From positions 17,505 to 81,504 of the forward strand of contig JACPMF010000009.1 in assembly GCA_016186145.1 (NCBI GenBank): a stretch of 64,000 bases of DNA, read 5' to 3'. The notes beneath the pieces were generated by a model. The model had not been told where the DNA came from and searched no databases. It saw only the letters and a program-made list of their open reading frames with translations. The DNA comes from Candidatus Sungiibacteriota bacterium. GTDB lineage: Bacteria > Patescibacteriota > Minisyncoccia > Sungbacterales > SURF-37. The position numbers were made by a program, and so were the translations under genes. Positions 1 to 64,000 of the stretch are shown piece after piece (within the stretch, counting starts at the first letter, position 1; each line of letters begins with the position of its first letter).

Positions 1-2
1 GC

Positions 3-308
3 ATGGCTGCTTCCGGCGCGGCACTCCTGCTCACGGCAGGCACAAAAGGGAAACGGTTCGCCTTGCCAAACTCAGAAGTGCTGATTCACCAGGTCATGGC
101 CGGCGGCATCGAAGGGCAGGCGGTTGAAATAGAGATCGCTTCACGGCACATCTTGCGGCTCAAGCAAAAACTGAACGAAATTCTTGCCAAACATACCAAC
201 CAGGCGCTCGCGAAAGTCGAAAAAGACACAGACCGCGACTACTACATGAATGCGGAGGAGGCGAAGAAGTACGGGATAATCGATGAGATAATAAAGAAGA
301 AGAAATGA
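3..308 (+). CDS. clpP: ATP-dependent Clp protease proteolytic subunit, C-terminal fragment (5' end outside window)
   Basis: Translation matches the ClpP C-terminus ([11 protein letters not shown]...GQA.EIEI...ILKHT...[20 protein letters not shown]). Confidence 0.85.
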
Positions 309-526
309 AATTTGTATTTACACGGCATGCCGTAGAACGTTGCTCTGAAAGAAATATAAAATTGAAAGATATAAAATATGCGGTAACGTCGCCTGATAAA
401 TTACGCATTGTAGCCGGAGGCGCGATTGAAGCATCAAAATTGATTCGGCAAAAAGTTTTGATCGTACGCTTCGAAATAAACAAAGAAATAAGGAAAATAA
501 TAACAGCATTTTATGAATCCCGTTAG
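305..526 (+). CDS. DUF4258-like small protein (putative toxin of a DUF4258/DUF2283 pair)
   Basis: 73 aa, [10 protein letters not shown] motif typical of DUF4258; the start overlaps the clpP stop. The TAG stop is supplied by the left terminus of an inserted hairpin element. Confidence 0.45.
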
Positions 527-678
527 AAGTCCTGCCTGTCGGCCTGCCTGCCGGTAGGCAGGCGGGCAGGCGCGATCACTTCTTAAACCATACGGGGTTC
601 ATAAGATATTAAAGGGATTAGAAATTTATTACGCAGACGGCGATCGTTTGATCGCGATCTGCTTCTAACGGGATGAAG
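513..678. mobile_element. MITE-like hairpin element, copy F (termini aTGAAtcccgttagaag ... cttctaacgggATGAAg)
   Basis: 16-17 bp inverted termini flanked by the direct repeat ATGAA. The interior carries the GC palindrome cctgcctgccggtaggcaggcgggcagg. The same termini recur at 19365, 30117 and 52118. Confidence 0.55.
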
Positions 679-894
679 ATTAGATACGATAAAGAGGCCG
701 ATGCGATTTACATTCGCATAAAATCGGCAAAAATAAAAAAAACAGTAAAAATAGAAGCCGATATTTTGGCAGACTTTGATGAAAAGGGAAATACCTGCGG
801 CATAGAGATTCTTAATGCTTCAAAACAGCTCCCAACAAAAGAGCGCAGTGTTGAAATTGGGAAAAGAAAAATGCCTATTCCGGCTTTTGCTTAA
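673..894 (+). CDS. DUF2283-like small protein (putative antitoxin partner)
   Basis: MKIRYDKEADAIYIRI... is the classic DUF2283 N-terminal motif. Its ATG lies in the duplicated target site of element F. Confidence 0.5.
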   Translation: MKIRYDKEADAIYIRIKSAKIKKTVKIEADILADFDEKGNTCGIEILNASKQLPTKERSVEIGKRKMPIPAFA

Positions 895-1080
895 AAGTAA
901 CGCTCGCTACCCTAAAATTTTAAGGGGTTGCTCGCTTTGGCTAGTAAACACAAATATTATAGTATGGTTCTCACGTTTTGCGACGAAAAACTACGACATC
1001 TGATCCCCTTTACAACTTCTTGACATTTTGTTAAAGTAATGACACATAAATAACATTCTTTGACACCAGGAGAAAACTGC

Positions 1081-1353
1081 ATGACCGAATATGGAAAGCG
1101 GAAACTGCTCTGGCTATCTATCTTTTTACTGCTTGTAAGCGTGTTTTTCTGGTTGGAAGAGCGTGGAGCTCCTGGCTGGAAAACTGGCGTGGCCTTTCTA
1201 TCAATGGCTGTTGTTGCTACTATTGATTTTTACCTTGAAAAGAGCAAAGCATTCAGACTTTCCTATGCTGCTTTCTCTCTATTCTTTTTGGGTTATGCAC
1301 TTTTCTATCTATTCTCTTTGCTTTATGCAATCAAAAACTTCCTGGCCAATTAA
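1081..1353 (+). CDS. small integral membrane protein
   Basis: AGGAGA RBS 7 nt before the ATG at 1081. Two or three hydrophobic helices. Followed by a long poly-T tract (1360-1378). Confidence 0.4.
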   Translation: MTEYGKRKLLWLSIFLLLVSVFFWLEERGAPGWKTGVAFLSMAVVATIDFYLEKSKAFRLSYAAFSLFFLGYALFYLFSLLYAIKNFLAN

Positions 1354-1742
1354 GGGCCTTTTTTTTTTTTTTTTTTCTTTATCCGCCAATACTCCGCGTC
1401 TCTGCCGGAACCGGAGCCTTTTTTGGCATTTTTGCGCATTAATTCTGCCGGATATTTCTTTTCGACGTAATCAAGCTTCCTGTTGACAGTGCCCGCCGTA
1501 TCGATATCCAAAAGGACCGCCATCTGGATGGCGTAAATCAAAACATCGGCCAATTCCTTTTTCACCTCATCTACCAACTCTTTGCTTCGCCGTACCTTCT
1601 CCAATTCGAGATTTTCCCATTGGAACAGCTCAAGAAGCTCGGCACCCTCGATCATAATTGATTTCGCCAAATCAGAAGGCCGAAGGTGGTTCCAGCCCCT
1701 TTCTTGAAGAAAGCGTTTAATCCTTTTCTCTAATTTTTCCAT
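1350..1742 (-). CDS. MazG-like nucleotide pyrophosphohydrolase
   Basis: All-alpha MazG signature (EE..EL.E...W.......EL.DVLIY.I..A..L.ID.......K...N..KYP). Confidence 0.6.
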   Translation of the reverse strand: MEKLEKRIKRFLQERGWNHLRPSDLAKSIMIEGAELLELFQWENLELEKVRRSKELVDEVKKELADVLIYAIQMAVLLDIDTAGTVNRKLDYVEKKYPAELMRKNAKKGSGSGRDAEYWRIKKKKKKKGP

Positions 1743-1793
1743 TTTTTATTCGGCCAGTTATTGATTTGTAATTTGGACTTTGTAATTTGGAAT

Positions 1794-2309
1794 TTAGGTT
1801 AAGTACCCCATCTCCTTGAGAACCTTTTCAAAAAGGCCGATTGCTTGCGCGGCGCGGTGCTTGCTGACCGTACGATCCGGAGAGTGGGCGATATCGTTTC
1901 GAACGCGATGCGCCTCCCATAAATCGTCAAGCGAAGAAAGGCGCCCTTTGTCCAAAGTACGCATACGCTCTCCCATTGTTTCACCAACAAGCCCCATTTC
2001 TTTCAAAATACTATCAACGATTGAATCCGCCTGAATAACGGCAAGATTCCAATCGGCAGGATTTTCCGACCCGAGTTTTTTAAGAACCTGCTGCCACGGC
2101 TCTTTCATGGCATTCGGCGCTACGGCTTTATCGCCGGTTTTTGCAAATCGCGGTTTGCTGTAAGGCGAGATCTTCCTCACAATAACAACCATTGCGGCAA
2201 TGAGTCCAAGGGAAACAAGCGCGGAAATAGTCCGCGCCCAAAAGAGAAAGCGGGGCCAGTCATAAACAGTGAAGTATTCAATTATGCGATAGTAAAAATC
2301 GGAAAGCAT
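1794..2309 (-). CDS. membrane-anchored protein with HEPN/DUF4145-like C-terminus
   Basis: N-terminal TM segment. The C-terminal LSSLDDLWEAHRVRNDIAHS fits an Rx4-6H HEPN-like motif. Confidence 0.35.
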   Translation of the reverse strand: MLSDFYYRIIEYFTVYDWPRFLFWARTISALVSLGLIAAMVVIVRKISPYSKPRFAKTGDKAVAPNAMKEPWQQVLKKLGSENPADWNLAVIQADSIVDSILKEMGLVGETMGERMRTLDKGRLSSLDDLWEAHRVRNDIAHSPDRTVSKHRAAQAIGLFEKVLKEMGYLT

Positions 2310-2333
2310 ACTTTAAAACTTTAACCAGTTGAA

Positions 2334-3803
2334 TCAACTCTTCCGGCCCTGCTCAAACGTATATGCCGCTGACAGGATAGTTGTCTCATCAAACCACTTC
2401 CCGATAAACTGCAACCCGACCGGAAGGTTCTTTTCTTCGCGCTCAACCGTTCCGCAGGGAAGGGATAGCGCCGGAATACCGGCCAAATTTACCGCAACCG
2501 TATAGATATCAGCCAGATACATCTGCAACGGGTTTGCCGTTCGCTCCCCAAGGCGAAACGCAGGCGTCGGCGACGTCGGCCCGACAATAATATCAACCGT
2601 TCGAAAAGCGCTCTTAAAGTCCTCTTGGATCAGGCGTCTCACCTGCTGGGCTTTGTTGTAATAAGCGTCATAATAACCCGCAGAAAGCGCATAGGTGCCG
2701 AGCATGATTCTTCGTTTAACTTCTGCGCTAAAACCGTCTGCTCGTGTTTTTGCGTAAACTTCATATAAATTTTCCGCGTCTGTCCGCGATTGAGAGTGTC
2801 CGCATCTGTCCGCGATTGAGAATCCGTATCTTATGCCGTCGAACCTCGCGAGATTAGCAGAAACCTCTGCAGGCATAACCAAATAATAAACCGGGAGAGC
2901 AAGACGCGCATGCGGTAAACTTATTTCCTGAACTTCCGCGCCGAGGCGAGTTAACTCCGCAATGGCCTGATGTATTCGCGCCCCCACATCACCCTCCAAG
3001 CCCTCACCAAAATACTCTTTCGGAACGCCCACTTTTAACCCACGGAGCGACCCTCTTCTGTCTAATACAAACGGTTTCGTCTCGACTGTTGTCGCATCAT
3101 AACGGTCGCGCCCCCGAATTGCTTCGAAAAGAAGCGAAGCATCCTCAACGGTCTTAGTGATCGGGCCAATCTGGTCCAAAGAAGATGCCATAGCAATGAG
3201 GCCGTGCCGCGATACTCCCCCATAGGTTGGCTTTAAGCCGACCACGCCGCAAAAAGAAGCCGGCTGACGGATTGAACCACCCGTATCTGACCCGAGCGCT
3301 GCCAGGGCAAGATCCGCGGCAACCGCAGCCGCGGACCCTCCGGAAGACCCCCCCGGGACTCGTCCCAAATCATACGGGTTTCTGGTCGGCCCAAAAGCTG
3401 AATTCTCGGTAGACGATCCCATTGCAAATTCGTCCAAATTTGTTTTTCCCAAAAATACCGCTCCCGCATGTTTTAATTTTTCTATCACCGTAGCGCTGTA
3501 TGAAGCGATATATGGTTCAAGAATTTTTGACCCGGCCGTTGTCTTTGTTCCGCGAATAAGTATGTTGTCTTTTACCGCAATCGGCATGCCCATCACCGTG
3601 GTATCGATTTCTTCGGCGCCGATTTTTTCATCGATGCCATCCGCCTGTCGCAGCGCCTCTTCTTCAAAAACGTCAAGATAAGCACGAATTTCTTCATTCT
3701 TACCTTTGATATTTTTAAGATAATGCGAAACAACCTCTCGACAGGAGAATTTTTTTGCTTTTAAGCCAGAAACAATTTTTGTGATAGTAAGATTTTCCAC
3801 CAA
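2334..3803 (-). CDS. gatA: Asp-tRNA(Asn)/Glu-tRNA(Gln) amidotransferase subunit A
   Basis: Amidase signature GGSSGGSAAAVAA...GSDTGGSIRQPA and full-length collinearity with GatA. Contains a 17-bp direct repeat (2779-2795 / 2805-2821) that encodes a ~9-aa insertion. Confidence 0.92.
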   Translation of the reverse strand: MVENLTITKIVSGLKAKKFSCREVVSHYLKNIKGKNEEIRAYLDVFEEEALRQADGIDEKIGAEEIDTTVMGMPIAVKDNILIRGTKTTAGSKILEPYIASYSATVIEKLKHAGAVFLGKTNLDEFAMGSSTENSAFGPTRNPYDLGRVPGGSSGGSAAAVAADLALAALGSDTGGSIRQPASFCGVVGLKPTYGGVSRHGLIAMASSLDQIGPITKTVEDASLLFEAIRGRDRYDATTVETKPFVLDRRGSLRGLKVGVPKEYFGEGLEGDVGARIHQAIAELTRLGAEVQEISLPHARLALPVYYLVMPAEVSANLARFDGIRYGFSIADRCGHSQSRTDAENLYEVYAKTRADGFSAEVKRRIMLGTYALSAGYYDAYYNKAQQVRRLIQEDFKSAFRTVDIIVGPTSPTPAFRLGERTANPLQMYLADIYTVAVNLAGIPALSLPCGTVEREEKNLPVGLQFIGKWFDETTILSAAYTFEQGRKS

Positions 3804-3885
3804 AGCTTCATTAACTTATTAGCTTCTTTGACTTAATTAGTTTCCGGCAATCCTAAAAACTAATGCAGCTATAAGCTAAAAGCTT

Positions 3886-4191
3886 TTAAAACACTGACGG
3901 CACCTCAATCCACCCTTTGTCCTTTTTCGGTGCCGCATCAACCAACTCTGCCGGGCTGCCGAAGGGAGCTATTTCCTCGTCCTCTCTCGACCCGTCCTCA
4001 AGCGTAATCAACAAACCCTCTTTAAGGCCACCGGCAAGGGGCAAAATGCCGGAAGTATCAACTTCGCTCAATTGATTAACAAAATCCAAAATTCCGTCGA
4101 GGTCTTTTTCAAACTTTTCAACCTCTCCCTCCGTTAACTCAATACGGGCAAGTTTGGCTATATGTTTTACGTCTTTGGCGTTTATTGACAT
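3886..4191 (-). CDS. gatC: Asp/Glu-tRNA amidotransferase subunit C
   Basis: ~100 aa; the N-terminus (VKHIAKLARIELTEGEVEKF..DL..IL.FV.QL) matches GatC. Sits directly downstream of gatA. Confidence 0.85.
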   Translation of the reverse strand: MSINAKDVKHIAKLARIELTEGEVEKFEKDLDGILDFVNQLSEVDTSGILPLAGGLKEGLLITLEDGSREDEEIAPFGSPAELVDAAPKKDKGWIEVPSVF

Positions 4192-4260
4192 AGGTTAAAA
4201 TATCCATTACTTTTAATATACAGTACTTTAAACTTTAATATATCAAATGAGGAGGGTGTA

Positions 4261-6679
<2,419 letters not shown>

Positions 6680-6713
6680 TTATCCGCATGAAGCGAAGCG
6701 ATCTGCTTCTAAA

Positions 6714-7199
6714 TTATTCTCCCCCACCCCCTCTATAACTCGTAGAAAAAGCCCTCCGCACTGCGAATGTCCCGCCGCCGCAGTCGAATTCGCCGGTCGC
6801 GGCAAGCGTCACGTCATATATCGGCGGATCGGAGCTTACCTCAATTTTGTCGGCGCGAAGCCGATAACAGGCGCCGCTCGGAAGCGTTACCCACCCTGAG
6901 TCATAACAATTTGATCCGGGTCCGGGGAGAGGAAAACAAAAAGGATTTTCTCCCCGATCGTCATAAAGACCTTTTTCGATTGCCTCGTCAGCAGCATAAA
7001 GCGCAACGAAAGAATCGGCAATCTCGCCTGATATGCGAAGTTCCGTAAAGACGACGGTGAAAATGCCGATGGAAATGGAAAGCAACGCGGTAAGAATAAG
7101 GATTACGAGAAGAAGAGTGATACCGCTCGGTGTTGAGAAATTAACTGGGCTACGCCAACTTCTTAGTTTCTTAATTTCTTTATTTCTTAATTTCTTCAT
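6714..7199 (-). CDS. pilus-associated protein with non-canonical pilin-like N-terminal helix
   Basis: Charged leader then PSG|ITLLLVILILTALL hydrophobic helix without the +5 Glu. Last gene of the pilin-like operon. Confidence 0.35.
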   Translation of the reverse strand: MKKLRNKEIKKLRSWRSPVNFSTPSGITLLLVILILTALLSISIGIFTVVFTELRISGEIADSFVALYAADEAIEKGLYDDRGENPFCFPLPGPGSNCYDSGWVTLPSGACYRLRADKIEVSSDPPIYDVTLAATGEFDCGGGTFAVRRAFSTSYRGGGGE

Positions 7200-7201
7200 G
7201 G

Positions 7202-7825
7202 TTATAGGTCGCGCTGACGGGCGGTTACCGTAGTCTGAATCTCGAAATCGGTTTCGAGCCGGACTGTGGAACTCACCGACCGCGCTTCAATCACAATGGT
7301 TACTCGGGGCTGGCCGTCCGAGGGGCCTAATACCTGTCCAACGACATAGAAAAATAATTTGCCAACGGCAACGGCTGACGAAGTCATAGCCGACCCCAGA
7401 CCGCAGTCGCCAATAACGGGACTCTGTCTTTTTATCGCGCCATCCTCAAAACAATACAAAACAGAAGTGCCCTCTTGCCGAGTAAATCTTAACTGGCTGC
7501 AACCGGCCGTCCCGCAGCCACCAACCAAAAAATCGGAACCGGTTCTTATCTCTTTTGCCATAAATTCGAACGTAAAACGAACGTTATCCTGAATATTTTG
7601 AATGTTTGAAGCCTTTACCTGAGCCTGATTGATTGAAAGCATGGCACCGACAGCAATAACAATAACCACGGAAAAAATACCGGTGGAAATGAGCATCTCC
7701 AAAAGCGTAAATCCATGCCCGAATTCTGAATTCTGAATTCTGAATGCTAAACATCGCCGCCTCGTTTTGCGTAAGACGGATAGATTTTTGCAATTATTCA
7801 GCATTTGGCATTTATAATTCAGCAT
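7202..7825 (-). CDS. type IV pilin-like protein (prepilin, G|FTLLEM)
   Basis: Class III signal ...GHG|FTLLEMLISTGIFSVVIV. Start chosen at the ATG with a GGAGAT RBS at 7823-7825. The upstream part of the frame is made of a GAATTCT x3 tandem repeat. Confidence 0.6.
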   Translation of the reverse strand: MLNYKCQMLNNCKNLSVLRKTRRRCLAFRIQNSEFGHGFTLLEMLISTGIFSVVIVIAVGAMLSINQAQVKASNIQNIQDNVRFTFEFMAKEIRTGSDFLVGGCGTAGCSQLRFTRQEGTSVLYCFEDGAIKRQSPVIGDCGLGSAMTSSAVAVGKLFFYVVGQVLGPSDGQPRVTIVIEARSVSSTVRLETDFEIQTTVTARQRDL

Positions 7826-7830
7826 TTTTA

Positions 7831-8328
7831 TTATCTCCAATTATACAATGTCTCCCGCAAAGTCATTTCTCGCGGAACGCCGCCTTCCATCCACGTCACA
7901 TGGCTTACCACAGTTATCTGGTCGGGTCCCGGCTTTGTTATAGAAACTCTTCGAATAAATAGCGTTTCTTCTCCGGTTGTATAATTATAAAGTCCGGTAT
8001 CGCTATCGCGAAGCAGTTTGGCGCTGACGAAAGGAGAAAAGTCGGAAGACAAAATATCAACCTGCCAGTCCCCGATACCAAGCCCAACATCCCATTCCCT
8101 GTCTGCAAGAACATTGTCATCACGAATCTTCCGCACCAGCTCCATTCCCTCTTGGGCAAGATTCGCAGAGACGAGGCGGCTCCGCGCAAACTTCGCGCTG
8201 AAAATCCCGCGGGTGGCAAGCGTAATCGGACCCGCCATAGCAGTCAAAATAACCGCAAGCGCTACAATGGTTTCAAGCAACGTAAACCCTTTTTTTGAAA
8301 TTCCAAATCCTCCCGATGGCAAAGCCAT
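7831..8328 (-). CDS. type IV pilin-like protein (prepilin, KKG|FTLLET)
   Basis: MALPSGGFGISKKG|FTLLETIVALAVIL, GAGGA RBS. The track ORF continues upstream through AT-rich CAAATTC-type repeats that are probably non-coding. Confidence 0.6.
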   Translation of the reverse strand: MALPSGGFGISKKGFTLLETIVALAVILTAMAGPITLATRGIFSAKFARSRLVSANLAQEGMELVRKIRDDNVLADREWDVGLGIGDWQVDILSSDFSPFVSAKLLRDSDTGLYNYTTGEETLFIRRVSITKPGPDQITVVSHVTWMEGGVPREMTLRETLYNWR

Positions 8329-8480
8329 CGAGGATCCTCGATGAAATCGGGACAAATTACAAATTCCAAACAAATTCAAAATTCGAAATCCTAAATTCAA
8401 AACACGTGTTTTGAATTTGGTGTTTTGACCATTAGAATTTGCTTGTGATTTGTGGTTTGTGGTTTGTGGTTTTTCCACGT

Positions 8481-9080
8481 TTATTCAATTGAAATTTGCC
8501 CGGTTATATGGATACGCACTCGACGCATCAACTCACCGCCGGGAGCTTGAACGCCGACGGAGACAAACTGGCCGATTGAATCCGACTCATTATAGAGAGT
8601 CGTTTCGGCGCTCGGCGTAGTGAAAACGATATTAATAGCACCCTGACTCCGTCCACCATCGTCAAAAATGTCAACGATCCGCACCCCTCGGTCAAACCCG
8701 AATTCCTGAATGATAATATCCGAAGCATCATAAATATGGTTCACATTTAAGTCGGCAAAGCTAAAAAAAACTCCGGGAGCGGTAAGGTCTGCGTGAATAC
8801 CCACCGCACGCGGGATAATCGGCCCTTCGGGACCCTCAACCGTTCGAACCGCAAGCGCCTGATTCTGGGTTTGGCGCAAGGCAAGGGCAAAACGCTGCGC
8901 TGATATTTGCGTGCTAATGCTTCCCAGGGTGCTGGGAAAACTAACAAGCACCGCAGAAGAAATCAACGTTATGATGGCAAGCATTATGACAATTTCAACC
9001 ATAGTAAACCCGGTTCGCTCACGCTCAAAGGCAAAAGGCAAAAGGCAAAAGGCAAAATTGTGTTGTTTTGCCTGCGGCAT
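8481..9080 (-). CDS. type IV pilin-like protein (prepilin, RTG|FTMVEI)
   Basis: ERERTG|FTMVEIVIMLAIITLISS. The start is ambiguous (Met at 9080, 9122 or track start 9176). The leader region contains a GGCAAAA x4 tandem repeat. Confidence 0.5.
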   Translation of the reverse strand: MPQAKQHNFAFCLLPFAFERERTGFTMVEIVIMLAIITLISSAVLVSFPSTLGSISTQISAQRFALALRQTQNQALAVRTVEGPEGPIIPRAVGIHADLTAPGVFFSFADLNVNHIYDASDIIIQEFGFDRGVRIVDIFDDGGRSQGAINIVFTTPSAETTLYNESDSIGQFVSVGVQAPGGELMRRVRIHITGQISIE

Positions 9081-9222
9081 ATGGACTTTAACATCCGGCA
9101 CTTTTGAATTTTTATTTGTCATTTTGACTTTTGAGTTTTGAATTCTCGCCTTCCTTATTATACAGTGCCTGACCATAACAAAAAAGCGGCCGATAGAGCC
9201 GCCTGACTCAAAAAGCTGTTTG

Positions 9223-9654
9223 CTACTCGTACTTCACTAGGACCTTATCTCCCCCAGAAACAGGGACATCGAGAATCAGGCGTTCCTCCTGAAAACCATT
9301 GAGGTACCACTTCCATTGCTTCTCGCCGGGACGCACTCCGTCTATATCGGCGATGTCGCCGGTAAGAGTAACCTTCAACGAAAACCCCCCGGCAGCCTGG
9401 GACGCCTGAAGGGCTTCAAACGCCGTTATCGGCGCTAAAATCTTCCCCTCAAAAGCCCGCCTCTTACCGTCACCAAAATCTACCGTAACCCGTACAAATG
9501 AATTTTTTTCTTTAAAAACGGCCGGTATAGTTTGCGAATAAGAAAGGAAATCATTATTAAACGATTCATTTAAAATGAAAATGAAAGCGACCGCTCCCAA
9601 AAAGACGGCAAAAAGGATCGCCCACCGAAAAGAAGATTTTTGAAGAAACTGCAT
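9223..9654 (-). CDS. membrane-anchored hypothetical protein
   Basis: N-terminal signal/TM (WAILFAVFLGAVAFIFIL) followed by a soluble domain. Sits between pilD and the minor pilins. Confidence 0.4.
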   Translation of the reverse strand: MQFLQKSSFRWAILFAVFLGAVAFIFILNESFNNDFLSYSQTIPAVFKEKNSFVRVTVDFGDGKRRAFEGKILAPITAFEALQASQAAGGFSLKVTLTGDIADIDGVRPGEKQWKWYLNGFQEERLILDVPVSGGDKVLVKYE

Positions 9655-9740
9655 GGCAGGGAAACCAAAAATTAGTTCCTCACTCCTTCCATTTTACCGC
9701 CGCAAAAACGGAAAACAATCCCTTTTGTGCACAGGCCCCT

Positions 9741-10571
9741 TCAAATATTCAAATAATTCCATATTAGAGCATCTCCCCACCAAAGCGCCAGAAGCGCTCC
9801 CGCGGCCAGAAACGGCCCGAAGGGAATTTTGCTTTTCATCTTTGCGGCGCCAAAAATAATCAGAGAAACACCGACAACCGCTCCGATCCAAAACGACAGG
9901 AGAAGCGCTACTGCCCCCTTTGCCGCCCCAAGAAAAAGAACAATTGTCGGCGCTAACTCGGCATCTCCGAAACCAAGCGCGCGTCCTTTTGAAAAATAAA
10001 AAATGGCAAAAAAGAAAAAGAAAACAGCAGCAGCCGTCACAATAGTCCATGAAGCATCAGCAAGCGGCTGCCCCAGAAGCCATCCGAAAAAAACTCCCGC
10101 CGCGGAAAGCGCGAAAAACGGAATCATAAGCGCCGGCGCAATAATAAATGTCCGCCAATCGTAAACCGCAATACCGATAAGCAAAAAAACAATAACCAAA
10201 TAAAAAACAAGACCAAACGCAAATGAAACCTCGGTATATGAAGATGATAGGAACGGGGAAAACGGAAAATTTAAAAAAAGAACCTCTTTATAGCGAAGAT
10301 AAGTAAGAAAAAAAGAGCCGGCGGTCAACAATTCGACAATTGGATACCGCCACGAGATTGATTCGTGGCAAGACCGACACTTGCCGCCAAGAACAAGAAA
10401 ACTGAGAACGGGAATTAACTCACTCCATTGAAGGACATGTTTGCAAGAGACGCAGTGCGAACGGCCCCATAAAATCGATTCACTGCTTCCGAGACGGAAA
10501 ACAATAACATTCAAAAAACTGCCGGCGGCAAGACCAAGAAGAATGATGCCCATGGCGAACATGATATCCAT
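9741..10571 (-). CDS. pilD: prepilin peptidase (A24 family)
   Basis: N-terminal CxxC...CxxC zinc motif, multi-TM, GFGDAELA-like catalytic region. Confidence 0.85.
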   Translation of the reverse strand: MDIMFAMGIILLGLAAGSFLNVIVFRLGSSESILWGRSHCVSCKHVLQWSELIPVLSFLVLGGKCRSCHESISWRYPIVELLTAGSFFLTYLRYKEVLFLNFPFSPFLSSSYTEVSFAFGLVFYLVIVFLLIGIAVYDWRTFIIAPALMIPFFALSAAGVFFGWLLGQPLADASWTIVTAAAVFFFFFAIFYFSKGRALGFGDAELAPTIVLFLGAAKGAVALLLSFWIGAVVGVSLIIFGAAKMKSKIPFGPFLAAGALLALWWGDALIWNYLNI

Positions 10572-10749
10572 GATGTTAGTATATTATACCGGAATTTAAA
10601 CGTCGAATCATGAATAATGAATTATGAATACGAAAGAGCCCCGATTTCTAATTCATAATTCATTATTCAACATCTGGATTTCGATAAAAAAATCTCCCAC
10701 CCCGCGAGGTGAGAGATCGCATTAGTTACCAGTAGCCAGCTACCAATAC

Positions 10750-11217
10750 TTACGGCGTCACATCATAGCAGTACCGGCTCGCCACGTCGGTACAGCCGTC
10801 AGCATCAGACCCTTCAATCGTATCGCCGCCGGTGCACGATGAGGTATCCAAATCCCGATCGCTTGCAAGCGGCCCGCCTGTTAAACTCTCTTCCAAGTCA
10901 GCGCCAAGGTGATAACTAGTAGTGCTTAACTGGCAATATCGATATGCTCCGGTCAGCGGATCGGCGGGAACAGCCGGCATGAATGTTGGCGCAAGCGAGC
11001 TTGAGAGCGCGCCGGATGCCGGATATGCCCGGTTTGAATCAAAATAAAGCTCTAAGGCAAGCTGGATTTGCTTAATATCCGCAACTCTTCTGGCATCGCG
11101 CGATTTTCTGCGAGCGCTGTTTAACGAAGCGAGAACAATTGAAGCAAGAACGCCGATAATGGCAATAACGACCAAAAGCTCAATGAGCGTAAACCCCTTT
11201 TTCATTCTTAGGGACAT
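10750..11217 (-). CDS. pilA: type IV major pilin
   Basis: MKKGFTLIELLVVIAIIGVLASIVL is the canonical T4a pilin N-terminus; a Cys pair near the C-terminus. Confidence 0.8.
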   Translation of the reverse strand: MSLRMKKGFTLIELLVVIAIIGVLASIVLASLNSARRKSRDARRVADIKQIQLALELYFDSNRAYPASGALSSSLAPTFMPAVPADPLTGAYRYCQLSTTSYHLGADLEESLTGGPLASDRDLDTSSCTGGDTIEGSDADGCTDVASRYCYDVTP

Positions 11218-11436
11218 AGAATTTTTAAAAAATTTACGGATAAATAAAATTATAAACCTGTTGACCTTAATACCTCCCTAGTATACCCCTGTACAGCAAA
11301 CCAAAGCAAAGAGCCAGTTATCCACACCCGTTCGCTAACGCTCCACCAGCGAATGACGAATCCTTTACGAATTTACGAATAATAACGGGCTCCAATTCGT
11401 ATATTCGCGACTGATTCGCAATTCGTTGATATTTAC

Positions 11437-12645
11437 CTATAAAATGGAGGACAAATTATATAGCGGGAAAAGCACGGCCGCAACAAGAACGCCGACGCCA
11501 AGTCCAAGCATGATGATAAGCGCGGGCTCAATCAAACTCACGAAATTATCGAGCAAATTATCGACATCCCGCTGATAAAACCGTGCCGCGCTCTTCAAAA
11601 TGACATCGAGACGCCCGGATTCTTCGCCTATTTTTATCATCTGGGTAATAATCGGCGGAATATCATTATATCTCTCAAACGCATAGCTGATAGTGCTTCC
11701 GCCACGCACCGAATCCGAAGCCGCCAAAATGATTTTTGCATAGACCCGATTTTGAACAACGTCCGCCGTAATTTGAAGCGCTCTGATAATCGGGATACCG
11801 GCGACAATAAGCGTTGCAAGATTGTCAGTAAGACGTGTTAAATAAATCTTCCGCAAAAGACCCCCGATAAGGGGCAACCGAATTTTTATCGCGTCCCAAA
11901 GATCCCGGCCCCGCTCGGTCAACAAGAACCGCCACAAAAAAACAGCGCCGATCGCGAGAAGAATCAAAAGCCAAATTCCCCATGCCCGGAAAAACGAAGA
12001 GAGACCGATAATTGCACGGGTGTAGATCGGAAGCTCCGTTCCTATCTCTTTAAAAATATCGGAGATGCGCGGAACCACCACGACAAGCATGACAACAATG
12101 ACCCCTACAAAAGCGGAAAAAATGAACGCCGGATAAATAAGCGACGTACGGGCTTTACTGGTCAGGGCATAGGAGCGTTCGAGGTGATCGGCAAGAAAGG
12201 AAAAAACTTCTCCGAGCTTTCCGGACTCTTCTCCTGCCCGCACCATATTGACATAAAATTGACTGAAAATATGGGGATGCCGGGAAAACGCCTGTGAAAG
12301 CGAAGACCCGCCGGACGCGTCCTCCAGAATCTCTCCAATCGCCGTACGGAAAACAATATTCTCGGACTCGCCGGCAAGAGTCTTGAATGCCTGAACCAGC
12401 GGCACCTGCGCCTCGAAAAGCGTAGCCAGCTGACGCGAAAAAATCACTACGTCGCGCTGTGATACATGATCGAAAAATCTTAATTGCTGTTTAAAAATCG
12501 AGGCAGCTCCGGCAGCCGGCTGTATTTCTACAATAATTAAATTGTTTCTCTGGAGAATTTCGGTTGCACCCTCTAAAGAGCGGGCCTCAATAGTGCCGGA
12601 ACGTTCTTCTCCCTCCGGAGTGCGGGCTTGATAGGTAAATTGCAT
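11437..12645 (-). CDS. pilC: type IV pilus inner-membrane platform protein
   Basis: ~400 aa, duplicated GspF/PilC domains, 3 TM regions. Confidence 0.85.
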   Translation of the reverse strand: MQFTYQARTPEGEERSGTIEARSLEGATEILQRNNLIIVEIQPAAGAASIFKQQLRFFDHVSQRDVVIFSRQLATLFEAQVPLVQAFKTLAGESENIVFRTAIGEILEDASGGSSLSQAFSRHPHIFSQFYVNMVRAGEESGKLGEVFSFLADHLERSYALTSKARTSLIYPAFIFSAFVGVIVVMLVVVVPRISDIFKEIGTELPIYTRAIIGLSSFFRAWGIWLLILLAIGAVFLWRFLLTERGRDLWDAIKIRLPLIGGLLRKIYLTRLTDNLATLIVAGIPIIRALQITADVVQNRVYAKIILAASDSVRGGSTISYAFERYNDIPPIITQMIKIGEESGRLDVILKSAARFYQRDVDNLLDNFVSLIEPALIIMLGLGVGVLVAAVLFPLYNLSSIL

Positions 12646-12844
12646 ATGAATTTCCTTTTTGTCTTTATTTCCTCACTGCGAGCTTCTTCTAAAATTTTTC
12701 ATTACGGAGATGCAAATACAAATTAAGGAGCCGGCGAGTAACATAAGAAAAATTTGCTTACTTCAAATTTTTCTTAATGATGTTACGAAGCCGACGACGC
12801 AAATTTGTTTGTATCGGAGTTGAACAAATTTTAGAAGAAGCGAG

Positions 12845-13909
12845 CTACCTTTTCATCAACAAACTTAGCTCCTGCGGATTCAAGGAATAAATAAGAGCCG
12901 TCTCAACCGTTATTTCTCCTCTCCGGACAAGATCGACAAGGGAACGATTCAGTGAAACCATGCCTTCCCCGGAACTCGTCTCAATCACGATATCAATCTC
13001 ATGGGCCTTATTCTCCCTGATAAGGTTTCGTATTGCGGGATTTGCAATCATAACTTCAGCGGCAGGAATAAGCCCGCCGGAGGCTCTCGGCAAGAGCCGC
13101 TGGGAAACGATACCGATAAGAGAGCCCGCGAGCTGAGCGCGAATCTGGTCCTGCTGAGCTGATGGGAACGTATCAATGATACGATCAATGGTCTGCGCGG
13201 CATTGTTGGTATGGAGACTGGAAAGAATAAGGTGCCCGGTTTCTGCCGCGGTCACCGCGGTCGCCATCGTTTCACCGTCTCTCATCTCGCCAACCATAGC
13301 TACATCCACATCTTCTCGGAACATGGAACGAAGCGCCCGATGGAAACTTGCGGTATCAATACCCACTTCCCGTTGGTCAATAATCGATCGATCTGACGCA
13401 AAAAGATACTCAATAGGGTCTTCAACAGTAATAATATGCTCGGATCGGGAATGATTAATATAATCAATGAGCGCAGCAAGAGTTGTCGTCTTTCCATGCC
13501 CCGTCGGCCCTACTACCAAAATAAATCCCTGCTGATGACTTACTAAATCAAGAAGCACCGTCGGAAGATTCAGCTCCTCAACGGTACGGATTGCGGTCGG
13601 AATAAGCCGCATCGCACAGCCGACAAAACCCCGCTGGAGAAAAATGTTCACCCGAAAACGGCCTTTATCTTTATATGCGTAAGAGAAGTCAAGCTCCTTT
13701 TCTCCCAAAAACTTTGCGTGCTGATCTTTGGGGAGCAGCTGAAAAACAAACTCTTGCGCAAGCTCCGGGGTTACGAGTGGAAATTTAACAAGCTCGATAA
13801 GGCCCCCGTCAACTCTCAATGTCGGCCGCCTTCCGACAGCAATATGCAGGTCCGACGCGCCCTGCTTGAATACCGCCTGAATTAATTCATCAAAAAAATC
13901 TTGTTGCAT
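12845..13909 (-). CDS. pilT: twitching-motility retraction ATPase
   Basis: Walker A GPTGHGKTTT, Asp box, His box, ~350 aa as for PilT/PilU. Confidence 0.85.
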   Translation of the reverse strand: MQQDFFDELIQAVFKQGASDLHIAVGRRPTLRVDGGLIELVKFPLVTPELAQEFVFQLLPKDQHAKFLGEKELDFSYAYKDKGRFRVNIFLQRGFVGCAMRLIPTAIRTVEELNLPTVLLDLVSHQQGFILVVGPTGHGKTTTLAALIDYINHSRSEHIITVEDPIEYLFASDRSIIDQREVGIDTASFHRALRSMFREDVDVAMVGEMRDGETMATAVTAAETGHLILSSLHTNNAAQTIDRIIDTFPSAQQDQIRAQLAGSLIGIVSQRLLPRASGGLIPAAEVMIANPAIRNLIRENKAHEIDIVIETSSGEGMVSLNRSLVDLVRRGEITVETALIYSLNPQELSLLMKR

Positions 13910-13913
13910 GGTA

Positions 13914-14036
13914 TATAATGCTAATCTACGAATGAAATGCGAATGCCGCTAATTATTAGCATGACATATTCCAGTACTACGCTCGCCCGCTATTCGCGGC
14001 ATTCGCATATTATTTGCATAATTCGCATTATGCTTA
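13914..14036. promoter_or_regulatory. 123-bp leader/promoter repeat, copy 1 (immediately upstream of pilT)
   Basis: Identical to 16239-16361. Contains the IR gcgaatgccgc...gcggcattcgc and the hairpin gcataattcgcattatgc. Confidence 0.6.
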
Positions 14037-14510
14037 TGGGCTTGCCGTATTCTCTCCTGCCGATTTGCCGGAGACTGAATCGGTCTCGAGCCAATAACGA
14101 ATAATATATGTCGTCCCGTCTGCTGACCGATAACGATACTGATAGTTACCTTGATCCAGCGGATCATGAGGCGTCTGGGCTATGGCATTCTCTCCGGTCA
14201 GTGCGAGAGAAACGGCGTCAGATCCGCTCAACACTACCTCGCTTGCCGCTGTCGGATAGATCCCCCGATTATTCGCATAAAGGGCAAAAGCGTTTTGCAA
14301 GGTTTTTATATGTTGTTCCCGCGTCGCATCCCGCGACTTTGCCCGCGTGCTTTGAAAAAGCACCAACGCCCCTGAAAGGAGCATTCCTGCAATGGCAACT
14401 ACGGTCAAAAGTTCAATGATTGTAAAACCGGAAGGCGGGGATCCAAGAAATTTAAAGCGGTCATTCGCCAATCCTTTTTTCTTACTTTCTTTTCTTCTCA
14501 ATTTCTCCAT
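14034..14510 (-). CDS. type IV pilin-like protein (prepilin, SG|FTIIELL)
   Basis: Long basic leader, then G|FTIIELLTVVAIAGMLL. Confidence 0.6.
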   Translation of the reverse strand: MEKLRRKESKKKGLANDRFKFLGSPPSGFTIIELLTVVAIAGMLLSGALVLFQSTRAKSRDATREQHIKTLQNAFALYANNRGIYPTAASEVVLSGSDAVSLALTGENAIAQTPHDPLDQGNYQYRYRSADGTTYIIRYWLETDSVSGKSAGENTASP

Positions 14511-14515
14511 ATTGA

Positions 14516-16234
14516 TTATACCACTTCCAACAACTCCTTCATCCCCACAACACCTTTCAACGCTTTGTAAAAACCGTCCTGACGGAGCGTAATCATGCCT
14601 TGTTTCTTAGCCTCTTCGGCGAGTTTAAATTCTGTCGGCCCGGAAAGAATAATTTTCTCGAGCTGCGGCGTCATTTCAAGCGCTTCAAAAACGCCTATCC
14701 TCCCCTTGGTCCCCATCGGGCAAAAAGAAGAGACCTCGCCTTCGTAGAGTGGCCCGGTCATGAGCTTTTCAAGCTCGCGGCGAGCGGACTCCGGCATTTC
14801 GGCAAGCTCGTCCCCAATCAGCTCTTTGGCGCGCCCCTCCAATTTAACTTCTTTTTTTGAATCAGGACACAGTGTCCGTACCAGGCGCTGGGCAACCGCC
14901 AAAATAAGCGTTGACGGAATCAAAAACGGTTCCACGCCCAAATCAACCAAGCGCGGGATAACGCCGACGGCGTTATTCGTGTGGAGAGTTGAAAGCACCA
15001 GATGGCCCGTGAGCGCCGCGTGAATCGCAAGCTGAGCAGTTTCCCGATCCCGTATCTCGCCAACCATAATAATATCGGGGTCCTGGCGAAGAATCTGGCG
15101 AAGCCCGGAAGAAAAATCATATCCTATCTCCGGACGCACCTGGGACTGATTTACCCCGGATATATAGTACTCGACCGGATCTTCCAAACTTACGATGTTC
15201 ACACCCTCCTTATTCAAAATGTTAAGAATTGCATAGAGTGTCGATGATTTTCCTGAACCGGTGGGGCCGGTAAGCAGCACCAAACCGAACGGTTTTCGTA
15301 TACTCCGCTCGACAACTTCAAGATTCCGCCCGTCGATACCAAGCTCCGGGAGAGTTTTAATGCCGACCGCCGGATCAAGAATACGAATCGCCGCCTTTTC
15401 ACCGTACTGCGCAGGGAATGTCGCAACGCGAAAGTCAATCTCCCGATCAAGCACCCGCGCATGAAACCTACCGTCTTGCGGAATACGAGTCTCGTCTATT
15501 TTCATATTCGTCATGATTTTGATACGAGAAATGATGGCGCTCTGTACCGCAGAAGGCAACACCAAGGTTGTATGCAAAACGCCGTCAACCCGGAAACGAA
15601 CCCTCACCTGCCGCGGTTCCGGCTCAATATGAATATCAGACGCCTTTCCTTCAACGGCATGACGCAATATAACACCGACCATTTTTGTGATTGGCGCCTC
15701 TTCGGCCATTTTCTCAAGTTCTGCTGCGCGCGGAGGACGACCCACCACATCAACCTCAAGTTCTTTTTCAAATTCGGTCAAAGACCGGGTAACTTCGCCG
15801 CCGAGCGTTTTGTATTCCGTAAGTACGGCCTTAAGATCGCCCGGCGTAATGATGAAAATTTTAAAAGGGATGTTCAGCCGCGTTGCAATAAACTTGAGTG
15901 CCTCTTGCGCATTCACGTCGTCAGGGTTGACCATTCCAATCTCAAGCGACCCGTCCCCGCTTTTCTCAATAGGAATAAACTTGTAAAACTTTGCCGATTC
16001 TTCCGGAATATTCCGCAGAATCTCGAACTCGACTTTTCCTCCCTCGAGGAAACGAGCCGGAATGCCCAAAAGCTCTGATTTTGCCAAAGCGACATCCCGC
16101 TCCGGAATGCCATGCTGATAAAAAATGTCTTCAAGCGGCCGACCGGTTGATTTTGCCTCCCGTCGCATTCCTGAGGCCGCTTCTTGCGTCAAGACCCCTT
16201 TTTGAGCGAGAACATCAGCAATTGATTTAGCCAT
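14516..16234 (-). CDS. pilB: type IV pilus assembly ATPase (GspE family)
   Basis: 572 aa: N1/N2 domains, Walker A GPTGSGKS, Asp/His boxes, tetracysteine motif C..C...C..C. Confidence 0.85.
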   Translation of the reverse strand: MAKSIADVLAQKGVLTQEAASGMRREAKSTGRPLEDIFYQHGIPERDVALAKSELLGIPARFLEGGKVEFEILRNIPEESAKFYKFIPIEKSGDGSLEIGMVNPDDVNAQEALKFIATRLNIPFKIFIITPGDLKAVLTEYKTLGGEVTRSLTEFEKELEVDVVGRPPRAAELEKMAEEAPITKMVGVILRHAVEGKASDIHIEPEPRQVRVRFRVDGVLHTTLVLPSAVQSAIISRIKIMTNMKIDETRIPQDGRFHARVLDREIDFRVATFPAQYGEKAAIRILDPAVGIKTLPELGIDGRNLEVVERSIRKPFGLVLLTGPTGSGKSSTLYAILNILNKEGVNIVSLEDPVEYYISGVNQSQVRPEIGYDFSSGLRQILRQDPDIIMVGEIRDRETAQLAIHAALTGHLVLSTLHTNNAVGVIPRLVDLGVEPFLIPSTLILAVAQRLVRTLCPDSKKEVKLEGRAKELIGDELAEMPESARRELEKLMTGPLYEGEVSSFCPMGTKGRIGVFEALEMTPQLEKIILSGPTEFKLAEEAKKQGMITLRQDGFYKALKGVVGMKELLEVV

Positions 16235-16238
16235 GATG

Positions 16239-16361
16239 TATAATGCTAATCTACGAATGAAATGCGAATGCCGCTAATTATTAGCATGACATATTCCAGT
16301 ACTACGCTCGCCCGCTATTCGCGGCATTCGCATATTATTTGCATAATTCGCATTATGCTTA
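16239..16361. promoter_or_regulatory. 123-bp leader/promoter repeat, copy 2 (immediately upstream of pilB)
   Basis: 100% identical by eye to copy 1 at 13914-14036. Confidence 0.6.
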
Positions 16362-16649
16362 AAACGGCGCGAACGGATTCTTCCGGCCGGGCACCGTGCT
16401 TGTTTTTGTCGAAGTGCCGGTTCCAAACGTCTGAAGAGGACTGAAAAGAGACCGGAAGAATGGATCGGTAAAGATACTCAAGTCCGGCTTAAGAGATTTG
16501 ATCTGCCGATAACGGGAAAGCAGCTCTGACCGGGTCCCCGCAGGCGCCTCAACGGTTTCTGCCTGGGATCCAAAAAAATACTGATAGAGAAAATACCCGG
16601 TAAGAACCAGTGCTACGACCAAAACTATGAGAAAAATTGTTTGCCGCAT
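16359..16649 (-). CDS. small membrane protein (T4P locus)
   Basis: N-terminal TM helix, 96 aa, between the PilO-like gene and pilB. Confidence 0.4.
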   Translation of the reverse strand: MRQTIFLIVLVVALVLTGYFLYQYFFGSQAETVEAPAGTRSELLSRYRQIKSLKPDLSIFTDPFFRSLFSPLQTFGTGTSTKTSTVPGRKNPFAPF

Positions 16650-16835
16650 GCGAATTTTATTTACGAGCTTTAGCGAATAACCATAAAATTCAGCACCCTG
16701 TTAAATAATTTCGCCGGAGGCGAAATTCCTCTGCCTAATAAAATCAGAGATTTTATTAGGCAGAGGATTTAACAGGGTAAAAGTTTGGCAGCTAAATTTT
16801 GTTCGGCTTCGTCTCCAAAATTTAGGCCAAGCCGT
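16650..16835. repeat. composite 3'-UTR repeat, copy A (conserved hairpin + palindromic core ccctgttaaat...atttaacaggg)
   Basis: Flanks ~85% identical to 58246-58303 / 58113-58141; the core palindrome is different but self-complementary. Confidence 0.55.
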
Positions 16836-17390
16836 TTACCTTGAATAGTACGTCGCTGCGTTCAAAGAGAACTCAAGCGGGCCCTCTCTTGCATCTTGCT
16901 GCCTGGTACCGAAAGAAATGTCCGCCACATCAACAATGCGCACCGTTTTTTCAAGATCCCGGAGGAACGCGCCGAATGACTCGTAACTGCCAAGCATCTT
17001 TAACGAGACGTCAACCGGAATTACTTGCCGCTCTGTGGGAAGTTTAAGCTGGGACGTGGTCGGCTTCTCTTGAGAAACAAAATCTATGCTCCGCAAGAAC
17101 ATGCCGTGTCGCTTGGCAAGCGCCTCGATATCTCGGACAAACTGCGCGCTTCCAAGTCCTCGCGGAACCATGGCAGAAAGTTTATTAAGGTCAGTCTGCG
17201 AAATAGAATTATACTGTCCCATCAGTTCGTCTCGAACCCCGGCAATATCCTGCAATTCGTCGTTTAAAGCAGTAAACTCGGCAATCTCGACTTGAAGGTC
17301 CGTCACTTTTTGCCATGCAGGAAAAACGCCGGAAAAAAAGACGACAACAGAGATGAAAAGAAAGATGATGGAGAAAACAAAACGAGTCAT
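16836..17390 (-). CDS. PilO-like pilus assembly protein
   Basis: N-terminal TM, coiled-coil, ~180 aa; position between the PilN-like gene and pilB. Confidence 0.5.
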   Translation of the reverse strand: MTRFVFSIIFLFISVVVFFSGVFPAWQKVTDLQVEIAEFTALNDELQDIAGVRDELMGQYNSISQTDLNKLSAMVPRGLGSAQFVRDIEALAKRHGMFLRSIDFVSQEKPTTSQLKLPTERQVIPVDVSLKMLGSYESFGAFLRDLEKTVRIVDVADISFGTRQQDAREGPLEFSLNAATYYSR

Positions 17391-17434
17391 ATGCCAGTTA
17401 TTAATCGCTAATTATTAGGAACCGGTGTCGGTCT

Positions 17435-18007
17435 TCACCGGGGACGAAGTTTTAACAGACTCGACTTGAAAACGATTGTCAGCTTGAAATTAACAAGGCC
17501 GCCCTCATCAAGCGCTAACCCCCCAAAGTTTACGCTTTCAACCTGAGGATCCGCCTCTAAAAGCGTTATTTGCTCGGCAACATCGCTGTAACTTGCGGCC
17601 TTGGCTAAAAGAGTTACCGTCTTTGGCTGGCTTGCATACTGAAATGTTTGAAAGTAGACTCTCGGATGTGTATCTTTTTCAAGAAGACCGAGAACGTTGG
17701 AACTGAAAACATGATTGGCTAAAATTTCATGCGCCCCGCTCAACCGGCCGAACAGAACAAGCACTTGATTAAGAACATCGGGGCTTAACTCCTGTTCTAA
17801 AACGGCAACCTGTTCCCGCCAGACCGACGCATTGCTTTCAAGGGCCCTGCGATAGAAAAAAAGGCCGCCCCACACAACAAGCGCTGAAATAAAAATGACC
17901 GCGGAGCCGGTAAAAAACCACCCGCCTCCTTGAGAAAGAATACGTGCGCTTTCAGAAAAACGAGCCCGACCAAGTTCTTGTTTTTTGGAAATTAAATCGT
18001 CAGGCAT
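17435..18007 (-). CDS. PilN-like pilus assembly protein
   Basis: Short cytoplasmic N-terminus, single TM, periplasmic domain; downstream of pilM. Confidence 0.5.
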   Translation of the reverse strand: MPDDLISKKQELGRARFSESARILSQGGGWFFTGSAVIFISALVVWGGLFFYRRALESNASVWREQVAVLEQELSPDVLNQVLVLFGRLSGAHEILANHVFSSNVLGLLEKDTHPRVYFQTFQYASQPKTVTLLAKAASYSDVAEQITLLEADPQVESVNFGGLALDEGGLVNFKLTIVFKSSLLKLRPR

Positions 18008-18114
18008 AGATAGAGTTAGAGGCGGATAAATACGGATAGCTACGCGGACCCATGCGGATCCGCATTAATCCGCGTTGTCATCTGCATAAATCCGCTTCTA
18101 TCATCTTTTTATTT

Positions 18115-19221
18115 TTACCGCGAAGTTATTTGTCTCAACGCCAACCCTACGGCAACCGCGAACCCTGGCCCGATATCCCTTAATATCGGCTGCATAAAAG
18201 TCGGATACACAGTCAGCGCAAAAGGGTTCGCCAAAGAAGTTTCAAGCCCTGTCTTTTTCGATACGTAGTCAACAAGTCCCGCCATTGATGCGCCGCCGCC
18301 GGAAATAATTACACGTTCTACTTTCTTGATATTAGCCCGGTTGTACGCCCCTATAACCCGTTCCACTTCGCCAAAAAGCGTATCAACGACAGGGGTAATA
18401 ACGTCCACTATTTCTTTTTCCTCAGGCTTGGTGGAAAGGCCAACTTCTTTTTTCACCACCTCAGCCCGTTCTTCTTCAATAGCCAGCGATCTGGCAAGAA
18501 CAAGCGTAACCTCCCGCGAACCTCTGCCGATATTATTTGCATGCTTGATAATACGGCTATCAGCGATAATTATCGTTGTCGTCTGCGCACCCAAGCTCAC
18601 TATCGCGGTAACACCCTTGTCTCTTCCCAGAAGCGAGCGAGTCAATGCAAAGCTTTCGATTTCAATTGCCTTTATATCAAGGTTCGCCAGTTCGGAAATG
18701 CGTTTATATTTGTTTACTACCTCATTCGGCACGACGGCAAGAAGGACCTTGAGTCTTTTCTGCTGCTCATCTTCCTCGATGATTTCCCAATCCATGGTCA
18801 CTTCGGCCATGGGAATAGGAACATAACGCCTTGCCTCAAACGGCACTGCCGTTCCGACTTCTTCCCGGCTCATCAAGGGAAGATCAATGGCGGTGATGAA
18901 GCTCGAAGTTGCCGGAATACTGATAACCGCCTGCCGGGTAGTTACATTTGATTCGGTAAGAACATCTTTCAGCATGTCGGCAACATCTTGGTCAATAAAG
19001 CGCAAAAAACCTCCGCCGCTTCCGCTTATATGTTTAAAATAATGCGCAGTTTTCAACTCACCGTAAGTCTCAAGAATCGCCCGCTCTTGTTCCTTCCTTA
19101 ATTGTACTACCTTTGCCGCTTCCGAGCCAATATCAATGCCAACATAACTCGGTTTCTCCGGCCGCATACGAAAATCGAACTTCGGAATAGTTATTTTTTT
19201 GAAAAAAGGAATTTCAGTCAC
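18115..19221 (-). CDS. pilM: type IV pilus assembly protein PilM (actin-like ATPase fold)
   Basis: VGIDIGS...; ~370 aa with ASKHA-fold motifs. Confidence 0.75.
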   Translation of the reverse strand: MTEIPFFKKITIPKFDFRMRPEKPSYVGIDIGSEAAKVVQLRKEQERAILETYGELKTAHYFKHISGSGGGFLRFIDQDVADMLKDVLTESNVTTRQAVISIPATSSFITAIDLPLMSREEVGTAVPFEARRYVPIPMAEVTMDWEIIEEDEQQKRLKVLLAVVPNEVVNKYKRISELANLDIKAIEIESFALTRSLLGRDKGVTAIVSLGAQTTTIIIADSRIIKHANNIGRGSREVTLVLARSLAIEEERAEVVKKEVGLSTKPEEKEIVDVITPVVDTLFGEVERVIGAYNRANIKKVERVIISGGGASMAGLVDYVSKKTGLETSLANPFALTVYPTFMQPILRDIGPGFAVAVGLALRQITSR

Positions 19222-19364
19222 CTACAGAGCTAAGAACTAAGCAAAAGGAGCTAAGAAAACACAGCCATTATTCGGGCTTCCTGGTTCTTAGTTCCTCGTT
19301 CTTAATTCAGGGTTGCGGATGCTTACTTAAGTATTATACCATAATTCTGCGATAATTGCGCATA

Positions 19365-19483
19365 AATCCCGTTAGAGATAGGAAATGCCGCAGGCATTTC
19401 CGTTGATTATGATTGGTATAATGGCTTTCAGGCACATAATGCTGTTGGGTGGCCAAATAAAAAGTTTAAATCTCTAACGGGAT
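19365..19483. mobile_element. MITE-like hairpin element, copy D (ATAAAtcccgttagagata ... atctctaacgggATAAAa)
   Basis: Inverted termini with the 5-bp flanking direct repeat ATAAA; the interior holds the sub-hairpin ggaaatgccgcaggcatttcc. Lies between pilM and comF. Confidence 0.55.
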
Positions 19484-19502
19484 AAAAACTGCAAAAACAG
19501 CT

Positions 19503-20210
19503 ATGTGGATAAATCTAACGGAAATAAAGGGTTTTGCGCTTGACCTTGTCTTTCCCAAAACATGCCTCCTTTGCTTACAGGAGAAGGAATTCTTATGTGC
19601 TACGTGCGCAAAAACCCTTACTTTTAGAGAACCGTCGTGTTTCGTCTGCCGGAAACGCGACCTTGAAGGAAAAACTTGCCCTTCCTGCCGTGAAAAGACA
19701 TTGATTCGAAGGTTTTACCGCCCATTTAGCTATAAAGACGAGACGGTAAGAAAGCTAATACACGTCTATAAATACGAACGCGCAAAAGAAATAGCCCGAC
19801 CGCTTGGGGGATTCATAATCAGCGCGATGCAAAAGGCAGGTTTTCCAAGAAAGAAAACCATAACAATCATTCCTATTCCCCTCCACTGGCGGAAGAAACG
19901 CGAACGCGGATTTAACCAAACAGAGCCGCTTGCGGAGATAATCGGCGCCTTCTTCGGACTGCCGGTTCTCTCCGAAACGCTGATCCGCACAAAAAATACC
20001 TCCGCACAGATCGAGATGGAAAACAACTTGCTCCGTCGCCAGAATATAACGGGCGCATTTGCCGTGAAAAATCCAGCCGCGGTTGTGGAAAAAACTATCC
20101 TTCTTATTGACGACGTTATCACGAGCGGGGCAACTGTCGAAGAAGCCGCGGCAACTTTAAAAAAGGCGGGCGCGCGATCAGTATGGCTGGCTGCAATCGC
20201 CGGACGCTAA
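19503..20210 (+). CDS. comFC: ComF-family protein (phosphoribosyltransferase domain)
   Basis: N-terminal 4-Cys zinc ribbon (CLLC...CAKTL...CFVCRK...CPSC), C-terminal PRTase motif LIDDVITSGATV. Confidence 0.8.
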   Translation: MWINLTEIKGFALDLVFPKTCLLCLQEKEFLCATCAKTLTFREPSCFVCRKRDLEGKTCPSCREKTLIRRFYRPFSYKDETVRKLIHVYKYERAKEIARPLGGFIISAMQKAGFPRKKTITIIPIPLHWRKKRERGFNQTEPLAEIIGAFFGLPVLSETLIRTKNTSAQIEMENNLLRRQNITGAFAVKNPAAVVEKTILLIDDVITSGATVEEAAATLKKAGARSVWLAAIAGR

Positions 20211-20269
20211 AAAGACAATTGCATTCGTCCTTCCCTTCTGGTACTTCTAAAAGAAAGAGGTCTTTTAAA

Positions 20270-20830
20270 ATGGAGGCAAAAATGAATAGCCAGAACGCCC
20301 AAGCCGGGGAACCAAACCTTATTGACCCGACAACCGATCAAGACTTCTTCGCCATTGGCCGCGTCTTGCTCTCTCGCTCAACATGCCTAAAAACACAAAC
20401 AGCGGCATTGATTGTCGCCGAAGGAAAAATAGTTTCCTGGGGAGTAAACATGTGCTGCCCGCAAGACCAGATTTACGGCTTGCCGGTATCGGAATGCCCG
20501 CGCATGCAGCAAGAAACAGGAACGTTTTACGAACGCTGCAAACCGATCCATGCCGAGATCGTTGCCGCAATCAATGCGTTCGGCATCAGCCACATCGACC
20601 GGAAAACCCTCTGGCACTTCCCCGGTTTCACCCTAAAACTCATGCACTACGCAGGTTTTTTCAAAAACAAGGAGGCCGTCTTATACCTTCTCGGCCATTA
20701 TTGGGCATGCAGCGAATGCGTCGACTTTCTCAAGCTCATCGGCATTACCGAAATCAAATTTGATAACCTCTCCGGAGGCAAGACGCTGAAAGAATACCAG
20801 GCAAAAGATCTCACGGGAAAGGAGCGATAA
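20270..20830 (+). CDS. dCMP/cytidine-deoxycytidylate deaminase family protein (ComEB-like)
   Basis: H(A)E ... CSEC zinc-binding motifs. Start ambiguous (ATG at 20270, or 20282 with a GGAGG RBS). Confidence 0.7.
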   Translation: MEAKMNSQNAQAGEPNLIDPTTDQDFFAIGRVLLSRSTCLKTQTAALIVAEGKIVSWGVNMCCPQDQIYGLPVSECPRMQQETGTFYERCKPIHAEIVAAINAFGISHIDRKTLWHFPGFTLKLMHYAGFFKNKEAVLYLLGHYWACSECVDFLKLIGITEIKFDNLSGGKTLKEYQAKDLTGKER

Positions 20831-21107
20831 CGGTGAAAAAGTTTTGAAAATGTCCTTCTAATGCTTCAGGAGGAAACCGCAAAATTTTTCAATACCGCCG
20901 CGTAACGGCGGTTTATTTTTGAACGAAACATAAAAAAGGAAGCACAATGGCTTCCTTCTCACTACTTACTCAATATTATGGCGACCGGAATAGAAAAAAG
21001 ATTCCTCATAGGACATTACTAACGCGAAATAAAATTAAATATGGGTTTTGTAAATTTTGTAACGGGGTTCATGCCGCGTGTGGTGACTGATGGAGTTCCG
21101 ATGGGAA

Positions 21108-21551
21108 TTATTTAAAAATCTCGTCTATAGTTTTTCTATTATGCAGCCCCAAAAATGCGGTGCGCCTTTTTAACTCGTCAAACAAAATCCCAAATTTAGA
21201 AAACACGCTCTCACGCCCAAAAATGCGCGGACTAGATGCATTTTCTACGAAAATTATAGGTACTTTAATTTTCATACCGTCCAATTGAATTTTCACCATA
21301 TGACGATATCCCAACATTGATTCTCCCGAAACACCACGAACGATAAACTTTTTACCATTCGCGACATCTATACCCAACGTCTCTGCGTCAGCCGAGGGCA
21401 TAATGCTTGTTGTTGCACCGGAATCTAAATGAAAAACAGTACGCAGGCCGCGCCCGTTCTTTCCTAAAACAAAAAGCTCGGCCGCAGGGAATACCTCTAT
21501 GCGGCCGTCTTCTTGAAGGCGAAGACCATACGCGAAAATGTATTTGCTCAT
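21108..21551 (-). CDS. retropepsin-like aspartic protease (clan AA)
   Basis: Active-site HLDSGATTS; ~147 aa from the Met at 21551. That Met overlaps the upstream stop as ATGA (translational coupling). Confidence 0.65.
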   Translation of the reverse strand: MSKYIFAYGLRLQEDGRIEVFPAAELFVLGKNGRGLRTVFHLDSGATTSIMPSADAETLGIDVANGKKFIVRGVSGESMLGYRHMVKIQLDGMKIKVPIIFVENASSPRIFGRESVFSKFGILFDELKRRTAFLGLHNRKTIDEIFK

Positions 21552-21832
21552 ATCCTGTATACCACGGTTATCCCTTTCGGCACCGAAACAAGCAAAATAT
21601 CCCGCCATGTAGCGCGGGGGAACTTACGCTTAGCCTTTTTCAATACCTCTGTTGTGTCGATACCGGACGCTACGATCTTTCCACCAACAATAGCCACCTG
21701 TTGACCTCCGTACTTTTTAACATTGATTACGGGAGTAATGTCTCGCTTCATATGGCCTATTATACACAACTTACATAAAAAATCAAAACCCCGTAATAAT
21801 TTTACGGGGATAAAATTAATTTCGTGCTCCAC
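21548..21832 (-). CDS. small protein translationally coupled to the aspartic protease
   Basis: 94 aa (or ~67 aa from the internal Met); 4-nt ATGA overlap with the downstream protease gene. Confidence 0.4.
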   Translation of the reverse strand: MEHEINFIPVKLLRGFDFLCKLCIIGHMKRDITPVINVKKYGGQQVAIVGGKIVASGIDTTEVLKKAKRKFPRATWRDILLVSVPKGITVVYRI

Positions 21833-21910
21833 AATTAATCCGCGCCCCGATTGTAATCGGGGCGCGGAATTTTTGCGGACGAAATTAAAAAAGAAAGCGT
21901 GACGGCTTCC

Positions 21911-22225
21911 TTAAAACAATTTATAACAATCCACGGAAAGTGTGCCGATCTTGGGTGGCGTGACAACCTCAAAATGAAAACGTTTGCCGTCTTTGGAAAC
22001 AGACTCGATGATAAAAGAATTACCGTGAAGTTCCTTGAAAAGAACAACCCCATTCGCATCAGTAATTGCCTCGCGCACCACCGTACCGTCTGATAACTCA
22101 ACTAGCACTTTTGCATTCGGCGCGAGCTCGCATATCTTTACGCCTTGTACATAAGCCCACGCATGACCACCCATCACTAAAAAGAAAAGAAAGACGGACA
22201 CGGCCGCAAAAATCGCATTTCTCAT
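21911..22225 (-). CDS. small secreted protein (signal peptide)
   Basis: AAGGAGG RBS 7 nt before the ATG at 22225; N-terminal signal AIFAAVSVFLFFLVMGGHAWA. Confidence 0.45.
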   Translation of the reverse strand: MRNAIFAAVSVFLFFLVMGGHAWAYVQGVKICELAPNAKVLVELSDGTVVREAITDANGVVLFKELHGNSFIIESVSKDGKRFHFEVVTPPKIGTLSVDCYKLF

Positions 22226-22233
22226 GACAGCGA

Positions 22234-22355
22234 CCTCCTTATATCGGAAACTTTCTGCAAAGAACTTTACCTTTCTTAATAGTATCACTCTGGCTGTTTC
22301 CGGTCAATGCTTCAAAAATCAACCTCGCAACCTCTTTCATTTCTTTTTCTTTCAT
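22234..22355. repeat. copy of glyA 3'-terminal ~110 bp (att-like module), copy 3
   Basis: ~97% identical to 25362-25481 (the last ~40 codons of glyA plus the RBS region). Confidence 0.7.
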
Positions 22356-22414
22356 CCCGCCTCATTTCATTTCGCGGTTCAAAATATCATGGGTGCCGAC
22401 GCGGCGAAGAACTA
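22356..22414 (-). pseudogene. RelE/ParE toxin 3' remnant
   Basis: Matches the last ~60 nt of toxin gene 24472-24732 (ttcgcggttcaaaatatcatgggt...); the rest of the gene is deleted. Confidence 0.55.
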
Positions 22415-22636
22415 TTATAATGAAGCAACAAGCGCCCCGCGTCCAGTAAATCGTCGAGATATCTTTTTTAGTTTAATCGCTTCATCGGCTTCCGCTTCTT
22501 TTTTTTGCCATTCAGGAGTCCAAAACCACTTTTCGTCTAAATTAACCCTTACTGACTTTCTCCATTTAGAAAACGCCTCAAATTCTTTATGAGGAATCAA
22601 AACAAACTTTCCTTTTGGAATAGTGATAACAGTCAT
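22415..22636 (-). CDS. putative antitoxin (paralog of 24735-24968)
   Basis: MTVITIPKGKFVLIPHKEFEAF..WRKSVRVNLDE.WFW.PEWQKKEAEADEAIK; ~85% identical to the antitoxin upstream of RelE at 24472. Confidence 0.5.
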   Translation of the reverse strand: MTVITIPKGKFVLIPHKEFEAFSKWRKSVRVNLDEKWFWTPEWQKKEAEADEAIKLKKISRRFTGRGALVASL

Positions 22637-22695
22637 GATTTTAGTATACATATAAACCGATAACAGTCAAATAAAAAAGGAAGCGTGACGGCTTC

Positions 22696-22932
22696 CTAAG
22701 AATAACTTTGATCGCTTTTTACATACTGAATTACGTCGTCGACGTGTTTCCAAAGTCCTATGCTTAACCCAACACCAGTCACCGCTGCGATAGCACTGAA
22801 TCCAAACACGTTATTTTCACTTACTGCGAAAACTGCTAAACTGCCGAACACTAATACAATGACAAATTGTGCTACTGCGGCGAAAACTATTTCCGCCGTA
22901 ATCCTAGCCCTTCTTAACTTTGTACTCACCAT
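22696..22932 (-). CDS. small membrane protein
   Basis: 78 aa, two TM helices; rho-independent terminator (aggaagccgtcacgcttcc + T run) right after the stop. Confidence 0.35.
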   Translation of the reverse strand: MVSTKLRRARITAEIVFAAVAQFVIVLVFGSLAVFAVSENNVFGFSAIAAVTGVGLSIGLWKHVDDVIQYVKSDQSYS

Positions 22933-22951
22933 TTGCCCCTTCCCTTTTTGA

Positions 22952-23281
22952 CTATCTTACCCGCATCCATGAACCGTCTTTCCTGCGGCGATATCTTCGC
23001 TTTTCATTTTGAACTAAAACTTTATCCATCTCCCGATCAGTGTTAACGCCCAAAATCTCAAGAAACCCGAGATCAAACACCATCAGATCAATTAAAGCGT
23101 TAATAACCTTACTGCGGTTTCCTCTCCTATGCGCGGCGGCAAGTTCTCCGAGCTCTTCGACAAGGTGGACAATCTCTTCACGCACACCATTCCGGCTTCT
23201 ACTAACATTAAAACCTTTTGCAACTTTATTTCGGTATATTCTTCGCTGCAGCAACTTAAGATGGCCGCACCCTTTGCTCAT
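22952..23281 (-). CDS. MazG-like small nucleotide pyrophosphohydrolase (tentative)
   Basis: EEIVHLVEELGELAAA...ALIDLMVFDLGFLEILGVNTD.E...V..N.KR pattern resembles the MazG all-alpha NTP-PPase fold. Confidence 0.4.
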   Translation of the reverse strand: MSKGCGHLKLLQRRIYRNKVAKGFNVSRSRNGVREEIVHLVEELGELAAAHRRGNRSKVINALIDLMVFDLGFLEILGVNTDREMDKVLVQNEKRRYRRRKDGSWMRVR

Positions 23282-23411
23282 TAACTAATCCTCCTTATAT
23301 CGTAAATTTCTTGCAAAGAGCTGTCACTTTCTTACTCGTACTATTTTTACTATTTCCTGTCAACGTTTCGTAAATCAACCCTGCAATTTCTTTCATCGCC
23401 TTTTCTTTCAT
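23282..23411. repeat. diverged copy of glyA 3'-terminal module, copy 2
   Basis: Collinear with 25362-25481 at roughly 75% identity (by-eye estimate). Confidence 0.6.
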
Positions 23412-23493
23412 CCCGTTACAAAATTTACATAAGTCATTTACGAAATATAACCATTTTTAGTCTAAAAAAACAAAATTCAATCAAAGATCTTGT
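23411..23493. mobile_element. hairpin element H (tcccgttacaaaatttaca ... tgtaaattttgtaacggga)
   Basis: 19-bp perfect inverted repeat sharing the TCCCGTTA core; a half-copy lies at 21048-21074. Confidence 0.45.
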
Positions 23494-23561
23494 AAATTTT
23501 GTAACGGGATTCGTGCCTAACTGTTGTGGCAACGAACGGCGTCACAATATAAAGCCGGAGG

Positions 23562-23828
23562 TTATTGATAAATGTTGCTCGCACGGCGCAGTACTTCTTT
23601 AATTTCAACAACGCCTGCGCCAGTCCGTATGGAATAAAAGATGCGATAATTACCTACACGCCTCCGCCATAAATCATCTCTCTCGCCAATTTTAGCGATA
23701 TCTCCCAGCCACGGATCGATAACAAAATCGCGAAGCGCGTTTAATATACGTTCGCGATCGCGGATAGGTAGACGTTTGATTTGTTTTTTAACGCGTTTTG
23801 GTATGTGTACGACCCAGCTCATTTTCAA
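23562..23828 (-). CDS. RelE/ParE-family type II toxin
   Basis: ...VGNYRIFYSIRTGAGVVEIKEVLRRAS is a typical RelE/ParE C-terminus; overlaps the upstream antitoxin. Confidence 0.7.
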   Translation of the reverse strand: MKMSWVVHIPKRVKKQIKRLPIRDRERILNALRDFVIDPWLGDIAKIGERDDLWRRRVGNYRIFYSIRTGAGVVEIKEVLRRASNIYQ

Positions 23829-24024
23829 AATCTTCTAAAGTCACATAAGCGCCGTGCACCAGTTCCTTATCGCTTTTTTCAATGGCCCGCGCCTCTTTTT
23901 CGCTCAGTTTTACAACCGAAATAACCTTAGGCCGCCTACGAAGGAGTATTTCGTACTCTTTTCGGGGAATCACAACAAGGTCATCTTTACGAGCTAACTT
24001 TTTTGGAATAGTAATAATAGCCAT
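23788..24024 (-). CDS. putative antitoxin (AbrB/SpoVT-like ITIPKK motif)
   Basis: MAIITIPKKLARKDDLVVIPRKEYEILL; overlaps the RelE-like gene. Confidence 0.5.
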   Translation of the reverse strand: MAIITIPKKLARKDDLVVIPRKEYEILLRRRPKVISVVKLSEKEARAIEKSDKELVHGAYVTLEDFENELGRTHTKTR

Positions 24025-24092
24025 GAATAAAGCATACAAGAAACAACAATATAAAGTCAAACAAAAAAGGAAGCGCGGCGGCCTCCTAATAA

Positions 24093-24338
24093 TCAAAGAT
24101 CTTTTTTAGTATTCAAACCCCTTTTAAAAACCAACATTCCCATAAAAACGGCCCAGACACCTACTAATGTTCCAAAAGTCTGCCAAAGAAACTCACTGGA
24201 GTAAACAGAACCTCTATGCCGTAAAATGTAAATCCCCCCTCCGGACAGAGACATGCCGAAAATCATTAAAAGAAACCAAACAGTCCCCAATAAAAATATA
24301 GTCGTACCACTATAAATTCCGAGCCTCCTCATGGTCAT
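24093..24338 (-). CDS. small membrane protein
   Basis: GGAGGG RBS; two TM helices; 81-83 aa. Confidence 0.4.
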   Translation of the reverse strand: MTMRRLGIYSGTTIFLLGTVWFLLMIFGMSLSGGGIYILRHRGSVYSSEFLWQTFGTLVGVWAVFMGMLVFKRGLNTKKDL

Positions 24339-24344
24339 GGTCAA

Positions 24345-24466
24345 ACCCTCCTATATTGAAAATTTTCTGCAAAGAACTTTAACTCTCATACTCGTAGCAC
24401 GGAGGTTATGCATCGTCAACGCTTGATAAATCAGCCAGCGATTTCTTTCATCTGTTTTTCTTTCAC
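24345..24466. repeat. diverged copy of glyA 3'-terminal module, copy 1
   Basis: Ends conserved with 25362-25481 (ATGAAAGAAA... / ...AGTTAAAGTTCTTTGCAG...ATATAGGAGG); the centre is diverged. Confidence 0.55.
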
Positions 24467-24471
24467 CCGCC

Positions 24472-24732
24472 TCATTTCCTTTCGCGGTTCAAAATATCAT
24501 GGGTACCTGCGCGGCGAAGAATTATCGTTTGGTTATCAAGTTGAAAAGTGAAACGATACCCGCGGCTTATACGCGCATACCAAATCTCTGTGCCGGGAAG
24601 TTTCTTTGCGCGAAGTGAAGAATGCCGAATGTTTTCTAATAAAAATCCGAGCGCCTTGCCAAGCGCTCGTTGAATATTCTGCGGCAAATCTTTATAGTCT
24701 CTTTTAAACGGCCCCGTATAGACAATCTCCAT
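24472..24732 (-). CDS. RelE/ParE-family type II toxin
   Basis: ...YRFTFQLDNQTIILRRAGTHDIL, a typical ParE/RelE fold signature. Confidence 0.7.
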   Translation of the reverse strand: MEIVYTGPFKRDYKDLPQNIQRALGKALGFLLENIRHSSLRAKKLPGTEIWYARISRGYRFTFQLDNQTIILRRAGTHDILNRERK

Positions 24733-24734
24733 TT

Positions 24735-24968
24735 CTATTTACGCTTTAGTGAAGCAACAAGCGCATTGTGTTTAGTAAATCGCCGGGACATTTTTTTTCG
24801 TTTAATCGCTTCATCAGCCTCGGCTTCTTTTTTTTGCCACTCCGGAAACCAAAACCATTGTTCATCCAAATTAACCCGTACTGACTTTCTCCATCTAGAA
24901 AACGCTTCAAATTCTTCGTGAGGAATCAGAACAAATTTCCCTTTTGGAATAGTAATAATTTTATTCAT
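24735..24968 (-). CDS. putative antitoxin (ITIPKGKFVLIPHEEFEAF...)
   Basis: Paralog of 22415-22636; 3 nt upstream of the toxin. Confidence 0.5.
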   Translation of the reverse strand: MNKIITIPKGKFVLIPHEEFEAFSRWRKSVRVNLDEQWFWFPEWQKKEAEADEAIKRKKMSRRFTKHNALVASLKRK

Positions 24969-25035
24969 AGATATTTTATTATACCGAAAATATGAACTAA
25001 AAGTCAAACAAAAAAGGAAGCACGATAACTGCTTC

Positions 25036-25350
25036 CTATGTTTCTGGACAATAAAGTTTTGTTTCTATGCCGTTGAAAAAGCCTGCGCCCTTCCCGACCC
25101 CCGGACCATCTTGATACCAAAATATAATCTCCCAGTAACCCTTGGCGATATTCTCAAATCGGGCCACACCGTTAACAGGTTTTACATCTAAAATCGCGCC
25201 TGTACTCTGGATAGAAATTAGTTCAACCCCGGCATCATCATCTACGCAGACAACCAAGTTGGTCGTAACGAAATACCGATCGTAAACCCCCAGCCCAATC
25301 GCACCAAGAAACGCTGCTATCAAAACCACGAAAACCCACTTCCCCCACAT
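25036..25350 (-). CDS. small secreted protein (signal peptide)
   Basis: AAGGGAGG RBS; MWGKWVFVVLIAAFLGAIGLG signal; first gene after the glyA stop. Confidence 0.45.
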   Translation of the reverse strand: MWGKWVFVVLIAAFLGAIGLGVYDRYFVTTNLVVCVDDDAGVELISIQSTGAILDVKPVNGVARFENIAKGYWEIIFWYQDGPGVGKGAGFFNGIETKLYCPET

Positions 25351-25361
25351 TGTTGCCTCCC

Positions 25362-26603
25362 TTATATATATTTGAAACTCCTGCAAAGAACTTTAACTTT
25401 CTTATTAGTATCACTCTGGCTGTTTCCGGTCAATGCTTCAAAAATCAACCTCGCAACCTCTTTCATTTCTTTTTCTTTCATGCCGCGGGTCGTAATTGAC
25501 GGCGTGCCGATACGAATACCAGAAGGGTCAAAGGGTGAGCGCGCATCATACGGAATAGTGTTGCGATTGACAATAATTCCAACTTGCTCAAGCCGGTCCT
25601 GTGCTTCTCTACCGGAAATACCAAGTTTGGTGACATCAACCAACATCAAGTGGTTGTCGGTTCCGCCGGATATAATTTCCAAACCTAATTCTTGCAGTTC
25701 ATGCGCGAGTATTTTTGCGTTTTTTACAATTTGTCTTCCGTACTTCTTAAACGCGGGCATCATCGCCTCGCCAAGCGCTACGGCAATTGCGGCAGTCTGA
25801 TTATCATGCGGCCCGCCTTGCAGAGCCGGAAAAATTGCTTTATCAATTTCTTTGGCAATATCAACTTTATTGATAGCGGCTATCTTTGACTTTGTATTAA
25901 CAAAAATCATAGCCCCTCTCGGGCCGCGCAAGGTTTTATGCGTCGTAGTGGTTGCCACATCAACATACGGAAATGGTGAAGGGTGCGCGCCAGCCGCAAT
26001 CAAACCGGCAATATGGGCGATATCTGCCATCAAATACGCCCCGACCTCATCGGCTATTTTGCGGAATTTTTTAAAATCAATAATTCGAGAATAAGCCGTC
26101 GCTCCGCAAACGATAATCTTTGGTTTTTCTTTTTGCGCAATTTTTCTGACATCATTATAGTCAACATAGCCATCGCGCCCAACCCCGTATTGCACTGACT
26201 TCCAAAATCTAGCGGTTGCCGAAACTTTCCAACCGTGGGTGAGATGGCCGCCAAAAGGCAAAGACATTCCCATTATTTTTTCACCGTCTTTCAAAAGCGC
26301 GTAATACACGGCAAAGTTTGCGGGTGAACCCGAATACGGCTGGACGTTCACGTGCCAATTTTTACCAAGCCGAAAGACTTTGCGAGCGCGTTCTTGGGCG
26401 AGCAGCTCAATTTCGTCAACAACATTATTTCCCGCATAATATCGTTTCCCGGGATATCCCTCGGAATATTTATTCGTGAGCGGGGAGCCCAGCGCTTCCA
26501 AAACCGCCGCCGAAACGATATTTTCAGAAGGAATCAAATCAAGCGTCCACTGCTGGCGCTTGATTTCGTCGCGGATCAGATTAAAAATTATGCGGTCAGA
26601 CAT
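25362..26603 (-). CDS. glyA: serine hydroxymethyltransferase
   Basis: SENIVSAAVLEALGSPLTNKYSEGYPGKRYY, PLP site ...TTTTHKTLRGPRG; start set at MSDRII by alignment. Confidence 0.92.
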   Translation of the reverse strand: MSDRIIFNLIRDEIKRQQWTLDLIPSENIVSAAVLEALGSPLTNKYSEGYPGKRYYAGNNVVDEIELLAQERARKVFRLGKNWHVNVQPYSGSPANFAVYYALLKDGEKIMGMSLPFGGHLTHGWKVSATARFWKSVQYGVGRDGYVDYNDVRKIAQKEKPKIIVCGATAYSRIIDFKKFRKIADEVGAYLMADIAHIAGLIAAGAHPSPFPYVDVATTTTHKTLRGPRGAMIFVNTKSKIAAINKVDIAKEIDKAIFPALQGGPHDNQTAAIAVALGEAMMPAFKKYGRQIVKNAKILAHELQELGLEIISGGTDNHLMLVDVTKLGISGREAQDRLEQVGIIVNRNTIPYDARSPFDPSGIRIGTPSITTRGMKEKEMKEVARLIFEALTGNSQSDTNKKVKVLCRSFKYI

Positions 26604-26707
26604 TTTCCTTATTTTGCCACTGAAATAAAACAAAGTAAATATTGACGCCAAACAAAACCGCGCTATTATTTATTTAAAATGTTCTTTACCAAATAAAGGA
26701 GGCGGCT

Positions 26708-26932
26708 ATGAGCTTGAAAGTGTATATCGTGGTCTTCAGTGACGGTATCGGTCAAAAGGCCTGCGAAATTGCCGCGCGCGATGAAGCCGAAGCAATAAAG
26801 CTTGTCCGTGAAGATCCCTATTCGGCAGGAGCCAAGGATATTCATGTTTTAGGCGAACTCAAAAACCCAGTAATGCTTCGCTGGTTGCCATACATTCCTT
26901 CAAAATCATGGGTGGAACGCCGCAATGGATAA
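26708..26932 (+). CDS. small hypothetical protein
   Basis: AAAGGAGG RBS; 74 aa; overlaps the start of the HAD hydrolase gene. Confidence 0.45.
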   Translation: MSLKVYIVVFSDGIGQKACEIAARDEAEAIKLVREDPYSAGAKDIHVLGELKNPVMLRWLPYIPSKSWVERRNG

Positions 26933-27707
26933 AACACGAAATGGTTCTTCTCCTATGGTTTTTGTCTTTGACGGCGACGACACGCTATGGATGAACGAAT
27001 GGCAGTACTCCCAAACCTACGCCGACTTTTTCAGCTATCTCTATGCAACACTCGGCGACAGAACGCCAAATTTCCACTATATCCGCGAACGATATTTTCA
27101 AATAGAGGGAGAGCTTTACAAGACATGTGGTGTTCGCCGAGGCAGGGTTGCCGAAGCAATGGCATGCCTTCATAAAGAAATTTGCGCATGGATAGAATGG
27201 CGATGGAACGAGAATTTATACAGGGAAGAAGACGAAGAAGAAATCCGAAAAATCGGCGACCAGCCGTTTGACTACACAAAACTGCGTTGGGTGCCGGGTG
27301 CTGAAAAAACACTACAAACCTTAAAAGCGGCTGGGCATAAACTTTGTTTCCTTTCAAGTTACGACAGTGCGGTTTTCCCGAAACGGGCCGGGTTTCTTTG
27401 GTTATCACGATTTTTCGGCCCTGAAAGAATCCGTACCACTGAATACAGAAAAAATAAAGAAGATTTTATCGCGGTAAGCGGTTGGACACCAAACGATACT
27501 AGTACATACTATGCCGTAGGAAACAGCGAAAGCGATATTCTGCCGGCGCTTGAAATCAACGATACATGGCGAGGCATTTATATACCATATGGATCAACTT
27601 CAAAATTCTTCGCTGCTAGAGATGCTATAAATTTCTTGGCGCAACCAATGGACCATCCGCGCGTTACAACCATTAAATCCATTGCTGAACTCCTTAGTAT
27701 TTTATAA
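26925..27707 (+). CDS. HAD-superfamily hydrolase (phosphatase)
   Basis: Motif I FVFDGDDTLW, motif IV-like GNSESD. Confidence 0.6.
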   Translation: MDKTRNGSSPMVFVFDGDDTLWMNEWQYSQTYADFFSYLYATLGDRTPNFHYIRERYFQIEGELYKTCGVRRGRVAEAMACLHKEICAWIEWRWNENLYREEDEEEIRKIGDQPFDYTKLRWVPGAEKTLQTLKAAGHKLCFLSSYDSAVFPKRAGFLWLSRFFGPERIRTTEYRKNKEDFIAVSGWTPNDTSTYYAVGNSESDILPALEINDTWRGIYIPYGSTSKFFAARDAINFLAQPMDHPRVTTIKSIAELLSIL

Positions 27708-27801
27708 ATCCAAAGACCGTTTGTCACAACGGTCTTTTTAAAAAATTCAAACATAACATTAACTGTCCGATCGGACAGTTAATGTTATGGATTGAAACTT
27801 A

Positions 27802-28431
27802 TCAACTAAGAAGGTCTCTAACGGTTTCTACAAATTCCTTTTTGTGATTAGAATTTTTAACCAAATCCAGTTTGTCGGTATTCACCGAGACGATACGGAA
27901 CTTATACTCCCCCTTGGTCCACTCTTGCTGCAAACGATGAAGGGTTTCTAAATAAATGGGATCCACCTCTGTCTCAAAGCCGCGAGCGCGTTTTTGTATC
28001 CGCTGTTTTAAAACAGGCAGAGAAGCTTCAAGGTTGATGATAAGATCCGGCTTAGGAAGATTTTTTGCAAGAAGAGAATTGAAAAACTTCTGATAAAGAG
28101 AAAACTCTATTTCTGACATCCGCCCGAGAATTTTTTGCGCTTTGGCGTATGTGAAGTTGTCCTGGTATACAAACGAATCCTGAATTACGCTTTGCTCGGC
28201 CAAAAGTGATGCCATGTGTTCAAGCTGCCGAACCCGGTCTTCTAAAAAAAATAGCTGCAAAGAAAAAGCCCACCGCGCCGGGTCTTTATAAAAAAGCGGG
28301 AGGAACGCATTCTCATTAACAGTCTCTTCCAAAACGTGAAATCCGAGCTCCTGCTTCAAAAGATTGCAAGCAGTGGTCTTTCCCGACCCCATAATGCCGG
28401 TTAGGGCAATGAAATAATTTTTTTTCTGCAT
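27802..28431 (-). CDS. deoxynucleoside kinase
   Basis: P-loop IALTGIMGSGKTT, dNK-family length and LID region; lies next to folA/thyA. Confidence 0.7.
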   Translation of the reverse strand: MQKKNYFIALTGIMGSGKTTACNLLKQELGFHVLEETVNENAFLPLFYKDPARWAFSLQLFFLEDRVRQLEHMASLLAEQSVIQDSFVYQDNFTYAKAQKILGRMSEIEFSLYQKFFNSLLAKNLPKPDLIINLEASLPVLKQRIQKRARGFETEVDPIYLETLHRLQQEWTKGEYKFRIVSVNTDKLDLVKNSNHKKEFVETVRDLLS

Positions 28432-28436
28432 GCCAT

Positions 28437-28934
28437 TTAAAAATTATCAGTAGTTCGCCGCAACACAATAAAAGTGTACGGGTAGATATTTTTCTCACCC
28501 GGCCCGTAATTTTCACAAAAAATTTCTTGCCACCCTTTCCTTGAAAACTCCGGAAAGTATGTGTCGCCTTCAAAATCGTGATCTACCAGAGTGAGGTACA
28601 TGCGCGTTGCTCGTGGCAGAAAAAGTTTATAAATCTCTCCGCCGCCTATAACCATTGCTTCTTCATATCCATTGCACTTTTGAAGCGCCTCGTCTACAGA
28701 ATGTACTACTATACACCCTTCTTGCAAGTAACTTTTGTCCCGAGTCAAAATTATATTGACACGTTCGGGTAGCGGCCTGCCGATTGACTCATAAGTTTTC
28801 CGGCCCATGATAATCGGCTTGCCAATGGTGAGTTCACGAAAGCGCTTCATGTCAGCCGACAATTTCCAGAGCATAGTATTGCCCTTTCCGATTACATTAT
28901 TTTTGGCGATGGCGGCGATTAGAGAAATAATCAT
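28437..28934 (-). CDS. folA: dihydrofolate reductase
   Basis: MIISLIAAIAKNNVIGKGN.MLW.L..D...F...T.GKPIIMGRKT.ESIGRPLP.R.NI.LTR. Confidence 0.9.
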   Translation of the reverse strand: MIISLIAAIAKNNVIGKGNTMLWKLSADMKRFRELTIGKPIIMGRKTYESIGRPLPERVNIILTRDKSYLQEGCIVVHSVDEALQKCNGYEEAMVIGGGEIYKLFLPRATRMYLTLVDHDFEGDTYFPEFSRKGWQEIFCENYGPGEKNIYPYTFIVLRRTTDNF

Positions 28935-29108
28935 TTAACCAACAAAATACTAACTTCTAAATCCCTGCCTGCGCGCGACGCGCGGGTAGGCGAAATCCTA
29001 AACAAATTCTAAACCACAAATTTTTAAATCCAAAACATGTTTGGAATTTAGAGTTTGTGAATTGTGATTTGTTTAGGATTTAAAGTTTAGGGCTTATGGT
29101 TTTATAAA

Positions 29109-29930
29109 TTACACTGCCATCGGCGCTTTAATCGCCGGATGCGACTCATAATCAACAAGCTGAATATCGTCCATAGTGAAACTGTCTATATCTTTTACTT
29201 CTGGTTTAAGCCGCAATTTTGACAACGGAAATGTTTCGCGTCCTAATTGCTCTTTAACTTGATCAAAGTGGTTATGGTAAATATGGGAATCGCCAAGTGT
29301 ATGAATAAATTCTCCCGGAGTCAAACCCGCAACTTGCGCGACCATGTGTAAAAGCAAGGAGTAAGAAGCGATATTAAAAGGTACTCCCAAAAACATATCG
29401 CACGAGCGCTGGTACATCTGGAGCGACAGTCTTCCGTCTGCAACATAAAACTGTGAAAAGGCATGGCACGGCGGAAGAGCCATCTGATCAATTTCTCCGG
29501 GATTCCACGCAGTCAAAATAAGACGCCGGTCATGCGGGTCTTTTTTAATTCGCTCTATGACATCTTTGATCTGGTCTATTTCTCTGCCATCCGGGGCTCT
29601 CCATGATCTCCATTGAACGCCGTATATCCTACCGACATCTCCATTAAAACGAGCTTTCGGTTTCCAGTACGGCGCCTCGGCATTTGCATCCCAAATACGC
29701 GCGCCAAGCTCATTTAATTTTTTTACATCGGAACTGCCCTGCAAAAACCACAAAAGCTCGGCCTTAACTGGATTAAAAGCAAGTTTTTTGGTGGTTATCG
29801 CCGGAAAACCATCGCTCATCTTGTACCTCATCTGCATTCCAAAAACCGCTCTGGTCGGAATTCCTGTCCGATTCGGCTTATCAACACCGTTTTCAAGAAT
29901 ATATTTTAGTGAATCGAGGTATTGTTTCAT
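29109..29930 (-). CDS. thyA: thymidylate synthase (ThyA type)
   Basis: MKQYLDSLKYILENG..K.NRTG, catalytic LPPCHAFSQFYV, and Asn in GVPFNIASY (dUMP specificity). Start set at Met57 of the track ORF by alignment. Confidence 0.9.
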   Translation of the reverse strand: MKQYLDSLKYILENGVDKPNRTGIPTRAVFGMQMRYKMSDGFPAITTKKLAFNPVKAELLWFLQGSSDVKKLNELGARIWDANAEAPYWKPKARFNGDVGRIYGVQWRSWRAPDGREIDQIKDVIERIKKDPHDRRLILTAWNPGEIDQMALPPCHAFSQFYVADGRLSLQMYQRSCDMFLGVPFNIASYSLLLHMVAQVAGLTPGEFIHTLGDSHIYHNHFDQVKEQLGRETFPLSKLRLKPEVKDIDSFTMDDIQLVDYESHPAIKAPMAV

Positions 29931-30116
29931 GCGAATTTTATCCCGCAACTTCCGCGACCGAAGGGAGCGCGAGGTTGGCGAGGACCCCGCACCTCCCGAA
30001 CTGCTGACTCGGTAAAATTCAGAGTCAGTATCGCGGAAGTACGGGACCGCGCACTCAAACCTCACTTCGTTCGGGATGGTGCGGTGGTTTACGAGCATTA
30101 GCGAGTAACTATAAAA

Positions 30117-30240
30117 TTCATCCCGTTAGAAGCAGATCGCGATCAAACAGTTGTCTTCTGCGTAGATTTTATTCATTTCTACTATTGTAAGGTATTAGCC
30201 TTTTAAAATTCGGTAGCGATCGCGGCTTCTAACGGGATTC
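30117..30240. mobile_element. MITE-like hairpin element, copy C (ttcatcccgttagaagc ... gcttctaacgggattc)
   Basis: Termini and subterminal gatcgcgatc match copy F in inverse orientation; TGAA/ATGAA duplication at the insertion point, which lies inside another repeat (gggtgctgaa^ttttatag). Confidence 0.55.
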
Positions 30241-30242
30241 AG

Positions 30243-30391
30243 CACCCAGCACATAAATTTACAGTCGTCGTTTAGGGTATTTCAAGGTTATTTCATCAGC
30301 CCCGTGATTAAAATTATCCGACGGATGTAAATTTATGTGCTGGGTGAAGGTTTTGTAACTAAAATTTCATCGCCTGCGGCTCGAAATTTTA
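30243..30391. repeat. composite 3'-UTR repeat, copy C2 (palindromic core cacccagcacataaatttaca...tgtaaatttatgtgctgggtg + conserved hairpin)
   Basis: Same flanks as copies A and B (hairpin ctaaaatttc...gaaattttag, ttacaaaacc); different self-complementary core; directly after the dcd stop. Confidence 0.5.
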
Positions 30392-31069
30392 GACAAAGCC
30401 CTTCACCTCCCAATCTTTATGCATCTGCGGAATCATCATGTGCGGATTCCATGACTTTTTAACTTCTTCTATCTCTTGGGACAACTGATATTTCCCGCCT
30501 TCCCCAACATAATCCGGCGCTGTCTTCAACGGCTCGACTTCATAAAAAACCATCTGGCCGATTCTCCGGCCAACAACAAGCGGTATGGTAAAATATTGAG
30601 AATTATTGGTAACCTCCATAGTCCAGCGATTGAAATAACCGATATCGCCCCATCCGGCATCTTTGCAAACCTCGACAAAATTCCTGCCAAGCGAAGACCG
30701 GGCATACATTTTGCCGACGACCTTATGCCGGCCGCCGATGAATTCGAGCGTGTGAGCAAGGACGGTCTCCCCAGGCCTTAATAAAATCACTTTTTCGTCG
30801 GGTTTAATGTTTTTGAGCCCAACTCCGGTCCGGCTTGACACACCTTCAGCAAGTTCTGCCTGATACGGACCTGACCAAACGCGCTTGGTGGACTCTTCGT
30901 CGTAAAGATTGTGCAAAGTGGCCCCCCCATCAGGATGTTTTTCTTTCCAATACCAATCGCCGAGCGTAACATCATAGCTCGTTGTCTTAAGTTTCCGCCC
31001 GTCAAAAGGATCAACAACTATCGTCCCTCCTTTAATGTGCCGTAAAATTGCGTCGCGAGATAACAACAT
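30389..31069 (-). CDS. dcd: dCTP deaminase family protein
   Basis: MLLSRDAILRHIKGGTIVVDPF...SYDVTLG N-terminus and G.GDIGY...T.E..N core; longer (226 aa) than canonical Dcd. Confidence 0.7.
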   Translation of the reverse strand: MLLSRDAILRHIKGGTIVVDPFDGRKLKTTSYDVTLGDWYWKEKHPDGGATLHNLYDEESTKRVWSGPYQAELAEGVSSRTGVGLKNIKPDEKVILLRPGETVLAHTLEFIGGRHKVVGKMYARSSLGRNFVEVCKDAGWGDIGYFNRWTMEVTNNSQYFTIPLVVGRRIGQMVFYEVEPLKTAPDYVGEGGKYQLSQEIEEVKKSWNPHMMIPQMHKDWEVKGFV

Positions 31070-31189
31070 ACTATTCTACAAAAAAATATGAACCAATATG
31101 AATATACAAATAACAGATTGTATTCATAATACTTGCCCAACCCCATTTATGCAATTAAACGTGTGAATAAAAAAACAGCCTCGTGGCTG

Positions 31190-31390
31190 TCAATGCTTTT
31201 CCCTTCTTTCACCAAGGTAATCTATCAAAACAAACGCTAACGGCCAGTAAAAGAACATGAAGAGAACCGCTGCGACCTTTGCGTAAACTGTTTGATAACC
31301 ATATGCGCAAATGAGCAGTATCAGCCAAAACATCTTATCCTTTAAAACCGCTTTTTTCAATTGAATCCAGTATCTCCCTAACATTTTCAT
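31190..31390 (-). CDS. small membrane protein
   Basis: 66 aa, two TM helices. Confidence 0.3.
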   Translation of the reverse strand: MKMLGRYWIQLKKAVLKDKMFWLILLICAYGYQTVYAKVAAVLFMFFYWPLAFVLIDYLGERREKH

Positions 31391-31443
31391 TACACACGCC
31401 GCCTTTCCTCTTCACTTAGGTTTCAAAGAATGTTACTAACATA

Positions 31444-32070
31444 TCATACCCCCAAAATCTCGTCAAGTTCTTTTTTGGTAATAACGCCGGAACGTAAAAT
31501 TATCGGATTATCGCGTGTGAAATCAACCACCGTCGACGGTCCTTTAGGCAACTCCCCGCCATCGATAATCAGACCTACTACGCTTTCTTTCCCCAACCCG
31601 CCCGCCGCCTCAACAGAGCGCATCGGTTCTCCTCCGGAAATATTTGCTGACGTTTGAACAAGCGGAAAATCCAAGCGCTGAAGAAGTTCCAAAAGAAACT
31701 GGTGATTCGGAATCCTAATACCGATCGTGTCTTTGCCGCCGGTAAGAACCCCCGGCAGCTTTTCTTTATGATGGAACACAACGGTTACCGGACCGGGCCA
31801 GACCTTCTCAAGAAAACGGGCTTTCCGATCGTCGATATAGGCAAATTTCCGTGCGGTCGCAATGTCTTTCACAAAAATCGGAAATGCTTTTTCCGAAACG
31901 CGCTTTTTTATTTTAAAAATTTTCCGGATTGTCTCCGGATTGGTCGCATCGCCATAAATCCCGTAAACCGTATCCGAAGGCCCGATAATGACCCCCCCTT
32001 TTTTTAAAACCTTCTCTGCGGCCGCAAAAACTTCATTTTTAGGCCCATCGTCAAATTTGATGACTTTCAT
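31444..32070 (-). CDS. tsaC: L-threonylcarbamoyladenylate synthase (YrdC/Sua5 family)
   Basis: VYGIYGDATNPETIRKIFKIKKR...PGPVTVVF fits the YrdC fold. Confidence 0.8.
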   Translation of the reverse strand: MKVIKFDDGPKNEVFAAAEKVLKKGGVIIGPSDTVYGIYGDATNPETIRKIFKIKKRVSEKAFPIFVKDIATARKFAYIDDRKARFLEKVWPGPVTVVFHHKEKLPGVLTGGKDTIGIRIPNHQFLLELLQRLDFPLVQTSANISGGEPMRSVEAAGGLGKESVVGLIIDGGELPKGPSTVVDFTRDNPIILRSGVITKKELDEILGV

Positions 32071-32129
32071 ATCAAATCCGCGCAGGTACTATTCTCATAT
32101 TCTTAAGAATATGAGAATAGTACCGTTAC

Positions 32130-33101
32130 TTACAAAAGCCCCGCCAGGACTTTCGCAAGACGCGCAGGATCATGACGAACAAATCCGCTTTTTCTTACAA
32201 AGTCCCCGGTTATCGCAACCGGCTTCTTTTGAAAATTCCCGCCGAGCCCCACGACCTGTTTTCCTTCTCGCGCATATTCTTTCAAGCGTTCCGGTGACGG
32301 TTTTTTCGTATTAATAACAGCAAAATCAAGAACGCCTTTTCCAAGATACTTTTCAATTGCGTCCAGAAAATCGCGGGCAGTAAAATCGGTTGTCTCGCCC
32401 AACTTGGTCATCGTATTCACTACAAACACCTTCGTGCCCTTTGCCTCACGAATCGCGCGGCCAACCCCGCGAACGAGGAGGTTCGGAATAATACTCGTAA
32501 AAAGGTCGCCGGGGCCGAGTATAATCAGATCCGCTTCCCTGATTACAGAAATGGCTTTTGGGTTTCCCGAAGCATGCGGTTTTAAAAAAACCTTTTTTAT
32601 TTTCAGCGACGAATCATGTTTCGGGATATCAATATTCGTCTCGCCTTTAACGATTGCCCCGTCTTCGAGTTCCGCGCGAAGCTCTACATTATCAAGGGTC
32701 ACGGGAATAACCCGACCCTGGACGTTAAGAATCCGGCCCGCTTCTTCAACCGCATCTTCAAAACTTCCCGTGAGACGCTCGAGAGCCGTCAACATAATAT
32801 TGCCAAATGCATGCCCGCGAAAACCGCCTTCACGGAAACGATAATTAAAAAGATCGGACAGCAACTTGTTGTCAGTCCGCGCGAGTGCTACCATCGCCCG
32901 CCGCAAGTCGCCGGGCGGGAGAATTCCAAATTCCTCGCGAAGAACACCGGTTGAACCGCCATCGTCGGCCATAGAAATAACCGCTGAAAGCTCAACAGGA
33001 TACTTTTTGAGGCCGGAGAGAACAGTAAAAACGCCGGTTCCCCCGCCGATCACTACGACCTTCTTGGGATTTTTAATTTTCGATTTGTGGATTCGTCGCA
33101 T
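32130..33101 (-). CDS. YvcK/CofD-like gluconeogenesis factor family protein (UPF0052)
   Basis: VVVIGGGTGVFTVLSGLK...MADDGGSTG signature. Confidence 0.75.
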   Translation of the reverse strand: MRRIHKSKIKNPKKVVVIGGGTGVFTVLSGLKKYPVELSAVISMADDGGSTGVLREEFGILPPGDLRRAMVALARTDNKLLSDLFNYRFREGGFRGHAFGNIMLTALERLTGSFEDAVEEAGRILNVQGRVIPVTLDNVELRAELEDGAIVKGETNIDIPKHDSSLKIKKVFLKPHASGNPKAISVIREADLIILGPGDLFTSIIPNLLVRGVGRAIREAKGTKVFVVNTMTKLGETTDFTARDFLDAIEKYLGKGVLDFAVINTKKPSPERLKEYAREGKQVVGLGGNFQKKPVAITGDFVRKSGFVRHDPARLAKVLAGLL

Positions 33102-33299
33102 TTATTAGCCCGCTATGGAAATACAAAATTTTCGAATTATGAATAAGGAGTTAGGAATAAAAAACACCTTTCGTAGCCATAATCCACAATTCTTGATTCA
33201 TGGTTCTGCTCCTTAATATTACCCCTTTCCACCCTTACTCGTTTGTGCTACATCTGAATAACCTTATTTCAGCCGCACCTTAAAAAGGAGAAACCGACA

Positions 33300-33992
33300 A
33301 TGGAACGGGTACCGAACGCGCGCTGGTGGCAAGTAAAACATGCCTGGCTCTATACCCGATTGCGAATGGAGGGACTCGAGGGTCCGCAATTTGTTGACAA
33401 CATGAATACCTATGTAGATCCCGACGTCCTTATCGGCGCCGGGACGGTTGTGGAGCCAAACGTCTGGATTAAAGGAAACACGGTCATCGGCAAAAATTGC
33501 CGCATCGGTTTTGGATCGGTCATTATTGACTCCGAACTCGAAAACGACGTGGTTATCTGCGGCGCGCGGATTGAACAATGCTATATCTGCCACCACGCAG
33601 AAATCGGATATACCGCCCAGATGAAACGAACCCGCTTCGGCGCGCGTTCAAAAATGGTTCACCGCGGCTACCTCGGAGACGCGACTGTGGGTGAAGGCGT
33701 AAACATCGGCGCAGACGTCACCACCGCGAACTACGATGGCGCGAATAAGCATAAAACCGTGATCGGCGATAACGCTTTTATCGGAACCGGCGTTAACCTT
33801 GTAGCACCCATTGAAATTCCGACAGGCATGATGATCGCATCCGGCTCAACGGTCACAACGAAAGACCCAAAAGAGCCAGGGCGGCTTCTGGTCGCCCGCG
33901 CTCCAGGGCGGCTCTCACAGTCAAAACGGGTGGTAAAAGACGAACGAGGCTGGCTGCTTAAAAATATAGAAGAGGAGGACCAGCTGGAATGA
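33300..33992 (+). CDS. left-handed beta-helix acetyltransferase domain protein (GlmU C-terminal-like)
   Basis: Hexapeptide repeats; NYDGANKHKTVIGDNAFIGTGVNLVAPIEI matches the GlmU acetyltransferase core. No uridyltransferase domain. AAAGGAG RBS. Confidence 0.65.
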   Translation: MERVPNARWWQVKHAWLYTRLRMEGLEGPQFVDNMNTYVDPDVLIGAGTVVEPNVWIKGNTVIGKNCRIGFGSVIIDSELENDVVICGARIEQCYICHHAEIGYTAQMKRTRFGARSKMVHRGYLGDATVGEGVNIGADVTTANYDGANKHKTVIGDNAFIGTGVNLVAPIEIPTGMMIASGSTVTTKDPKEPGRLLVARAPGRLSQSKRVVKDERGWLLKNIEEEDQLE

Positions 33993-34043
33993 GAAGGTTT
34001 TCATCAGCGCTTTTCTCCGTGCAAATCAAATTGAAAAGCCCTA

Positions 34044-34310
34044 CTAGTTAGGGCTCTTTTCTTTTTCTTCCGTAGACGGCGGCATCGCGCGGTATGCCGC
34101 GGCAATTGCTCTCGTTAGGCCGGGACAGGCGGACGAAGCACCACCGCTAGTACAAAGCCGAACAAAATTACGCATTGGCCACGTGCCTTCTTCACCGACG
34201 CCAACATACCATTCGCCGTTGCCGCCCTGAAAAATAATCAATTCGTTTCGATGCTTTTCGTCCCGGTCGTCGGTAAGATACCGCCGCAATTCTTGCATCT
34301 CCGATTCCAT
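34044..34310 (-). CDS. hypothetical protein
   Basis: 88 aa, no recognisable motif. Confidence 0.3.
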   Translation of the reverse strand: MESEMQELRRYLTDDRDEKHRNELIIFQGGNGEWYVGVGEEGTWPMRNFVRLCTSGGASSACPGLTRAIAAAYRAMPPSTEEKEKSPN

Positions 34311-34564
34311 TACAAATAAATAGGCGGATGGTTAATCATTGGGAAGATCAGGAGAACCAAGGCGGTTCCTGCGTGGAAATACGCTAAAAACATGGCCAAC
34401 ACAAGCACAAATGCCGCAAACTCCTCTACAACCTTCCTGACCCCGTAAAGACACTGCATTTTTCTTTCACGGCGATCAGCCAAATCTGTGAGTTTAACAA
34501 GTAAAAGAAGTCCTACCACAAACACTACGGCGTCAACAACGAAAGAAAGGTAAGTTACTTGCAT
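34310..34564 (-). CDS. small membrane protein
   Basis: 84 aa, 2-3 TM helices. Confidence 0.35.
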   Translation of the reverse strand: MQVTYLSFVVDAVVFVVGLLLLVKLTDLADRRERKMQCLYGVRKVVEEFAAFVLVLAMFLAYFHAGTALVLLIFPMINHPPIYL

Positions 34565-34605
34565 CGCTCACCCCCTTCTCTAAATTTAAAGAACGCAAAG
34601 ATATT

Positions 34606-36447
34606 TTATTCTACTGTCACAGATTTAGCAAGATTTCTTGGCTTGTCTACATCGTAACCCCTTAACACTCCGAAGTGATACGCAAAAAGCTGAAGCGGGA
34701 TGACCGCCAAAAGCGGCGTCAGCATTTCAAGAGTTTTTGGGATATAGATTACATCATCGGCAATATCTCGAATTTTCTCGTCTCCCTCGGTAGCAACCGC
34801 AATCACCGGACCCTTGCGGGCCCGCACTTCCTCTATATTTGAAATCATTTTTTCATAAACCGAATCCTGCGGTGCGATAAACACCGACGGCAGATTCTGA
34901 TCAATCATCGCAATCGGCCCATGCTTCAACTCACCGGCACCATACCCTTCGGCGTGAACATAAGAAATTTCTTTCAACTTCAATGCCCCTTCGTACGCGA
35001 CCGGCAAATTGTACTTCCTCCCAAGGTACAAAAAGTTATCATATTTTTGATACTTTACCGCAAGCCGCCGGATAACATCGTTTTGTAAAAGAATTTTTCG
35101 CATGAAATCGGGAATTTTTTTAAGCTCGCCCGCAATCCGCTCACCCGTAACCAAAGACATTTCCCGCTGACGGCCAAGGAGAAGAGTAAACAGGGCAAGT
35201 ATCGCAACCTGCGAAGTAAACGCTTTAGTTGATGCAACCCCGATTTCAGGACCAACATGCTGGTATACGCCGGCGTCAGTATCGCGCGCAATGGTTGAGC
35301 CGACAACATTCACAATACCAAGCGTCGGCACGCCTTTTTCTCTTGCCTCGCGAAGCGCTGCCAACGTATCTGCGGTCTCACCAGACTGCGAAATCGCAAG
35401 CATGATATCGCCTTCGCGGAAAACCGGCTTCCGATAGCGGAACTCCGAAGCAAGGTCAACTTCAACCGGAATACCGGCGTATTCTTCGAGCATGTACTCG
35501 CCGACGCGGCCGGCAAGATATGCCGTGCCGCACCCGGAGATCAAAATACGTTTTGCATTTTTTACCTGTGGGATTACTTCAGCAAGCCCGCCAAGCTTCG
35601 CACGGCCTTCTTCCGGAACCAACCGCCCGCGTATCGAGTTCTCGATGGCATGCGGTTCCTCAAAAATCTCTTTCAGCATGAAATGCGGATACCCTCCTTT
35701 CTGCGCCTCTTCCGGAGACCACTCAACTTTATGAAACTTCTTTTCAAGAAGATTCCTTTTAAGATCAAAAATACGATGGTTTGCCGGAGTCAGCACCGCC
35801 ATTTCGCCGTCATCAAGATAGATGACATCCTTGGTATGCTTTAACACTGCCGAGGCGTCGGAAGCAATAAAATATTCACCCTCGCCGATTCCAATAAGAA
35901 GCGGTGAAAAGTTGCGCGCGGCAATAAGTTTTTCCGGCTCCCTGCGGTCAATAACGGCAAGACCATATGTTCCCCGCACAGTCAGAAGCGAAAGGCGCAC
36001 AGCCTCCGCAATATCGAGCTCTTTGTTTTTGTTTCTAAATTCTTCAATAAGATGAGCAATCGTTTCAGTGTCCGTTTCCGAGCGGAAAACATGGCCCATT
36101 TTTTTTAATTCCCCCTTAAGGTCCTTATAGTTTTCAATAATGCCGTTATGGACAAGCCAGATGTCGCCGGAACAATCCCGATGCGGATGAGCGTTCGTTT
36201 CTGTCACCCCGCCATGAGTAGCCCAACGGGAATGCACAATGCCGGCAGAACCGGCAAATTCCTTACCATGAACTTTTTCTTGCAAAACAGCAACCTTGCC
36301 GACTGCCTTTTCGCTCCTGACGTTGCCGCTTTTCGTAACAACCGCAAAGCCCGCCGAGTCATAACCCCGGTATTCGAGATTTTTTATGCCATCCATCAGA
36401 ATAGGTAGGGCCTTTTGTCTGCCGATGTAACCGACAATTCCACACAT
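34606..36447 (-). CDS. glmS: glutamine--fructose-6-phosphate aminotransferase
   Basis: N-terminal MCGIVGYIG (Ntn Cys), two SIS domains, C-terminal ...KSVTVE. Confidence 0.93.
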   Translation of the reverse strand: MCGIVGYIGRQKALPILMDGIKNLEYRGYDSAGFAVVTKSGNVRSEKAVGKVAVLQEKVHGKEFAGSAGIVHSRWATHGGVTETNAHPHRDCSGDIWLVHNGIIENYKDLKGELKKMGHVFRSETDTETIAHLIEEFRNKNKELDIAEAVRLSLLTVRGTYGLAVIDRREPEKLIAARNFSPLLIGIGEGEYFIASDASAVLKHTKDVIYLDDGEMAVLTPANHRIFDLKRNLLEKKFHKVEWSPEEAQKGGYPHFMLKEIFEEPHAIENSIRGRLVPEEGRAKLGGLAEVIPQVKNAKRILISGCGTAYLAGRVGEYMLEEYAGIPVEVDLASEFRYRKPVFREGDIMLAISQSGETADTLAALREAREKGVPTLGIVNVVGSTIARDTDAGVYQHVGPEIGVASTKAFTSQVAILALFTLLLGRQREMSLVTGERIAGELKKIPDFMRKILLQNDVIRRLAVKYQKYDNFLYLGRKYNLPVAYEGALKLKEISYVHAEGYGAGELKHGPIAMIDQNLPSVFIAPQDSVYEKMISNIEEVRARKGPVIAVATEGDEKIRDIADDVIYIPKTLEMLTPLLAVIPLQLFAYHFGVLRGYDVDKPRNLAKSVTVE

Positions 36448-36902
36448 GGTTTACTTCTTAATACCGGATATGCGGAGATTTGTTTTCAAAATCAGCCCCG
36501 AAAATAATTTGCTTGAAATGTATCCCTTCTCGGTTCTTATTAAAAAACCGCGGTTACCCGCGGACAACACTGTTAAATTTGTACCCCCGTAGTCTTGTAG
36601 GATAAACGATCTTATCTGTAAAAATATTTTTTACCATGGCGTCACCGCCAATTGTACAGGCATCACCCACCCAGCTATCAGCTTCTGCCAACGCGCGTCT
36701 CCTAGTCCTCAATTCCCTATCGCGTACGAAACCAGAGCCATGACCACTAGTATAAACAGCATACCAGCGACCAGTGCAAAAATTTAGAACGCGCCTTAAA
36801 AATTCCATGATTTCCTCCCTTTTGAGAATAAAAGAACTAACTAGAAAATATGTTAACCAAAAATAGCATATATAAGTTTTTTGTCAATTAAAAAACGAGG
36901 CC

Positions 36903-37442
36903 TTAGTCGGCCTCTTTCTTTTTAATATTCGCGGGATTCTTTCTCATCAATACGCAAAACCATCCTTCGGCAACATTTTCATATCTTTGATTTTCAGTGA
37001 AGAACTCAAATCTCACAATACCTTTATCCGGATATTTTTTTGATTCTTTCGTCTCGGTAATATGCAAATAATGCTTAACCCTATCACCCGGACGCACCGG
37101 CAAAATAAATTTTACATACTTCTCGAGAAGGGCTTCAAGAGTTCCATGCCAAAAATCAACGGTGTGGAGCGCGCCAAAAAGCGTGTTCACTACGAGTTCG
37201 CCGTGAACAGCTAACCCGCCGAGAACCGTGGTGGCCGCGAAACTATTATTAAAATGAAGTGGATTGAAATCCCCCGTGGCAAGAGCAAAACGATCTATAT
37301 CGCACCCGTCAATCCAAATCCAAGGCAAAGAATTAAAGCGCATACTTTTGTGGAAATCATCAAAGTATAGCGGCCGTCTAAAAATTTCGTTATTTACTGC
37401 GTCAACCCATCCGATCCTCATGATCCGACCCCAAACTCCCAA
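36903..37442 (-). CDS. MaoC-like (hot-dog fold) dehydratase
   Basis: ATGDFNPLH...GGLAVHG motif. Confidence 0.6.
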   Translation of the reverse strand: MGVWGRIMRIGWVDAVNNEIFRRPLYFDDFHKSMRFNSLPWIWIDGCDIDRFALATGDFNPLHFNNSFAATTVLGGLAVHGELVVNTLFGALHTVDFWHGTLEALLEKYVKFILPVRPGDRVKHYLHITETKESKKYPDKGIVRFEFFTENQRYENVAEGWFCVLMRKNPANIKKKEAD

Positions 37443-37610
37443 AAAGCAGGCTCTTCCTCGTTTCTCTGTCGCCGTTTCAAAAAAGCCGATGCTGCAACAA
37501 ACCCCGCAAGCACCCCAAACAAAAACAACATGCTTTTGTTCACGATATGCCCCCTCCGGTTTTCAACGAACCAGTACTTTTACTATATACTTCGGCAAAA
37601 AGAGATCAAA

Positions 37611-40073
37611 CTACACGACAAAATTAATAAGCTTATTTTTCACAAAAATAACCTTTCTGGGGACACCGGGCACATAGCGCTTTACCGCTTCGTTACTTAA
37701 AGCGGCGGCACGCGCATCTTCTTCGGTAATCCCCGCCCTTACTTCAACTGTTGCGCGCACTTTCCCGTTAACTTGTACAATAAGCGCGAAAAAATCTTCA
37801 GTAAGAAACTTTTTATCAAACTTTGGCCACAAAGAGGTGTGCACGCTTTTTTTATTGCCAAGCGCATACCACAATTCCTCGGTAATGTGCGGCGCGAAGG
37901 GGGCGAGAAGTTTCAGGAAAATTTCTTTTTCTTGGCGTCCGGCGCTGTCACTATGAGCCTCAAATTCATTCAAAAGCACCATCAAGGCGGAGATGGCGGT
38001 ATTGTATTGTAAATTTTCGATGTCTTCGGTAACTTTTTTTATCGTTTGATGCAAGATTTTTTGAGTTTGCGGTTTCGGGTTTTGCGTTTTTTTAGAATTC
38101 AGGGATTTGGTTTTAGAGCCTTGAGCGGCGTAATCATCAACAAACTTCCAAACGCGCTCTAAGAATCTTGTAACTCCCCTAATTCCAGTATCCCGGAAAT
38201 CTCCTCCTTGTTCAAAAGGTCCCAAGAACATTAAATACATCCGCAAAGCATCTGCGCCGTAGGAATGGATATATTCATCAGGGTTCACCACATTGCCGCG
38301 GGATTTGGACATCTTCGCGCCGTCTTTTGTAATGTGGCCATGCGCGCGAAACATCTTGAACGGCTCATCAAAACCAATAATGCCGAAGTCGTAAAAAACC
38401 ATAGTGATAAACCGCGTATAGAGAAGGTGCAATACCGCATGCTCAAATCCGCCCATGTAGCGATCCACCGGCAGCCATTTTTTTACCCTAAGCCTGTCGA
38501 AGGGCTTGCTTTTGTTTCCAACATCGATGTACCGGTAGTAGTACCATGCGGAATCAAGAAACGTATCTGAAACATCGGTCTCTCTCCTTGCCCACTCGCT
38601 GCAACGCGGACATTTTACCCGATAAAACGACTCGACACTCGCAAGCGGAGATTGGCTGGTTCCGGTCGGACGGAATTCTTTAACAAACGGCAGAAGTACC
38701 GGCAGATCTTTTTCAGCAACAGCATACCAGCCGGGCATTTCTTTTTGCTCGCCGCGCCCCGCACGCCGGCATGATTCGCAAAAAATCATCGGGATCGGCG
38801 GCCCCCAATAGCGCTGTCGTGAAATAAGCCAGTCCCGGAGACGGAACTGGGTTTTAAACTTTGCCTTCAAACTTTCGGCAATCATCCGCCGGGCCTCCTG
38901 GCTCTTAAAACCATTCGCCCATCCGGAATTCAAAAGTTTTCCTTCGCCGGTATACGCAGAATGCAAGGGCGCATGCGATTCGCCGTCGTCGGATATGACT
39001 TCGCGAACGGGCAGATTGAATTTTTTTGCAAACTCGAAGTCGCGCTCATCATGGGCCGGAACCGCCATGATCGCACCGGTGCCGACGCCGGAAAGCACAT
39101 AATCCGCCACCCAAACCGGTATCTTTTCGCCGTTTGCGGGATTGACGGCGAAAGATCCCGTAAATACTCCGGTCTTTATCTTCTTTGCGTCCAGCCGTTC
39201 CGCTTCGCTTCTCTTTGCCGCCTCCGCGATATATGCCTCAACTGCATCTTTTCGTTCTTTACCCAAAAACTCCGGTACCAACGGATGCTCCGGCGCAAGA
39301 ACCAGATATGTCGCTCCGAAGACGGTGTCCGCCCTCGTCGTAAACACTTCGATCTGAAGCTTAGAGCCTGAAACTTGAAATTTAACTAATGCTCCCTCTG
39401 ATTTTCCAATCCAGTTCTTTTGAGCAATCTTTACCTTCTCCGACCAGTCAATTTTTTCCAGATTCTTAAGCAGGCGTTCGGCGTAATCCGTTATCTTAAA
39501 AAACCACTGCTCAAGTTCTTTCTTTACCACCGTCGTACCGCACCGCTCGCACTCTCCGGCGATGACTTGCTCGTCGGCAAGAACGGTGAGGCATTGCGGA
39601 CACCAGTTCACCAGGGCTTTTTTGCGATACGCAAGGCCGCGCTTAAACATCCTAATAAAGACCCACTGAGTCCAACGGTAGTATTCGGAATCATATGTTT
39701 CTAGGCGTTCTTTCCAGGCAAAACCGGAGCCAATGCCGGCAATCTGCTTATAAAATCTTTTTTCGGTAATTTTTGAAAGCAGCATCGGGTGTTTGCCGAT
39801 TTTCAACGCATAGTTTTCGGAATGAATTCCAAAACCGTCAAGGCCGATAGGCTGAAAAACATCATACCTCTGCATGCGCTTGAGGCGTCCAAAAATATCG
39901 CATCCCACCATGTCATACATATTGCCGACATGCAGCCCCTCCGCGGACGGGTAAGGAAACATCGTTAGGTTATAAAATGGTTTTTTGGCACGCTTTAAAT
40001 CGGGCTCATAAACCCCTTCTTGCAACCATTTTTTTTGCCATTTCGCCTCAATTTTTTTATGGTTGTATTTCAT
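37611..40073 (-). CDS. leuS: leucine--tRNA ligase
   Basis: 820 aa; class I KMSKS (KMSKSRGN), CP1 editing domain, LeuS-specific N-terminus (P.PS..LHVGN). Confidence 0.93.
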   Translation of the reverse strand: MKYNHKKIEAKWQKKWLQEGVYEPDLKRAKKPFYNLTMFPYPSAEGLHVGNMYDMVGCDIFGRLKRMQRYDVFQPIGLDGFGIHSENYALKIGKHPMLLSKITEKRFYKQIAGIGSGFAWKERLETYDSEYYRWTQWVFIRMFKRGLAYRKKALVNWCPQCLTVLADEQVIAGECERCGTTVVKKELEQWFFKITDYAERLLKNLEKIDWSEKVKIAQKNWIGKSEGALVKFQVSGSKLQIEVFTTRADTVFGATYLVLAPEHPLVPEFLGKERKDAVEAYIAEAAKRSEAERLDAKKIKTGVFTGSFAVNPANGEKIPVWVADYVLSGVGTGAIMAVPAHDERDFEFAKKFNLPVREVISDDGESHAPLHSAYTGEGKLLNSGWANGFKSQEARRMIAESLKAKFKTQFRLRDWLISRQRYWGPPIPMIFCESCRRAGRGEQKEMPGWYAVAEKDLPVLLPFVKEFRPTGTSQSPLASVESFYRVKCPRCSEWARRETDVSDTFLDSAWYYYRYIDVGNKSKPFDRLRVKKWLPVDRYMGGFEHAVLHLLYTRFITMVFYDFGIIGFDEPFKMFRAHGHITKDGAKMSKSRGNVVNPDEYIHSYGADALRMYLMFLGPFEQGGDFRDTGIRGVTRFLERVWKFVDDYAAQGSKTKSLNSKKTQNPKPQTQKILHQTIKKVTEDIENLQYNTAISALMVLLNEFEAHSDSAGRQEKEIFLKLLAPFAPHITEELWYALGNKKSVHTSLWPKFDKKFLTEDFFALIVQVNGKVRATVEVRAGITEEDARAAALSNEAVKRYVPGVPRKVIFVKNKLINFVV

Positions 40074-40273
40074 AAGCGCTCTTCACTATATAAGCATTGG
40101 CCAATTTTTAATTCAAGGCATTTACATGCTTTACTTTTGTCATCTATGTTTGTGCCAAATAAACCCTATAGGATTTATTTAACGGTTTTGGTTGATTGCG
40201 TGATATATGCCTAACACCAATTTGACTTCTTGCTACACTATTTGTATAGTAATGCCGCAGATCATTTATAAAA

Positions 40274-40900
40274 TTGAATAGGGAAGGGAATGGCATGAAC
40301 CCCGGACACGAACTGCCAAGCGATGATGAAGTTTTTGAAAAAGCAAAAACAATAAAGAACCTTCCGAAGGATGCCGCGGAAAAGAGCAATACGGAGGTTA
40401 TAGACTTTTTAAAATCTCTTGCCGAGTTTATCCAGGAAATGCAGCTTTGTACCCAATCAGGCCAAAAAGGGCCGCCTTCACCCCGGCGTTCGATCCAACA
40501 ATTTGTAAGGCGCTGCAAAGAAAAAAAGATTTCCGCATGTATCTTTATAAAAAAGACCTCTCCGGCAACAAAAAAGACGTGGTCAAAGAAAAAACTGGTG
40601 AGTGTTAAGTATGCAATCCTCCGCAATTGGCCGCAGGAAGAAGCATCTCTTCACGTCCACATCACATGCGAGCTATGCGAAGTGTTGATCCGGCATATCG
40701 AGGTTTTGCCGGAATACACCTCTGTTGAGGCCGGAAAAATTGAAATTGAAATCCAAGATTTTCCCGGCGCATGCATGCCGACCCGAAATGAAGCGTCTAA
40801 CCCACTACCAAAGCCAGCGACGCCAAGCGAAGGCAACGTGCTCTCCGAAGCCGAAACACGGCGCTTCCTGGAAAGCATGGGGCTGGAAGACATACTCTAA
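40274..40900 (+). CDS. hypothetical protein
   Basis: Upstream TTGACT-17-TATAGT promoter-like hexamers; 200-208 aa, no recognisable domain. Confidence 0.4.
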   Translation: MNREGNGMNPGHELPSDDEVFEKAKTIKNLPKDAAEKSNTEVIDFLKSLAEFIQEMQLCTQSGQKGPPSPRRSIQQFVRRCKEKKISACIFIKKTSPATKKTWSKKKLVSVKYAILRNWPQEEASLHVHITCELCEVLIRHIEVLPEYTSVEAGKIEIEIQDFPGACMPTRNEASNPLPKPATPSEGNVLSEAETRRFLESMGLEDIL

Positions 40901-40945
40901 CCAGGGCAAAACAACAGTGAACGAATCCCGCGCAAATGCGGGATT

Positions 40946-41863
40946 TTATGTTTTTAAATTTCTGGAGTGGTATTTTTTGTGAATTTCGCGAAGCGCTTTG
41001 TCAGTAACATGCGTGTATATCTGCGTAGTGGTGATTTGCGCGTGCCCCAGAAGCTGCTGGACCGACCGCAAATCCGCTCCGTTTCGTAAAAGGTCGGTCG
41101 CAAACGCATGACGCAAACCGTGCGGCGTAATTTTTTTTGAAATGCCGGCCTGCAGAGCACATTTTTTAACAAGACGTTGAATAGAGCGCGGTGTCAAACG
41201 AAGCTCGGTACTGTTTTTTATTGAAGTTCCTTTTTTAAAATGAACAAACAACGCTTCATCAACATCACCGCGCTTATCGAGGTATTTTTGAAGCGCATCC
41301 CGCGCGCGCTCCGACAAAAACACGATGCGGATTTTATCGCCCTTGCCGCGCACTGAAAATTCATCGCGCTTCAAATTAATCGAGTCGCGACTTAGTTGGG
41401 CGAGTTCGGAAACGCGCAGGCCGGTCGAAAAAAAAAGTTCAAGAAGCGCGCGATCGCGAAGAGCAGTAAGCGTGTCCCCCTTCGGAGCGCCAAGCAATCG
41501 TTCGAGTTCGTCATGTTCGATTACTTCCAATTCACGGCTAGGTGCTTTCCCCAATTCAACTTTTTCCGGCGTTAAACTTTTGATATCGCGCTTGGCAAGA
41601 TACTTCAAAAAACTCCGCAGTGCTATCAAATGATAAAGCTGCGTCTGTTTTTTAAGCGGCTCACCATCGGCTCCACTAATGCGGTTTAGTTTGATGCGAT
41701 AGCTCCGAACCGCTTCTGCCGTAATATCTTGCGGTTTTTCAATGCCGGCAAGCTTTGAGAATCGGCGCAGATAACGGTCATAATTTTCAATGGTTTTCGG
41801 CGAACGATTCTTTTCTATTTCCAAATATTCTAAAAATTGTCTTCGCAATTCTTTTAAGGACAT
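40946..41863 (-). CDS. tyrosine recombinase XerC/XerD family
   Basis: C-terminal HGLRHAFATDLLRNGADLRSVQQLLGH...TQIYTHV (R..H..R..Y catalytic set), N-terminal SAM-like domain. Confidence 0.85.
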   Translation of the reverse strand: MSLKELRRQFLEYLEIEKNRSPKTIENYDRYLRRFSKLAGIEKPQDITAEAVRSYRIKLNRISGADGEPLKKQTQLYHLIALRSFLKYLAKRDIKSLTPEKVELGKAPSRELEVIEHDELERLLGAPKGDTLTALRDRALLELFFSTGLRVSELAQLSRDSINLKRDEFSVRGKGDKIRIVFLSERARDALQKYLDKRGDVDEALFVHFKKGTSIKNSTELRLTPRSIQRLVKKCALQAGISKKITPHGLRHAFATDLLRNGADLRSVQQLLGHAQITTTQIYTHVTDKALREIHKKYHSRNLKT

Positions 41864-42197
41864 TACCTATATGGTATCAGTTTTAGTCGCACAATAAAAT
41901 CCCACTCGCCATTTCAAAATTTTTCCAGCATTCGATTCGGACAAAACATCCTTACGCACTTCGCAATACGAATAAGAAAAATCTGAACTCAACCTCGTCC
42001 CGATTTCAGCGGGACTTGGGATTCAAACAAGCAGATTTTCCTTGTATTGCTTATGCGCTCGTCGTTTTGTAACCCAAATCTCTGTAATGGAAAAATTTTG
42101 GAATGGCTCGCTTAAGTAGACAATATAAAATGAAAAACCCGCTAGGGGTCTTGCGACATAGCGGGTAGACAGTTGGTCTGTCCAGTCCATCTGCACA

Positions 42198-42689
42198 TCA
42201 TCCTTTGAAGTAAGCGACGGCCTCATCGTCCTTGATGCCGTTGGCCATCCGTTTGAAGCGGAGCTTCCACTGGCCGCCTTTGCAAAACCAGCGGGGAGTC
42301 CATTCGATGCCAAACACCACGTTGTCGCCTGGGCCGAACCTCGTGCCGGGGATGTGGTACAGGGAGCCCCAGAAACCGATGAACGAATTGCCTCCGTTCG
42401 GTGCTTGCCGCCAGGATTCCGGGATGGCTTCCTGATATTCGAGTAGCACTCGGTAATTCATATTCAACGGCTTGATGCGTCCCTCATGCGCATGGAGGTA
42501 GAACCACAGGTCCTTGCCCGTTCGCACGAGCGGGTTGGGCCTGCCGTACATCAGTTCCACCTTCTCTACTTCCCAGACAACCTCGCCCTGTCCATCTGCG
42601 AAATGCTCGCAAAGATCCAGGAGCCTGAACATCACGTCCGGAGCAGGGCTGCCTGCGGGGATGATGACACGCCCTTGTAATGTTGTCAC
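42198..42689 (-). CDS. hypothetical protein (GC-rich, likely horizontally acquired)
   Basis: 163 aa ORF with markedly higher GC than its neighbours; no recognised motif. Confidence 0.35.
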   Translation of the reverse strand: MTTLQGRVIIPAGSPAPDVMFRLLDLCEHFADGQGEVVWEVEKVELMYGRPNPLVRTGKDLWFYLHAHEGRIKPLNMNYRVLLEYQEAIPESWRQAPNGGNSFIGFWGSLYHIPGTRFGPGDNVVFGIEWTPRWFCKGGQWKLRFKRMANGIKDDEAVAYFKG

Positions 42690-42852
42690 TAATCTTTCTC
42701 CTTTCTGTCATTTTTGTGATCCTGTTTTTATAATAACAACATGTATATATAAAGTCAATAGCAACGTAGCAACAAAAAATCAGCATCTCTGCTACTTCTT
42801 ATATCAAATCTTTATGAAAAAATTTTCTTTTCCCAAAAATATGTTTTATGAA

Positions 42853-43137
42853 TCAATGATTATTCATTACCCGTTTCTCTACAGCCGAATAAACGACTGA
42901 TCGATGCTGAATCGCAAATATCTTTATTGTTATACCGTCTATCCTAAAAATAATCCTATAATCTCCCACACGGAGTTTACGATAACCTTTAAGCGAACGG
43001 CGAAGCGGCTTTCCGTAAACATCCGGCCCCGTCATGAGTTTCCGCTCAATGACCTGACGTATTTTATCGCGCCAAACCTTCGAGATCTTCGGTATATCGT
43101 CATGCACGACAGACTCGTGATAAAAAACCTTGAACAT
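42853..43137 (-). CDS. RelE/ParE-family type II toxin
   Basis: ...LRVGDYRIIFRIDGITIKIFAIQHRS.VY. Confidence 0.75.
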   Translation of the reverse strand: MFKVFYHESVVHDDIPKISKVWRDKIRQVIERKLMTGPDVYGKPLRRSLKGYRKLRVGDYRIIFRIDGITIKIFAIQHRSVVYSAVEKRVMNNH

Positions 43138-43146
43138 TTTTTATTG

Positions 43147-43386
43147 TTATTTCCAGGCTCTCGTATGGCCAACGAACCGCGACCCTTTTCTATCTCGCTT
43201 TAAGGCGATTTTGTCCCAAGATTGATCCTCTTCCAACTCCAAAGCAATTTCAATAAGTCTCGCCGCTTTTGTTGCTTCGGGGGTTCGGTCCCGCTTAGCA
43301 AGCTTACTCAAGGCCTCTTTTATTTCATCTGGCAATGTAATGTTAATTCTAGTTTTGGTAGTGGTCATATATTTATAGTGTATCAA
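43147..43386 (-). CDS. ribbon-helix-helix antitoxin
   Basis: TRINITLPDEIKEALSKLAKRDRT (RHH N-terminus); 10 nt upstream of the RelE-like gene. Confidence 0.6.
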   Translation of the reverse strand: MIHYKYMTTTKTRINITLPDEIKEALSKLAKRDRTPEATKAARLIEIALELEEDQSWDKIALKRDRKGSRFVGHTRAWK

Positions 43387-43759
43387 AAGTGTATCAGCAA
43401 TGTCAAGGGGGGATAATTAAGTTTCTTAAAGTGTGCAGTATTCTTGAATTAGTCCGAACGCATTTCGCCGCCTGCGGCGGCGAGGAAAGCCCCCAGCCTG
43501 CGTGGCCGAAGCCACTTCGGCGAGGCGAAGGCCCGCGAAAAATCCGAAAGGCGGCGCCTGCCCGCCGACCTGTCCGCCAAAGCTTTAGCGACGGCGGAAG
43601 CCTCGGCGCAGGCGGGGAACCGCACCGACTTGTCCGCCGAAGTTTTAACGAAGGCGAGTGACAATTTCCCGCCGTCGCCCTTTGGGCTATGGCGGACACG
43701 GCAAGTTTTTCTTTGCATTGCACTCCGTAGCTTTAGCGAAGGATGTGGCGGCAAATTCT

Positions 43760-44533
43760 TTAATTCTTAACATACTTTTTCAAAAGACTATGCAATTTTC
43801 TACCCTTATAAATCAGCTCATCACTTTCCAATTTTTTAAGTTCATAAAGAGGCGCAAATTCTTTGTAGAGTTTCGGCATTTTAAGAATTTCTATCAACTC
43901 ATACTTAACCCATTTGTCATAGTCCAGCGGATAAACTTTTTTGGATATGAAAAGGGCCTGCAGAAATTCTTTGGCGGCATCATGGAATCTCTTAAATGCT
44001 TGAAAATACAAACCGCGCTTCACGTACGGTTCAATGTGTTCGATATTATTCACACAATACATTTTTACCTCTTTCAATCTTTTTTTCCTCAACGATTCGT
44101 TGTAGTAAGGAAAGAATTTCTCTTTCGCGCGATCATAGGAATTGCCGCGCTTAAAAACAGGATGGCAATAAACAAAAGAGTGCCCGAGCTCTATTTCAAA
44201 ATCGTCGGGCCCACTTGTCCAAAATCGCTGTTTCGGCTTGGGGTTCAAAGTTCGTATATGCAACCCGATATCGAAAAATCGGCCGGTGTCTTCATTTTTC
44301 TTCAAGCTTTTAATTATAGACGGTCCAACAATATCGAATTCTTTCGAAAGTTCATCAATAGTTGTTTGGTCTTTAACGAAAACGTCAACATCAACGTCAG
44401 CGTCGTGAGAGCCCTTGCCACGCAAAATCGAACCGACCAATGTGATAGCCAAAACAACCTTTTTCTTCTTGAAAAAATCAACCGTCGCCCAAAATGCTTT
44501 TTCGTGCGATTTGCTTGGAAATACAAAGTCCAT
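43760..44533 (-). CDS. minimal nucleotidyltransferase (Pol-beta superfamily) domain protein
   Basis: LVGSILRGKGSHDADVDVDVFV = GS...D.D NTase motif, plus a helical C-terminal domain. AT-rich, unlike the adjacent GC-rich repeats. Confidence 0.55.
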   Translation of the reverse strand: MDFVFPSKSHEKAFWATVDFFKKKKVVLAITLVGSILRGKGSHDADVDVDVFVKDQTTIDELSKEFDIVGPSIIKSLKKNEDTGRFFDIGLHIRTLNPKPKQRFWTSGPDDFEIELGHSFVYCHPVFKRGNSYDRAKEKFFPYYNESLRKKRLKEVKMYCVNNIEHIEPYVKRGLYFQAFKRFHDAAKEFLQALFISKKVYPLDYDKWVKYELIEILKMPKLYKEFAPLYELKKLESDELIYKGRKLHSLLKKYVKN

Positions 44534-44686
44534 AAAAAATTTTCTTCCCGCAAAATTAAAATATGGTTCCCTCCAGAGGCGGGCAGGCGAGCCGACCCGC
44601 TTCGCCGGAGCTTCAGCGAGGCGAGTGTTTTTCTCCGGGTTCTTTTGCGGTTTTTATCGACGTAACGAAACCACAAAATTACACAA

Positions 44687-44757
44687 TGCGGGTAGGCGGA
44701 ATCGAACCGCCATCAGCTGATTGGCAACCAGCTGTTCTACCATTAAACCATACCCGC
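44687..44757 (-). tRNA. tRNA-Gly (GCC)
   Basis: Manual fold: 7-bp acceptor gcgggta/tacccgc, D-arm, anticodon loop ttGCCaa, T-loop ttcgatt. Confidence 0.8.
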
Positions 44758-44766
44758 TTATAAAAT

Positions 44767-44982
44767 TTATACTGCAAATGCAATAACATGCATAACGACA
44801 GCTACAAACACCAAAACTGCTCCAACTAGTTTATGTCTAGTAAAAATAAGCAGAGCCAGACCAAACCCAAAAACAGCATGCGTGACATTGGCAACCGCAA
44901 TATGCTGCTGCCAAAAAGCGTACGCTCGCTCAAAATAAAATCCTACCAATGGTAAATTTTCTAAAAAAGCGTCAAAGGCCAT
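44767..44982 (-). CDS. small membrane protein (uncertain)
   Basis: Track ORF truncated to the internal Met to avoid the tRNA-Phe overlap; two hydrophobic helices. Confidence 0.25.
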   Translation of the reverse strand: MAFDAFLENLPLVGFYFERAYAFWQQHIAVANVTHAVFGFGLALLIFTRHKLVGAVLVFVAVVMHVIAFAV

Positions 44983-44984
44983 AA

Positions 44985-45056
44985 TGCCGAGGGGGAGAAT
45001 CGAACTCCCTACGCTTGCCTCTTCAGGGCAACGCTCTACCAATGAGCTACCTCGGC
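44985..45056 (-). tRNA. tRNA-Phe (GAA)
   Basis: Manual fold: GCCGAGGTAGCTCAtTGGTAGAGC... anticodon loop ctGAAga. Confidence 0.8.
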
Positions 45057-45096
45057 TTTTTATTCAGTTTACAAAAATTTCCCCAAATCGCAACCT

Positions 45097-45591
45097 TCAC
45101 AAATCCGTATGCTCTATACGGTATCCGCCATCGTCCGAAAGCACGCGGACCGTATGAACACTAACGGCTGGGACCTCGCCGAATATAAACCGCTTTGCCA
45201 TTAAATAGTCGCTTGGAATTATCGCCGCCTTTTCTTTTTCTACGTCTTCGGGACCAAACCATTTTATCTCCCCCTCATTTTGTTTAGCCGGCTCTCCAGA
45301 AAGAAATTCAACACCGCACACCCAAATCAAAAAGTGTCCCCCAATCTCGCCGTTTTGTGAATCGCGAAGCACTTCCGAAACAATTCCGCGAAGACCGGCA
45401 AATTTTACATCAACGCCAATTTCTTCCTTTAATTCGCGCTCGATCGCGTCGGCAATATGTTCTCCGTATTCAACCTTGCCGCCGGGAATTGCCCAATAAT
45501 TTTTATATGGCTCTTTATTGCGGCGAATCAAAAGACACTTGCCGTTTTTTAACAGAGACCCGACAACAACGTTCAGTGGATGCTGAAACAT
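45097..45591 (-). CDS. NUDIX hydrolase
   Basis: Nudix box GGKVEYGEHIADAIERELKEEIGV. Confidence 0.8.
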   Translation of the reverse strand: MFQHPLNVVVGSLLKNGKCLLIRRNKEPYKNYWAIPGGKVEYGEHIADAIERELKEEIGVDVKFAGLRGIVSEVLRDSQNGEIGGHFLIWVCGVEFLSGEPAKQNEGEIKWFGPEDVEKEKAAIIPSDYLMAKRFIFGEVPAVSVHTVRVLSDDGGYRIEHTDL

Positions 45592-45605
45592 ATCAGTTTA
45601 AAAAT

Positions 45606-45869
45606 CTATTCTTCTTCGGAATCAACGCCGCCTCCTCCGACAAGACCGTCTTTTACCTCTGACATCTTTTCAAGCGCGTCACCAAGCCGCATATCAAGGT
45701 TAAGAATTCCATCTTTGAGATATTTTAAAATTAATTCTTCGGCGCGTTGGATATGCAGCGCCTCCTGCAGCGTGCCGACTTGATGGTCCATAAACATTTT
45801 ATGGGCTTCTCTAGAAATACTGTCTAAGAAATCAGAATCTCCAGGATTTTTAGGATTTGATTCATTCAT
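45606..45869 (-). CDS. hypothetical protein
   Basis: 87 aa, acidic C-terminus. Confidence 0.3.
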   Translation of the reverse strand: MNESNPKNPGDSDFLDSISREAHKMFMDHQVGTLQEALHIQRAEELILKYLKDGILNLDMRLGDALEKMSEVKDGLVGGGGVDSEEE

Positions 45870-45921
45870 ATTTTTACTGAGAAAACTAAATTATAACAAT
45901 ATTTCAATCTTAAATGTTTAA

Positions 45922-45993
45922 TGGGCGCTGAGGGTATCGAACCCCCGGCCTACTCGGTGTAAACGAGTCGCTCTACCACTGAGCTAAGCGCCC
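45922..45993 (-). tRNA. tRNA-Val (TAC)
   Basis: Manual fold: GGGCGCTTAGCTCAGTGGTAGAGC..., anticodon loop ttTACac. Confidence 0.8.
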
Positions 45994-45997
45994 GGAA

Positions 45998-46192
45998 TTA
46001 TCTTTCAGAACGCCGAGGAACAATAAAAATAGAAATTATATACGCAAAAATGCCGGGCACGACACCGGTCGCAATAACCAGCAAGAGCCAAAGTAAACGC
46101 AAAATCACCGGATCAACGGCGAAATATTCGCCAACACCACCGATGACGCCTGAAAGTACTTTATTGTCCTTACTTTTATATAGACGCCGCAT
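45998..46192 (-). CDS. PspC-domain membrane protein
   Basis: LYKSKDNKVLSGVIGGVGEYFAVDPVILRL.WLLL. Confidence 0.6.
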   Translation of the reverse strand: MRRLYKSKDNKVLSGVIGGVGEYFAVDPVILRLLWLLLVIATGVVPGIFAYIISIFIVPRRSER

Positions 46193-46208
46193 AACAAAAT
46201 AGGCGAGA

Positions 46209-46290
46209 TGGGCGAGGAGGGACTCGAACCCTCAAGCCTTGCGGCATACGGCCCTCAACCGTAAGCGTATTCCAATTCCGCCACTCGCCC
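46209..46290 (-). tRNA. tRNA-Leu (GAG), type II with long variable arm
   Basis: Manual fold: acceptor gggcgag, anticodon loop ttGAGgg, 12-nt variable arm. Confidence 0.75.
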
Positions 46291-46312
46291 GAATTTTTCG
46301 AATCGCCCCTTC

Positions 46313-46696
46313 TTACTCGACACGCGCCGGCTCTTCACCACCGACGACCCGTTCCTGCTTCATTTTCTTTCTTGCCTCCTTTGCGGCCTTGTCCCGAATG
46401 TAATAAAGCTTTGCGCGACGGACTTTGGAGCGCTTTAGTACTTCAATTTTTTGTATCGCCGGGGAATGCAATGAAAAAATCCGCTCAACGCCGACACCCG
46501 CCGCAACCTTCCGAACCGTTATAGTCGATGAAGGCCCTTTTCCATGCTTCCGCGCAATAACAAGCCCCTCAAACGGCTGAATCCTTTTCTTGTCGCCTTC
46601 TTTGACAAGCTGAAAAACCTTGATTACGTCGCCAGGCCGTACATCAGGCATATCGCTCCTCATGACGTTTTTTCGAAACGCGGTTAACGCATCCAT
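46313..46696 (-). CDS. rplS: 50S ribosomal protein L19
   Basis: ...RPGDVIKV...EGDK.RIQ.FEG.VIA...G...T.TVRK...G.GVERIF.LHSP.I..IEV. Confidence 0.9.
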   Translation of the reverse strand: MDALTAFRKNVMRSDMPDVRPGDVIKVFQLVKEGDKKRIQPFEGLVIARKHGKGPSSTITVRKVAAGVGVERIFSLHSPAIQKIEVLKRSKVRRAKLYYIRDKAAKEARKKMKQERVVGGEEPARVE

Positions 46697-46714
46697 GATG
46701 TTTCTCTTACCATA

Positions 46715-47476
46715 TTACCTGTCTTTTCGCAATGACGCTAAAAAACTTTTAAGGTCTTCCGGTAGCGATGCCTCAAATACGAAACGGCGCCCTCCCGGAT
46801 AACTGAAAGAGAGAGACCCTGCATGCAAAAACTGACGGCCCAATTCTCCCGACTTAACCTCTTTTTTCCCATAAAGCCGGTCGCCAACAACCGGATGGTG
46901 CAAAGCGGCAAAATGCACTCGAATCTGATGCATGCGCCCGGTCTTGGGCATTACCTCGACAAGTGTTGCGTTCGAAAAACGTTCAAGAACCTGAAACTCC
47001 GTTACCGCATCTTTCATTTCCCTGCCGTATTTCTCCCGCGTCGTCCGTTTGACACCATTTCCTTTCAATGCCCCAACGGGTAAGTTGATCACTCCTGATT
47101 TTTCTGTGATAACCCCGTGCACTAATGCAATGTATTTTTTTTCGACCTGTCTGGTTTTAAAAAGTTGTTTCAGAATTTCAAAACTTTCCTGATTCCGGGC
47201 GATAACCATAACCCCCGAAGTTTCTTTGTCGAGACGGTGCACGATTCCGGGTCTGTATGGCTCACCCGCCTTCGCCCCCGCTTCGCCAAGGCTACGCCGG
47301 ACGAGCAAGGCTTCGGCGGGTAAATCTCCGACATTTTTTATTTCCGGGAACCTTGCGACCAACCAAGCGGTGAGCGCCTCTTCCGTTTTTATCGAACCGC
47401 CGGCATGTACCGCCAATCCGGCAGGTTTATTGATGACAACAAAATTTTCGCCCTCGTAAATTATAACCGGCTCCAT
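46715..47476 (-). CDS. RluA-family pseudouridine synthase
   Basis: Catalytic HRLDKETSGVMVIARN, S4-less RluA/RluD core. Confidence 0.8.
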   Translation of the reverse strand: MEPVIIYEGENFVVINKPAGLAVHAGGSIKTEEALTAWLVARFPEIKNVGDLPAEALLVRRSLGEAGAKAGEPYRPGIVHRLDKETSGVMVIARNQESFEILKQLFKTRQVEKKYIALVHGVITEKSGVINLPVGALKGNGVKRTTREKYGREMKDAVTEFQVLERFSNATLVEVMPKTGRMHQIRVHFAALHHPVVGDRLYGKKEVKSGELGRQFLHAGSLSFSYPGGRRFVFEASLPEDLKSFLASLRKDR

Positions 47477-47629
47477 GGTTTGGACCTAGTGAGAATCCTC
47501 CTTCGCTAAAGCTTCGGAAGGACACAGTCGAACTCGCGTCTCCACAATGTTCCCATTTTGCCTGCGATCCCGCTAAAAGCGGGAGAGCAGCTACAAATCG
47601 CAATCCCGTAGGATTTTCGGGAACAGCAA

Positions 47630-47700
47630 TGGAGATACCGGGAATCGAACCCGGGCCTCGACAATGCGAATGTCGCGTAATGCCACTTTACTATATCCCC
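47630..47700 (-). tRNA. tRNA-Cys (GCA)
   Basis: Manual fold, anticodon loop ttGCAtt. Flanked by the 11-bp inverted repeat ggattttcggg / cccgaaaatcc that would extend the acceptor stem. Confidence 0.75.
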
Positions 47701-47887
47701 GAAAATCCAGCGGGACGAATGCGGTGTATTTCCCGGGTTTACTACTGCGAGAGCTCGCTTCGCTCGCTTTCTCGTAAAACCCGCGAAAAGCTATTCAAAC
47801 GCTTTTCGCCCACTATACTATAGGCCCGGCGCACCCAACTTACCACATTCTGGGTTATAAAAACCGAGTTGACAACCCCTTCTTGGA

Positions 47888-48400
47888 ATGCTACAAATAT
47901 GCGCGTTCCGGCACTGCCGGAATTTTATGATTATACAAGCATTTACTGGGTTTTTGGCGGCGACGATTATCACCGCCACCCCAACAAGCTCTTCGTACCT
48001 TTCCACCAGAAGCATACCAGACAACCAGAACAGCACCCCATCAGAGATGATCGTAGTCAACGCGGGCTCAATTCTCGGGACAAAACCGCCGAATCCGGAA
48101 ATAACTCCCTTGCGGGTCCGCCTTTATATCACTGCCTACTCCAGCTCTCCTGACGAAACCGACGACACCCCTTTTATAACCGCATCCGGAAAACGCGTGC
48201 GGCACGGAATTGTCGCATCGAATTATCTTCCGCTCGGCGCAAAAATAAAAATCCCAGACATCTTCGGAGAAACGGTGTTTGTCGTTGAGGATCGCATGCA
48301 TCGCCGTTTCAACGACCGTATTGACATCTGGATGCCGACAAAAAGAGACGCTTTGGTATTCGGAAAGAAACTTGCTGAAGTTGAAATTCTGCTGGACTAA
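47888..48400 (+). CDS. 3D-domain protein (MltA/YuiC-like)
   Basis: ...AYSSSPDETDDTPFITASG.RV..GIVA...LPLG.KI.IP...G...FVVEDR. Confidence 0.65.
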   Translation: MLQICAFRHCRNFMIIQAFTGFLAATIITATPTSSSYLSTRSIPDNQNSTPSEMIVVNAGSILGTKPPNPEITPLRVRLYITAYSSSPDETDDTPFITASGKRVRHGIVASNYLPLGAKIKIPDIFGETVFVVEDRMHRRFNDRIDIWMPTKRDALVFGKKLAEVEILLD

Positions 48401-48457
48401 TGTCTGCCGCAAAAACTCCGCCCTTTGGGGCGGAGTTTTGTTTTTCCCGAAAATCAA

Positions 48458-48850
48458 TTAAACCTCTTCGGCAATGCTTTTTAAGCGCTCAATTTTTGCC
48501 TGATCCAATATAAGCTCGCGGGACATAAAATCAATATAATCCGCAAGAATTTCTTTGAAAAGCTGCCTGCTTTTTTCCTGAAGCGCCCCTTTAGAATAGC
48601 GCTTTTTAACGCTTTCCTCGATTTCTTTCACCTTAGGATCTGCCGGATCAAAAAAAACGGAACCCATGTGATCAGCAACCCATCCTTTTTCTTCTTCCGA
48701 AAGGACGCCCTTTACCGCATCAAACAAAGACCGCGCAAGTTTCTTTTTGAAACCCTCCAATGCTATCTGTTTTTCCTCTTCCGTAAAGCCAAGTTCATCA
48801 AAAATTTCAAAAAGAATCCTTTTAAATTTTCCTTTCTCCATATTTTTCAA
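48458..48850 (-). CDS. hypothetical protein
   Basis: 130 aa, charged helical, no motif recognised. Confidence 0.35.
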   Translation of the reverse strand: MKNMEKGKFKRILFEIFDELGFTEEEKQIALEGFKKKLARSLFDAVKGVLSEEEKGWVADHMGSVFFDPADPKVKEIEESVKKRYSKGALQEKSRQLFKEILADYIDFMSRELILDQAKIERLKSIAEEV

Positions 48851-48859
48851 CCTGCTGAG

Positions 48860-49110
48860 CTACGCGGGGGCAAGCCCCCGCGGTTTTTAAGGATGACTCT
48901 GCCCCGCTCAAATTTTGCTTCGTGAGCCAAAGCGAAGCGCTTCGCCAGAAATGCGGAATGCGCCTATTCGGCGCGCGCTTCGCTCTATTCTAAAGTTTTA
49001 ATGTTGATTTAGTAAGGACGGCATTGCAAGGTGAAAGCAAAATTTGAGCGGGGTTAGCCCTCGTGCTCCGCCATTCACCGCGGCGGCAAGCCGCCGCAGT
49101 TTCTGGCGGA
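48860..49110. repeat. complex repeat: 20-bp inverted repeat gccccgctcaaattttgctt ... aagcaaaatttgagcggggt, flanked by two related GC hairpins
   Basis: Perfect 20-bp IR ~110 bp apart; each flank has a GC-rich hairpin (cgcgggggcaagcccccgcg / gcggcggcaagccgccgc) followed by ..ggaYKactctgsc. Confidence 0.5.
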
Positions 49111-49350
49111 CTCTGGCTAAAAGGCATCATCAAAAAGAAAAGCAAAAATGAGCAATGGAAAAGCAAACATCCCGATAAGCATGTTTGACTCCCACCGCTC
49201 GTGGGCAGAAAAGCCTTTCGACCGTCGCTCGCTTGAAGGCGACCTTTCGCTCATATTCATTGAAACTATAACACGAAGAAATGGATAAGATAAGGGGATT
49301 TTAGTAGAAAATTTTGAGAAGCGCCCGCGAAGCATGGTATAATAACGCCA

Positions 49351-50109
49351 ATGGCACTCGAATTTGAACTCAAAAAACTTGGATTTTCCGACAAGGAAGC
49401 GAAAGTCTACCTTGCCCTCCTGGAACTCGGCGCCTCACCGGTACAGCCGGTTTCGGAGAAAGCCGGGGTAAATCGCGCAACAACCTATGTGGTACTGGAA
49501 ACCCTCCGAAGCCGCGGGGCCGCCAGTACTGTCGAGAAAGAAGGCAAAACAATGTTTATCGCGGAAAGCCCGCGCACTCTTTTGCGGCTCTTCCGCGCGC
49601 AGGAGCAGGAATTAAAAGAGAAGCAAGAGGCATTCAAAAAAGTTCTCCCGGAACTTGAAGCGGTCTTCAACATCGCGACCGGAAGGCCAAAAGTAAAATT
49701 CTTTGAGGGGCCCGAGGGAGTCCGGGCAGTCCGAGAAGACATTCTGCAATCGGGAGCAAAAATCCTTTATGACATCTATTCCCTTGAATACGTCAACCAG
49801 ATTATGTCTCTTTTTTCCGAAGAGGAAGTAAATGAATATGTAAAAAGACAACAGGAAGCCGGAATGACCATAAAATCCCTCTATACCAGCGAGACCGGCC
49901 CATCTACCGAATTCAAACTCACCGGCGAGCGCAAATTCTTGCCAAAGGAAAAATTTCCTATTGCTGGCGACATTTTAATCTACGAAGATCGGGTCTCCCT
50001 TACCACGCTTCGCGGCAGAATCATGAGTGTAATCATAGAGAGTAAAGAGATCGCCGACACCATGCGGCTTGTGTTTGATCTTGCTTGGCTTGGCGCTGAC
50101 CATATTTAA
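49351..50109 (+). CDS. TrmB-family transcriptional regulator
   Basis: N-terminal wHTH (EAKVYLALLELGASPVQPVSEKAGVNRATTYVVLETL..RG), TrmB-like C-terminal domain. TATAAT 12 nt before the ATG (near-leaderless). Confidence 0.65.
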   Translation: MALEFELKKLGFSDKEAKVYLALLELGASPVQPVSEKAGVNRATTYVVLETLRSRGAASTVEKEGKTMFIAESPRTLLRLFRAQEQELKEKQEAFKKVLPELEAVFNIATGRPKVKFFEGPEGVRAVREDILQSGAKILYDIYSLEYVNQIMSLFSEEEVNEYVKRQQEAGMTIKSLYTSETGPSTEFKLTGERKFLPKEKFPIAGDILIYEDRVSLTTLRGRIMSVIIESKEIADTMRLVFDLAWLGADHI

Positions 50110-50581
50110 ACTACCAAAGCACTACTAAATAAGTTCGGCCCGGAGCGCAGATTTTCGCGCCCCGGGCCATTTTGCGTTTCTACGAACATATCAGAACCGC
50201 AGACCGCTTCGATCAGAGATTTTTCCAAAAGAACGAACCCAATCTCGAGCATCAAAATCAGCCCTTACTTGGATTCGCCCATCGGACACCTCCTTTCGCT
50301 CTTGATACGACATGCCTAGGGTTCGTAGGTGTAGGGCCGGTCCGCCAAGGTGCAGCGGACCAAGCCCCATCCCTTAGGCATCGCCCACGATCGCCACCCC
50401 CTCTCAAGCCAGAATTATCTCCATTATAGCTGATTGACAACTTCTTGTCAATGTATCTTAACAAAACATCTTTGCTTTGCAGTCACTCGTATCACATACT
50501 GCGCTGACATTTCCTTTTGGCAAAAAATTGGCTTAAAATATCAGTTTTTTGAGCCATGTCCATAGAATTTGTTAAAAGGGC

Positions 50582-50610
50582 TTGACAAAGTTTTTAGATA
50601 GGTATATAAT
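50582..50610 (+). promoter_or_regulatory. consensus sigma70-type promoter (TTGACA - 17 bp - TATAAT)
   Basis: Exact match to both hexamers with a 17-bp spacer: cTTGACAaagtttttagataggtaTATAATtac. Confidence 0.6.
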
Positions 50611-50617
50611 TACTTTA

Positions 50618-51330
50618 TAACAGTACCTTGCCAGGAAATTATTCCTGCCAAGTGGCGTGCGGCTAAAGGATTACAAGCCGAGCCCTTGCGGACATTATGG
50701 AACCCGGGAATAAACAACATTATGTATCCGCCACAGGCGGATCAGTCCCGATCCGTTCCAAGAGTGCCGATTTTAGTCCTTTACTCGCATCATTCTTGGC
50801 AGGAATAGCTTATCACCCGCTCTCTTGAGCCATGGGAACACTAGCCCCGCACCAATTTTGCCTTATCAAACCGTAGGTTTTGTAAGTAAAAAGGAGGGGC
50901 AAAACACTTGAGCGAAGTGCGTGTGCCGGAACCCCGCAGTAGAGTAAGGCTCACTACGGGGCAAGTAGGCACGGATTCTGAAATAAGGGCGACCTGCCCC
51001 GTAGGGAACGCGAAGCGTTATCCTTCGGGGAGCACTTCGCCACAGAGTGGTAATGCAAAATTGGTGCTGGGGTATTTTCAAAATAGGCCCGATTTTAATA
51101 AAGGGCAGGCCCTTCGAGGACCAATGGCTCAAAAGAACGGGTGATTAGTTCAACTTTTAAAGAAAGGGTAGAGGTAACCCCCGATGAAGTTGCGGATAAT
51201 TCGCGGCAAGGAGAAACGGATTCCGATCCGTCTTCCGTTGCCGCCGGTTGGACGCCCGCATAGCACGCCGAAGGGCGCGCGTGGGTATAATCGTTCTGAA
51301 ACGCGGCGCCTGGAACGCGCCGCAAAGGAG
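50618..51330 (+). ncRNA. candidate structured non-coding RNA / very long leader downstream of the consensus promoter
   Basis: No convincing ORF for ~700 nt. Many local and long-range complementarities (e.g. cctgccaag/cttggcagg 140 nt apart; atccgccacaggcggat). Class not recognised. Confidence 0.3.
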
Positions 51331-51337
51331 GGACGTG

Positions 51338-51631
51338 ATGAGTGATCAGAAGGTGGTGATCGAGGTGTTCGCATGTGGCGCCTGTCATGCCGTGAAAGGC
51401 ATGGCGAGCACGATGTTCAACACCACGATCGACGGCCGGCGGCTGATCTTGTGCCGCCGCGACGCGGCGTCGGCGAGGACGAATGGCCTGAAGGTCTTTC
51501 CCCTCTCGGCCACGCTCGCGCGCGACGCGCGACAGGCCGCGGCTCGCGAGGCCTCAAAGGACTTCTGGGCCGACTTCGGTCGCCGAAAGACCGAAAAGGC
51601 CCTGCGGCGACCGGCGATCCGGATCACGTAG
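51338..51631 (+). CDS. hypothetical protein (very GC-rich)
   Basis: AAAGGAGGG RBS 5 nt before the ATG; 97 aa; composition is foreign to the rest of the window. Confidence 0.35.
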   Translation: MSDQKVVIEVFACGACHAVKGMASTMFNTTIDGRRLILCRRDAASARTNGLKVFPLSATLARDARQAAAREASKDFWADFGRRKTEKALRRPAIRIT

Positions 51632-52117
51632 CGCCCGCTCTCGGTTAACGCGGATATCGCGGGCAGGAAACCCGCGGTGGGACGCGAAGCGTCTCCGAGA
51701 GCAAGAGTCCATCCCGCAAACCAGCGGGATTCCCGAGGCGGCCCTGGGTGCGACGTCTCCCAGGCAAACCGAATGCTCTGCCGCCACAGAGCGTACCCGG
51801 GAAACCATTTGCCGCGAATTGGGGCGCGGCATTGGGAAATTGGAGCCGCTGGCGAGGCGGGTAAGCGCGAGGGCATTTCGCCCCGCGACCGAGACCAATG
51901 AAGGATTCTCATCTCCCCTTCACGCAAGAGGATGGCGTGGGCAACGCGTGCCGCCCGCCGCCCCAACCGGGGCCTGCGGAGCGAGTACGGCCAAAGGGGC
52001 GAGCCAGCGGAAAGCCGCGGCCGCCCCATCCTCCGTTCTTCCGAGTTTCTTATTCCAATGTTCTTGAGAACATTGGAATAAAGATTCGGAAGAGCGAAAG
52101 CTCAAAGTTCTTTTGAC

Positions 52118-52243
52118 ATGAATCCCGTTAGAGATATGAAACTTAAATCTTTTTATGCGAAACTAACAGCAATTGTTAGTTCATAAGTTGCCAGATAGTC
52201 AAGATGTGGAAACCTTAGGTTTCCTATCTCTAACGGGATGAAG
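52118..52243. mobile_element. MITE-like hairpin element, copy E (ATGAAtcccgttagagata ... tatctctaacgggATGAAg)
   Basis: Perfect 14-bp termini, ATGAA direct repeat; the right-hand ATGAA supplies the ATG of the ORF at 52238. Confidence 0.55.
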
Positions 52244-52477
52244 AGGGCAAAACCCGTCTTCAGGTTCGTGGGTGAACCACGGCCGGGCGTCCGGGCCCAG
52301 CTCGAGATCGCGCTCGCGGTCCAGTCGTTCTTCTTCTCGGTCACCGAGAAGGGGCTGGATCGAGCGGCAATCGAGCAGGAGCTCGGAAAGGAGCTCTCCG
52401 ACCTCAAGGCGCAGATGCGCGTCCTCGAGGTGGAAGTCTCCGGCCCTGCGTGGTTTGCCGAACTCTTCCGCTCGTAA
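52238..52477 (+). CDS. hypothetical small protein (GC-rich)
   Basis: 79 aa; start codon within the target duplication of element E. Confidence 0.3.
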   Translation: MKRAKPVFRFVGEPRPGVRAQLEIALAVQSFFFSVTEKGLDRAAIEQELGKELSDLKAQMRVLEVEVSGPAWFAELFRS

Positions 52478-53048
52478 GGGGAAGAGGCGGACCTAGTCGG
52501 TGCCTGCGGTGTCCGACGATAAATCCCGCGAAATCGGGATCCGCCTCTGGCGGAAAACAGGCTAGGAGAGCCATAGAAACGACAAAACTCTCCGCTGGTC
52601 GAGTGAATTCTGATTCTCGACCGCTCTCCAAAGTTTTCAAATCATTCTGAAAGTTTTGGTGGGACAAAACTAGAGGCATAAACCCATACAAAGGAGGAAT
52701 CCATGGAATGTTTGATTTGCGGGGACAAACCCCTGCAGCTGCCCTTGCCCAGACTGCGGCCAGCCGTATCGTGAATGCGGCGACTGCGGGCAAGCGTATT
52801 GCGGTTACCCCGACTACGGGTGCAACTGCTAATAAACGGAGGGGGGACATTCCTTTCCGTGAAGCGGACGGCGAGAATATCCGTCCGCTGTTCTTCCGAG
52901 TCCATCTCATCTATTCTCAAATTCTTAAGAATTTGAGAATGAAGATTGGTTCAGAAGAGCAACAGACACTCTTCCAACAAAACGGTTGAAAAACCTCAAA
53001 AGTATAGTATAATAATGACGTCTTTGCGTGAGACGACTTATTAAAATT

Positions 53049-53099
53049 CCCCCCGTAGCTTAACGGATAAAGCAGCGCTCTTCCCCGCCTGCCAAAGTT
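53049..53099 (+). other. tRNA-like 5' half (acceptor + D-arm) upstream of tRNA-Arg
   Basis: ccccccg-ta-gctt-aacggata-aagc resembles the tRNA 5' end. Its 7 nt are perfectly complementary to cgggggg at 53219-53225. Confidence 0.35.
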
Positions 53100-53171
53100 G
53101 CCCCCGTAGTTCAATGGACAGAACAGGGGCGTTCTAAGCCCTTGATGTGGGTTCGATTCCTACCGGGGGCG
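53100..53171 (+). tRNA. tRNA-Arg (TCT)
   Basis: Manual fold: acceptor gcccccg/cgggggc, D-stem gttc/gaac, anticodon loop gtTCTaa, T-arm gtggg-ttcgatt-cctac. Confidence 0.8.
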
Positions 53172-53226
53172 ATGGCAACGGCGCGCAGGTAAGGCGTTGA
53201 TGGGGGTTCGATTCCCTCCGGGGGGA
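53172..53226 (+). other. tRNA-like 3' half (anticodon-stem 3' strand, variable region, T-arm, acceptor 3' strand)
   Basis: ...aggcg-ttgat-ggggg-ttcgatt-ccctc-cgggggg-a; pairs with the 5' half at 53049-53099. Confidence 0.35.
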
Positions 53227-53292
53227 TTTTGATCTAATTAAAATACCGTTGTGTGAATTTTTAAAAACAAAACTAGTGCTTAGTTGCACTAG

Positions 53293-53622
53293 TTAAACCG
53301 CTCCGGGCCAAGGGCCAAGTGGGGTATGATCAATTTTTTCACATTCGGTTCCCGTATTTTGATATAGACAGTAACTGTCCACTACCTCATAAGGGTAAAA
53401 TTTTCTATTGCCATTATCATTAACGACTGAGATTCCATATAGACTTCCCCAACCAGAATAACTTCCGCTTAACTCTTCACCGTTTCTTAAAGCAACTGAT
53501 ATATGTGTAGAGGGAAGGCCAGTAACGAAACCGATCATTATGCCACCAAATACTGCAAGTATTAAGGCGATAGTGCAATATAAACCGGCGTTACTGTTGA
53601 TGAACTTACGGAGCTTGGGCAT
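53293..53622 (-). CDS. membrane-anchored hypothetical protein
   Basis: N-terminal TM helix (LYCTIALILAVFGGIMIGFV), 109 aa. Confidence 0.35.
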   Translation of the reverse strand: MPKLRKFINSNAGLYCTIALILAVFGGIMIGFVTGLPSTHISVALRNGEELSGSYSGWGSLYGISVVNDNGNRKFYPYEVVDSYCLYQNTGTECEKIDHTPLGPWPGAV

Positions 53623-53812
53623 TTCCTACTCCTTATTTGGGGGTAAATTGAATAAAAGAGCAGCGTACTAAAAATAGCAACGTTCAATAATATAGTCAAC
53701 TTGTTTAGAGACAAAAACGGCTTGCGCTCTATAAAGAATAAATACTGGATATATAAATCCCGTCCAACAGGACGGGATCACCGTTTAAAATTTCAAGACG
53801 CTATCAACTAAT

Positions 53813-54838
53813 CTACTTTTTCTGTGAAGAGTAATACTCAATCAACGGGGCAAGTTCGCGAAGCGCGATTTCGCGCCCCATCGCGACTGCTTTTTGGAGG
53901 TCGCCTCGCCGAAAAGAAAGATACTCCAAAGTCTCGGGAAGTCCGCTCGGTTCAATCACAAAAAGATTAATGTCGCCTCTTGCTCTTGCGAACGCAATTT
54001 CATCTTTCTCAATTCTATTGGTCTTCATGCTGTCGCCGGCAGTAATTCTTTTCAAGGCCGTTCGCGGTTTCCACCTGCGCGTATTTCCGCGAATTGTTTC
54101 GTTAGAATGACAGCGAACGATAATGATCGTATTGCACCCGCTCTGGATCGCTTTCTTGACAGGAAGCGGCCGGTCGTAAGCGCCATCAATATATTCGCGG
54201 TATTCGCCGCGATAATTTATTGCCACAGACGGGAATACGCCGGGTATAGCACACGATGCGGCAACGGCAAGAAGCATCTTAACCGGGTCCGCGACAAATT
54301 CCGGATCTCTGTTTGAAAAATACTCAACCTTTGCGTCAGGAACACGGGTGGCTGCCGCGATAAACTCTTTAGGACAAGAAATTAAATCCGGCGCCCAAAT
54401 TTTTCCGATAAGCCGAAGTATCGGTTCCATTTGGTATATTGCCTCGGCAATACTAAGCGAGTGCCCAACACGGCGAACCTCTTCATACTGAAACAACTCC
54501 GACGGTGTTCCAAATGACACCGCACGGGGTAATTTCAAAAAAAGAGAATGGAACCAATTACGTACCACGAGCGGCAACGAACTTACCGCTCGATAGGCTT
54601 CATACCTGAATAAATCCTTCGGGCTTTTAAATGAAAACCACTCTTTGGCTAATTGCCGAGTTGAAAATCTGTTGCTAAAAAAACTTGCAAGGTTGATGGC
54701 GCCGACCGAGACGCCAATCCCAAGATCAACAGGAATATCGTATTCCTCTATAACGTTAAGGGGGCCGATCTGAAAAGCGCCGACAGAGCCGCCCCCGCCG
54801 CATATTACTGCCGTTTTGGTTGGAGGGATGATAACCAT
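53813..54838 (-). CDS. patatin-like phospholipase
   Basis: Oxyanion GGGGSVG, nucleophile elbow GVSVGA (GxSxG), DGA/DGG region downstream. Confidence 0.75.
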   Translation of the reverse strand: MVIIPPTKTAVICGGGGSVGAFQIGPLNVIEEYDIPVDLGIGVSVGAINLASFFSNRFSTRQLAKEWFSFKSPKDLFRYEAYRAVSSLPLVVRNWFHSLFLKLPRAVSFGTPSELFQYEEVRRVGHSLSIAEAIYQMEPILRLIGKIWAPDLISCPKEFIAAATRVPDAKVEYFSNRDPEFVADPVKMLLAVAASCAIPGVFPSVAINYRGEYREYIDGAYDRPLPVKKAIQSGCNTIIIVRCHSNETIRGNTRRWKPRTALKRITAGDSMKTNRIEKDEIAFARARGDINLFVIEPSGLPETLEYLSFRRGDLQKAVAMGREIALRELAPLIEYYSSQKK

Positions 54839-54949
54839 AAGCCACCTCTTTTGTAAATTTTCAAAAAGCTATTAACCTTACAATACCACAAAAACGCAAA
54901 AATGAAAAGGTTTTTCACTGTTGACATAAGTTTGACTATTATAGTATCT

Positions 54950-55124
54950 TGATAAAATCCGTTCCAAAGACAGCGGGCGCCGCGAGGGCGCTTACGCCGA
55001 GGAGACGGGAAAATGAAGTTAAGTATAAGACCGAAATCGCCGAGGAGGAAGTAACTTCGTTTTCTTGATATCCGCGTCACGTCTTTGGTACGGCAATCCT
55101 ATTGCCGTATTTTTATACAAACCT
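54950..55124 (+). promoter_or_regulatory. ribosomal protein L10 leader region (putative autoregulatory element)
   Basis: ~175-nt structured untranslated region before rplJ, with the hairpin ggcaatcctattgcc. The position matches the known L10(L12)4-binding leader; the class is an inference. Confidence 0.4.
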
Positions 55125-55640
55125 ATGTTGACTAAATCACAAAAAGAAAAAATAGTTGACGACCTCGCGAAAAAATTCGCGGAGGAAAAAATCGTCATTT
55201 TCTCGAAAATACACAAGATCCCGCTCCAACGGCTTGACGATTTGAGAAGGAAACTTAAAAAAATCGGCGCGGAACTTAAGATCGCCAAAAAAACCCTGAT
55301 GAAGCGGGCCGTTGAAATAGCCGGGCTCGCCCTCGATCCGAAAAAACTGGAAGGAGAAGTGGGTATAATATTCGGCTACGAAAATCAAGTTGAAACGGCA
55401 AAGATAATACAAAAATTCAAGAAGGAAAATGACACGCTGCAAATACTTGCCGGGCTCTTGGACAAAAAAATTATCTCGGGGGCAGACGTTGTCGCGCTTG
55501 CGAAACTTCCCTCAAGAGAACAGCTTCTCGCGATGCTTGCGGGAACGCTTGTAGCACCTATACGAAACTTATTAAACGTGTTTCAAGGTAATCAAAGAAA
55601 ATTGGTCGTAGTGCTTACAAAAATAAAAGATAAAAAGTAA
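55125..55640 (+). CDS. rplJ: 50S ribosomal protein L10
   Basis: MLTKSQKEKIVDDLAKKF...; followed by rplL. Confidence 0.9.
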   Translation: MLTKSQKEKIVDDLAKKFAEEKIVIFSKIHKIPLQRLDDLRRKLKKIGAELKIAKKTLMKRAVEIAGLALDPKKLEGEVGIIFGYENQVETAKIIQKFKKENDTLQILAGLLDKKIISGADVVALAKLPSREQLLAMLAGTLVAPIRNLLNVFQGNQRKLVVVLTKIKDKK

Positions 55641-55751
55641 ACCCATCAGCGAATTACGAATCCAACGCGAATATACGAATTTATTTCACACGGCGAAACA
55701 CATTCGTACATTCGTAAAAGATTCGTTATTCGTTGATAGGGCTCAGCGAAT

Positions 55752-56126
55752 ATGGATAAAGAAAAAATCTTAGAAGCCGTCGAAAAAATGTCCGTACTTG
55801 AGCTTTCCGAACTCGTAAAAGCGCTTGAGGAAAAATTCGGCGTATCTGCCGCAGTACCAATGATGGCGGGTGCTGCACCGGCAGCGGCAGAAGAGAGTGG
55901 CGCGAAAGAAGAAAAAACATCTTTTGCTGTTGAACTCAAAGATGCTGGCGGGCAAAAAATTCAGGTTATCAAGGCGCTGCGAGAACTTGTCGGCCTCGGC
56001 CTCAAAGAGGCGAAGGATTTGACAGATGCCGCGCCGAAGGTGGTAAAAGATGGAGTTGACAAAGCAACGGCAGAAGAAATGAAGAAGAAACTGGAGGAAG
56101 CAGGCGCGACGGTGGAAATTAAATAG
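55752..56126 (+). CDS. rplL: 50S ribosomal protein L7/L12
   Basis: N-terminal dimerisation helix, Ala/Glu-rich hinge, conserved C-terminal domain ...[10 protein letters not shown]....P..VK......A....[11 protein letters not shown]. Confidence 0.92.
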
Positions 56127-56480
56127 CGCTTCCCGTATGCCGGGATTTTTCAGCTTGCGGTGTAAACTGATACTCGGTATCCATAAAAATTTCCAGACTC
56201 CGATACAAACAAATTTGCGTCGCCCGTTTCACAAAATTTTCGAGAAAATTTGAAGTAAGCAAATTTTCTCTATTTTGTTTCGCGGGCTCCTTAATTTGTA
56301 GTTGTATCTTCGTAATGGAAATTTTTATGGACACCTCGCATATTTTATTCCACCTCCATCAATAAAAAATTCCGGCATACGGCTCGCGCGCCATACACAC
56401 ATACCGCTGCACCGCTATAAATGAATAAAAAGGAAGTGGATAAGAAAAAAGCCGCCCTCGGGCGGCTTTTTAAAATAATC

Positions 56481-57164
56481 TTAACCATATCGTTTTAATA
56501 ATTCCTCTTTGGTCATGGAGCATCTGCTTACGTTTCTGGCCTCGCCCGCGAAGTGTTCTTTTTTCAACTCTTCGGTAATCGGCCCCTCAATAGTAAAACC
56601 CAGTCGTTCCATAAGTTTGGGGTGCTTAGCAACAATCCAAGAGGTTGCGGTAATTTTATCTATATTCTGCAATTCAGGATTTGAAGTAAGTTTATGAGCT
56701 AATTCGCTAAGCCCTTGTCTAATGAGCCCCGGGTCATCTATTTTATCCTGCAAAAGATGAATATGAACCTCGTTTTTATATATCCCATATGCCAACAACC
56801 TGTTCAGTGGAATAAAGCCGCGTTCGATGAAAACTGCACGTATTCTTTCTTCTATCTCTTGTGGTGTAAAGTTTTCGATAACAAAAGCGCGTAACTTTGT
56901 CGCTGCATCGCGGACAAAGTCTTCCGTACTGCGTGTTTGCAATTCCTCAAATATTTTACCCAGTCTTGCTGCTTTTTCTTGAGGCAGGTCAGAAAAAAGG
57001 CGCGATATATCAATAATCAATGCACTAACTTTTTGATCCTGTGGTATGGAGCTCAATAGATTCGCAATTCTTTGTTCGATTGCTTTGGCATTAAAAAACG
57101 AAGTAGCGTTGATTCCTTCTGCTGACGTTGACTTTTCTTGATCTTGTCTTGGCAATCCTTCCAT
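56481..57164 (-). CDS. hypothetical protein
   Basis: 227 aa, no motif recognised. Confidence 0.35.
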   Translation of the reverse strand: MEGLPRQDQEKSTSAEGINATSFFNAKAIEQRIANLLSSIPQDQKVSALIIDISRLFSDLPQEKAARLGKIFEELQTRSTEDFVRDAATKLRAFVIENFTPQEIEERIRAVFIERGFIPLNRLLAYGIYKNEVHIHLLQDKIDDPGLIRQGLSELAHKLTSNPELQNIDKITATSWIVAKHPKLMERLGFTIEGPITEELKKEHFAGEARNVSRCSMTKEELLKRYG

Positions 57165-57173
57165 GGCGGTGTC

Positions 57174-58112
57174 TCATACTTTAAGATATTTTCTTACCGC
57201 AATCGTGCTTGATAGAACACCGAGGCCGATACCGATTGCGGACATAATAAATAGAAATTCAAAAAAGTTTGATGTGAAATATCCAAAAAGGTCTACTTCC
57301 GGGATGAAAAAAGAGATTTTGGGCGAAGCAAGCCAGACAATGGGAAAAAATGCGGTCGAAACAATTGCGCCGGAAAGCGACCCGTGAATAACGCCGGTCA
57401 CCAAAAACGGACCCCGCACAAACCAGTTTGACGCCCCCACAAGCTTCATAATATTAATCTCTTCGCGTGCGGTGTAAATCGCCAAACGAACGGTATTGAA
57501 AGCAACAAGGACCGCGACAAACGAGAGCACAAGCACCAAAACAAGACCGAGCGAACGAACGGTTGAAACAACCGCGGCGAGACGCTCGATTACCGTTGCG
57601 TTCTCAAAGTAATTTATCTTATCAACACTGTCATAGTCTCTCTTCGCCAGAAACTGGGCAACACTTGCAAGCTGATCAGGATTCTGAGCCCTGATATTCA
57701 ACGAAGCGCCCAGCGGGTTTTCCCCCTCAAACTCCGCAAGTGAAGCAATGACTGCCTCGTCGTCTTTATGCCGCTCCGTAAACACGCGGAGCGTCTCTTC
57801 CTGCGAAAGATACGTTACGGTCTTTACCTCTTCAGACGCCGCAAGCTCGTTTTTGATTCTTAAAATATCCTCTTCATCTGCCCCCGGCACAAAATAAAGC
57901 GATATGTCAATTTTATCTTCCAAATCGGCGAGGATTGAACTTGCAACCACCGAAAGCAACAAGAGGCCGCCGATCACAAAAAGCGTCAGCCCGAACATAA
58001 CAATGGTGGCGGTCGACAAGAGGCCATTCCTCCGAAAGCTTAACCATGCGCTTTTGATAACCCTTTTGAGGCTAGTTAGAAACATGCGAATGTTATTTGA
58101 ATTTACGAACAA
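57174..58112 (-). CDS. ftsX: cell-division ABC transporter permease FtsX-like
   Basis: N-terminal TM, large periplasmic loop, C-terminal 3-TM FtsX domain; downstream of ftsE. Confidence 0.8.
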   Translation of the reverse strand: MFVNSNNIRMFLTSLKRVIKSAWLSFRRNGLLSTATIVMFGLTLFVIGGLLLLSVVASSILADLEDKIDISLYFVPGADEEDILRIKNELAASEEVKTVTYLSQEETLRVFTERHKDDEAVIASLAEFEGENPLGASLNIRAQNPDQLASVAQFLAKRDYDSVDKINYFENATVIERLAAVVSTVRSLGLVLVLVLSFVAVLVAFNTVRLAIYTAREEINIMKLVGASNWFVRGPFLVTGVIHGSLSGAIVSTAFFPIVWLASPKISFFIPEVDLFGYFTSNFFEFLFIMSAIGIGLGVLSSTIAVRKYLKV

Positions 58113-58303
58113 CGCGAGTAAATGAAACTATAAAATTGAGCACCCCGTTAGATGCGGAAATATAGTAGTTTTCTGCGCCTGGCAAAGTTATACGCATTAT
58201 ACTTTTTGTAAATTTTTTCATGGTTTGTTCCGCTATCTAACGGGGTAAAGGTTTGGCAACTAAATTTTCTACGCCTGCGGCTTGAAAATTTAGGCCAAGC
58301 CCT
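58113..58303. repeat. composite 3'-UTR repeat, copy B (conserved hairpin + palindromic core ccccgttagatgcgg...ccgctatctaacgggg), inserted between ftsE and ftsX
   Basis: Flanks match copy A (16650-16835) at ~85% identity; the core palindrome differs but is self-complementary. Confidence 0.55.
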
Positions 58304-59038
58304 TTATAAGTGATACATTCCTTTTTCCTCGTCTCGGATAACCCTCCCTTTTTCAAGCGTGATTACTCTTCGTCCCAAATGGTCAACAATGTGTTTATCG
58401 TGCGTCGCAAGAACAACCGTCCTCCCCAACTCATTTATTCTCTCAAGAAGGCGGACAATCTCCCATGTATTCACCGGATCGAGATTGCCGGTTGGTTCGT
58501 CAGCCATAATAACATCCGGTTGGTTCACCAAGGCGCGCGCAATAGCAACGCGCTGGCGCTCCCCGCCGGAGAGCTCGTGCGGAAAGTTATGCATCTTATC
58601 AAGAAGGCCCACTATCTCCAAAACCTCCGGCACGCTTTCGTTGATCTCCTCATCGGGACAACCGGCCGCCTCCAGAGCAAAAGATACGTTTTCGTAAGCG
58701 GTTTTTCCGGGAAGAAGTCGATAGTCTTGAAAAATAGCGCCTATCTTCCTCCTGATCCGCGGAAGTTCGCGCCCGGACAAAGCCGTTATCTCTTCATTGT
58801 CGAGAAAAATCCTTCCTTCGGAGGGCGTATCCTCGGCAATCAAAAGTTTCAACAATGTTGATTTACCGGCGCCGGAGTGACCAACAATGGAAACAAATTC
58901 TTCCGGCTGGATCCTGATAGTAACGCCCAGAAGCGCGGCCGAGACCTCATTATCGGCGCCATGTGAAAATTCAAGCGCTTGTGTCTGCGGCCTGCTCCTC
59001 ACAGGATAAACTTTTGAAACATTATCGAAGAATATCAT
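58304..59038 (-). CDS. ftsE: cell-division ATP-binding protein FtsE
   Basis: Walker [10 protein letters not shown], signature [15 protein letters not shown], Walker [12 protein letters not shown]. Confidence 0.88.
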
Positions 59039-59108
59039 GTAATATCAGCGAACCACGAATCGGTTGTGAATTTAGGAATAATCAATTCGCTCATTCGTAG
59101 CAAATTCG

Positions 59109-60216
59109 CTATTCGTTGATTTCCGCTTCAATAAACTCGTCCAACTCCCCCCCAAGCACCTTATCAACCTGGGATGTCTCGATTCCGGTCCGATGATCTT
59201 TTACCAACTGATATGGGTGAATAACGTAGGAACGGATTTGGCTGCCCCACTCAATCGCGGCAATCTCTCCTTTTAGCTTAGCCGCTTCCTGCTCTTGGGC
59301 TTTTACTTTCGCCCGATAAAGCTTTGCCCGAAGCATCTCAAGCGCGATCTCTCGATTCCGTTCTTGCGACCTCTCCGATTGTACCGCAACCTGGGTGCCG
59401 CTCGGAAGATGCGTAATACGCACGGCGGTTTCCCGTTTTTGCACATTCTGGCCGCCCGGACCGGAAGATCGGAAAAAATCTGTTTTTAATTCATCCGGTT
59501 TCAATTCTACTTCTTCCGGCCTAACCAGTTCAGGCATAACTTCGACCAGCGCAAAAGACGTGTGGCGAAGCGAACGCGCTGAAAATGGAGAAATGCGCAC
59601 CAGCCGATGTACTCCGGTTTCTCTTTTAAGCCAACCGTAACTGTAAGCGCCGCTCATCAACACGGAAACATTTTTAATTCCCCACCCGGCCGGTCCGGAC
59701 ATTTCTCCCCAATGTTCATGCAAAACCTTCGTTTTGAACTTCTTCCGCTCGGCAAATCTCATATACATCCGTAAAAGCATTGCCGCCCAGTCTTCAGCAT
59801 CCTTCCCGCCTGCCCCGGAAAAAATTGAAAGAACCGCATTGCCCGCATCATACGGACCGTTAAAACGCTTTTCTGCCTCAAAAGAGCGCCACTCGCGTTC
59901 GAGAGAAAAAAGCCGCGCGCCTATCTCTTCTTGAAACGAAGAATCTCCGCCCCCGACTTCAAAAAGCTCTTTCAGCGTATCAACTTCCGAGAAAAAACGC
60001 TCGCACTCTCCCGCTTTTCGTTTTAAAACTGCAAGTTCTTCGGATTTTTTTTGCGCGTACTCGCGATTCTTCCAAAAATCCGGCTGCGCCATTTCTCCTT
60101 CAACTTCCGAAATCTGTCTCTTTATTCCGGCAATATCAAAGACGGTCCGCCATATGGCGGACTTTATCTGCTAACGCCGCAATCCGGTCGCGAAGTTCAT
60201 CCATACTTTTTATCAT
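59109..60216 (-). CDS. prfB: peptide chain release factor 2, with programmed +1 frameshift (shift site CTT TGA near 60136-60141)
   Basis: GGQ and SPF motifs. The main frame lacks the N-terminal ~25 aa. A short upstream frame (MIKSMDELRDRIAALADKVRHMADRL-stop) ends at CTTTGAt, and the +1 frame continues in-frame with the main ORF. Confidence 0.8.
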
Positions 60217-60345
60217 AGCAGGAAAATGGTAAATATTCAAGCGTAAATCGTATATATATATTGACGGCGTTGGGCGGAATGTGCTAAATAACTTAAGGTG
60301 GGCGGTTTGCCTTTGCAGTTTATTTCTTTGAAAACCTAAAGGAGG

Positions 60346-61101
60346 ATGAGGATGATGAAAAGGGCTTTTTTTGTCACTATGGGCGCCTTGATCTTAATGC
60401 TTTTCTCCGGAATCTATGTCTTTGACGTTGCGAGTGCCCAGCCGGCTACTTCTGAAAACCAAGAAACGAAGAGCGCAAAAGAATTATTAAAAGAATATTT
60501 ATTTGACAGAACACTGACTTCTGCACAAAAAGACGCGCAATACCTCCTCAGCCTCATTGACAACTCAGATTTCGGGCCTTTTACGGGTATTGGGGTTTTA
60601 CTTTCACAGCCCGGCGACAATGAAGTACCGCAGGCCGTAATCTTGGATGTTTTTATGGATCGCCCGGCAGCCAAAGCCGGTCTTCGGCGAGGCGATGTTA
60701 TTCTTTCAGTCAACGGCAGACCTGTTTCTTCCGCCAAAGAGATGGTAAAAGAGGTCCGCGGAGACAACTCTGTGGGCCGAACCGTTACTCTTGAAGTTGG
60801 CCGAAGAGGCACAAAAGTAACTGTTACAATGACAACCGCTCTCGTCCGCGGGGATCGCCGTCCGGAGGCCGCACGCCTTCGTGAGACGATCGCTAGACAA
60901 AGCGAAATAATTCTTGAGGATATGAAGAATTCTTTCGCTAGGGCGGTCGAGCTTGGCATCGAGCTTAAGGCGGAAGATACACGAGCAAAGATTCTAGTGC
61001 TTGATTTACTCGACGCTTATGATAAATGGTACACGGAAAAAATGGATGCTATCAACAACCTTTACAATCCCGGCCTTACAATCCTTTACAATTCCAAATA
61101 G
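60346..61101 (+). CDS. PDZ-domain periplasmic protein
   Basis: Signal peptide, then PDZ core GIGVLL...AAKAGLRRGDVILSVNGRPV. Confidence 0.6.
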   Translation: MRMMKRAFFVTMGALILMLFSGIYVFDVASAQPATSENQETKSAKELLKEYLFDRTLTSAQKDAQYLLSLIDNSDFGPFTGIGVLLSQPGDNEVPQAVILDVFMDRPAAKAGLRRGDVILSVNGRPVSSAKEMVKEVRGDNSVGRTVTLEVGRRGTKVTVTMTTALVRGDRRPEAARLRETIARQSEIILEDMKNSFARAVELGIELKAEDTRAKILVLDLLDAYDKWYTEKMDAINNLYNPGLTILYNSK

Positions 61102-61148
61102 TGGTTCTTTTTGGTAGGATATCCCGCACTGTTCTCTGGTGCGGTCTT

Positions 61149-62927
61149 TTATTTCAAAAATTTTGTTTTCGCCCCGTTGTGTTCCTCAAGAGTTTTTGAA
61201 AAAATCGTGCGCCCGTCTGGCGCCGAGAGATAGTAAAGATATGAAGACGGTTTAGGAAATATCGCCGCGCGTACCGCCGAAAGTCCGGGGTTCGCAATCG
61301 GACCAGGCGGGAGACCGCGATATTTGTATGTGTTGTAAAGGGAATCAATAGCGAGTTCCTCAAGCGAAACCTTTACCGAACGCTTCCCGGTAACATAAGA
61401 AACCGTTGCATCCACCTGCAACCCGATTCCCAACCCCAGCCGCTTCCATAAAATCCCGGAAACGAGCGCCCTGTCTTCATCGGAAACAACTTCTTTTTCA
61501 ATAAGCGATGCTATGGTTAAAATTTCGTAAAGCGTTTTCTTTTGACGCATAATTTCACCCCGAAGCTCTGGGGTTATTTTTTTATCAAAGTTTTCAAGCA
61601 TTTTTACCACTATCTCTTCTGCGGAAGTACTGCGAAAAATCCGATAGGTATCCGGAAAAAGATATCCTTCCAGATTCGCGCCCGCAGGGCGATCTCCAAG
61701 AAACAGAAACCGGTCAACCATCCTTCCCGGCAGGCTGTTCGCCTCGCGAAATTCACGGGGACTTCCGACAACACCAAAAAAAGCGTCTTTGCTAACAATC
61801 TCTTGCGTTTCAAAATAACCCGCAATATCTTGCAAGTTCCACCCTTCCGGGATTGTGATGGTAACTTCATTTGCAAACCGCTCGCCGGACTGAAGCCGAC
61901 TTGTAATTTCCGGAATCGTCGCGCCCTTTTCAAATTGATATCGCCCGTACTGTAGCATGCCCGCTTTTCCGCTCATCTCCACCCAAACAATAAAAAGCCA
62001 CTCGGAGCGCACAAGCCCGTTCTTTTTAAGCAGTCCGGCGATTTGCCGAATCCCCGCGCCTTCCGGGATTTCAATTTCTACTTTTCGCGCTTTCAGGGTA
62101 ACGGGGGCAAGAGTTACATAAGTAATGAAACTGAAAAACAAACTGATCACAAAAAGAATAATCGGCAAGCGGTAACACCCCTTTGCGGCTTTCTGCAATA
62201 TTTTGCCACCCGGTTCAATAGTCTGAACTATTGAACCAGATGATTCTTTGCTTATGTTTTTATGGTTGGCGACCAGAGGGACGAAAGAAAAACCCGGGAA
62301 CTCTTCTTCTTTCCATTCCGCATCCGACACTTTTGTAAACCTCCAAATTGACCCGCCAATTGGCGCAACTATTTTCCCACCGACCTTCAGCGCATCACGC
62401 CAAAGGGTAGGAATATCTTTGCTTGCAGTCGCACCGGCGATAATTTTGTCAAACGACCCCTCTGCCGGAACCACGGAGGTTGCATCTTCACAAAATATCC
62501 TTGCGCGATCTTCCGAAAAATATTTTTTGAGATTATTTTTTCCAAATTCGCAAAGCTTCTGTATCCGCTCTACGCCCACCACCCGCCCCGATAAACCAAC
62601 AAGTTCTGCAAGGAGCGCCGTAACCCACCCCGATCCTGATCCTATATCTAAAACCTTCTCCCCGAGTCGCGGATCTAAAAGCTCGAGCATGAATGCAACG
62701 GTCAGGGGCTGAGAAATCGTCTGTCCTTCGCCTATCGGCAGGGGATAATTGCCGTATGGCTTGTCTTTATATTCCGGTGAAACAAAATCTTTGCGATCAA
62801 CCGCCTTGAACGCCTCAATAATCCGGGGCGTTTTGAGATAGCCGGAAGAGTTCAGCTCTTCAACAAGTTTTTGCCAGCGCTCGTCCATATCCTTCATCGT
62901 AATTGAAAAATGCGCTGAAGCAAACAA
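61149..62927 (-). CDS. fusion protein: protein-L-isoaspartate O-methyltransferase-like domain + TM + YceG/MltG-like domain
   Basis: N-terminal Pcm SAM-MTase (ISQPLTVAFMLELLD...VLDIGSGSGWVTALLAELV), central TM helix, C-terminal MltG-like region (TIPEGWNLQDIAGYF...). Confidence 0.55.
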   Translation of the reverse strand: MFASAHFSITMKDMDERWQKLVEELNSSGYLKTPRIIEAFKAVDRKDFVSPEYKDKPYGNYPLPIGEGQTISQPLTVAFMLELLDPRLGEKVLDIGSGSGWVTALLAELVGLSGRVVGVERIQKLCEFGKNNLKKYFSEDRARIFCEDATSVVPAEGSFDKIIAGATASKDIPTLWRDALKVGGKIVAPIGGSIWRFTKVSDAEWKEEEFPGFSFVPLVANHKNISKESSGSIVQTIEPGGKILQKAAKGCYRLPIILFVISLFFSFITYVTLAPVTLKARKVEIEIPEGAGIRQIAGLLKKNGLVRSEWLFIVWVEMSGKAGMLQYGRYQFEKGATIPEITSRLQSGERFANEVTITIPEGWNLQDIAGYFETQEIVSKDAFFGVVGSPREFREANSLPGRMVDRFLFLGDRPAGANLEGYLFPDTYRIFRSTSAEEIVVKMLENFDKKITPELRGEIMRQKKTLYEILTIASLIEKEVVSDEDRALVSGILWKRLGLGIGLQVDATVSYVTGKRSVKVSLEELAIDSLYNTYKYRGLPPGPIANPGLSAVRAAIFPKPSSYLYYLSAPDGRTIFSKTLEEHNGAKTKFLK

Positions 62928-62959
62928 AAACGCCCCAAGGAAGGGGGCGCAAGTAGGTT

Positions 62960-63886
62960 TTACTTATTCTCCAACGATTTGAGCTGCTCTACACCGAGTC
63001 CGCTAATAAATTCATTGAGGATAACAAGGTTATCAATGCGAGGCTTCGACCGCTTGGCGCCATAGAACGCGCTCTCGGTCATGAAAATCCGCCCCTTCCT
63101 CGAAAGAATGCGCAGAAACCCGACGCCCTGATCAACAACCTTCATCTTATGACGCTCGAAGTTCGAGCCGTGCTTAATCGTACCGATTTGCTGGACCACG
63201 CACTGACCGAACGCCATGTCCCATTCTTCTACGTTTTCAGAAACATGGAAGTTTCCGCCTATTGCCACCTGACAACCCTGAAGTTTTGCGTAAGCCAGCA
63301 TTTGTTGAGGTCGAATAGAGGTTGTTAGAGTGCGAGACATGTGCGGATGCTGTACTGAAACCTTAAGGCCGGACGACAAAGTGAAAATTTCCTGCCGGTT
63401 AACCTTTTCCTCCACGACATCTCCGACCGAAGCGTGAGAGAAGCCGCACTTGGCAAGATGCCTCTCAATATTTTCCGTAAGAAACTGGACAAGCGTCATG
63501 TGAAAAAGCTCTAGTGGTTCATTTCCGAGTTCGGCCTCCCACAGATCGTGGTTACCAAGAATGTAGTAAAAGATAATCAGCGCTGAAGTAACCATATCAT
63601 GTAATTCGTTTTTATTTGGTTTCCTCTTGCCGTGCTTTTTAAGCAATCCGCCAAAGCGCTCGACGAAGACCTTGAACATGACGGTGCCAACAAGATGGGC
63701 GGCAAACTTTTCCTGAACCGAGTTGTTCATACCGGCAATAATTTCGCCCTTCTTCATCAAATCATGCTTCAAGCCCTCTTTTGTGTCTCCCGCATCCACC
63801 AGAACAGTGGCGCCGCGCTTCAAAATGATTTCGGGAAGTTCATTAACAAAAAAATCATAGTCGGTCTCGACAGAGCCGGCGTGCAA
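62960..63886 (-). CDS. calcineurin-like metallophosphoesterase
   Basis: GNHD motif (ILGNHDLWE) plus other phosphoesterase motif positions; the N-terminus may extend toward the window edge. Confidence 0.55.
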   Translation of the reverse strand: MHAGSVETDYDFFVNELPEIILKRGATVLVDAGDTKEGLKHDLMKKGEIIAGMNNSVQEKFAAHLVGTVMFKVFVERFGGLLKKHGKRKPNKNELHDMVTSALIIFYYILGNHDLWEAELGNEPLELFHMTLVQFLTENIERHLAKCGFSHASVGDVVEEKVNRQEIFTLSSGLKVSVQHPHMSRTLTTSIRPQQMLAYAKLQGCQVAIGGNFHVSENVEEWDMAFGQCVVQQIGTIKHGSNFERHKMKVVDQGVGFLRILSRKGRIFMTESAFYGAKRSKPRIDNLVILNEFISGLGVEQLKSLENK

Positions 63887-64000
63887 GCAGGCAAACGAAA
63901 CAATGCGGTCTTCCGCCCAAGGTCCGGAACCAAGCGAGTATTTCAGATTGTTTTGAATCCAGTGCGGATCGAAGAAATACTTTTTGCCGGGCTTCTGAAC

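Follow-up and report, generated by a model that had tools for sequence, protein, structure and literature searches.

A probable MITE-like family of hairpin elements located at start codons in Patescibacteria and other uncultivated bacteria

What kind of sequence can lie exactly on the initiation codon of a gene and still leave that gene with a start? The question is raised by a 64,000-nucleotide stretch of a Candidatus Sungiibacteriota genome (the whole of which is referred to here as the window), in which a first-pass annotation had recognised a family of MITE-like hairpins whose termini are conserved and whose interiors vary. This description holds, and about 140 further copies were found in other genomes. 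The reading that we favour, with a probability of roughly 0.7, is that of a MITE-like, non-autonomous hairpin element that is tolerated through regeneration of the start codon and translational coupling.

Within the window, the terminal motif TCCCGTTAGAR occurs 10 times with at most one mismatch, every time in an inverted pair; 100 shuffled sequences contain it 2.08 times on average and 6 times at most, and none of them reaches 10. The inventory amounts to four canonical copies (F, B, C and E), two variants (D and G) and one half-site in 64 kb. The inverted arms are perfect over 12-19 bp, and the copies fold far better than their shuffled counterparts (z = -3.5 to -6.5). A chance palindrome or an assembly artefact might be suspected, as short-read unitigs of the same genome end at the element. 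Yet such breaks are expected of a dispersed repeat, the same structure is found in independent assemblies of more than 100 genomes as well as in two metagenome contigs, and none of the 100 shuffles attains the observed count; this reading is already refuted.

Element F (518-673, plus strand, 156 bp, termini TCCCGTTAGAAG / CTTCTAACGGGA) illustrates the arrangement. It lies at the junction of a DUF4258 toxin gene (305-526, plus strand) and a DUF2283 antitoxin gene (673-894, plus strand), both of which are confirmed as such. The left copy of its target duplication, TGAA, occupies positions 514-517 and the right copy positions 674-677, both on the plus strand. A513 together with the left TGAA provides the original ATG, which now opens an upstream ORF (uORF) of 14 codons, while the antitoxin gene begins at the right junction, its start codon being made of A673, the last base of F, followed by T674 and G675. 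The last codons of the toxin (YESR*) and its TAG stop come from the left terminus of F, as had been proposed, and deletion of F plus one repeat yields the predicted pre-insertion sequence, ...TTTTATGAAGATTAG. The duplication itself had been described as 5 bp long. It is 4 bp (TGAA or TAAA here, generally TGRR), and the fifth "repeated" base is the terminal A of the element, which is base-paired with the T at the opposite end and is replaced by G in variants with C...G ends. The gene-proximal arm of F carries GATCGCGATCTGCTTCTAACGGGA, which serves as the polarity motif and sets the polarity of F as plus; the same end is present in element C, in agreement with the subterminal likeness noted between these two copies.

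The second copy located on the start of a substantial ORF is element E (52123-52238, plus strand, 116 bp), flanked by TGAA at 52119-52122 and 52239-52242, with a gene-proximal arm reading GGTTTCC-T-ATCTCTAACGGGA. As first proposed, it supplies the ATG of the downstream ORF: A52238 of E plus the duplicated TG starts a frame of 79 codons without Pfam match, and the upstream ATG (52118) opens a uORF of 22 codons. The claim that insertions in the window land on start codons stands for F and E, whereas B, C and G lie elsewhere and D precedes an ORF of only 38 codons. Element B (19367-19482, minus strand, 116 bp, TAAA flanks at 19363-19366 and 19483-19486) is in the divergent intergenic region between pilM and a comF-like gene, off any start codon, and its minus strand carries the polarity motif (GGCATTTCC-T-ATCTCTAACGGGA), which points to pilM. 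Element C (30121-30237, minus strand, 117 bp) is flanked by TTCA at 30117-30120 and 30238-30241, i.e., TGAA read on the minus strand; its polarity is minus. A TATAGT box and the thyA ORF (ORF start 30098) follow directly downstream, and the element is not nested in another repeat, as had been thought, but 2 nt outside the inverted repeat at 30243-30346.

Variant D had been delimited too narrowly as a related 19-bp inverted-repeat element: it is real, but spans 23411-23509 (minus strand, 99 bp) rather than 23411-23493, with perfect 19-bp arms (TCCCGTTACAAAATTTACA) and flanks TTCA / TTCG. Read on the minus strand, its upstream copy is ACGAA, a decayed ATG, and the junction ATG is that of the 38-codon ORF. 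The half-site at about 21046-21067 (minus strand) is likewise genuine; it reads ggcATGAA followed by CCCCGTTACAAAATTTACAAAA, consists of a left end only, and shares with D the 19-nt arm plus 8 flanking nucleotides. Variant G (58143-58245, minus strand, 103 bp), located between ftsE and ftsX, had escaped the first-pass annotation, as had the polarity and the reading-frame signature described below. It has C...G termini, CCCCGTTAGATGCGGAA / TTCCGCTATCTAACGGGG (also given as CCCCGTTAGAT...ATCTAACGGGG), and no flanking repeat.

The family is not confined to this genome. When species-representative genomes were scanned, at least 120 loci with these termini were among the matches listed, and hairpin elements with TCCCGTTAGA ends are carried by more than 100 other uncultivated bacteria. 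[quoted passage not shown] From these loci, about 0.95 Mb in all, 129 copies were analysed. Because the search pattern demanded exact 10-nt termini at a spacing of 105-135 bp, the sample is tilted towards young canonical copies, and in all copy counts related copies are not fully independent observations. The 129 copies define a 13-bp terminal inverted repeat, (T/C)CCCGTTAGA-RRY...RYY-TCTAACGGG(A/G). Stem positions 10-12 are Watson-Crick paired in 119-123 of the 129 copies with AT, GC and CG pairs mixed, i.e., they covary. In most copies, one arm has, besides a bulge of 4 nt (WCCT), a second helix of 7 bp (CGCGRWC / GWYCGCG), and the presence of these features on one arm only gives the element a polarity. 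Interiors are largely unrelated between copies and dispensable, ranging from 3 to about 130 nt for total lengths of 27-156 bp; the smallest kinds include miniature versions down to a 29-bp hairpin with TTAA flanks.

This anatomy is reminiscent of integron attC sites or cassette boundaries. The GTTAGAR / YTCTAAC of the termini resembles the GTTRRRY / RYYYAAC core sites of attC, and the size (57-141 bp), conserved ends, variable middle, bulged hairpin and a toxin-antitoxin neighbour are all attC-like. However, the order of the heptamers is inverted: attC sites read 5'-RYYYAAC...GTTRRRY-3', while the order here is 5'-GTTAGAR...YTCTAAC-3' (5' GTTRRR, 3' YYYAAC), so that GTT/AAC occupies the open stem end, the reverse of the arrangement in attC. 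Moreover, the copies are dispersed, 3-22 kb apart and in front of housekeeping genes rather than in arrays, the Pfam-scanned ORFs of the window include no intI, only a XerC/D-like gene, and the copies have true 4-bp duplications. The attC reading is thus contradicted by core-heptamer orientation and genomic context, and retains next to no credibility.

The flanking repeats are one part of the case for mobility. In 97 of the 129 copies, the longest identity between the two flanks is exactly 4 bp, and in 93 of these 97 the base preceding the repeat is A. The repeats vary by site (TGAA, TGGA, TGAG, TGCG, TGCA, TGTA and TAAA, to which copies with relaxed spacing add TTAA and CGAAG). Two copies from the same metagenome-assembled genome (loci L099 and L110) are 89% identical, yet their repeats differ (TGAA versus TGCG). 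Copies that are 96-98% identical also lie next to different genes within a single genome. The C...G-ended variants show the terminal base pair to be part of the element. Distribution is patchy: orthologues of PilC, LysRS, ClpP and PheT from different species exist with and without the element, and their N-termini are co-linear. A true empty site was recovered from a close relative for none of the window copies: a metagenome search for the F empty site gave 0 matches, a homologue search with the F-adjacent antitoxin retrieved only itself, and at the RRF locus of Harrisonbacteria, used as a population test, the two Rifle contigs both carry filled alleles. Excision footprints of the form ATGRRTGRR are not enriched at gene starts (23 same versus 59 different), and a search of viral contigs for carriage by phages returned 0 matches.

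As to position, in 118 of the 129 copies the junction ATG, composed of the last A of the element and the duplicated TG, is the native start codon of a real gene, the criterion being that it opens a frame of 60 codons or more, or one running off the end of the locus. These ORFs have a median of 224 codons, and the same criterion is satisfied by 29% of random ATGs. The genes concerned are often essential and include those for ClpP, LysRS, PheT, RRF, L17 and PilC; the downstream proteins are diverse, with 129 Pfam families among 115 proteins. The first-pass annotation attributed the landing on start codons to an ATGAA target preference. Such a preference is insufficient alone, since the same loci hold 317 ATGRR sites at ORF starts versus 1060 outside ORFs of at least 100 codons, yet 118 of 129 elements are at starts. 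The orientation is constrained too: 85 copies have the bulge motif on the arm next to the gene, and 6 have it on the distal arm. The left ATG is preceded, at a distance of 5-9 nt, by a TANNNT box in 40 of 104 copies versus 9 of 104 controls; Shine-Dalgarno-like motifs are not enriched (13 versus 13). Some copies sit about 12 nt past a TATAAT box, without an upstream ATG. A promoter carried by the right end was considered and rejected: bases -12 to -7 read RYYTCT, which is not -10-like.

The retained upstream ATG opens a short ORF that reads MNPVR..., or more generally MxPVR..., into the hairpin. Of 101 copies, 38 have no stop in this frame throughout the interior; for the other five frames, the corresponding figures are 8-17 of 101. 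Openness to the right terminus depends on copy length: 26 of 50 uORFs are open when the length is a multiple of 3 and the stop is TAA, 11 of 29 when the remainder is 1 and the stop lies in ATGA, and 1 of 22 when the remainder is 2, which would fuse the uORF in frame to the gene (Fisher p = 1.4e-4; p = 1.3e-8 against control frames). This signature suggests selection on translation. The encoded peptide can be dismissed as the function, uORF products not being conserved beyond the part encoded by the terminus.

Altogether, these findings fit a model in which an enzyme acting in trans would make 4-bp staggered cuts around TGRR, the target being almost invariably the TG of a start codon and the next two bases. 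The original ATGRR would be left on the 5' side of the hairpin and, the last base of the element being A (or G), its junction with the right-hand TGRR re-creates the ATG (or GTG) of the gene. The element would then be co-transcribed with its host gene. Where this gene looks leaderless, as it does in many Patescibacteria, the hairpin would begin at about +6 of the mRNA. Selection would favour uORFs that end at one of two stops, the TAA within TCTAACGGGATG and the TGA in ATGA; ribosomes would then terminate atop the true start codon and re-initiate there. Through this proposed coupling, insertion into essential genes would be tolerable. More than half of the uORFs stop early (after 14 codons in F, 22 in E and 12 in the L099 gene array), which means that read-through coupling cannot be the sole route to the downstream ATG. 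We infer transposition of the DDE type, in trans, together with transcription from leaderless promoters and coupling. A fixed orientation on an asymmetric target is unusual for DDE transposases and counts against this explanation, under which the polarity must be put down to selection.

The same observations could alternatively mean that the element is a cis-regulatory RNA module, either a 5' leader or an intercistronic hairpin, whose benefit to the host drives its spread and whose mobility is secondary; it could act, for example, in translational control or in RNase III processing that regenerates a leaderless 5' end. The invariance of the termini across phyla exactly at the start codon, the polarity, a start enrichment far above what site availability predicts, the presence on essential genes, the strong fold and the copies placed behind a TATAAT box are all compatible with such a role. 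On the other hand, interiors are unrelated, downstream genes are functionally incoherent and orthologues manage without the element. The covariance models of Rfam 15 at gathering score detected only tRNAs in the window, and in four loci even a limit of E up to 10 gave no match that overlaps a copy. The sense strand shows no excess of G.U over A.C pairs (15 versus 7 in stem 1, no difference at seven stem-2 positions). Flanking duplications and near-identical paralogous copies need transposition regardless. A regulatory module as the primary explanation is therefore improbable.

Which enzyme could mobilise the favoured MITE-like element? As the first-pass annotation had stated, no cognate transposase is seen in the window: when 58 substantial ORFs were compared with Pfam, a set that includes almost every ORF of at least 120 aa outside the larger genes, no transposase appeared, only the XerC/D-like recombinase. 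No autonomous insertion sequence (IS) with matching termini was found in these ORFs or in the 0.95 Mb of loci. In the loci, no gene is enclosed by termini that lie more than 200 bp from each other, and apparent parent elements (pairs 200-4000 bp apart, at most 2 mismatches, common 4-bp flanks) turned out to be mixes of separate small copies. The only transposase family that recurs is Y1_Tnp, of which about 120 loci contain five full genes and one fragment, with Pfam matches at E = 2.6e-9 and 1.9e-11.

Mobilisation by a HUH/Y1 transposase of the IS200/IS605 or RAYT-REPIN kind would account for insertion in one orientation 3' of a tetranucleotide, in which case the right TGRR would be part of the element. 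The strict polarity relative to an asymmetric target, the base-pair covariation in the stem, an asymmetric bulge like that of substrates recognised folded and the recurrence of Y1_Tnp as the only mobile-element gene speak for it. The repeats, however, are identical on both sides, variable by site and different among close copies, as expected of a staggered cut and not of a guide-specified cleavage site. When the bulge and the stem RRY were compared with the flanks by eye, no tetranucleotide inside the element was seen to follow the flanking sequence. Each of the three Y1 genes looked at closely (L022, L116 and L051) has different hairpins of its own on its flanks, ACTTGG...CCAAGT or ACAAGGTT..AACCTTGT and not TCCCGTTAGA, which led us to reject them as mobilisers, and the window is without a Y1 gene. 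This alternative is unlikely.

REPINs, which depend on RAYT (Y1/HUH) proteins, are also hairpins of about 100 bp with two inverted conserved ends, a variable spacer and many copies, and Y1_Tnp genes occur in the same genomes as the present family. REPINs, however, are extragenic and are not known to have target duplications, and a RAYT gene carries its own REPs on its flanks; here, none of the three Y1 genes examined is flanked by the family's own repeat, 4-bp duplications are the rule and the position is on start codons. IS200/IS605 elements and their miniature derivatives, PATEs, likewise insert in a specific orientation by a short specific sequence and are recognised as folded hairpins, but they have no terminal inverted repeats, no duplication and a separate subterminal hairpin at each end. 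In the present family, one long-range stem joins both ends and the flanking repeat depends on the site, so that orientation specificity is the only trait shared with the IS200/IS605 type.

The terminal inverted repeats, the fixed-length duplication and the small, non-coding, multi-copy nature of the element correspond to those of bacterial MITEs, such as Correia/NEMIS of Neisseria, ERIC/IRU, RUP and Nezha of Nostoc. These also have a short target duplication, form hairpins and lack a transposase of their own, and they are co-transcribed with their neighbours, as the present family probably is. Known MITE families are nevertheless lineage-restricted, with conserved interiors and usually a recognisable parent IS, whereas here 13-bp termini are common across phyla, interiors are largely unrelated and a parent IS was not found in the window or the loci. 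The 4-bp TGRR duplication on start codons, the terminal base that regenerates ATG and the fixed polarity further set the family apart. A cyanobacterial origin or a Nezha-type MITE, hinted at by gcgatcgc in some copies, was discarded (HIP1 not enriched, 3 sites versus 2.05 expected, and the genome a Candidatus Sungbacteria one), as was a host palindrome TCCCGT-TA-ACGGGA serving TA-targeting MITEs, for which no empty palindrome exists in 0.95 Mb.

Transposases of the piggyBac and IS1380 groups generate a 4-bp (or 4-5 bp) duplication, and their termini start with CC or CCC directly after it. The duplication length and the CCC ends of the present family fit this pattern, and a miniature copy (L123) that reads TTAA followed by CCCCGTTAGAAAT resembles in its CCC start the piggyBac end, TTAA followed by CCCTAGAAAG. 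The termini of ISEcp1, taken as one IS1380 member (CCTAGATTCTACGT / CCTAAATTCCACGT), are dissimilar and cannot be aligned with TCCCGTTAGA, and neither the window nor the loci revealed an IS1380-like gene. Kinship with piggyBac / IS1380 is a lead only. Other mobile hairpins, namely Rickettsia palindromic elements and the byp or T4 gene 60 bypass elements, are found within expressed genes and tolerated via translation, and matching codons flank byp inserts. Those elements, however, lie inside the coding sequence and are read in frame or hopped over, whereas the present family occupies the initiation codon, with in-frame reading avoided (only 1 of 22 fusion-prone copies stays open) and termination plus re-initiation indicated.

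It is possible, though doubtful, that the family represents something further: a new class of mobile hairpin that is specific for the start sites of translation or transcription, enters them in a single orientation and is moved by an enzyme family so far not connected with transposition, co-opted as an initiation or coupling module in front of essential genes across CPR, Omnitrophota and Planctomycetota. The target could then be, for example, the edge of the open complex at +1 to +5 of leaderless genes. A literature search found no description of the family, which would be the first described mobile element that normally lands on an initiation codon and repairs this codon with its own terminal base. 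Codon repair would explain how a parasite can stand before the genes for ClpP, RRF, ribosomal proteins and tRNA synthetases in genomes of about 1 Mb. The 13-bp ends and the uORF (MxPVR...) also provide a sequence handle on mRNA initiation in CPR bacteria, a large share of the host genes looking leaderless, as well as on the movement of DNA between CPR and co-occurring Omnitrophota and Planctomycetota. The mobilising enzyme, which would act on a 13-bp hairpin end with a 4-bp stagger, offers a concrete aim for discovery. For annotation, gene callers will misplace starts or call spurious small ORFs at each copy, and short-read assemblies break at copies. Copies can be closely spaced, with four to five in 8 kb at L099 and four in 14 kb at L125, and tandem and nested copies exist.

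The four copies of the element claimed in the window by the first-pass annotation, namely F (518-673, flanked by TGAA), B (19367-19482, TAAA), C (30121-30237, TTCA) and E (52123-52238, TGAA), are borne out by reading of the sequence, each opening with TCCCGTTAGA(A/G) and closing with its exact complement. The flanking repeat, however, is 4 bp long rather than 5 bp, the supposed fifth base being the element's own terminal A. The variant D does have perfect 19-bp arms but spans 23411-23509 instead of 23411-23493, and the half-site previously placed at 21048-21074 lies near 21046-21067, with a D arm and 8 flanking nucleotides in common with D. In a further variant, G (58143-58245), the termini are C...G; since C...G-ended variants keep 4-bp flanking repeats, the terminal pair is part of the element. 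TCCCGTTAGAR, with at most one mismatch, occurs 10 times in the window, every time in an inverted pair; dinucleotide shuffles of the window average 2.08 occurrences and reach 6 at most. All copies fold into a long hairpin much stabler than shuffles (z = -3.5 to -6.5). The gcgatcgc inside copies raised the possibility of a cyanobacterial source, which was dropped because HIP1 shows no enrichment. Short-read unitigs of the same genome break off at the element, as expected of a dispersed repeat.

A scan for TCCCGTTAGA-N(85-115)-TCTAACGGGA, with each species represented by a single genome, identified at least 120 loci with the element's termini. By record title, about 94 of the loci listed belong to Patescibacteria (the Candidate Phyla Radiation, CPR), including Saccharibacteria, Paceibacterota, Kaiser-, Nomura-, Yanofsky- and Harrisonbacteria, while 13 belong to other phyla (Omnitrophota 6, Planctomycetota 3, Elusimicrobia 1, WOR-3 1, and 2 labelled "Gammaproteobacteria") and the remainder are unclassified. 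The same 13-bp ends are common to most CPR lineages and several unrelated phyla. The non-CPR copies form a separate 105-106-bp subfamily with AGACCTC... stems and stand behind Shine-Dalgarno-led genes, which makes binning errors unlikely. Gene exchange between Omnitrophota and Patescibacteria has been reported in groundwater (PMC12455944). Viral contigs gave 0 matches to the element.

When 129 copies are oriented by the TG adjoining one end, their consensus reads ATGRR / TCCCGTTAGA RRY CGCGRWC ... GWYCGCG WCCT RYY TCTAACGGGA / TGRR. Stem positions 10-12 differ among copies (AT, GC or CG pairs), with Watson-Crick pairing kept in 119-123 of 129. About half of the copies have a second 7-bp helix beyond a 4-nt bulge, and the presence of this bulge on one arm only confers polarity on the element, the YCT-RYY motif being found in the gene-proximal arm 85 times and in the distal arm 6 times. 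Apart from the second helix, interiors are unrelated between genomes, and the interior can be nearly absent; copies of 27-99 bp occur, one being a 29-bp hairpin with TTAA flanks. Across the window (1-64000), 15 of 16 4-kb bins have a negative GC skew, and genes lie nearly all on the minus strand; F and E are oriented as their plus-strand genes, so polarity goes with gene direction rather than with the replichore.

In 97 of 129 copies, the longest stretch shared by the end of the left flank and the start of the right flank measures exactly 4 bp, and its sequence differs with the site. Copies 98% identical in locus L092 and 96% identical in locus L099 have different genes of one genome downstream, and an 89% identical relative in the MAG of L099 is flanked by TGCG in place of TGAA. 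Orthologues of PilC, LysRS, ClpP and PheT occur with and without the element, their N-termini aligning from the junction ATG. The predicted empty site of F, which separates a DUF4258 toxin gene from a DUF2283 antitoxin gene, was not found in the metagenome collection, nor was a close homologue of the antitoxin; at the Harrisonbacteria locus of the ribosome recycling factor (RRF), the element is present in both Rifle contigs carrying the locus. Tandem and nested arrangements exist. Four to five copies, each on a start codon, lie within 8 kb among packed, small, co-oriented genes in L099 (325-6373), and a Harrisonbacteria contig (L125, 1347-1678 and 9042-9286) holds four in 14 kb, two of them in tandem and one preceding the RRF gene.

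A duplication of fixed length and site-dependent sequence points to a trans-acting transposase that would make a staggered double-strand cut. Movement by an HUH mechanism, from which polarity would follow naturally, would leave the repeats that differ between related copies without explanation. If a transposase is responsible, polarity could plausibly stem from selection on expression, given the evidence on reading frames and expression.

The last A of the element and the duplicated TG open a reading frame of 60 codons or more (or one running off the locus end) in 118 of 129 copies, with a median of 224 codons, as against 29% of random ATGs in the same loci. The 115 proteins concerned are genuine and varied, with 129 Pfam families between them, and include L17, L9, RRF, TopA, LysRS/AspRS, PheT, SecDF, SecG, Adk and PilC. 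Among 97 copies, 93 have an A and 3 a G directly ahead of the left repeat, so that the insertion site had been an ATG or GTG itself. Target sequence combined with loss of intragenic insertions was rejected as the cause of this bias: the same loci contain 317 ATGRR sites that start an ORF and 1060 that fall outside ORFs of at least 100 codons, from which about 23% of copies would be predicted at starts, compared with 91% observed, or 83% if the 13 copies that cannot be oriented are scored as misses. Either start sites are sensed at integration, or insertions at other positions disappear or fail to reach fixation. Within the window, insertion on ATG start codons, as initially proposed, holds for F and E, which open substantial ORFs; D opens one of only 38 codons, and B, C and G lie near a start but not on it. 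In the ORF at 29109-30098, the thymidylate synthase Pfam domain begins at residue 57, so the true start may be downstream of the first ATG, and C may be farther from thyA than it appears.

A minority of copies has no upstream ATGRR and is preceded by TATAAT-N11-13-(A/G)CTTG or CCTG, the gene ATG still standing at the right junction (L027 1064-1192, L061 4812-4919, L032 3556-3674, L016 ~7128-7239, L010 ~3839-3950). L027 and L061, from different phyla-level lineages, have the flank TATAATATAGAYnnnACTTG in common, which hints at a promoter-carrying variant. At L022 1100-1240, a CCCCATTAGAAG...CTTCTAACGGGG variant directly follows a consensus TTGACA-17-TATAAT promoter with no ORF behind it, and its transcription could yield a stand-alone hairpin RNA.

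In 40 of 104 copies the retained left ATG is preceded at 5-9 nt by a TANNNT box, a feature seen in 9 of 104 at a control offset; Shine-Dalgarno-like motifs show no enrichment ahead of that ATG (13 versus 13). Many host genes therefore look leaderless, and we infer that transcripts would enter the hairpin at about +6; no start-site data for CPR were found in the published literature. The left ATG sets the frame ATG-RRT-CCC-GTT-AGA (MxPVR), and this upstream ORF (uORF) runs without stops across the interior in 38 of 101 copies, compared with 8-17 of 101 in each of the other five frames. Its fate varies with element length (Fisher p = 1.4e-4; p = 1.3e-8 against control frames): the frame is open in 26 of 50 copies whose length modulo 3 is 0, where the TAA inside TCTAACGGGATG would terminate it, in 11 of 29 with remainder 1, where the TGA of ATGA would do so, and in 1 of 22 with remainder 2, where it would fuse to the gene. 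Selection on translation would be expected to leave such a pattern. The uORF peptides themselves show no conservation. Ribosomes initiating at the old ATG would unwind the hairpin, terminate over the true ATG and initiate again there. Yet more than half of the uORFs stop early, including those of F and E and those of the L099 array, so that read-through coupling cannot be the whole story. Possibly, the host gene is served by a hairpin-bridged ribosome-binding site, or a nuclease trims the hairpin and so restores a leaderless 5′ end. A sense-strand excess of G.U pairs, which would prove selection at the RNA level, was not found.

Structurally, the element fits the definition of a MITE except for a parent IS. 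It fails the tests for REPIN/RAYT systems, for IS200/IS605 derivatives and for integron attC sites, its core-like heptamers standing in the opposite order to those of attC; no Rfam family fits it, and no description was found in the searchable literature. It differs from described bacterial MITEs in landing on initiation codons and rebuilding ATG/GTG with its own terminal base, in its strict polarity, in its reading-frame signature of translational coupling and in the spread of its 13-bp ends across lineages and phyla. No cognate transposase was found among the scanned ORFs of the window or in ~0.95 Mb of loci, and of the pairs of termini spaced by more than 200 bp, none encloses a gene. Enzymes of the piggyBac/IS1380 group make 4-5-bp duplications adjoining CC(C) termini; the ends of the one IS1380 member examined, ISEcp1, are dissimilar to the element's, and this connection is a lead only.

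Across ~0.95 Mb of loci, just one mobile-element gene recurs, an IS200-like Y1_Tnp present in six among ~120 CPR loci (L022 278-988, L116 1746-2474, L051 3586-4245, L011 7212-8003, L039 7567-8000, L068 5606-5830). It was not credited as the mobiliser, because the three genes examined closely are each bracketed by short, different hairpins of their own (ACTTGGnnnn..nnnnCCAAGT, ACAAGGTTCAACCTTGT); with these hairpins they resemble RAYT/REP or IS200 units and form a mobile system of their own, distinct from the element, in the same genomes.

The window itself is an ordinary CPR chromosome by Pfam annotation of 58 substantial ORFs, with proteins 50-62% identical to those of Parcubacteria and genes such as gatA, ligA, a type IV pilus cluster, glyA, folA, thyA, leuS, glmS, L10/L12, L19, prfB and ftsEX. 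NCBI lists its DUF2283 protein under a Candidatus Sungbacteria MAG. As first noted, it carries no transposase, neither DDE nor Y1, among these ORFs; their sole recombinase is a XerC/D-like tyrosine recombinase (305 aa, 40946-41863), which directly adjoins an inverted-repeat element at 41908-42107. The latter belongs among several families of 100-230-bp inverted-repeat elements whose arms (for example CACCCAGCACATAAATTTACAG, GCCATTTCAAAATTTTTCCAG and CCCCGCTCAAATTTTGCTT) have an AAA(A)TTT(T) core in common, further such elements lying at 30243-30346, 56176-56335, 48902-49053, 50842-51074 and 12682-12841. Variant D (TCCCGTTACAAAATTTACA) appears to combine the element with this kind. The Sungbacteria genome is unusually rich in hairpin repeats. 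Identical 84-bp inverted-repeat units at 13931-14014 and 16256-16339 have identical flanks, including a promoter-like tataatgctaatctacg, and stand upstream of two type IV pilus cluster genes. At 18017-18100 and 6635-6686, two gene ends hold overlapping palindromes with GCGGAT/ATCCGC-like units (…CGGATAGCTACGCGGACCCATGCGGATCCGC…), which may represent a further repeat family or act as bidirectional terminators.

Follow-up and report, generated by a model that had tools for sequence, protein, structure and literature searches.

In the source strain, represented by a Candidatus Sungbacteria MAG, the pilT and pilB genes are preceded by the same 123-nt spacer. We regard it as probably a portable promoter cassette, copied locally, that yields mRNAs with a 7-nt leader or none, and as generic rather than pilus-specific. 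Pairwise alignment within the window (the whole 64-kb stretch of DNA that was analysed) gave an unbroken identity of 123 nt between positions 13914–14036 and 16239–16361, as the original prediction had claimed. Chance cannot account for such an identity within 64 kb. The cassette family is generic, promoter-like and palindromic, and stands before many kinds of housekeeping gene in many CPR bacteria.

Architecture of the cassette

On the coding (minus) strand, each identical run opens with the TAA stop codon of the upstream gene and stops 4 nt upstream of the next ATG. Copy 1 (13914–14036, minus strand) occupies the spacer from the stop codon (14034–14036) of a prepilin-type gene (14034–14510, minus strand), which lies between pilB and pilT, to the pilT ATG (13909). 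Copy 2 (16239–16361, minus strand) occupies the spacer from the stop codon (16359–16361) of a conserved 96-aa ORF (16359–16649, minus strand) to the pilB ATG (16234). A repeat search of the window returned both copies as one family of 130 nt with 98% identity (13907–14036 and 16232–16361). Beyond the 123-nt run, the final 6 nt upstream of each ATG contain two mismatches, and the pairwise alignment of the pilT and pilB upstream regions extended no further outside the run. The flanking coding DNA is unrelated, as had been proposed; only the run and the last few nucleotides align.

The gene downstream of copy 1 (12845–13909, minus strand) encodes a 354-aa ATPase of the PilT/PilU family, above the NCBIfam cut-off for PilT/PilU (TIGR01420, 445 bits; cut-off 319). 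The gene downstream of copy 2 (14516–16234, minus strand) encodes a 572-aa PilB/GspE-like assembly ATPase with MshEN and T2SSE domains, and its top NCBIfam match was type_IV_pilB, under the cut-off of that profile. The identities first given to pilB and pilT hold on these domain and profile matches. No GGAG-like Shine-Dalgarno sequence was found ahead of either ATG, in agreement with the first reading, and the prepilin-type gene has its own TGGTATAAT 4 nt ahead of its ATG. Syntenic counterparts of the 96-aa ORF in relatives are 95–97 aa long.

Two ~45-nt modules in inverted orientation, with a non-conserved centre between them, make up the cassette. Each module carries four or five ATTnGC boxes at a spacing of 8–11 nt and a terminal GCAT-YA. 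The family was defined in this analysis by the ~45-nt module ATTnGC-GGC-ATTCGC-N4/5-ATTCG-YRR-ATTnGC-AT-YA, and both window copies fit this search pattern. At its outer end, one arm adjoins the stop codon of the preceding gene; the other arm ends 6–10 nt before a downstream ATG that has no Shine-Dalgarno sequence; the distance is 8 nt for pilB and pilT alike, with a family mode of 7–8 nt. The arms were scored with an nhmmer profile built from 115 modules, all from other genomes. The gene-proximal modules of copy 1 (13911–13957, minus strand, pointing at pilT) and copy 2 (16235–16282, minus strand, pointing at pilB) both scored 46.8 bits (E 1e-13). The proximal module of copy 1 reads ATTAGC-ggc-ATTCGC-atttc-ATTCG-tag-ATTAGC-AT-TAT and is 90–95% identical to modules at many other loci. 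The distal modules are inverted and lie on the plus strand. That of copy 1 (13988–14036) is more degenerate (30.9 bits, E 9e-9, opposite strand) and faces the prepilin gene from its 3′ end, in antisense; that of copy 2 (16313–16361, 30.9 bits) lies right against the stop codon that ends the 96-aa ORF. With this profile, only two type A cassettes were found in the 64-kb window, those before pilB and pilT.

The arms form terminal inverted repeats with imperfect complementarity across about 40 nt, and the predicted fold of copy 1 is one extended, imperfect hairpin (−41.5 kcal/mol, z −2.6). Of the features reported earlier, the 11-bp inverted repeat GCGAATGCCGC/GCGGCATTCGC was found at 13939–13949/13996–14006 and 16264–16274/16321–16331, with arms 46 nt apart, and the small hairpin GCATAAT-GCGA-ATTATGC at 14016–14033 and 16341–16358. 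The extended −10-like TGCTAATAAT was also recovered on the coding strand; it lies mostly inside the centre and ends at 13952 within the proximal module. The short ORFs that had been described as wholly inside the repeat begin or end there, yet extend beyond it; as real genes they were dropped, being in addition not conserved. The centre of copy 1 (13958–13987, minus strand; the same sequence at 16283–16312 in copy 2) is unique to the source strain. By blastn, this ~30-nt centre was unmatched in every fetched locus, and centres vary among family members; when the full 123 nt was compared with all fetched loci, the proximal ~40 nt alone recurred.

The window also contains type B elements. A box palindrome (CGAAT ×4/ATTCG ×4; spacing 7, 11 and 8) lies at 11350–11425 on the minus strand, just past the pilC stop, and belongs to the same superfamily as the cassette and to a different subfamily. 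A second type B palindrome (55650–55751, plus strand) runs up to the start codon of a gene that begins at 55752, and a third type B array (59056–59119, minus strand) fills the spacer before the gene starting at 59038. Three clusters of at least four boxes were observed in the 64-kb window versus 0.035 in shuffles. Across the window the box is merely 1.3-fold enriched, and a DNA-uptake sequence was dropped as a candidate.

Recent copying and distribution of the family

We compared the pilB and pilT spacers with those of relatives whose PilB or PilT is 94–95% identical. The cassette was absent from these orthologous sites and other spacers were present, so the identity that was to be looked for in relatives is not maintained there. 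Three such loci (L149, L156 and L157) carry other elements instead, and a further locus (L153) has a mere 20-nt spacer before pilT. The cassette is also absent from the pil spacers of more distant syntenic loci. Since neither site has the same spacer in these close relatives, the two window copies must be recent; the duplication is likewise recent because the centre is unique to the source strain yet identical in both copies. The cassette would thus have replaced older pilB and pilT spacers after divergence from the relatives with 94–95% identical proteins. The identity had been ascribed to gene conversion or strong constraint; recent copying or conversion stands, whereas constraint alone does not fit a ~30-nt centre that is unconserved elsewhere in the family.

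A similar pattern was found on one contig (L092), where near-identical doublets occupy four of the five spacers of an spc ribosomal-protein operon. Comparison of these spacers showed that the whole asymmetric doublet propagates, not single modules. In the window pair as on this contig, near-identical upstream DNA adjoins unrelated coding DNA. For the window cassette, presence/absence polymorphism was seen at the orthologous pil sites. The cassette probably spreads intact to adjacent spacers within a gene cluster. No direct repeat indicative of a target-site duplication was visible outside the identical run, the flanks being TAA versus TACC or CATC.

A pattern scan for the proximal arm matched at least 120 metagenome contigs. 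The ~45-nt proximal sequence also occurs in several CPR MAGs, and at the family level there are thus many copies before unrelated housekeeping genes, contrary to the pilus specificity first proposed. Hainich groundwater and peat samples are rich in the family, and the source strain is present in samples SRR12113420 and SRR12113430. The inner stem pattern occurred in five copies on four contigs of one Falkowbacteria MAG, in a Liptonbacteria MAG and in another CPR MAG. Most of the 28 inner-stem matches in genome contigs were judged to be chance hairpins, as they lay in non-CPR genomes with flanks that were not conserved. Viral contigs gave no match to the module.

The modules are tied to gene starts. 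Among the modules in the matches listed, an ATG-ORF started 1–14 nt past the module in 42% (4.4% at random positions) and 6–10 nt past it in 31% (1.6% at random positions). Of the non-seed modules recovered by nhmmer, 17 of 73 had such a gene start. Across the family, the module end lies 6–10 nt (or 1 nt) before ATGs without a Shine-Dalgarno sequence. The downstream genes among the matches listed encode EF-Tu, EF-G, IF-2, LepA, L31, L3, S9, AlaRS, TrpRS, Pth, SmpB, NrdD, FtsW, MreB, UvrD and PilM; those for S18, S12, L35, L17 and GroES were assigned by eye. In total, 76 Pfam families were found downstream of the modules listed, mostly of translation and cell-envelope genes. Orthologous copies with intact boxes stand before the same genes (L31, LepA, IF-2, S18 and ClpB) in different genomes, and a ~32-nt core is common to several candidate phyla.

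Not every module has an inverted partner with exact boxes. Exact inverted boxes upstream of the module (n = 111) numbered at most one in 56 cases, two in 12 and at least three in 43; some of the 56 modules without an exact-box partner probably have degenerate partner boxes. One module without an exact-box partner lies behind a tRNA gene, and the end of another module is 7 nt upstream of the mature 5′ end of tRNA-Ile. In nine doublets a divergent gene lies 6–17 nt from the other arm. The HrcA operator CIRCE was found 16–25 nt downstream of the module in an arrangement where the other arm faces a divergent clpB gene. Furthermore, a solo module behind tig is antisense and is kept in two genomes, and in co-oriented contexts every distal arm points antisense into the 3′ end of a gene.

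Promoter signals and rival explanations

The gene-facing module probably acts as a portable promoter. Its transcription start is predicted at 13916 on the minus strand for pilT (16241 for pilB), at the conserved A two nucleotides past GCAT, which would give pilT the 7-nt leader AUAUACC; the alternative −10 (CATTAT), if used, would give a truly leaderless mRNA. In the module profile, GCAT is followed by Y (0.89 bit) and then A (1.48 bit). The ATG is offset from the module end by 1 nt, in which case its A is the conserved A, or by 6–14 nt, and never by 2–5 nt. Canonical TGnTATAAT peaks 6 nt ahead of the ATGs of module-less genes in the same CPR loci, and likewise in the window; judging from this peak, genomes with the cassette do use leaderless starts. 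The repeated boxes would probably be contacts for RNA polymerase or some further factor. Because these organisms use few Shine-Dalgarno sites, a transcription start supplied right at the ATG would allow each gene to be expressed independently. The inverted partner arm would also allow read-through RNA to fold into a long hairpin, which could insulate or process transcripts. The modules without an exact-box partner, the divergent genes, CIRCE, tRNA-Ile and the spacing between Y-A and ATG argue for promoter-like behaviour.

Canonical promoter signals are sparse within the module. A sigma-70 scan (at least 9/12, spacer of 16–18 nt) gave no site inside either copy, and the best manual reading of the module was TTCGCA-17-CATTAT (8/12). 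In 36% of modules the crucial second base of the −10-like YRRATT is a G, and CATYAT is too near the ATG for a leaderless start in 15 of ~54 gene-proximal modules. Promoters of the sigma-54 or ECF type were dropped for lack of a motif fit. The boxes presumably resemble Fur, LexA or Spo0A-like boxes, and these were dropped because of wrong spacing. A promoter-only model does not account for the modules that face the 3′ end of a gene in antisense. As for the proposal of a shared promoter/operator or RNA leader, a shared non-coding element at the promoter/leader position is supported, and a device specific to pilB and pilT that links the extension motor to the retraction motor is not.

An RNA-level or a selfish reading would fit the propagation of the whole asymmetric doublet and the unusual provision of one promoter per ribosomal-protein gene. 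In the former, the arms pair in the polycistronic mRNA with the upstream stop and the downstream ATG at the base of the stem, and cleavage of the hairpin, by RNase III for instance, would give monocistronic, near-leaderless mRNAs; alternatively the hairpin would serve as a terminator, stabiliser or coupling device. We consider such an intercistronic element rather unlikely, though it is the leading alternative. Of 43 doublets, 16 have a co-oriented gene whose end lies at the distal arm or close to it (about ten within 0–6 nt), and in these the ATG lies 6–10 nt past the proximal arm, as in the window. The folds of all 50 doublets examined are much more stable than those of shuffled sequences (median z −8, against −2.6 for the window element). 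Doublets fill four of the five spacers of the ribosomal-protein operon, and the doublet propagates as a unit. Correia elements are RNase III substrates (PMC2649163). About half of the modules, however, have no exact-box partner and keep the same distance to the ATG, and the divergent-gene and CIRCE arrangements suit a promoter acting at the DNA level. Moreover, the pairing itself shows no covariation. Arm-to-arm complementarity in doublets was 88% at the boxes, 58% in the spacers and 41–45% at the free box position, and no compensatory changes preserving the pairing were found, the free position being Watson-Crick paired in 41–45% of doublets; the conserved feature appears to be the boxes rather than the pairing. 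The terminator scan found no intrinsic terminator (GC-rich hairpin with a T run) inside the element, and Rfam gave no match at the gathering threshold (best E = 1.4 with E up to 10).

The cassette would be a selfish, non-autonomous mobile element (a MITE or REPIN-like) without a host function if its proximity to start codons only reflected that compact genomes tolerate insertions in short spacers alone. Imperfect inverted repeats of about 40 nt at its ends, two identical copies separated by 2.3 kb, orthologous sites that are filled or different, and singlets and inverted doublets like those of REP and REPIN all agree with this, as do arms that are homogeneous within a genome and, in a comparison of two Falkowbacteria genomes, the swapped arm types at the S18 gene. 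Such an origin is nevertheless improbable, given that neither copy has a visible target-site duplication, that the module–ATG distance is oriented and sharply peaked at 10–20-fold over random, and that intact boxes are kept in orthologous copies before the L31, LepA, IF-2, S18 and ClpB genes. Conservation of the same ~32-nt core across several candidate phyla speaks for selection on the sequence. An operator or RNA leader evolved specifically for co-regulating the extension and retraction ATPases is very improbable. The sole two type A cassettes of the window do precede pilB and pilT, and identical upstream DNA must mean the same cis-regulation in the source strain; but the family precedes dozens of unrelated genes, neither an RNA family match nor covariation was found, and absence from the orthologous and more distant syntenic spacers together with the generic distribution largely refutes this reading. 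The common regulation of pilB and pilT in the source strain looks like a by-product of local copying. Mis-joins at repeats can occur in MAG contigs, yet a collapsed or chimeric assembly is hardly credible here: each copy has unique flanks, four relatives have the same gene order, and in two short-read assemblies made independently from this strain the contigs break inside the element, 32–34 nt before the pilT ATG.

Beyond the portable promoter that we prefer for the window, we hold only tentatively that the ATTnGC module is a CPR-wide promoter/operator class read by a DNA-binding factor or an unusual sigma, with the palindrome as a self-propagating expression cassette that splits ancestral operons. 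The box array would then place RNA polymerase a fixed few nucleotides before starts without Shine-Dalgarno sequences, and ancestral operons, ribosomal-protein ones included, would become separately started, near-leaderless units.

Relation to known systems and significance

Correia elements (CREE/NEMIS) of Neisseria are palindromic, intergenic elements of about 100–150 nt with long inverted repeats around a core, dispersed and strain-polymorphic, able to create promoters at one or both ends and to form hairpins in read-through RNA (PMC2649163). The cassette is like them in being palindromic, intergenic, dispersed and polymorphic between strains, with long inverted repeats around a core. It differs in that its arms consist of repeated 6-nt boxes (ATTnGC) where Correia elements have a unique 26-bp repeat, that no TA target duplication is visible, that arms also occur singly, that its end is fixed 6–10 nt from ATGs without Shine-Dalgarno sequences, and that its hosts are CPR bacteria. 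Like REP, REPIN and BIME sequences, the modules are short, extragenic, present as singlets or hairpin-forming inverted doublets, found between the genes of operons and homogeneous per genome; REPs, however, are located mainly at 3′ ends and bear no set relation to start codons, and the cassette module is longer and internally repetitive.

The work on promoter reuse in prokaryotes defines putative mobile promoters as near-identical upstream regions before non-homologous genes, within a genome and across taxa (PMC3575422). The window pair and the L092 operon correspond exactly to this definition. That survey, which catalogues similarities in complete genomes, does not describe the box architecture of the cassette, its coupling to leaderless-type starts or CPR genomes (PMC3575422). 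We found no published description of an ATTnGC-box cassette in the literature on promoters, leaderless starts, palindromic repeats, MITEs or TSS of CPR/Patescibacteria/Parcubacteria, and the matches to the motif strings were PCR primers. In regards to leaderless mRNAs, the promoters of Actinobacteria and Deinococcus lack a Shine-Dalgarno sequence, as the cassette genes do, and have a promoter element a few nucleotides before the ATG, as is predicted for the cassette genes; the module differs in having no canonical −10 at the canonical distance and mostly a predicted leader of 5–9 nt rather than a 5′-terminal AUG. The early mRNA of phage T7 carries RNase III processing hairpins between cistrons. 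The cassette shares with these a long imperfect hairpin between a stop and the next start, whereas the T7 sites are not dispersed box arrays and their downstream genes retain Shine-Dalgarno sequences. TIGR-Tas arrays, with a unit of about 36 nt, differ in unit length and were set aside as unrelated.

Almost nothing is known experimentally about the initiation of transcription and translation in CPR/Patescibacteria. The module provides a sharply defined motif of ~45 nt with a predicted start nucleotide, in several candidate phyla, before EF-Tu, ribosomal-protein, chaperone and pilus genes, and it reveals intergenic cassettes that are swapped between very close strains and spread along operons. 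Such cassettes affect operon prediction, gene-start calling and MAG assembly, the last because contigs break at these repeats. In regards to pilus biology, pilB and pilT of one strain have in common a generic, putative promoter cassette, not a dedicated switch between extension and retraction. If the CPR-wide class is true, it would represent a lineage-specific, mobile solution for gene expression in reduced genomes that are poor in Shine-Dalgarno sequences.

The repeated spacer of the pil cluster

All pil cluster genes lie on the minus strand, in the order pilM, two pilN/O-like genes, a 96-aa ORF, copy 2 of the element, pilB, a prepilin gene, copy 1, pilT, and pilC. The repeat search of the window aligned 13907–14036 with 16232–16361 (130 nt, 98% identical). 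Pairwise alignment gave 123 bases without mismatch (13914–14036 = 16239–16361), as the original prediction had claimed, with only two mismatches between the copies in the final 6 nt preceding each ATG and no similarity beyond the repeat region. On the minus strand, the upstream gene's TAA stop forms the first triplet of the identical run, whose last base is 4 nt short of the downstream ATG; this indicates that the element is the entire spacer. The 11-bp inverted repeat, the small hairpin, the extended −10-like TGCTAATAAT, and the absence of a Shine-Dalgarno sequence before the pilT and pilB ATGs were likewise confirmed. The short ORFs said to lie wholly within the repeat each begin or finish there but extend outside it. 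RNA folding gave a single long imperfect hairpin for the full element (−41.5 kcal/mol, z −2.6), and an Rfam search with the element returned no match.

The window's PilB and PilT match proteins encoded on a 110-kb contig of a Candidatus Sungbacteria MAG at 100% identity. Two short-read assemblies of this strain, made independently, have contigs that terminate within the element, 32–34 nt upstream of the pilT ATG, as expected of a de Bruijn assembly at a true repeat. Four relatives have a gene order identical to that of the window's pil region.

The module family and its position relative to genes

Species-representative genomes were scanned for the inner stem (GCGAATGCCGC, 30–60 nt, GCGGCATTCGC). 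The matches were for the most part chance hairpins; one Falkowbacteria MAG contained five copies across four contigs, and a Liptonbacteria MAG and another uncultured CPR MAG contained a single copy each, with conservation extending outside the inner stem in all of these. Metagenomes were scanned with a pattern from the proximal arm, which faces the downstream gene (GCGGCATTCGC, N3–6, ATTCGYRRATTNGCRT), and at least 120 stretches from groundwater, peat, and sediment matched. The arm is a module with the layout ATTnGC-GGC-ATTCGC, a free 4–5-nt spacer, ATTCG-YRR-ATTnGC, AT, then Y, A, and T; among the matches listed, the conserved A after GCAT-Y carries 1.48 bits. About half of these listed modules have no exact-box inverted partner, and the remainder have one 15–45 nt off, forming a palindromic doublet that resembles the window element. 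A module profile trained on other genomes' modules matched both arms of copy 1 and of copy 2 and gave no significant match elsewhere across the 64-kb window. Sister-subfamily box palindromes lie in the window at 11350–11425, 55650–55751, and 59056–59119, and 3 clusters of at least 4 boxes were observed there versus 0.035 in shuffles.

Among the non-identical modules in the matches listed, a long ORF begins 1–14 nt past GCAT in 54 of 117, with a sharp peak at 6–10 nt. With one ORF caller, an ORF start followed the module by 1–14 nt in 42% of cases versus 4.4% at random positions in the same loci, and by 6–10 nt in 31% versus 1.6%. The downstream genes include those for translation proteins (EF-Tu, EF-G, IF-2, LepA, L31, L3, S9, AlaRS, TrpRS, Pth, and SmpB) and others (NrdD, FtsW, MreB, UvrD, PilM, and response regulators), to which S18, S12, L35, L17, S21, GroES, ClpB, and trigger factor were added by eye. 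These genes have no mutual relationship, which indicates that the module family is not pilus-specific. A regulatory device specific to pilB and pilT is thus not supported; copies unrelated to pilus genes, which the original prediction had named as evidence against itself, were found at the family level in other genomes and metagenomes.

Promoter and RNA-level readings

Some modules directly follow a tRNA gene or stand far from any upstream gene, and one ends 7 nt upstream of the mature tRNA-Ile 5′ end. Nine doublets have a divergent gene 6–17 nt from the opposite arm, and the HrcA operator CIRCE lies 16–25 nt downstream of a module with clpB divergent at the other arm. These contexts are compatible with the module being a promoter. 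Among the matches listed, the ATG follows GCAT by 1 nt or 6–14 nt and never by 2–5 nt, and in the 1-nt cases the conserved A is exactly the A of the ATG. Contexts and spacing together point to a predicted transcription start at the conserved A (Y −1, A +1), with YRRATT as the −10. Transcription would start at 13916 for pilT and at 16241 for pilB, and both mRNAs would carry a 7-nt leader; alternatively, the promoter would be TTCGCA-17-CATTAT, with transcription beginning at the first base of the ATG. Against the promoter reading, the promoter scan called no sigma-70 site in the element. The module matches the sigma-70 consensus poorly (8 of 12) and G replaces the −11 A in 36% of modules among the matches listed, so a putative factor that reads the boxes is likely. 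Of the proposed shared promoter or leader, the promoter part is plausible, but the pil-specific part is unsupported.

Elsewhere in the same CPR loci, TGnTATAAT peaks 6 nt upstream of ATGs and Shine-Dalgarno signals are rare; judged by these motifs, canonical leaderless promoters appear to be in use there. The window's prepilin gene has a leaderless-type start (TGGTATAAT-caat-ATG). Canonical extended −10 motifs lie 3–7 nt upstream of Shine-Dalgarno-less ATGs at 14511–14530 (TGGTATAAT-caat-ATG), at the start of 30389–31069 (TGTAGAAT-agt-ATG), and at the 49351 start (TGGTATAAT-aacgcca-ATG), which suggests that leaderless expression is widespread in this organism. At a GroES locus (L130), the doublet stops 9 nt short of the groES ATG and has a CIRCE-like operator on its upstream side; the cassette looks inserted between an older heat-shock promoter/operator and groES.

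A serious rival, as an alternative or a second function, is that the doublet acts at the RNA level between cistrons, in processing, insulation, or coupling. Every doublet can fold as RNA (median z −8), and in 16 of 43 doublets the distal arm, the inverted partner of the proximal one, lies at or close to the end of a co-oriented gene (about ten with a window-like gap of 0–6 nt). In the spc ribosomal-protein operon of L092, near-identical doublets with the same asymmetric arms precede L24, S14, S8, and L6; in this locus (1–2273, L24-L5-S14-S8-L6), 4 of 5 spacers hold a doublet of ~100 nt and all genes lack a Shine-Dalgarno sequence. However, arm-to-arm complementarity in 41 doublets is 88% at box positions and 93% at the terminal ATYAT but 58% at spacer positions, and the free box position is Watson-Crick paired in just 41–45% of doublets. 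This pattern argues that selection acts to retain the boxes rather than the helix. A solo module directed antisense into the trigger-factor gene at its 3′ end (L069, 1656–1686; L111, ~867–898, minus orientation) is kept in two genomes and is unaccounted for by a promoter-only model.

Recent installation and related spacers

Relatives carry other spacers at these sites. In a locus with a 94% identical PilB (L149), the spacer that separates the 96-aa ORF from pilB holds a different box palindrome. In L156 and L157 (PilT 95% and 94% identical), orthologous flanks (...ggcaagtccaTAA and ATGccacaagatttt) enclose a 78-nt spacer of another type, and this spacer type recurs in L152; the spacer ahead of pilT is just 20 nt in L153, and L150 has still other palindromes at these spacers. 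These differences argue that both copies were installed after the strain's split from very close relatives, each displacing a complete older spacer. The ~30-nt centre is the same in both copies and had no match in any other fetched locus, which favours recent copying of the full unit over the constraint that had been proposed alongside gene conversion. No target-site duplication was visible at either copy in the pairwise alignment, and candidate routes of copying are local transposition, ectopic conversion, and illegitimate recombination. Two Falkowbacteria genomes show swapped arm types at the S18 gene, which indicates that such exchanges recur within the family.

Other families also occupy spacers. 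A second palindromic family consists of GCGGAT/ATCCGC boxes, ~10–12 nt apart and a single base off GCGAAT. One copy fills the pilM-pilN spacer at 18017–18100, ending 14 nt before the ATG, and the other, at 6618–6710, abuts the ATG (6617–6619) of a gene on the minus strand; the arms match at boxes and not at spacers, a pattern shared with the main family. The spacer module ...GGTGCTGAATTTTATRGTTAYTCGCTA...CTCGTAAATAAAATTCGC-ATG lies upstream of three window genes, paired with a 72-nt repeat (D5) after the upstream gene (16650–16838; 30099–30170 and 30334–30405; 58113–58180 and 58235–58306); at 16690–16790 it is fused to a very stable nested hairpin (−59 kcal/mol), and in L153 the motif also lies upstream of pilB. 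A 157-nt inverted repeat (12677–12833 and 56184–56340, 71% identity), one arm of which is the pilT-pilC spacer, is a further dispersed spacer family. In Sungbacteria relatives, the prepilin-pilT spacers carry palindromic arrays (L150, 3764–3849; L152, 6827–6931; L156, 724–801) of other short boxes, TAGAA/TTCTA (7-nt period) and ACAAC/GTTGT. Spacers of this clade may generally be designed as box-array palindromes.

At 20900–25500, four tandem units of ~1056 nt (repeat families D1–D9) carry small paralogous genes, each with a conserved upstream region and, in contrast to most window genes, a strong AAGGAGGT Shine-Dalgarno. The region 50000–53000 is a GC-rich island (55%, where the window averages 46%) in which GC skew is reversed and the window's most stable local folds occur; it adjoins a tRNA (53100–53171) and may be foreign DNA.

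The closest known kinds include Correia/CREE elements, described as bearing promoters at their ends and forming RNase III hairpins (PMC2649163), and 'mobile promoters' (PMC3575422); REP/REPIN sequences similarly occur as singlets and doublets. The CPR cassette differs from all three in its box-array arms, its fixed distance to Shine-Dalgarno-less ATGs, and its CPR host. No published description of the box-cassette family was found in the searchable literature, which does not prove its absence. These results indicate that the window element belongs to a widespread CPR family of palindromic, promoter-like cassettes, is generic, and was copied recently, and that the pilB/pilT pairing is ordinary local spread of the cassette. 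The box-cassette family is apparently undescribed and offers a well-defined handle on gene expression in CPR bacteria.

Follow-up and report, generated by a model that had tools for sequence, protein, structure and literature searches.

The element that follows the PilO-like gene of the window (the whole stretch of DNA analysed, 64 000 nucleotides) is probably one copy of a nested palindromic mobile mosaic, REPIN/MITE-like in character and tied to a structure-specific nuclease, which is present in many copies in Parcubacteria-type Patescibacteria. The mosaic combines a module of three hairpins, running from one stop codon to the next start codon, with a central slot that at other loci holds a small GIY-YIG nuclease gene between inverted repeats of its own.

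Three consecutive hairpins, H1, H2 and H3, make up the module and in all three window copies (A, B and C; Table 1) fill the interval between the upstream stop codon and the next start codon. H1 is a conserved hairpin of ~60 nt with the stop codon of the upstream gene in its base, H2 is a hypervariable near-perfect palindrome without homology between the cores of the copies, and H3 is a third hairpin that ends 2–3 nt before the downstream ATG. H1 runs from the upstream stop codon to ...AAACCTTTACC and includes the pairing TAAATTTTC/GAAAATTTA; the additional pairs are TTGGC/GCCAA and the basal TAAAGG/CCTTTA, which in copy C are TTTGT/ACAAA and GGTGAAGG/CCTTCACC, respectively. In copy C, TTTGT/ACAAA and TAAAATTTC/GAAATTTTA are compensatory changes. 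The neighbours identified by Pfam are PilO followed by a 96-aa ORF, FtsE followed by FtsX, and DCD followed by ThyA. Each conserved motif occurs three times in the window, exceeding shuffled sequences. A covariance search, which had been proposed as a check, finds with an H1 model exactly these three copies in the window, with scores of 73–82 bits on the minus strand versus 19–29 bits on the plus strand.

Table 1. Coordinates of the hairpins and nested elements of the three window copies.
Feature	Positions	Strand	Details
Copy A H1	16776–16838	minus	Base stem GGTAAA/TTTACC holds the TAA of the PilO-like gene (16836–16838); covariance model 72.9 bits
Copy A H1 inner stems	within 16776–16838	minus	TTGGC/GCCAA and CTAAATTTTG/CAAAATTTAG
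Copy A H2	16696–16777	minus	Arms CCCTGTTAAAT/ATTTAACAGGG; encloses two inner hairpins, 16728–16766 and 16707–16727
Copy A H3	16650–16697	minus	GGTGCTG, hairpin GAATTTTAT...ATAAAATTC and GC; adjoins the ATG (16647–16649) of the 96-aa ORF
Copy B H1	58244–58306	minus	ftsE TAA (58304–58306) in base stem TAAAGG/CCTTTA; covariance model 81.7 bits
Copy B H2	58143–58245	minus	Palindrome of the CCCCGTTAGAT.../...ATCTAACGGGG family
Copy B H3	58086–58144	minus	GGTGCTC and degenerate H3, ending AACATTCGC; then the ftsX ATG (58083–58085)
Copy C H1	30343–30407	minus	Encloses the last six dcd codons and TAA (30389–30391); covariance model 81.1 bits
Copy C H2	30243–30346	minus	Central palindrome, CACCCAGCACATAAATTTACA family (CAGCAC-type)
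Copy C second nested element	30122–30236	minus	CCCGTTAGAAG...CTTCTAACGGG; inserted into GGTGCTGAAT|TTTAT; TGAA(T) direct repeat
Copy C H3	29931–30121	minus	ATGAATTTTATAG...GATAAAATTCGC; split by a third palindrome, CCGCACCATCCCGAAC...GTTCGGGAGGTGCGG (29987–30084)

The earlier note had placed three similar modules on the minus strand at the stop codons of the PilO-like gene, ftsE and dcd, and they are present there, with motifs that are commoner than in shuffled sequences. Its estimate of ~85% identity between the flanks of copies A and B agrees with the 84% (53/63) measured for the 5' flank; the B–C and A–C values are 82.5 and 73%. The cores, described as unrelated but each a perfect inverted repeat, do all differ, but the palindromes are near-perfect. 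The first hairpin is real but longer than described, since TTGGC/GCCAA and TAAAGG/CCTTTA also pair and the stop codon lies inside the stem. The modules do not start after the stops, as had been thought: the stop codons are inside the H1 stem, and that of dcd is a TAA within the hairpin. The GGTGCT motif of the conserved 3' flank was also correctly noted, but the flank is itself a hairpin; in copy A GGTGCT(G/C) is followed by GAATTTTAT, which pairs with ATAAAATTC, and then by GC-ATG. Copy B does separate ftsE and ftsX, by 218 nt from the ftsE stop to the ftsX ATG at 58085 and not by ~190 bp.

Copy C occupies about 475 nt (29931–30407) and contains three nested palindromes, namely the CAGCAC-type H2, a CCCGTTAGA element and the palindrome inside H3. 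In reality thyA begins with the ATG at 29928–29930 (MKQYLDSLKYILENG), which GATAAAATTCGC directly precedes, and the H3 of copy C adjoins this start. Stand-alone copies of the CCCGTTAGA element in the window share short T(G/A)AA direct repeats with the second element of copy C. The search for an autonomous partner of this family among the fetched loci returned only neighbouring MITEs that bracket host genes.

The module is a widespread multi-copy repeat of Parcubacteria-type Patescibacteria, which are ultra-small bacteria. A 26-base search pattern for H1 (GGCTTKGYCTAAAWTTT-N12-20-AAAWTTTAG), expected by chance about 0.05 times in 596 Gb, matches 53 loci, all of which are in MAGs of Patescibacteria (Wolfe-, Jorgensen-, Azam-, Yanofsky-, Brenner-, Harrison- and Magasanikbacteria and others), often with several per genome. 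The earlier note had named a lack of further copies in the genome or its relatives as refuting its reading, and the 53 loci in many lineages contradict such a lack. The three-part architecture and the junction bases are the same in all matches, and a scan of viral contigs for H1 gave no match. The organism of the window is Sungbacteria-like (its FtsE is 69–76% identical to named matches), and Logan contigs from the same species break off within copy B, in the way that a repeat would cause. In the literature on Patescibacteria/Parcubacteria and on GIY-YIG proteins we found no description of the module, nor of GIY-YIG mini-elements bounded by inverted repeats in prokaryotes. The nearest published report is a survey of rRNA insertions (PMC11270868).

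The stems of the module covary strongly. Across 56 distinct H1 sequences, the 23 pairs of H1 are 96.5% paired with 148 double-sided changes, a result reached by none of 500 shuffles, and registers slid along the alignment come nowhere near the true one. Columns left free by the search pattern covary as well (UA:41/GC:14, UA:44/CG:10 and UA:34/AU:21), and the basal stem occurs as TAAAGG/CCTTTA, TAAGG/CCTTA, TTATTG/CAATAA, TGTTG/CAACA and TAATG/CATTA. For the base stem of H3, a pseudo-alignment of 26 modules (5' arm, fixed filler and 3' arm) gives double-sided changes in 9/9 pairs with 94.4% of cells paired, again matched by 0/500 shuffles. The mismatches bear on the level at which the constraint acts. 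In helices selected as RNA, G·U is normally tolerated and A·C is not. The 1522 cells of H1 and H3 include G·T and A·C mismatches in equal number (17 each), and the 39 distinct H2 hairpins (mean arm 17.7 nt, 25 of them perfect) have nine G·T and 11 A·C, for a total of 26 versus 28 over all stems. The stems are thus kept Watson–Crick on both strands, and the near-equal frequencies of G·T and A·C, with equal constraint on both strands, look like the signature of a DNA palindrome rather than of an RNA. At the Rfam 15 gathering score only tRNAs reach threshold in the window, and a permissive scan of copy A yields only sub-threshold miRNA-like hairpin matches. Readings of H1 as an attC site, a tRNA-like structure or a K-turn were dropped, as the defining motifs are absent from the sequence. 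Integron attC sites carry R''/R' cores and follow promoterless accessory cassettes near intI; the GCCAAAC and GTTTGGC of H1 lie outside the core consensus RYYYAAC...GTTRRRY, and the genes that flank the module are core housekeeping genes.

H1 and H3 are related to each other. In about 24 loci the H1 model matches the opposite strand at the position of H3 (27–46 bits), and near full-length inverted copies of H1 occupy this position in L056 (50 bits) and L012 (61 bits), both of which are symmetric forms; that of L012 (H1–H2–H1') has no flanking ORFs called. H3 is thus H1 in inverted and diverged form, and the whole module makes up one large composite palindrome with the cassette slot at its centre. 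H3 is short in the window copies and its resemblance to an inverted H1 is weak (10.6 bits). Short forms, consisting of H1 and about 20–30 nt before the ATG, are found in L019, L025 and L052.

The central slot, ACC|GGTGCT, contains an intact GIY-YIG ORF of 84–85 aa in L010, L015 and L024 and a truncated one in L051 (assigned by Pfam PF01541 in L010 and L015, with E values of 8e-17 and 1e-13, and by tblastn in L024). These ORFs are tightly flanked by inverted repeats (CAGCACCTTTTT, CCCACACTCAAAAACTACT and CCGCACCTTTAGAAATT) of the same kinds as the H2 arms. Homologues in other assemblies (63–73% identity) have the same architecture between TrxB–GAPDH, PilT–PilC and DUF8128–TraG-like pairs, with the order stop, H1 variant, ACC|CAGCACCTTTTT, ATG...TAA, AAAAAGGTGCTG|GGTGCTCAATTTT, H3, TTGGC, ATG; the H1 variants at these cassettes conserve the two basal stems and vary in the main stem. 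From repeat to repeat the mini-cassette measures 281–295 bp, with a gene of 84–87 aa and inverted repeats of 12–24 nt. Two further cassettes, upstream of nusA and rpsL, have no canonical H1. The GIY-YIG gene is the only gene found flanked by the units, at no fewer than seven independent loci, and a tblastn search of the 64-kb window found no such gene. The encoded protein is a bare catalytic domain and carries neither a NUMOD nor a zinc-finger or HTH module for DNA binding. Its match to TIGR01453 (19 bits) is far below the cutoff, and the nearest solved structures by sequence are UPF0213 (1zg2, E = 2e-5) and SLX1 (7cq2, E = 2.5e-3).

The repeat families CAGCAC, CCCACACTC and CCGCACC each occur with a GIY-YIG ORF, and for CAGCAC and CCGCACC there are ORF-less examples too, so that coding and ORF-less forms share terminal repeats in the manner of MITEs. 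An ORF-less CCCACACTC copy can be recognized in L026 on reading the sequence. Since inverted repeats of the same kinds bound intact GIY-YIG genes in the slot, the H2 cores are ORF-less derivatives of the cassette. The core family of copy A H2 recurs in L016, L020 and L054. The slot centre is always occupied, either by a cassette or by its two repeats joined as hairpin H2: no H2-less module is present among the fetched loci, and a query for an empty slot in the metagenome collection (H1 3' arm and TGCTC, no more than 6 nt apart) gave 17 matches, all random and none with H1 upstream. Nested cores in L014, L016, L020, L053 and window copy C show repeated insertion into palindrome centres. The slot H2 has no target-site duplication, the flanks ...TTTACC and GGTGCT... 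containing no direct repeat. Nor is the module as a whole bounded by a consistent duplication: GGC...GGC, or ATG in L019, might be taken for one, but it does not hold across copies, and in the window the left side reads GGC and the right side CGC.

A further cassette (49% identical), with inverted repeats of its own, lies inside the 16S rRNA gene of locus L088, in what appears on our own reading to be the V1 hairpin. Its location fits the published report that GIY-YIG ORFs in the rRNA genes of CPR bacteria lie in non-intron insertions (neither group I nor group II); these ORFs are regarded as sparse and outside homing, and rRNA insertions of all kinds are mostly at the tips or bases of stem-loops (PMC11270868).

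Modules turn over at orthologous gene junctions by gain, loss and re-filling. In relatives, FtsE is conserved at its C-terminus and FtsX at its N-terminus, but the junction between the two genes differs. In L084 (FtsE 80% identical to that of the window) it is TAG-TTAATGT-ATG, with only 7 nt between the codons and a module elsewhere in the genome, and in L086 (78%) it is 42 nt long without a module. L085 (81%) carries a module with compensatory changes in H1 and a CAGCACATAAATTTACA core, of the same family as the H2 of window copy C, to which the CAGCAC repeats that bound intact GIY-YIG genes elsewhere are related. In L082 (93%) the junction holds an unrelated AT-rich palindromic insert of ~200 nt. 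The presence of empty, differently filled and module-bearing forms of the same junction among relatives identifies the module as an insertion. The RF–ftsE junction contains H1 in L085 and L082 and none in the window. In ribosomal protein operons, L019 and L027 have modules at different junctions, and L019 has two 88-nt copies that are almost identical from TAA to ATG.

The module is fitted closely to its flanking genes. In 43 of 57 modules the stop codon of a co-oriented upstream ORF is a TAA in the base of H1, at position -5, -4 or -3 in 37 cases and at +9 in six, in which the last three codons are encoded by the element. The downstream ATG directly follows (T/C)(G/C)GC in at least 27 of the 57, and every gene that adjoins a module has the same orientation as the module (none is called in L012). 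Most downstream genes are housekeeping genes, such as those for ribosomal proteins S10, S13, S4, S3, L6, L18, L11, L15, L20 and L31; others encode NusG, NusB, LepA, GyrB, RecR, SHMT, PilC, FtsX and ThyA. The module contains no Shine–Dalgarno sequence, and many genes of this genome are also without one. The fold is very stable (z scores of -8.3 and -4.2).

This fit to genes counts in favour of the main rival reading, in which the module is an intercistronic structured RNA that punctuates operons, with three hairpins selected at the RNA level and the palindromic cores as tolerated passengers. We consider it unlikely, as we do the roles that it would imply, namely protection of the upstream mRNA 3' end, cutting by RNase III, SD-independent or leaderless presentation of the AUG, or termination–reinitiation across the fold. 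Co-orientation, the position of the stop and start codons relative to H1 and H3, the missing Shine–Dalgarno sequences, the stability of the fold, the strong strand asymmetry of H1 model scores, and the many downstream ribosomal protein and other housekeeping genes, with the same junctions occupied in different genomes, all accord with such a role, and RNase III is retained in the phylum (PMC12641178). On the other hand, no stem has an excess of G·U over A·C, no Rfam family matches, and close relatives express the same genes with no module at the corresponding junction. H3 is an inverted H1, and the symmetric form of L012 has no flanking ORFs; the long perfect arms, wholly different between copies, suit DNA copying better than selection of an RNA. 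The earlier note had offered two readings of the conserved flanks. A structured RNA family as the primary constraint is not supported by the Rfam result, the mismatch counts or the gain and loss at orthologous junctions. A hot-spot for different small palindromic elements is borne out by the GIY-YIG genes in the ACC|GGTGCT slot elsewhere, by the nested insertions and by the differing core families at the same orthologous junction. An RNA-level role is possible but is not needed to explain the sequence constraints, and an RNA-level side effect of the module is conceivable.

Less probable still is a portable terminator and promoter cassette, in which H1/H2 would stop transcription and the H3 region would restart it at or just before the ATG to give a leaderless mRNA. 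Of 25 modules, 16 have a -10-like hexamer (TAAAAT, CAACAT or TAACAT) 4 nt ahead of the ATG, the 25 module 3' ends score as more promoter-like than shuffles (6.9 versus 4.1±0.6), and L037 provides one good sigma-70-like example, TTGCAT-17-TAGAAT-6-ATG. TATAAT-like boxes near the ATG are also present at several further genes of the window, and at seven loci the module directly follows a canonical terminator, so the downstream gene would need a promoter somewhere in it. These same seven terminators imply that H1 is not the terminator. Neither H1 nor H2 is followed by a U-tract, H1 being followed by CC and the palindrome, and a consensus scan of copy A found no minus-strand terminator or promoter in the module; the sole minus-strand terminator match in the scanned stretch is inside the downstream ORF. 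The idea of a terminator-like 3'-UTR element in the earlier note is not sustained by these observations. Unlike those of a promoter element, the -10-like bases belong to a stem in which they covary with the 5' arm of H3, and a 4-nt spacing would place the transcription start downstream of the A of the ATG. A sigma-70 promoter has -35 and -10 hexamers 16–18 nt apart and a start about 7 nt further on; there is no consistent -35 element among the 25 module 3' ends. We think it very unlikely that the module is a single-strand DNA element of the IS200/IS605 or REP/RAYT type, with H1 and H3 as subterminal hairpins for a Y1 HUH transposase encoded elsewhere. Hairpin ends, Watson–Crick-only covariation, the lack of target-site duplication and the REPIN-like pairing of a single hairpin unit in inverted orientation would all be expected, and the fixed orientation could reflect strand-specific insertion. 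However, the sole gene flanked by units is the GIY-YIG gene, no TnpA or RAYT gene is present in any fetched locus, and H1 starts with GGCTT with no GTAG-type REP head. Chance resemblance, or convergence of terminator hairpins at three stops, has a negligible probability: apart from the fact that AT-rich hairpins are common after genes, nothing speaks for it, and it is refuted by the 53 loci against about 0.05 expected, by the H1 covariation and by an architecture shared down to the junction bases with model scores of 73–82 bits.

We therefore return to the mobile mosaic as the preferred reading, for which the following course of events can be proposed. The palindromes would extrude as DNA hairpins or cruciforms, and the small SLX1/UPF0213-like GIY-YIG nuclease would cut at the tips of the extruded structures or close to them. 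If the break were then repaired from another copy, with homology arms provided by H1 and H3, the cassette might be copied or exchanged, and loss of the ORF would leave MITE-like H2 cores. Operons would tolerate the element because it lies in the direction of transcription, brings in-frame TAA stops with its 5' edge, and reaches precisely to the next start codon, which it leaves intact. The fixed orientation and the exact stop-to-start fit may reflect selection, and the cassette may depend on host transcription. Once transcribed, the module must fold into three hairpins, which probably uncouple and punctuate the two cistrons (e.g. ftsE and ftsX), possibly with the involvement of RNase III; this uncoupling would be a consequence and not the selected cause.

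Several observations weigh against the mobile mosaic. The window has no GIY-YIG gene; the metagenome collection has no H2-less module, so that simple homing into a vacant slot is hypothetical; the slot H2 has no target-site duplication, and the window H3 is only weakly similar to an inverted H1. The essentially fixed orientation and the ends locked to stop (43/57) and start (at least 27/57) codons are not what a pure DNA parasite predicts without added selection. H1 is also far more conserved across lineages than the usual REP-like repeats, which hints at a conserved trans-acting factor or function.

Genomes of Patescibacteria are regarded as streamlined and poor in repeats, and ftsE–ftsX is normally a coupled pair. 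The module is a conserved multi-copy mosaic between essential genes of such genomes, which splits coupled pairs such as ftsE–ftsX and breaks short-read assemblies. The small 'GIY-YIG nuclease family' genes that are numerous in the phylum gain a concrete context from it, as do the unexplained GIY-YIG insertions of non-intron type in rRNA genes, and it suggests a structure-targeting DNA mobility that uses no known transposase. It also raises the question of how genes that follow ~200 nt of hairpins are expressed when they have no Shine–Dalgarno sequence. For annotation of Patescibacteria genomes, the H1 model is a practical marker.

The REP/BIME and REPIN–RAYT systems of Proteobacteria consist of extragenic multi-copy hairpin units with a GTAG head, and RAYT is a Y1 HUH protein. 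The module is likewise an extragenic multi-copy hairpin element, with inverted pairs split by other motifs and positions between co-transcribed genes, and as in REPIN–RAYT the gene for the presumed mobilizing enzyme is itself flanked by the units. It differs in that this gene encodes a GIY-YIG nuclease of ~85 aa and not a RAYT, and in that its unit is ~60 nt long and headless with respect to GTAG. Whereas REPs are species-specific, the module is conserved across very deep lineages, with its orientation and ends locked to stop and start codons. MITEs with an autonomous partner, such as the Correia elements of Neisseria, resemble it in being small ORF-less palindromes that share terminal repeats with a coding partner, are nested in one another and are intergenic and co-transcribed; a further similarity is the short direct repeat at the stand-alone CCCGTTAGA copies in the window. 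In contrast to MITEs, the H2 elements are without target-site duplication and all sit in one exact slot, and their partner encodes a nuclease domain only and not a known transposase. Free-standing GIY-YIG homing endonuclease genes (T4 seg and the I-TevI family) are also co-oriented ORFs between conserved host genes, with presence/absence polymorphism between relatives and conserved sequence immediately flanking the insertion point. Unlike these, the cassette protein has no C-terminal DNA-binding domain, the ORF is enclosed by perfect inverted repeats, its target is a multi-copy hairpin module and not a unique gene sequence, and the metagenome scan found no empty slot. The CPR rRNA insertions share the phylum and the presence of GIY-YIG ORFs in non-intron inserts, but neither inverted repeats, ORF-less derivatives nor an intergenic H1/H3 module are described for them (PMC11270868). 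At the protein level, the cassette resembles SLX1 and UPF0213 (YhbQ-like) proteins, which have a small URI-type catalytic domain and include the closest solved sequences. SLX1 works with SLX4 in repair and, to our knowledge, is not associated with mobile DNA. The module thus resembles REP/BIME–REPIN elements, MITEs and free-standing homing genes but fails defining features of each. More tentatively than the mosaic itself, we suggest that it may belong to a previously undescribed class of mobile element, in which an SLX1/UPF0213-like GIY-YIG gene of ~85 aa, carried in its own hairpin, would spread by attacking the tips of DNA palindromes, with the centre of the intergenic double-hairpin module and rRNA stem-loops as its targets and the outer module as a self-contained stop-to-start punctuation that allows life inside essential operons (ftsEX and ribosomal protein). 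Such an element would be a functional analogue of REPIN–RAYT built around a different enzyme.

Outside the modules, palindromic elements of two kinds stand by themselves in the window (see table). Those of the CCCGTTAGA type are followed directly on their 3' side by start codons, in the arrangement ATGAAT|element|ATGAAG..., and are accompanied by a short direct repeat of the T(G/A)AA type; together, this position and this repeat suggest that ATGAA-like sites are their target. The others resemble H2, the variable palindromic core of the module, and their core families are also present in the modules of other genomes (loci L008, L009, L024 and L043).

Coordinates of palindromic elements, repeats and associated genes
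Feature	Location	Strand	Remarks
CCCGTTAGA-type palindromic element	Window 519-672		Stand-alone, outside any H1/H3 module
CCCGTTAGA-type palindromic element	Window 52124-52237		As above
CCCGTTAGA-type palindromic element	Window 23412-23508	Minus	As above
CCCGTTAGA-type palindromic element	Window 19368-19481		As above
H2-like palindromes (n = 2; CCCCGCTCAAATTTTGC..., CCCCGCACCAATTTTGC...)	Window 48902-49053; 50844-51072		Alone in intergenic DNA
130-nt repeat, two copies	Window 13907-14036; 16232-16361
Tandem array, ~1056-bp unit, four copies	Window 22233-25486		Repeat families D1, D3, D5, D7
Reiterated short words	Window 6635-6686, 18017-18100, 10611-10669, 11357-11431, 28993-29081, 55657-55738, 59056-59121		Intergenic
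GIY-YIG cassette	L088 1-613		Inverted repeats CCACACCTC/GAGGTGTGG; inserted in 5' region of 16S rRNA gene
GIY-YIG ORF	L056 2412-2663	Minus	Among tRNA-like sequences
Type IV pilin-like genes (GFTLIE...)	L021 ~5470-5500; L015 ~3610-3640		Downstream of module

GIY-YIG nuclease genes occur at further sites in other genomes. Our reading of the flanks would place the L088 cassette in the V1 hairpin of the 16S rRNA gene. The L056 ORF is preceded by a small TTCTAAATTTTATGCTAAAATTTAG hairpin, which matches the covariance model of the first module hairpin (H1) weakly, at 30 bits.

Many genes of the window lack a Shine-Dalgarno sequence (e.g. at 14510, 49351 on the 50109 side, 31069 and 10571) and carry TATAAT-like boxes just 3-7 nt before the ATG, as in TGGTATAAT-caat-ATG; a clear GGAGG precedes other genes. 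Judged from these start regions, leaderless or Shine-Dalgarno-independent initiation may be widespread. In L021 and L015, the pilin-like genes appear to start at a TTG within the terminal ATTGGC of the module (M-A-G|FTLIE), or else seem to lack any evident start codon; their leader peptides would then be extremely short.

The window contains further repeats. The two copies of the 130-nt repeat, which are 98% identical and each contain a 23-nt inverted repeat (AATGAAATGCGAATGCCGCTAAT/...), stand directly upstream of one T2SSE-type ATPase gene each (at 12845-13909 and at 14516-16234). The ~1056-bp tandem units share 72-82% identity, as measured over an aligned 92 nt, and terminator-like hairpins recur at 20924-25040; in appearance, the units form a series of small paralogues. 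The 3' half of tRNA-Arg(TCT) (53135-53169) recurs 55 nt downstream (53190-53224; repeat family D19) with 86% identity; an integration may have left this scar, or a second tRNA may have escaped detection here. Finally, the stretches of reiterated words (GCGGAT/ATCCGC, ATTCG, TGAATAATGAAT and AAATCCTAAAC), often in palindromic arrangement, lie upstream of genes, and the ftsE-ftsX spacer of the closest relative (L082) is of this same type.
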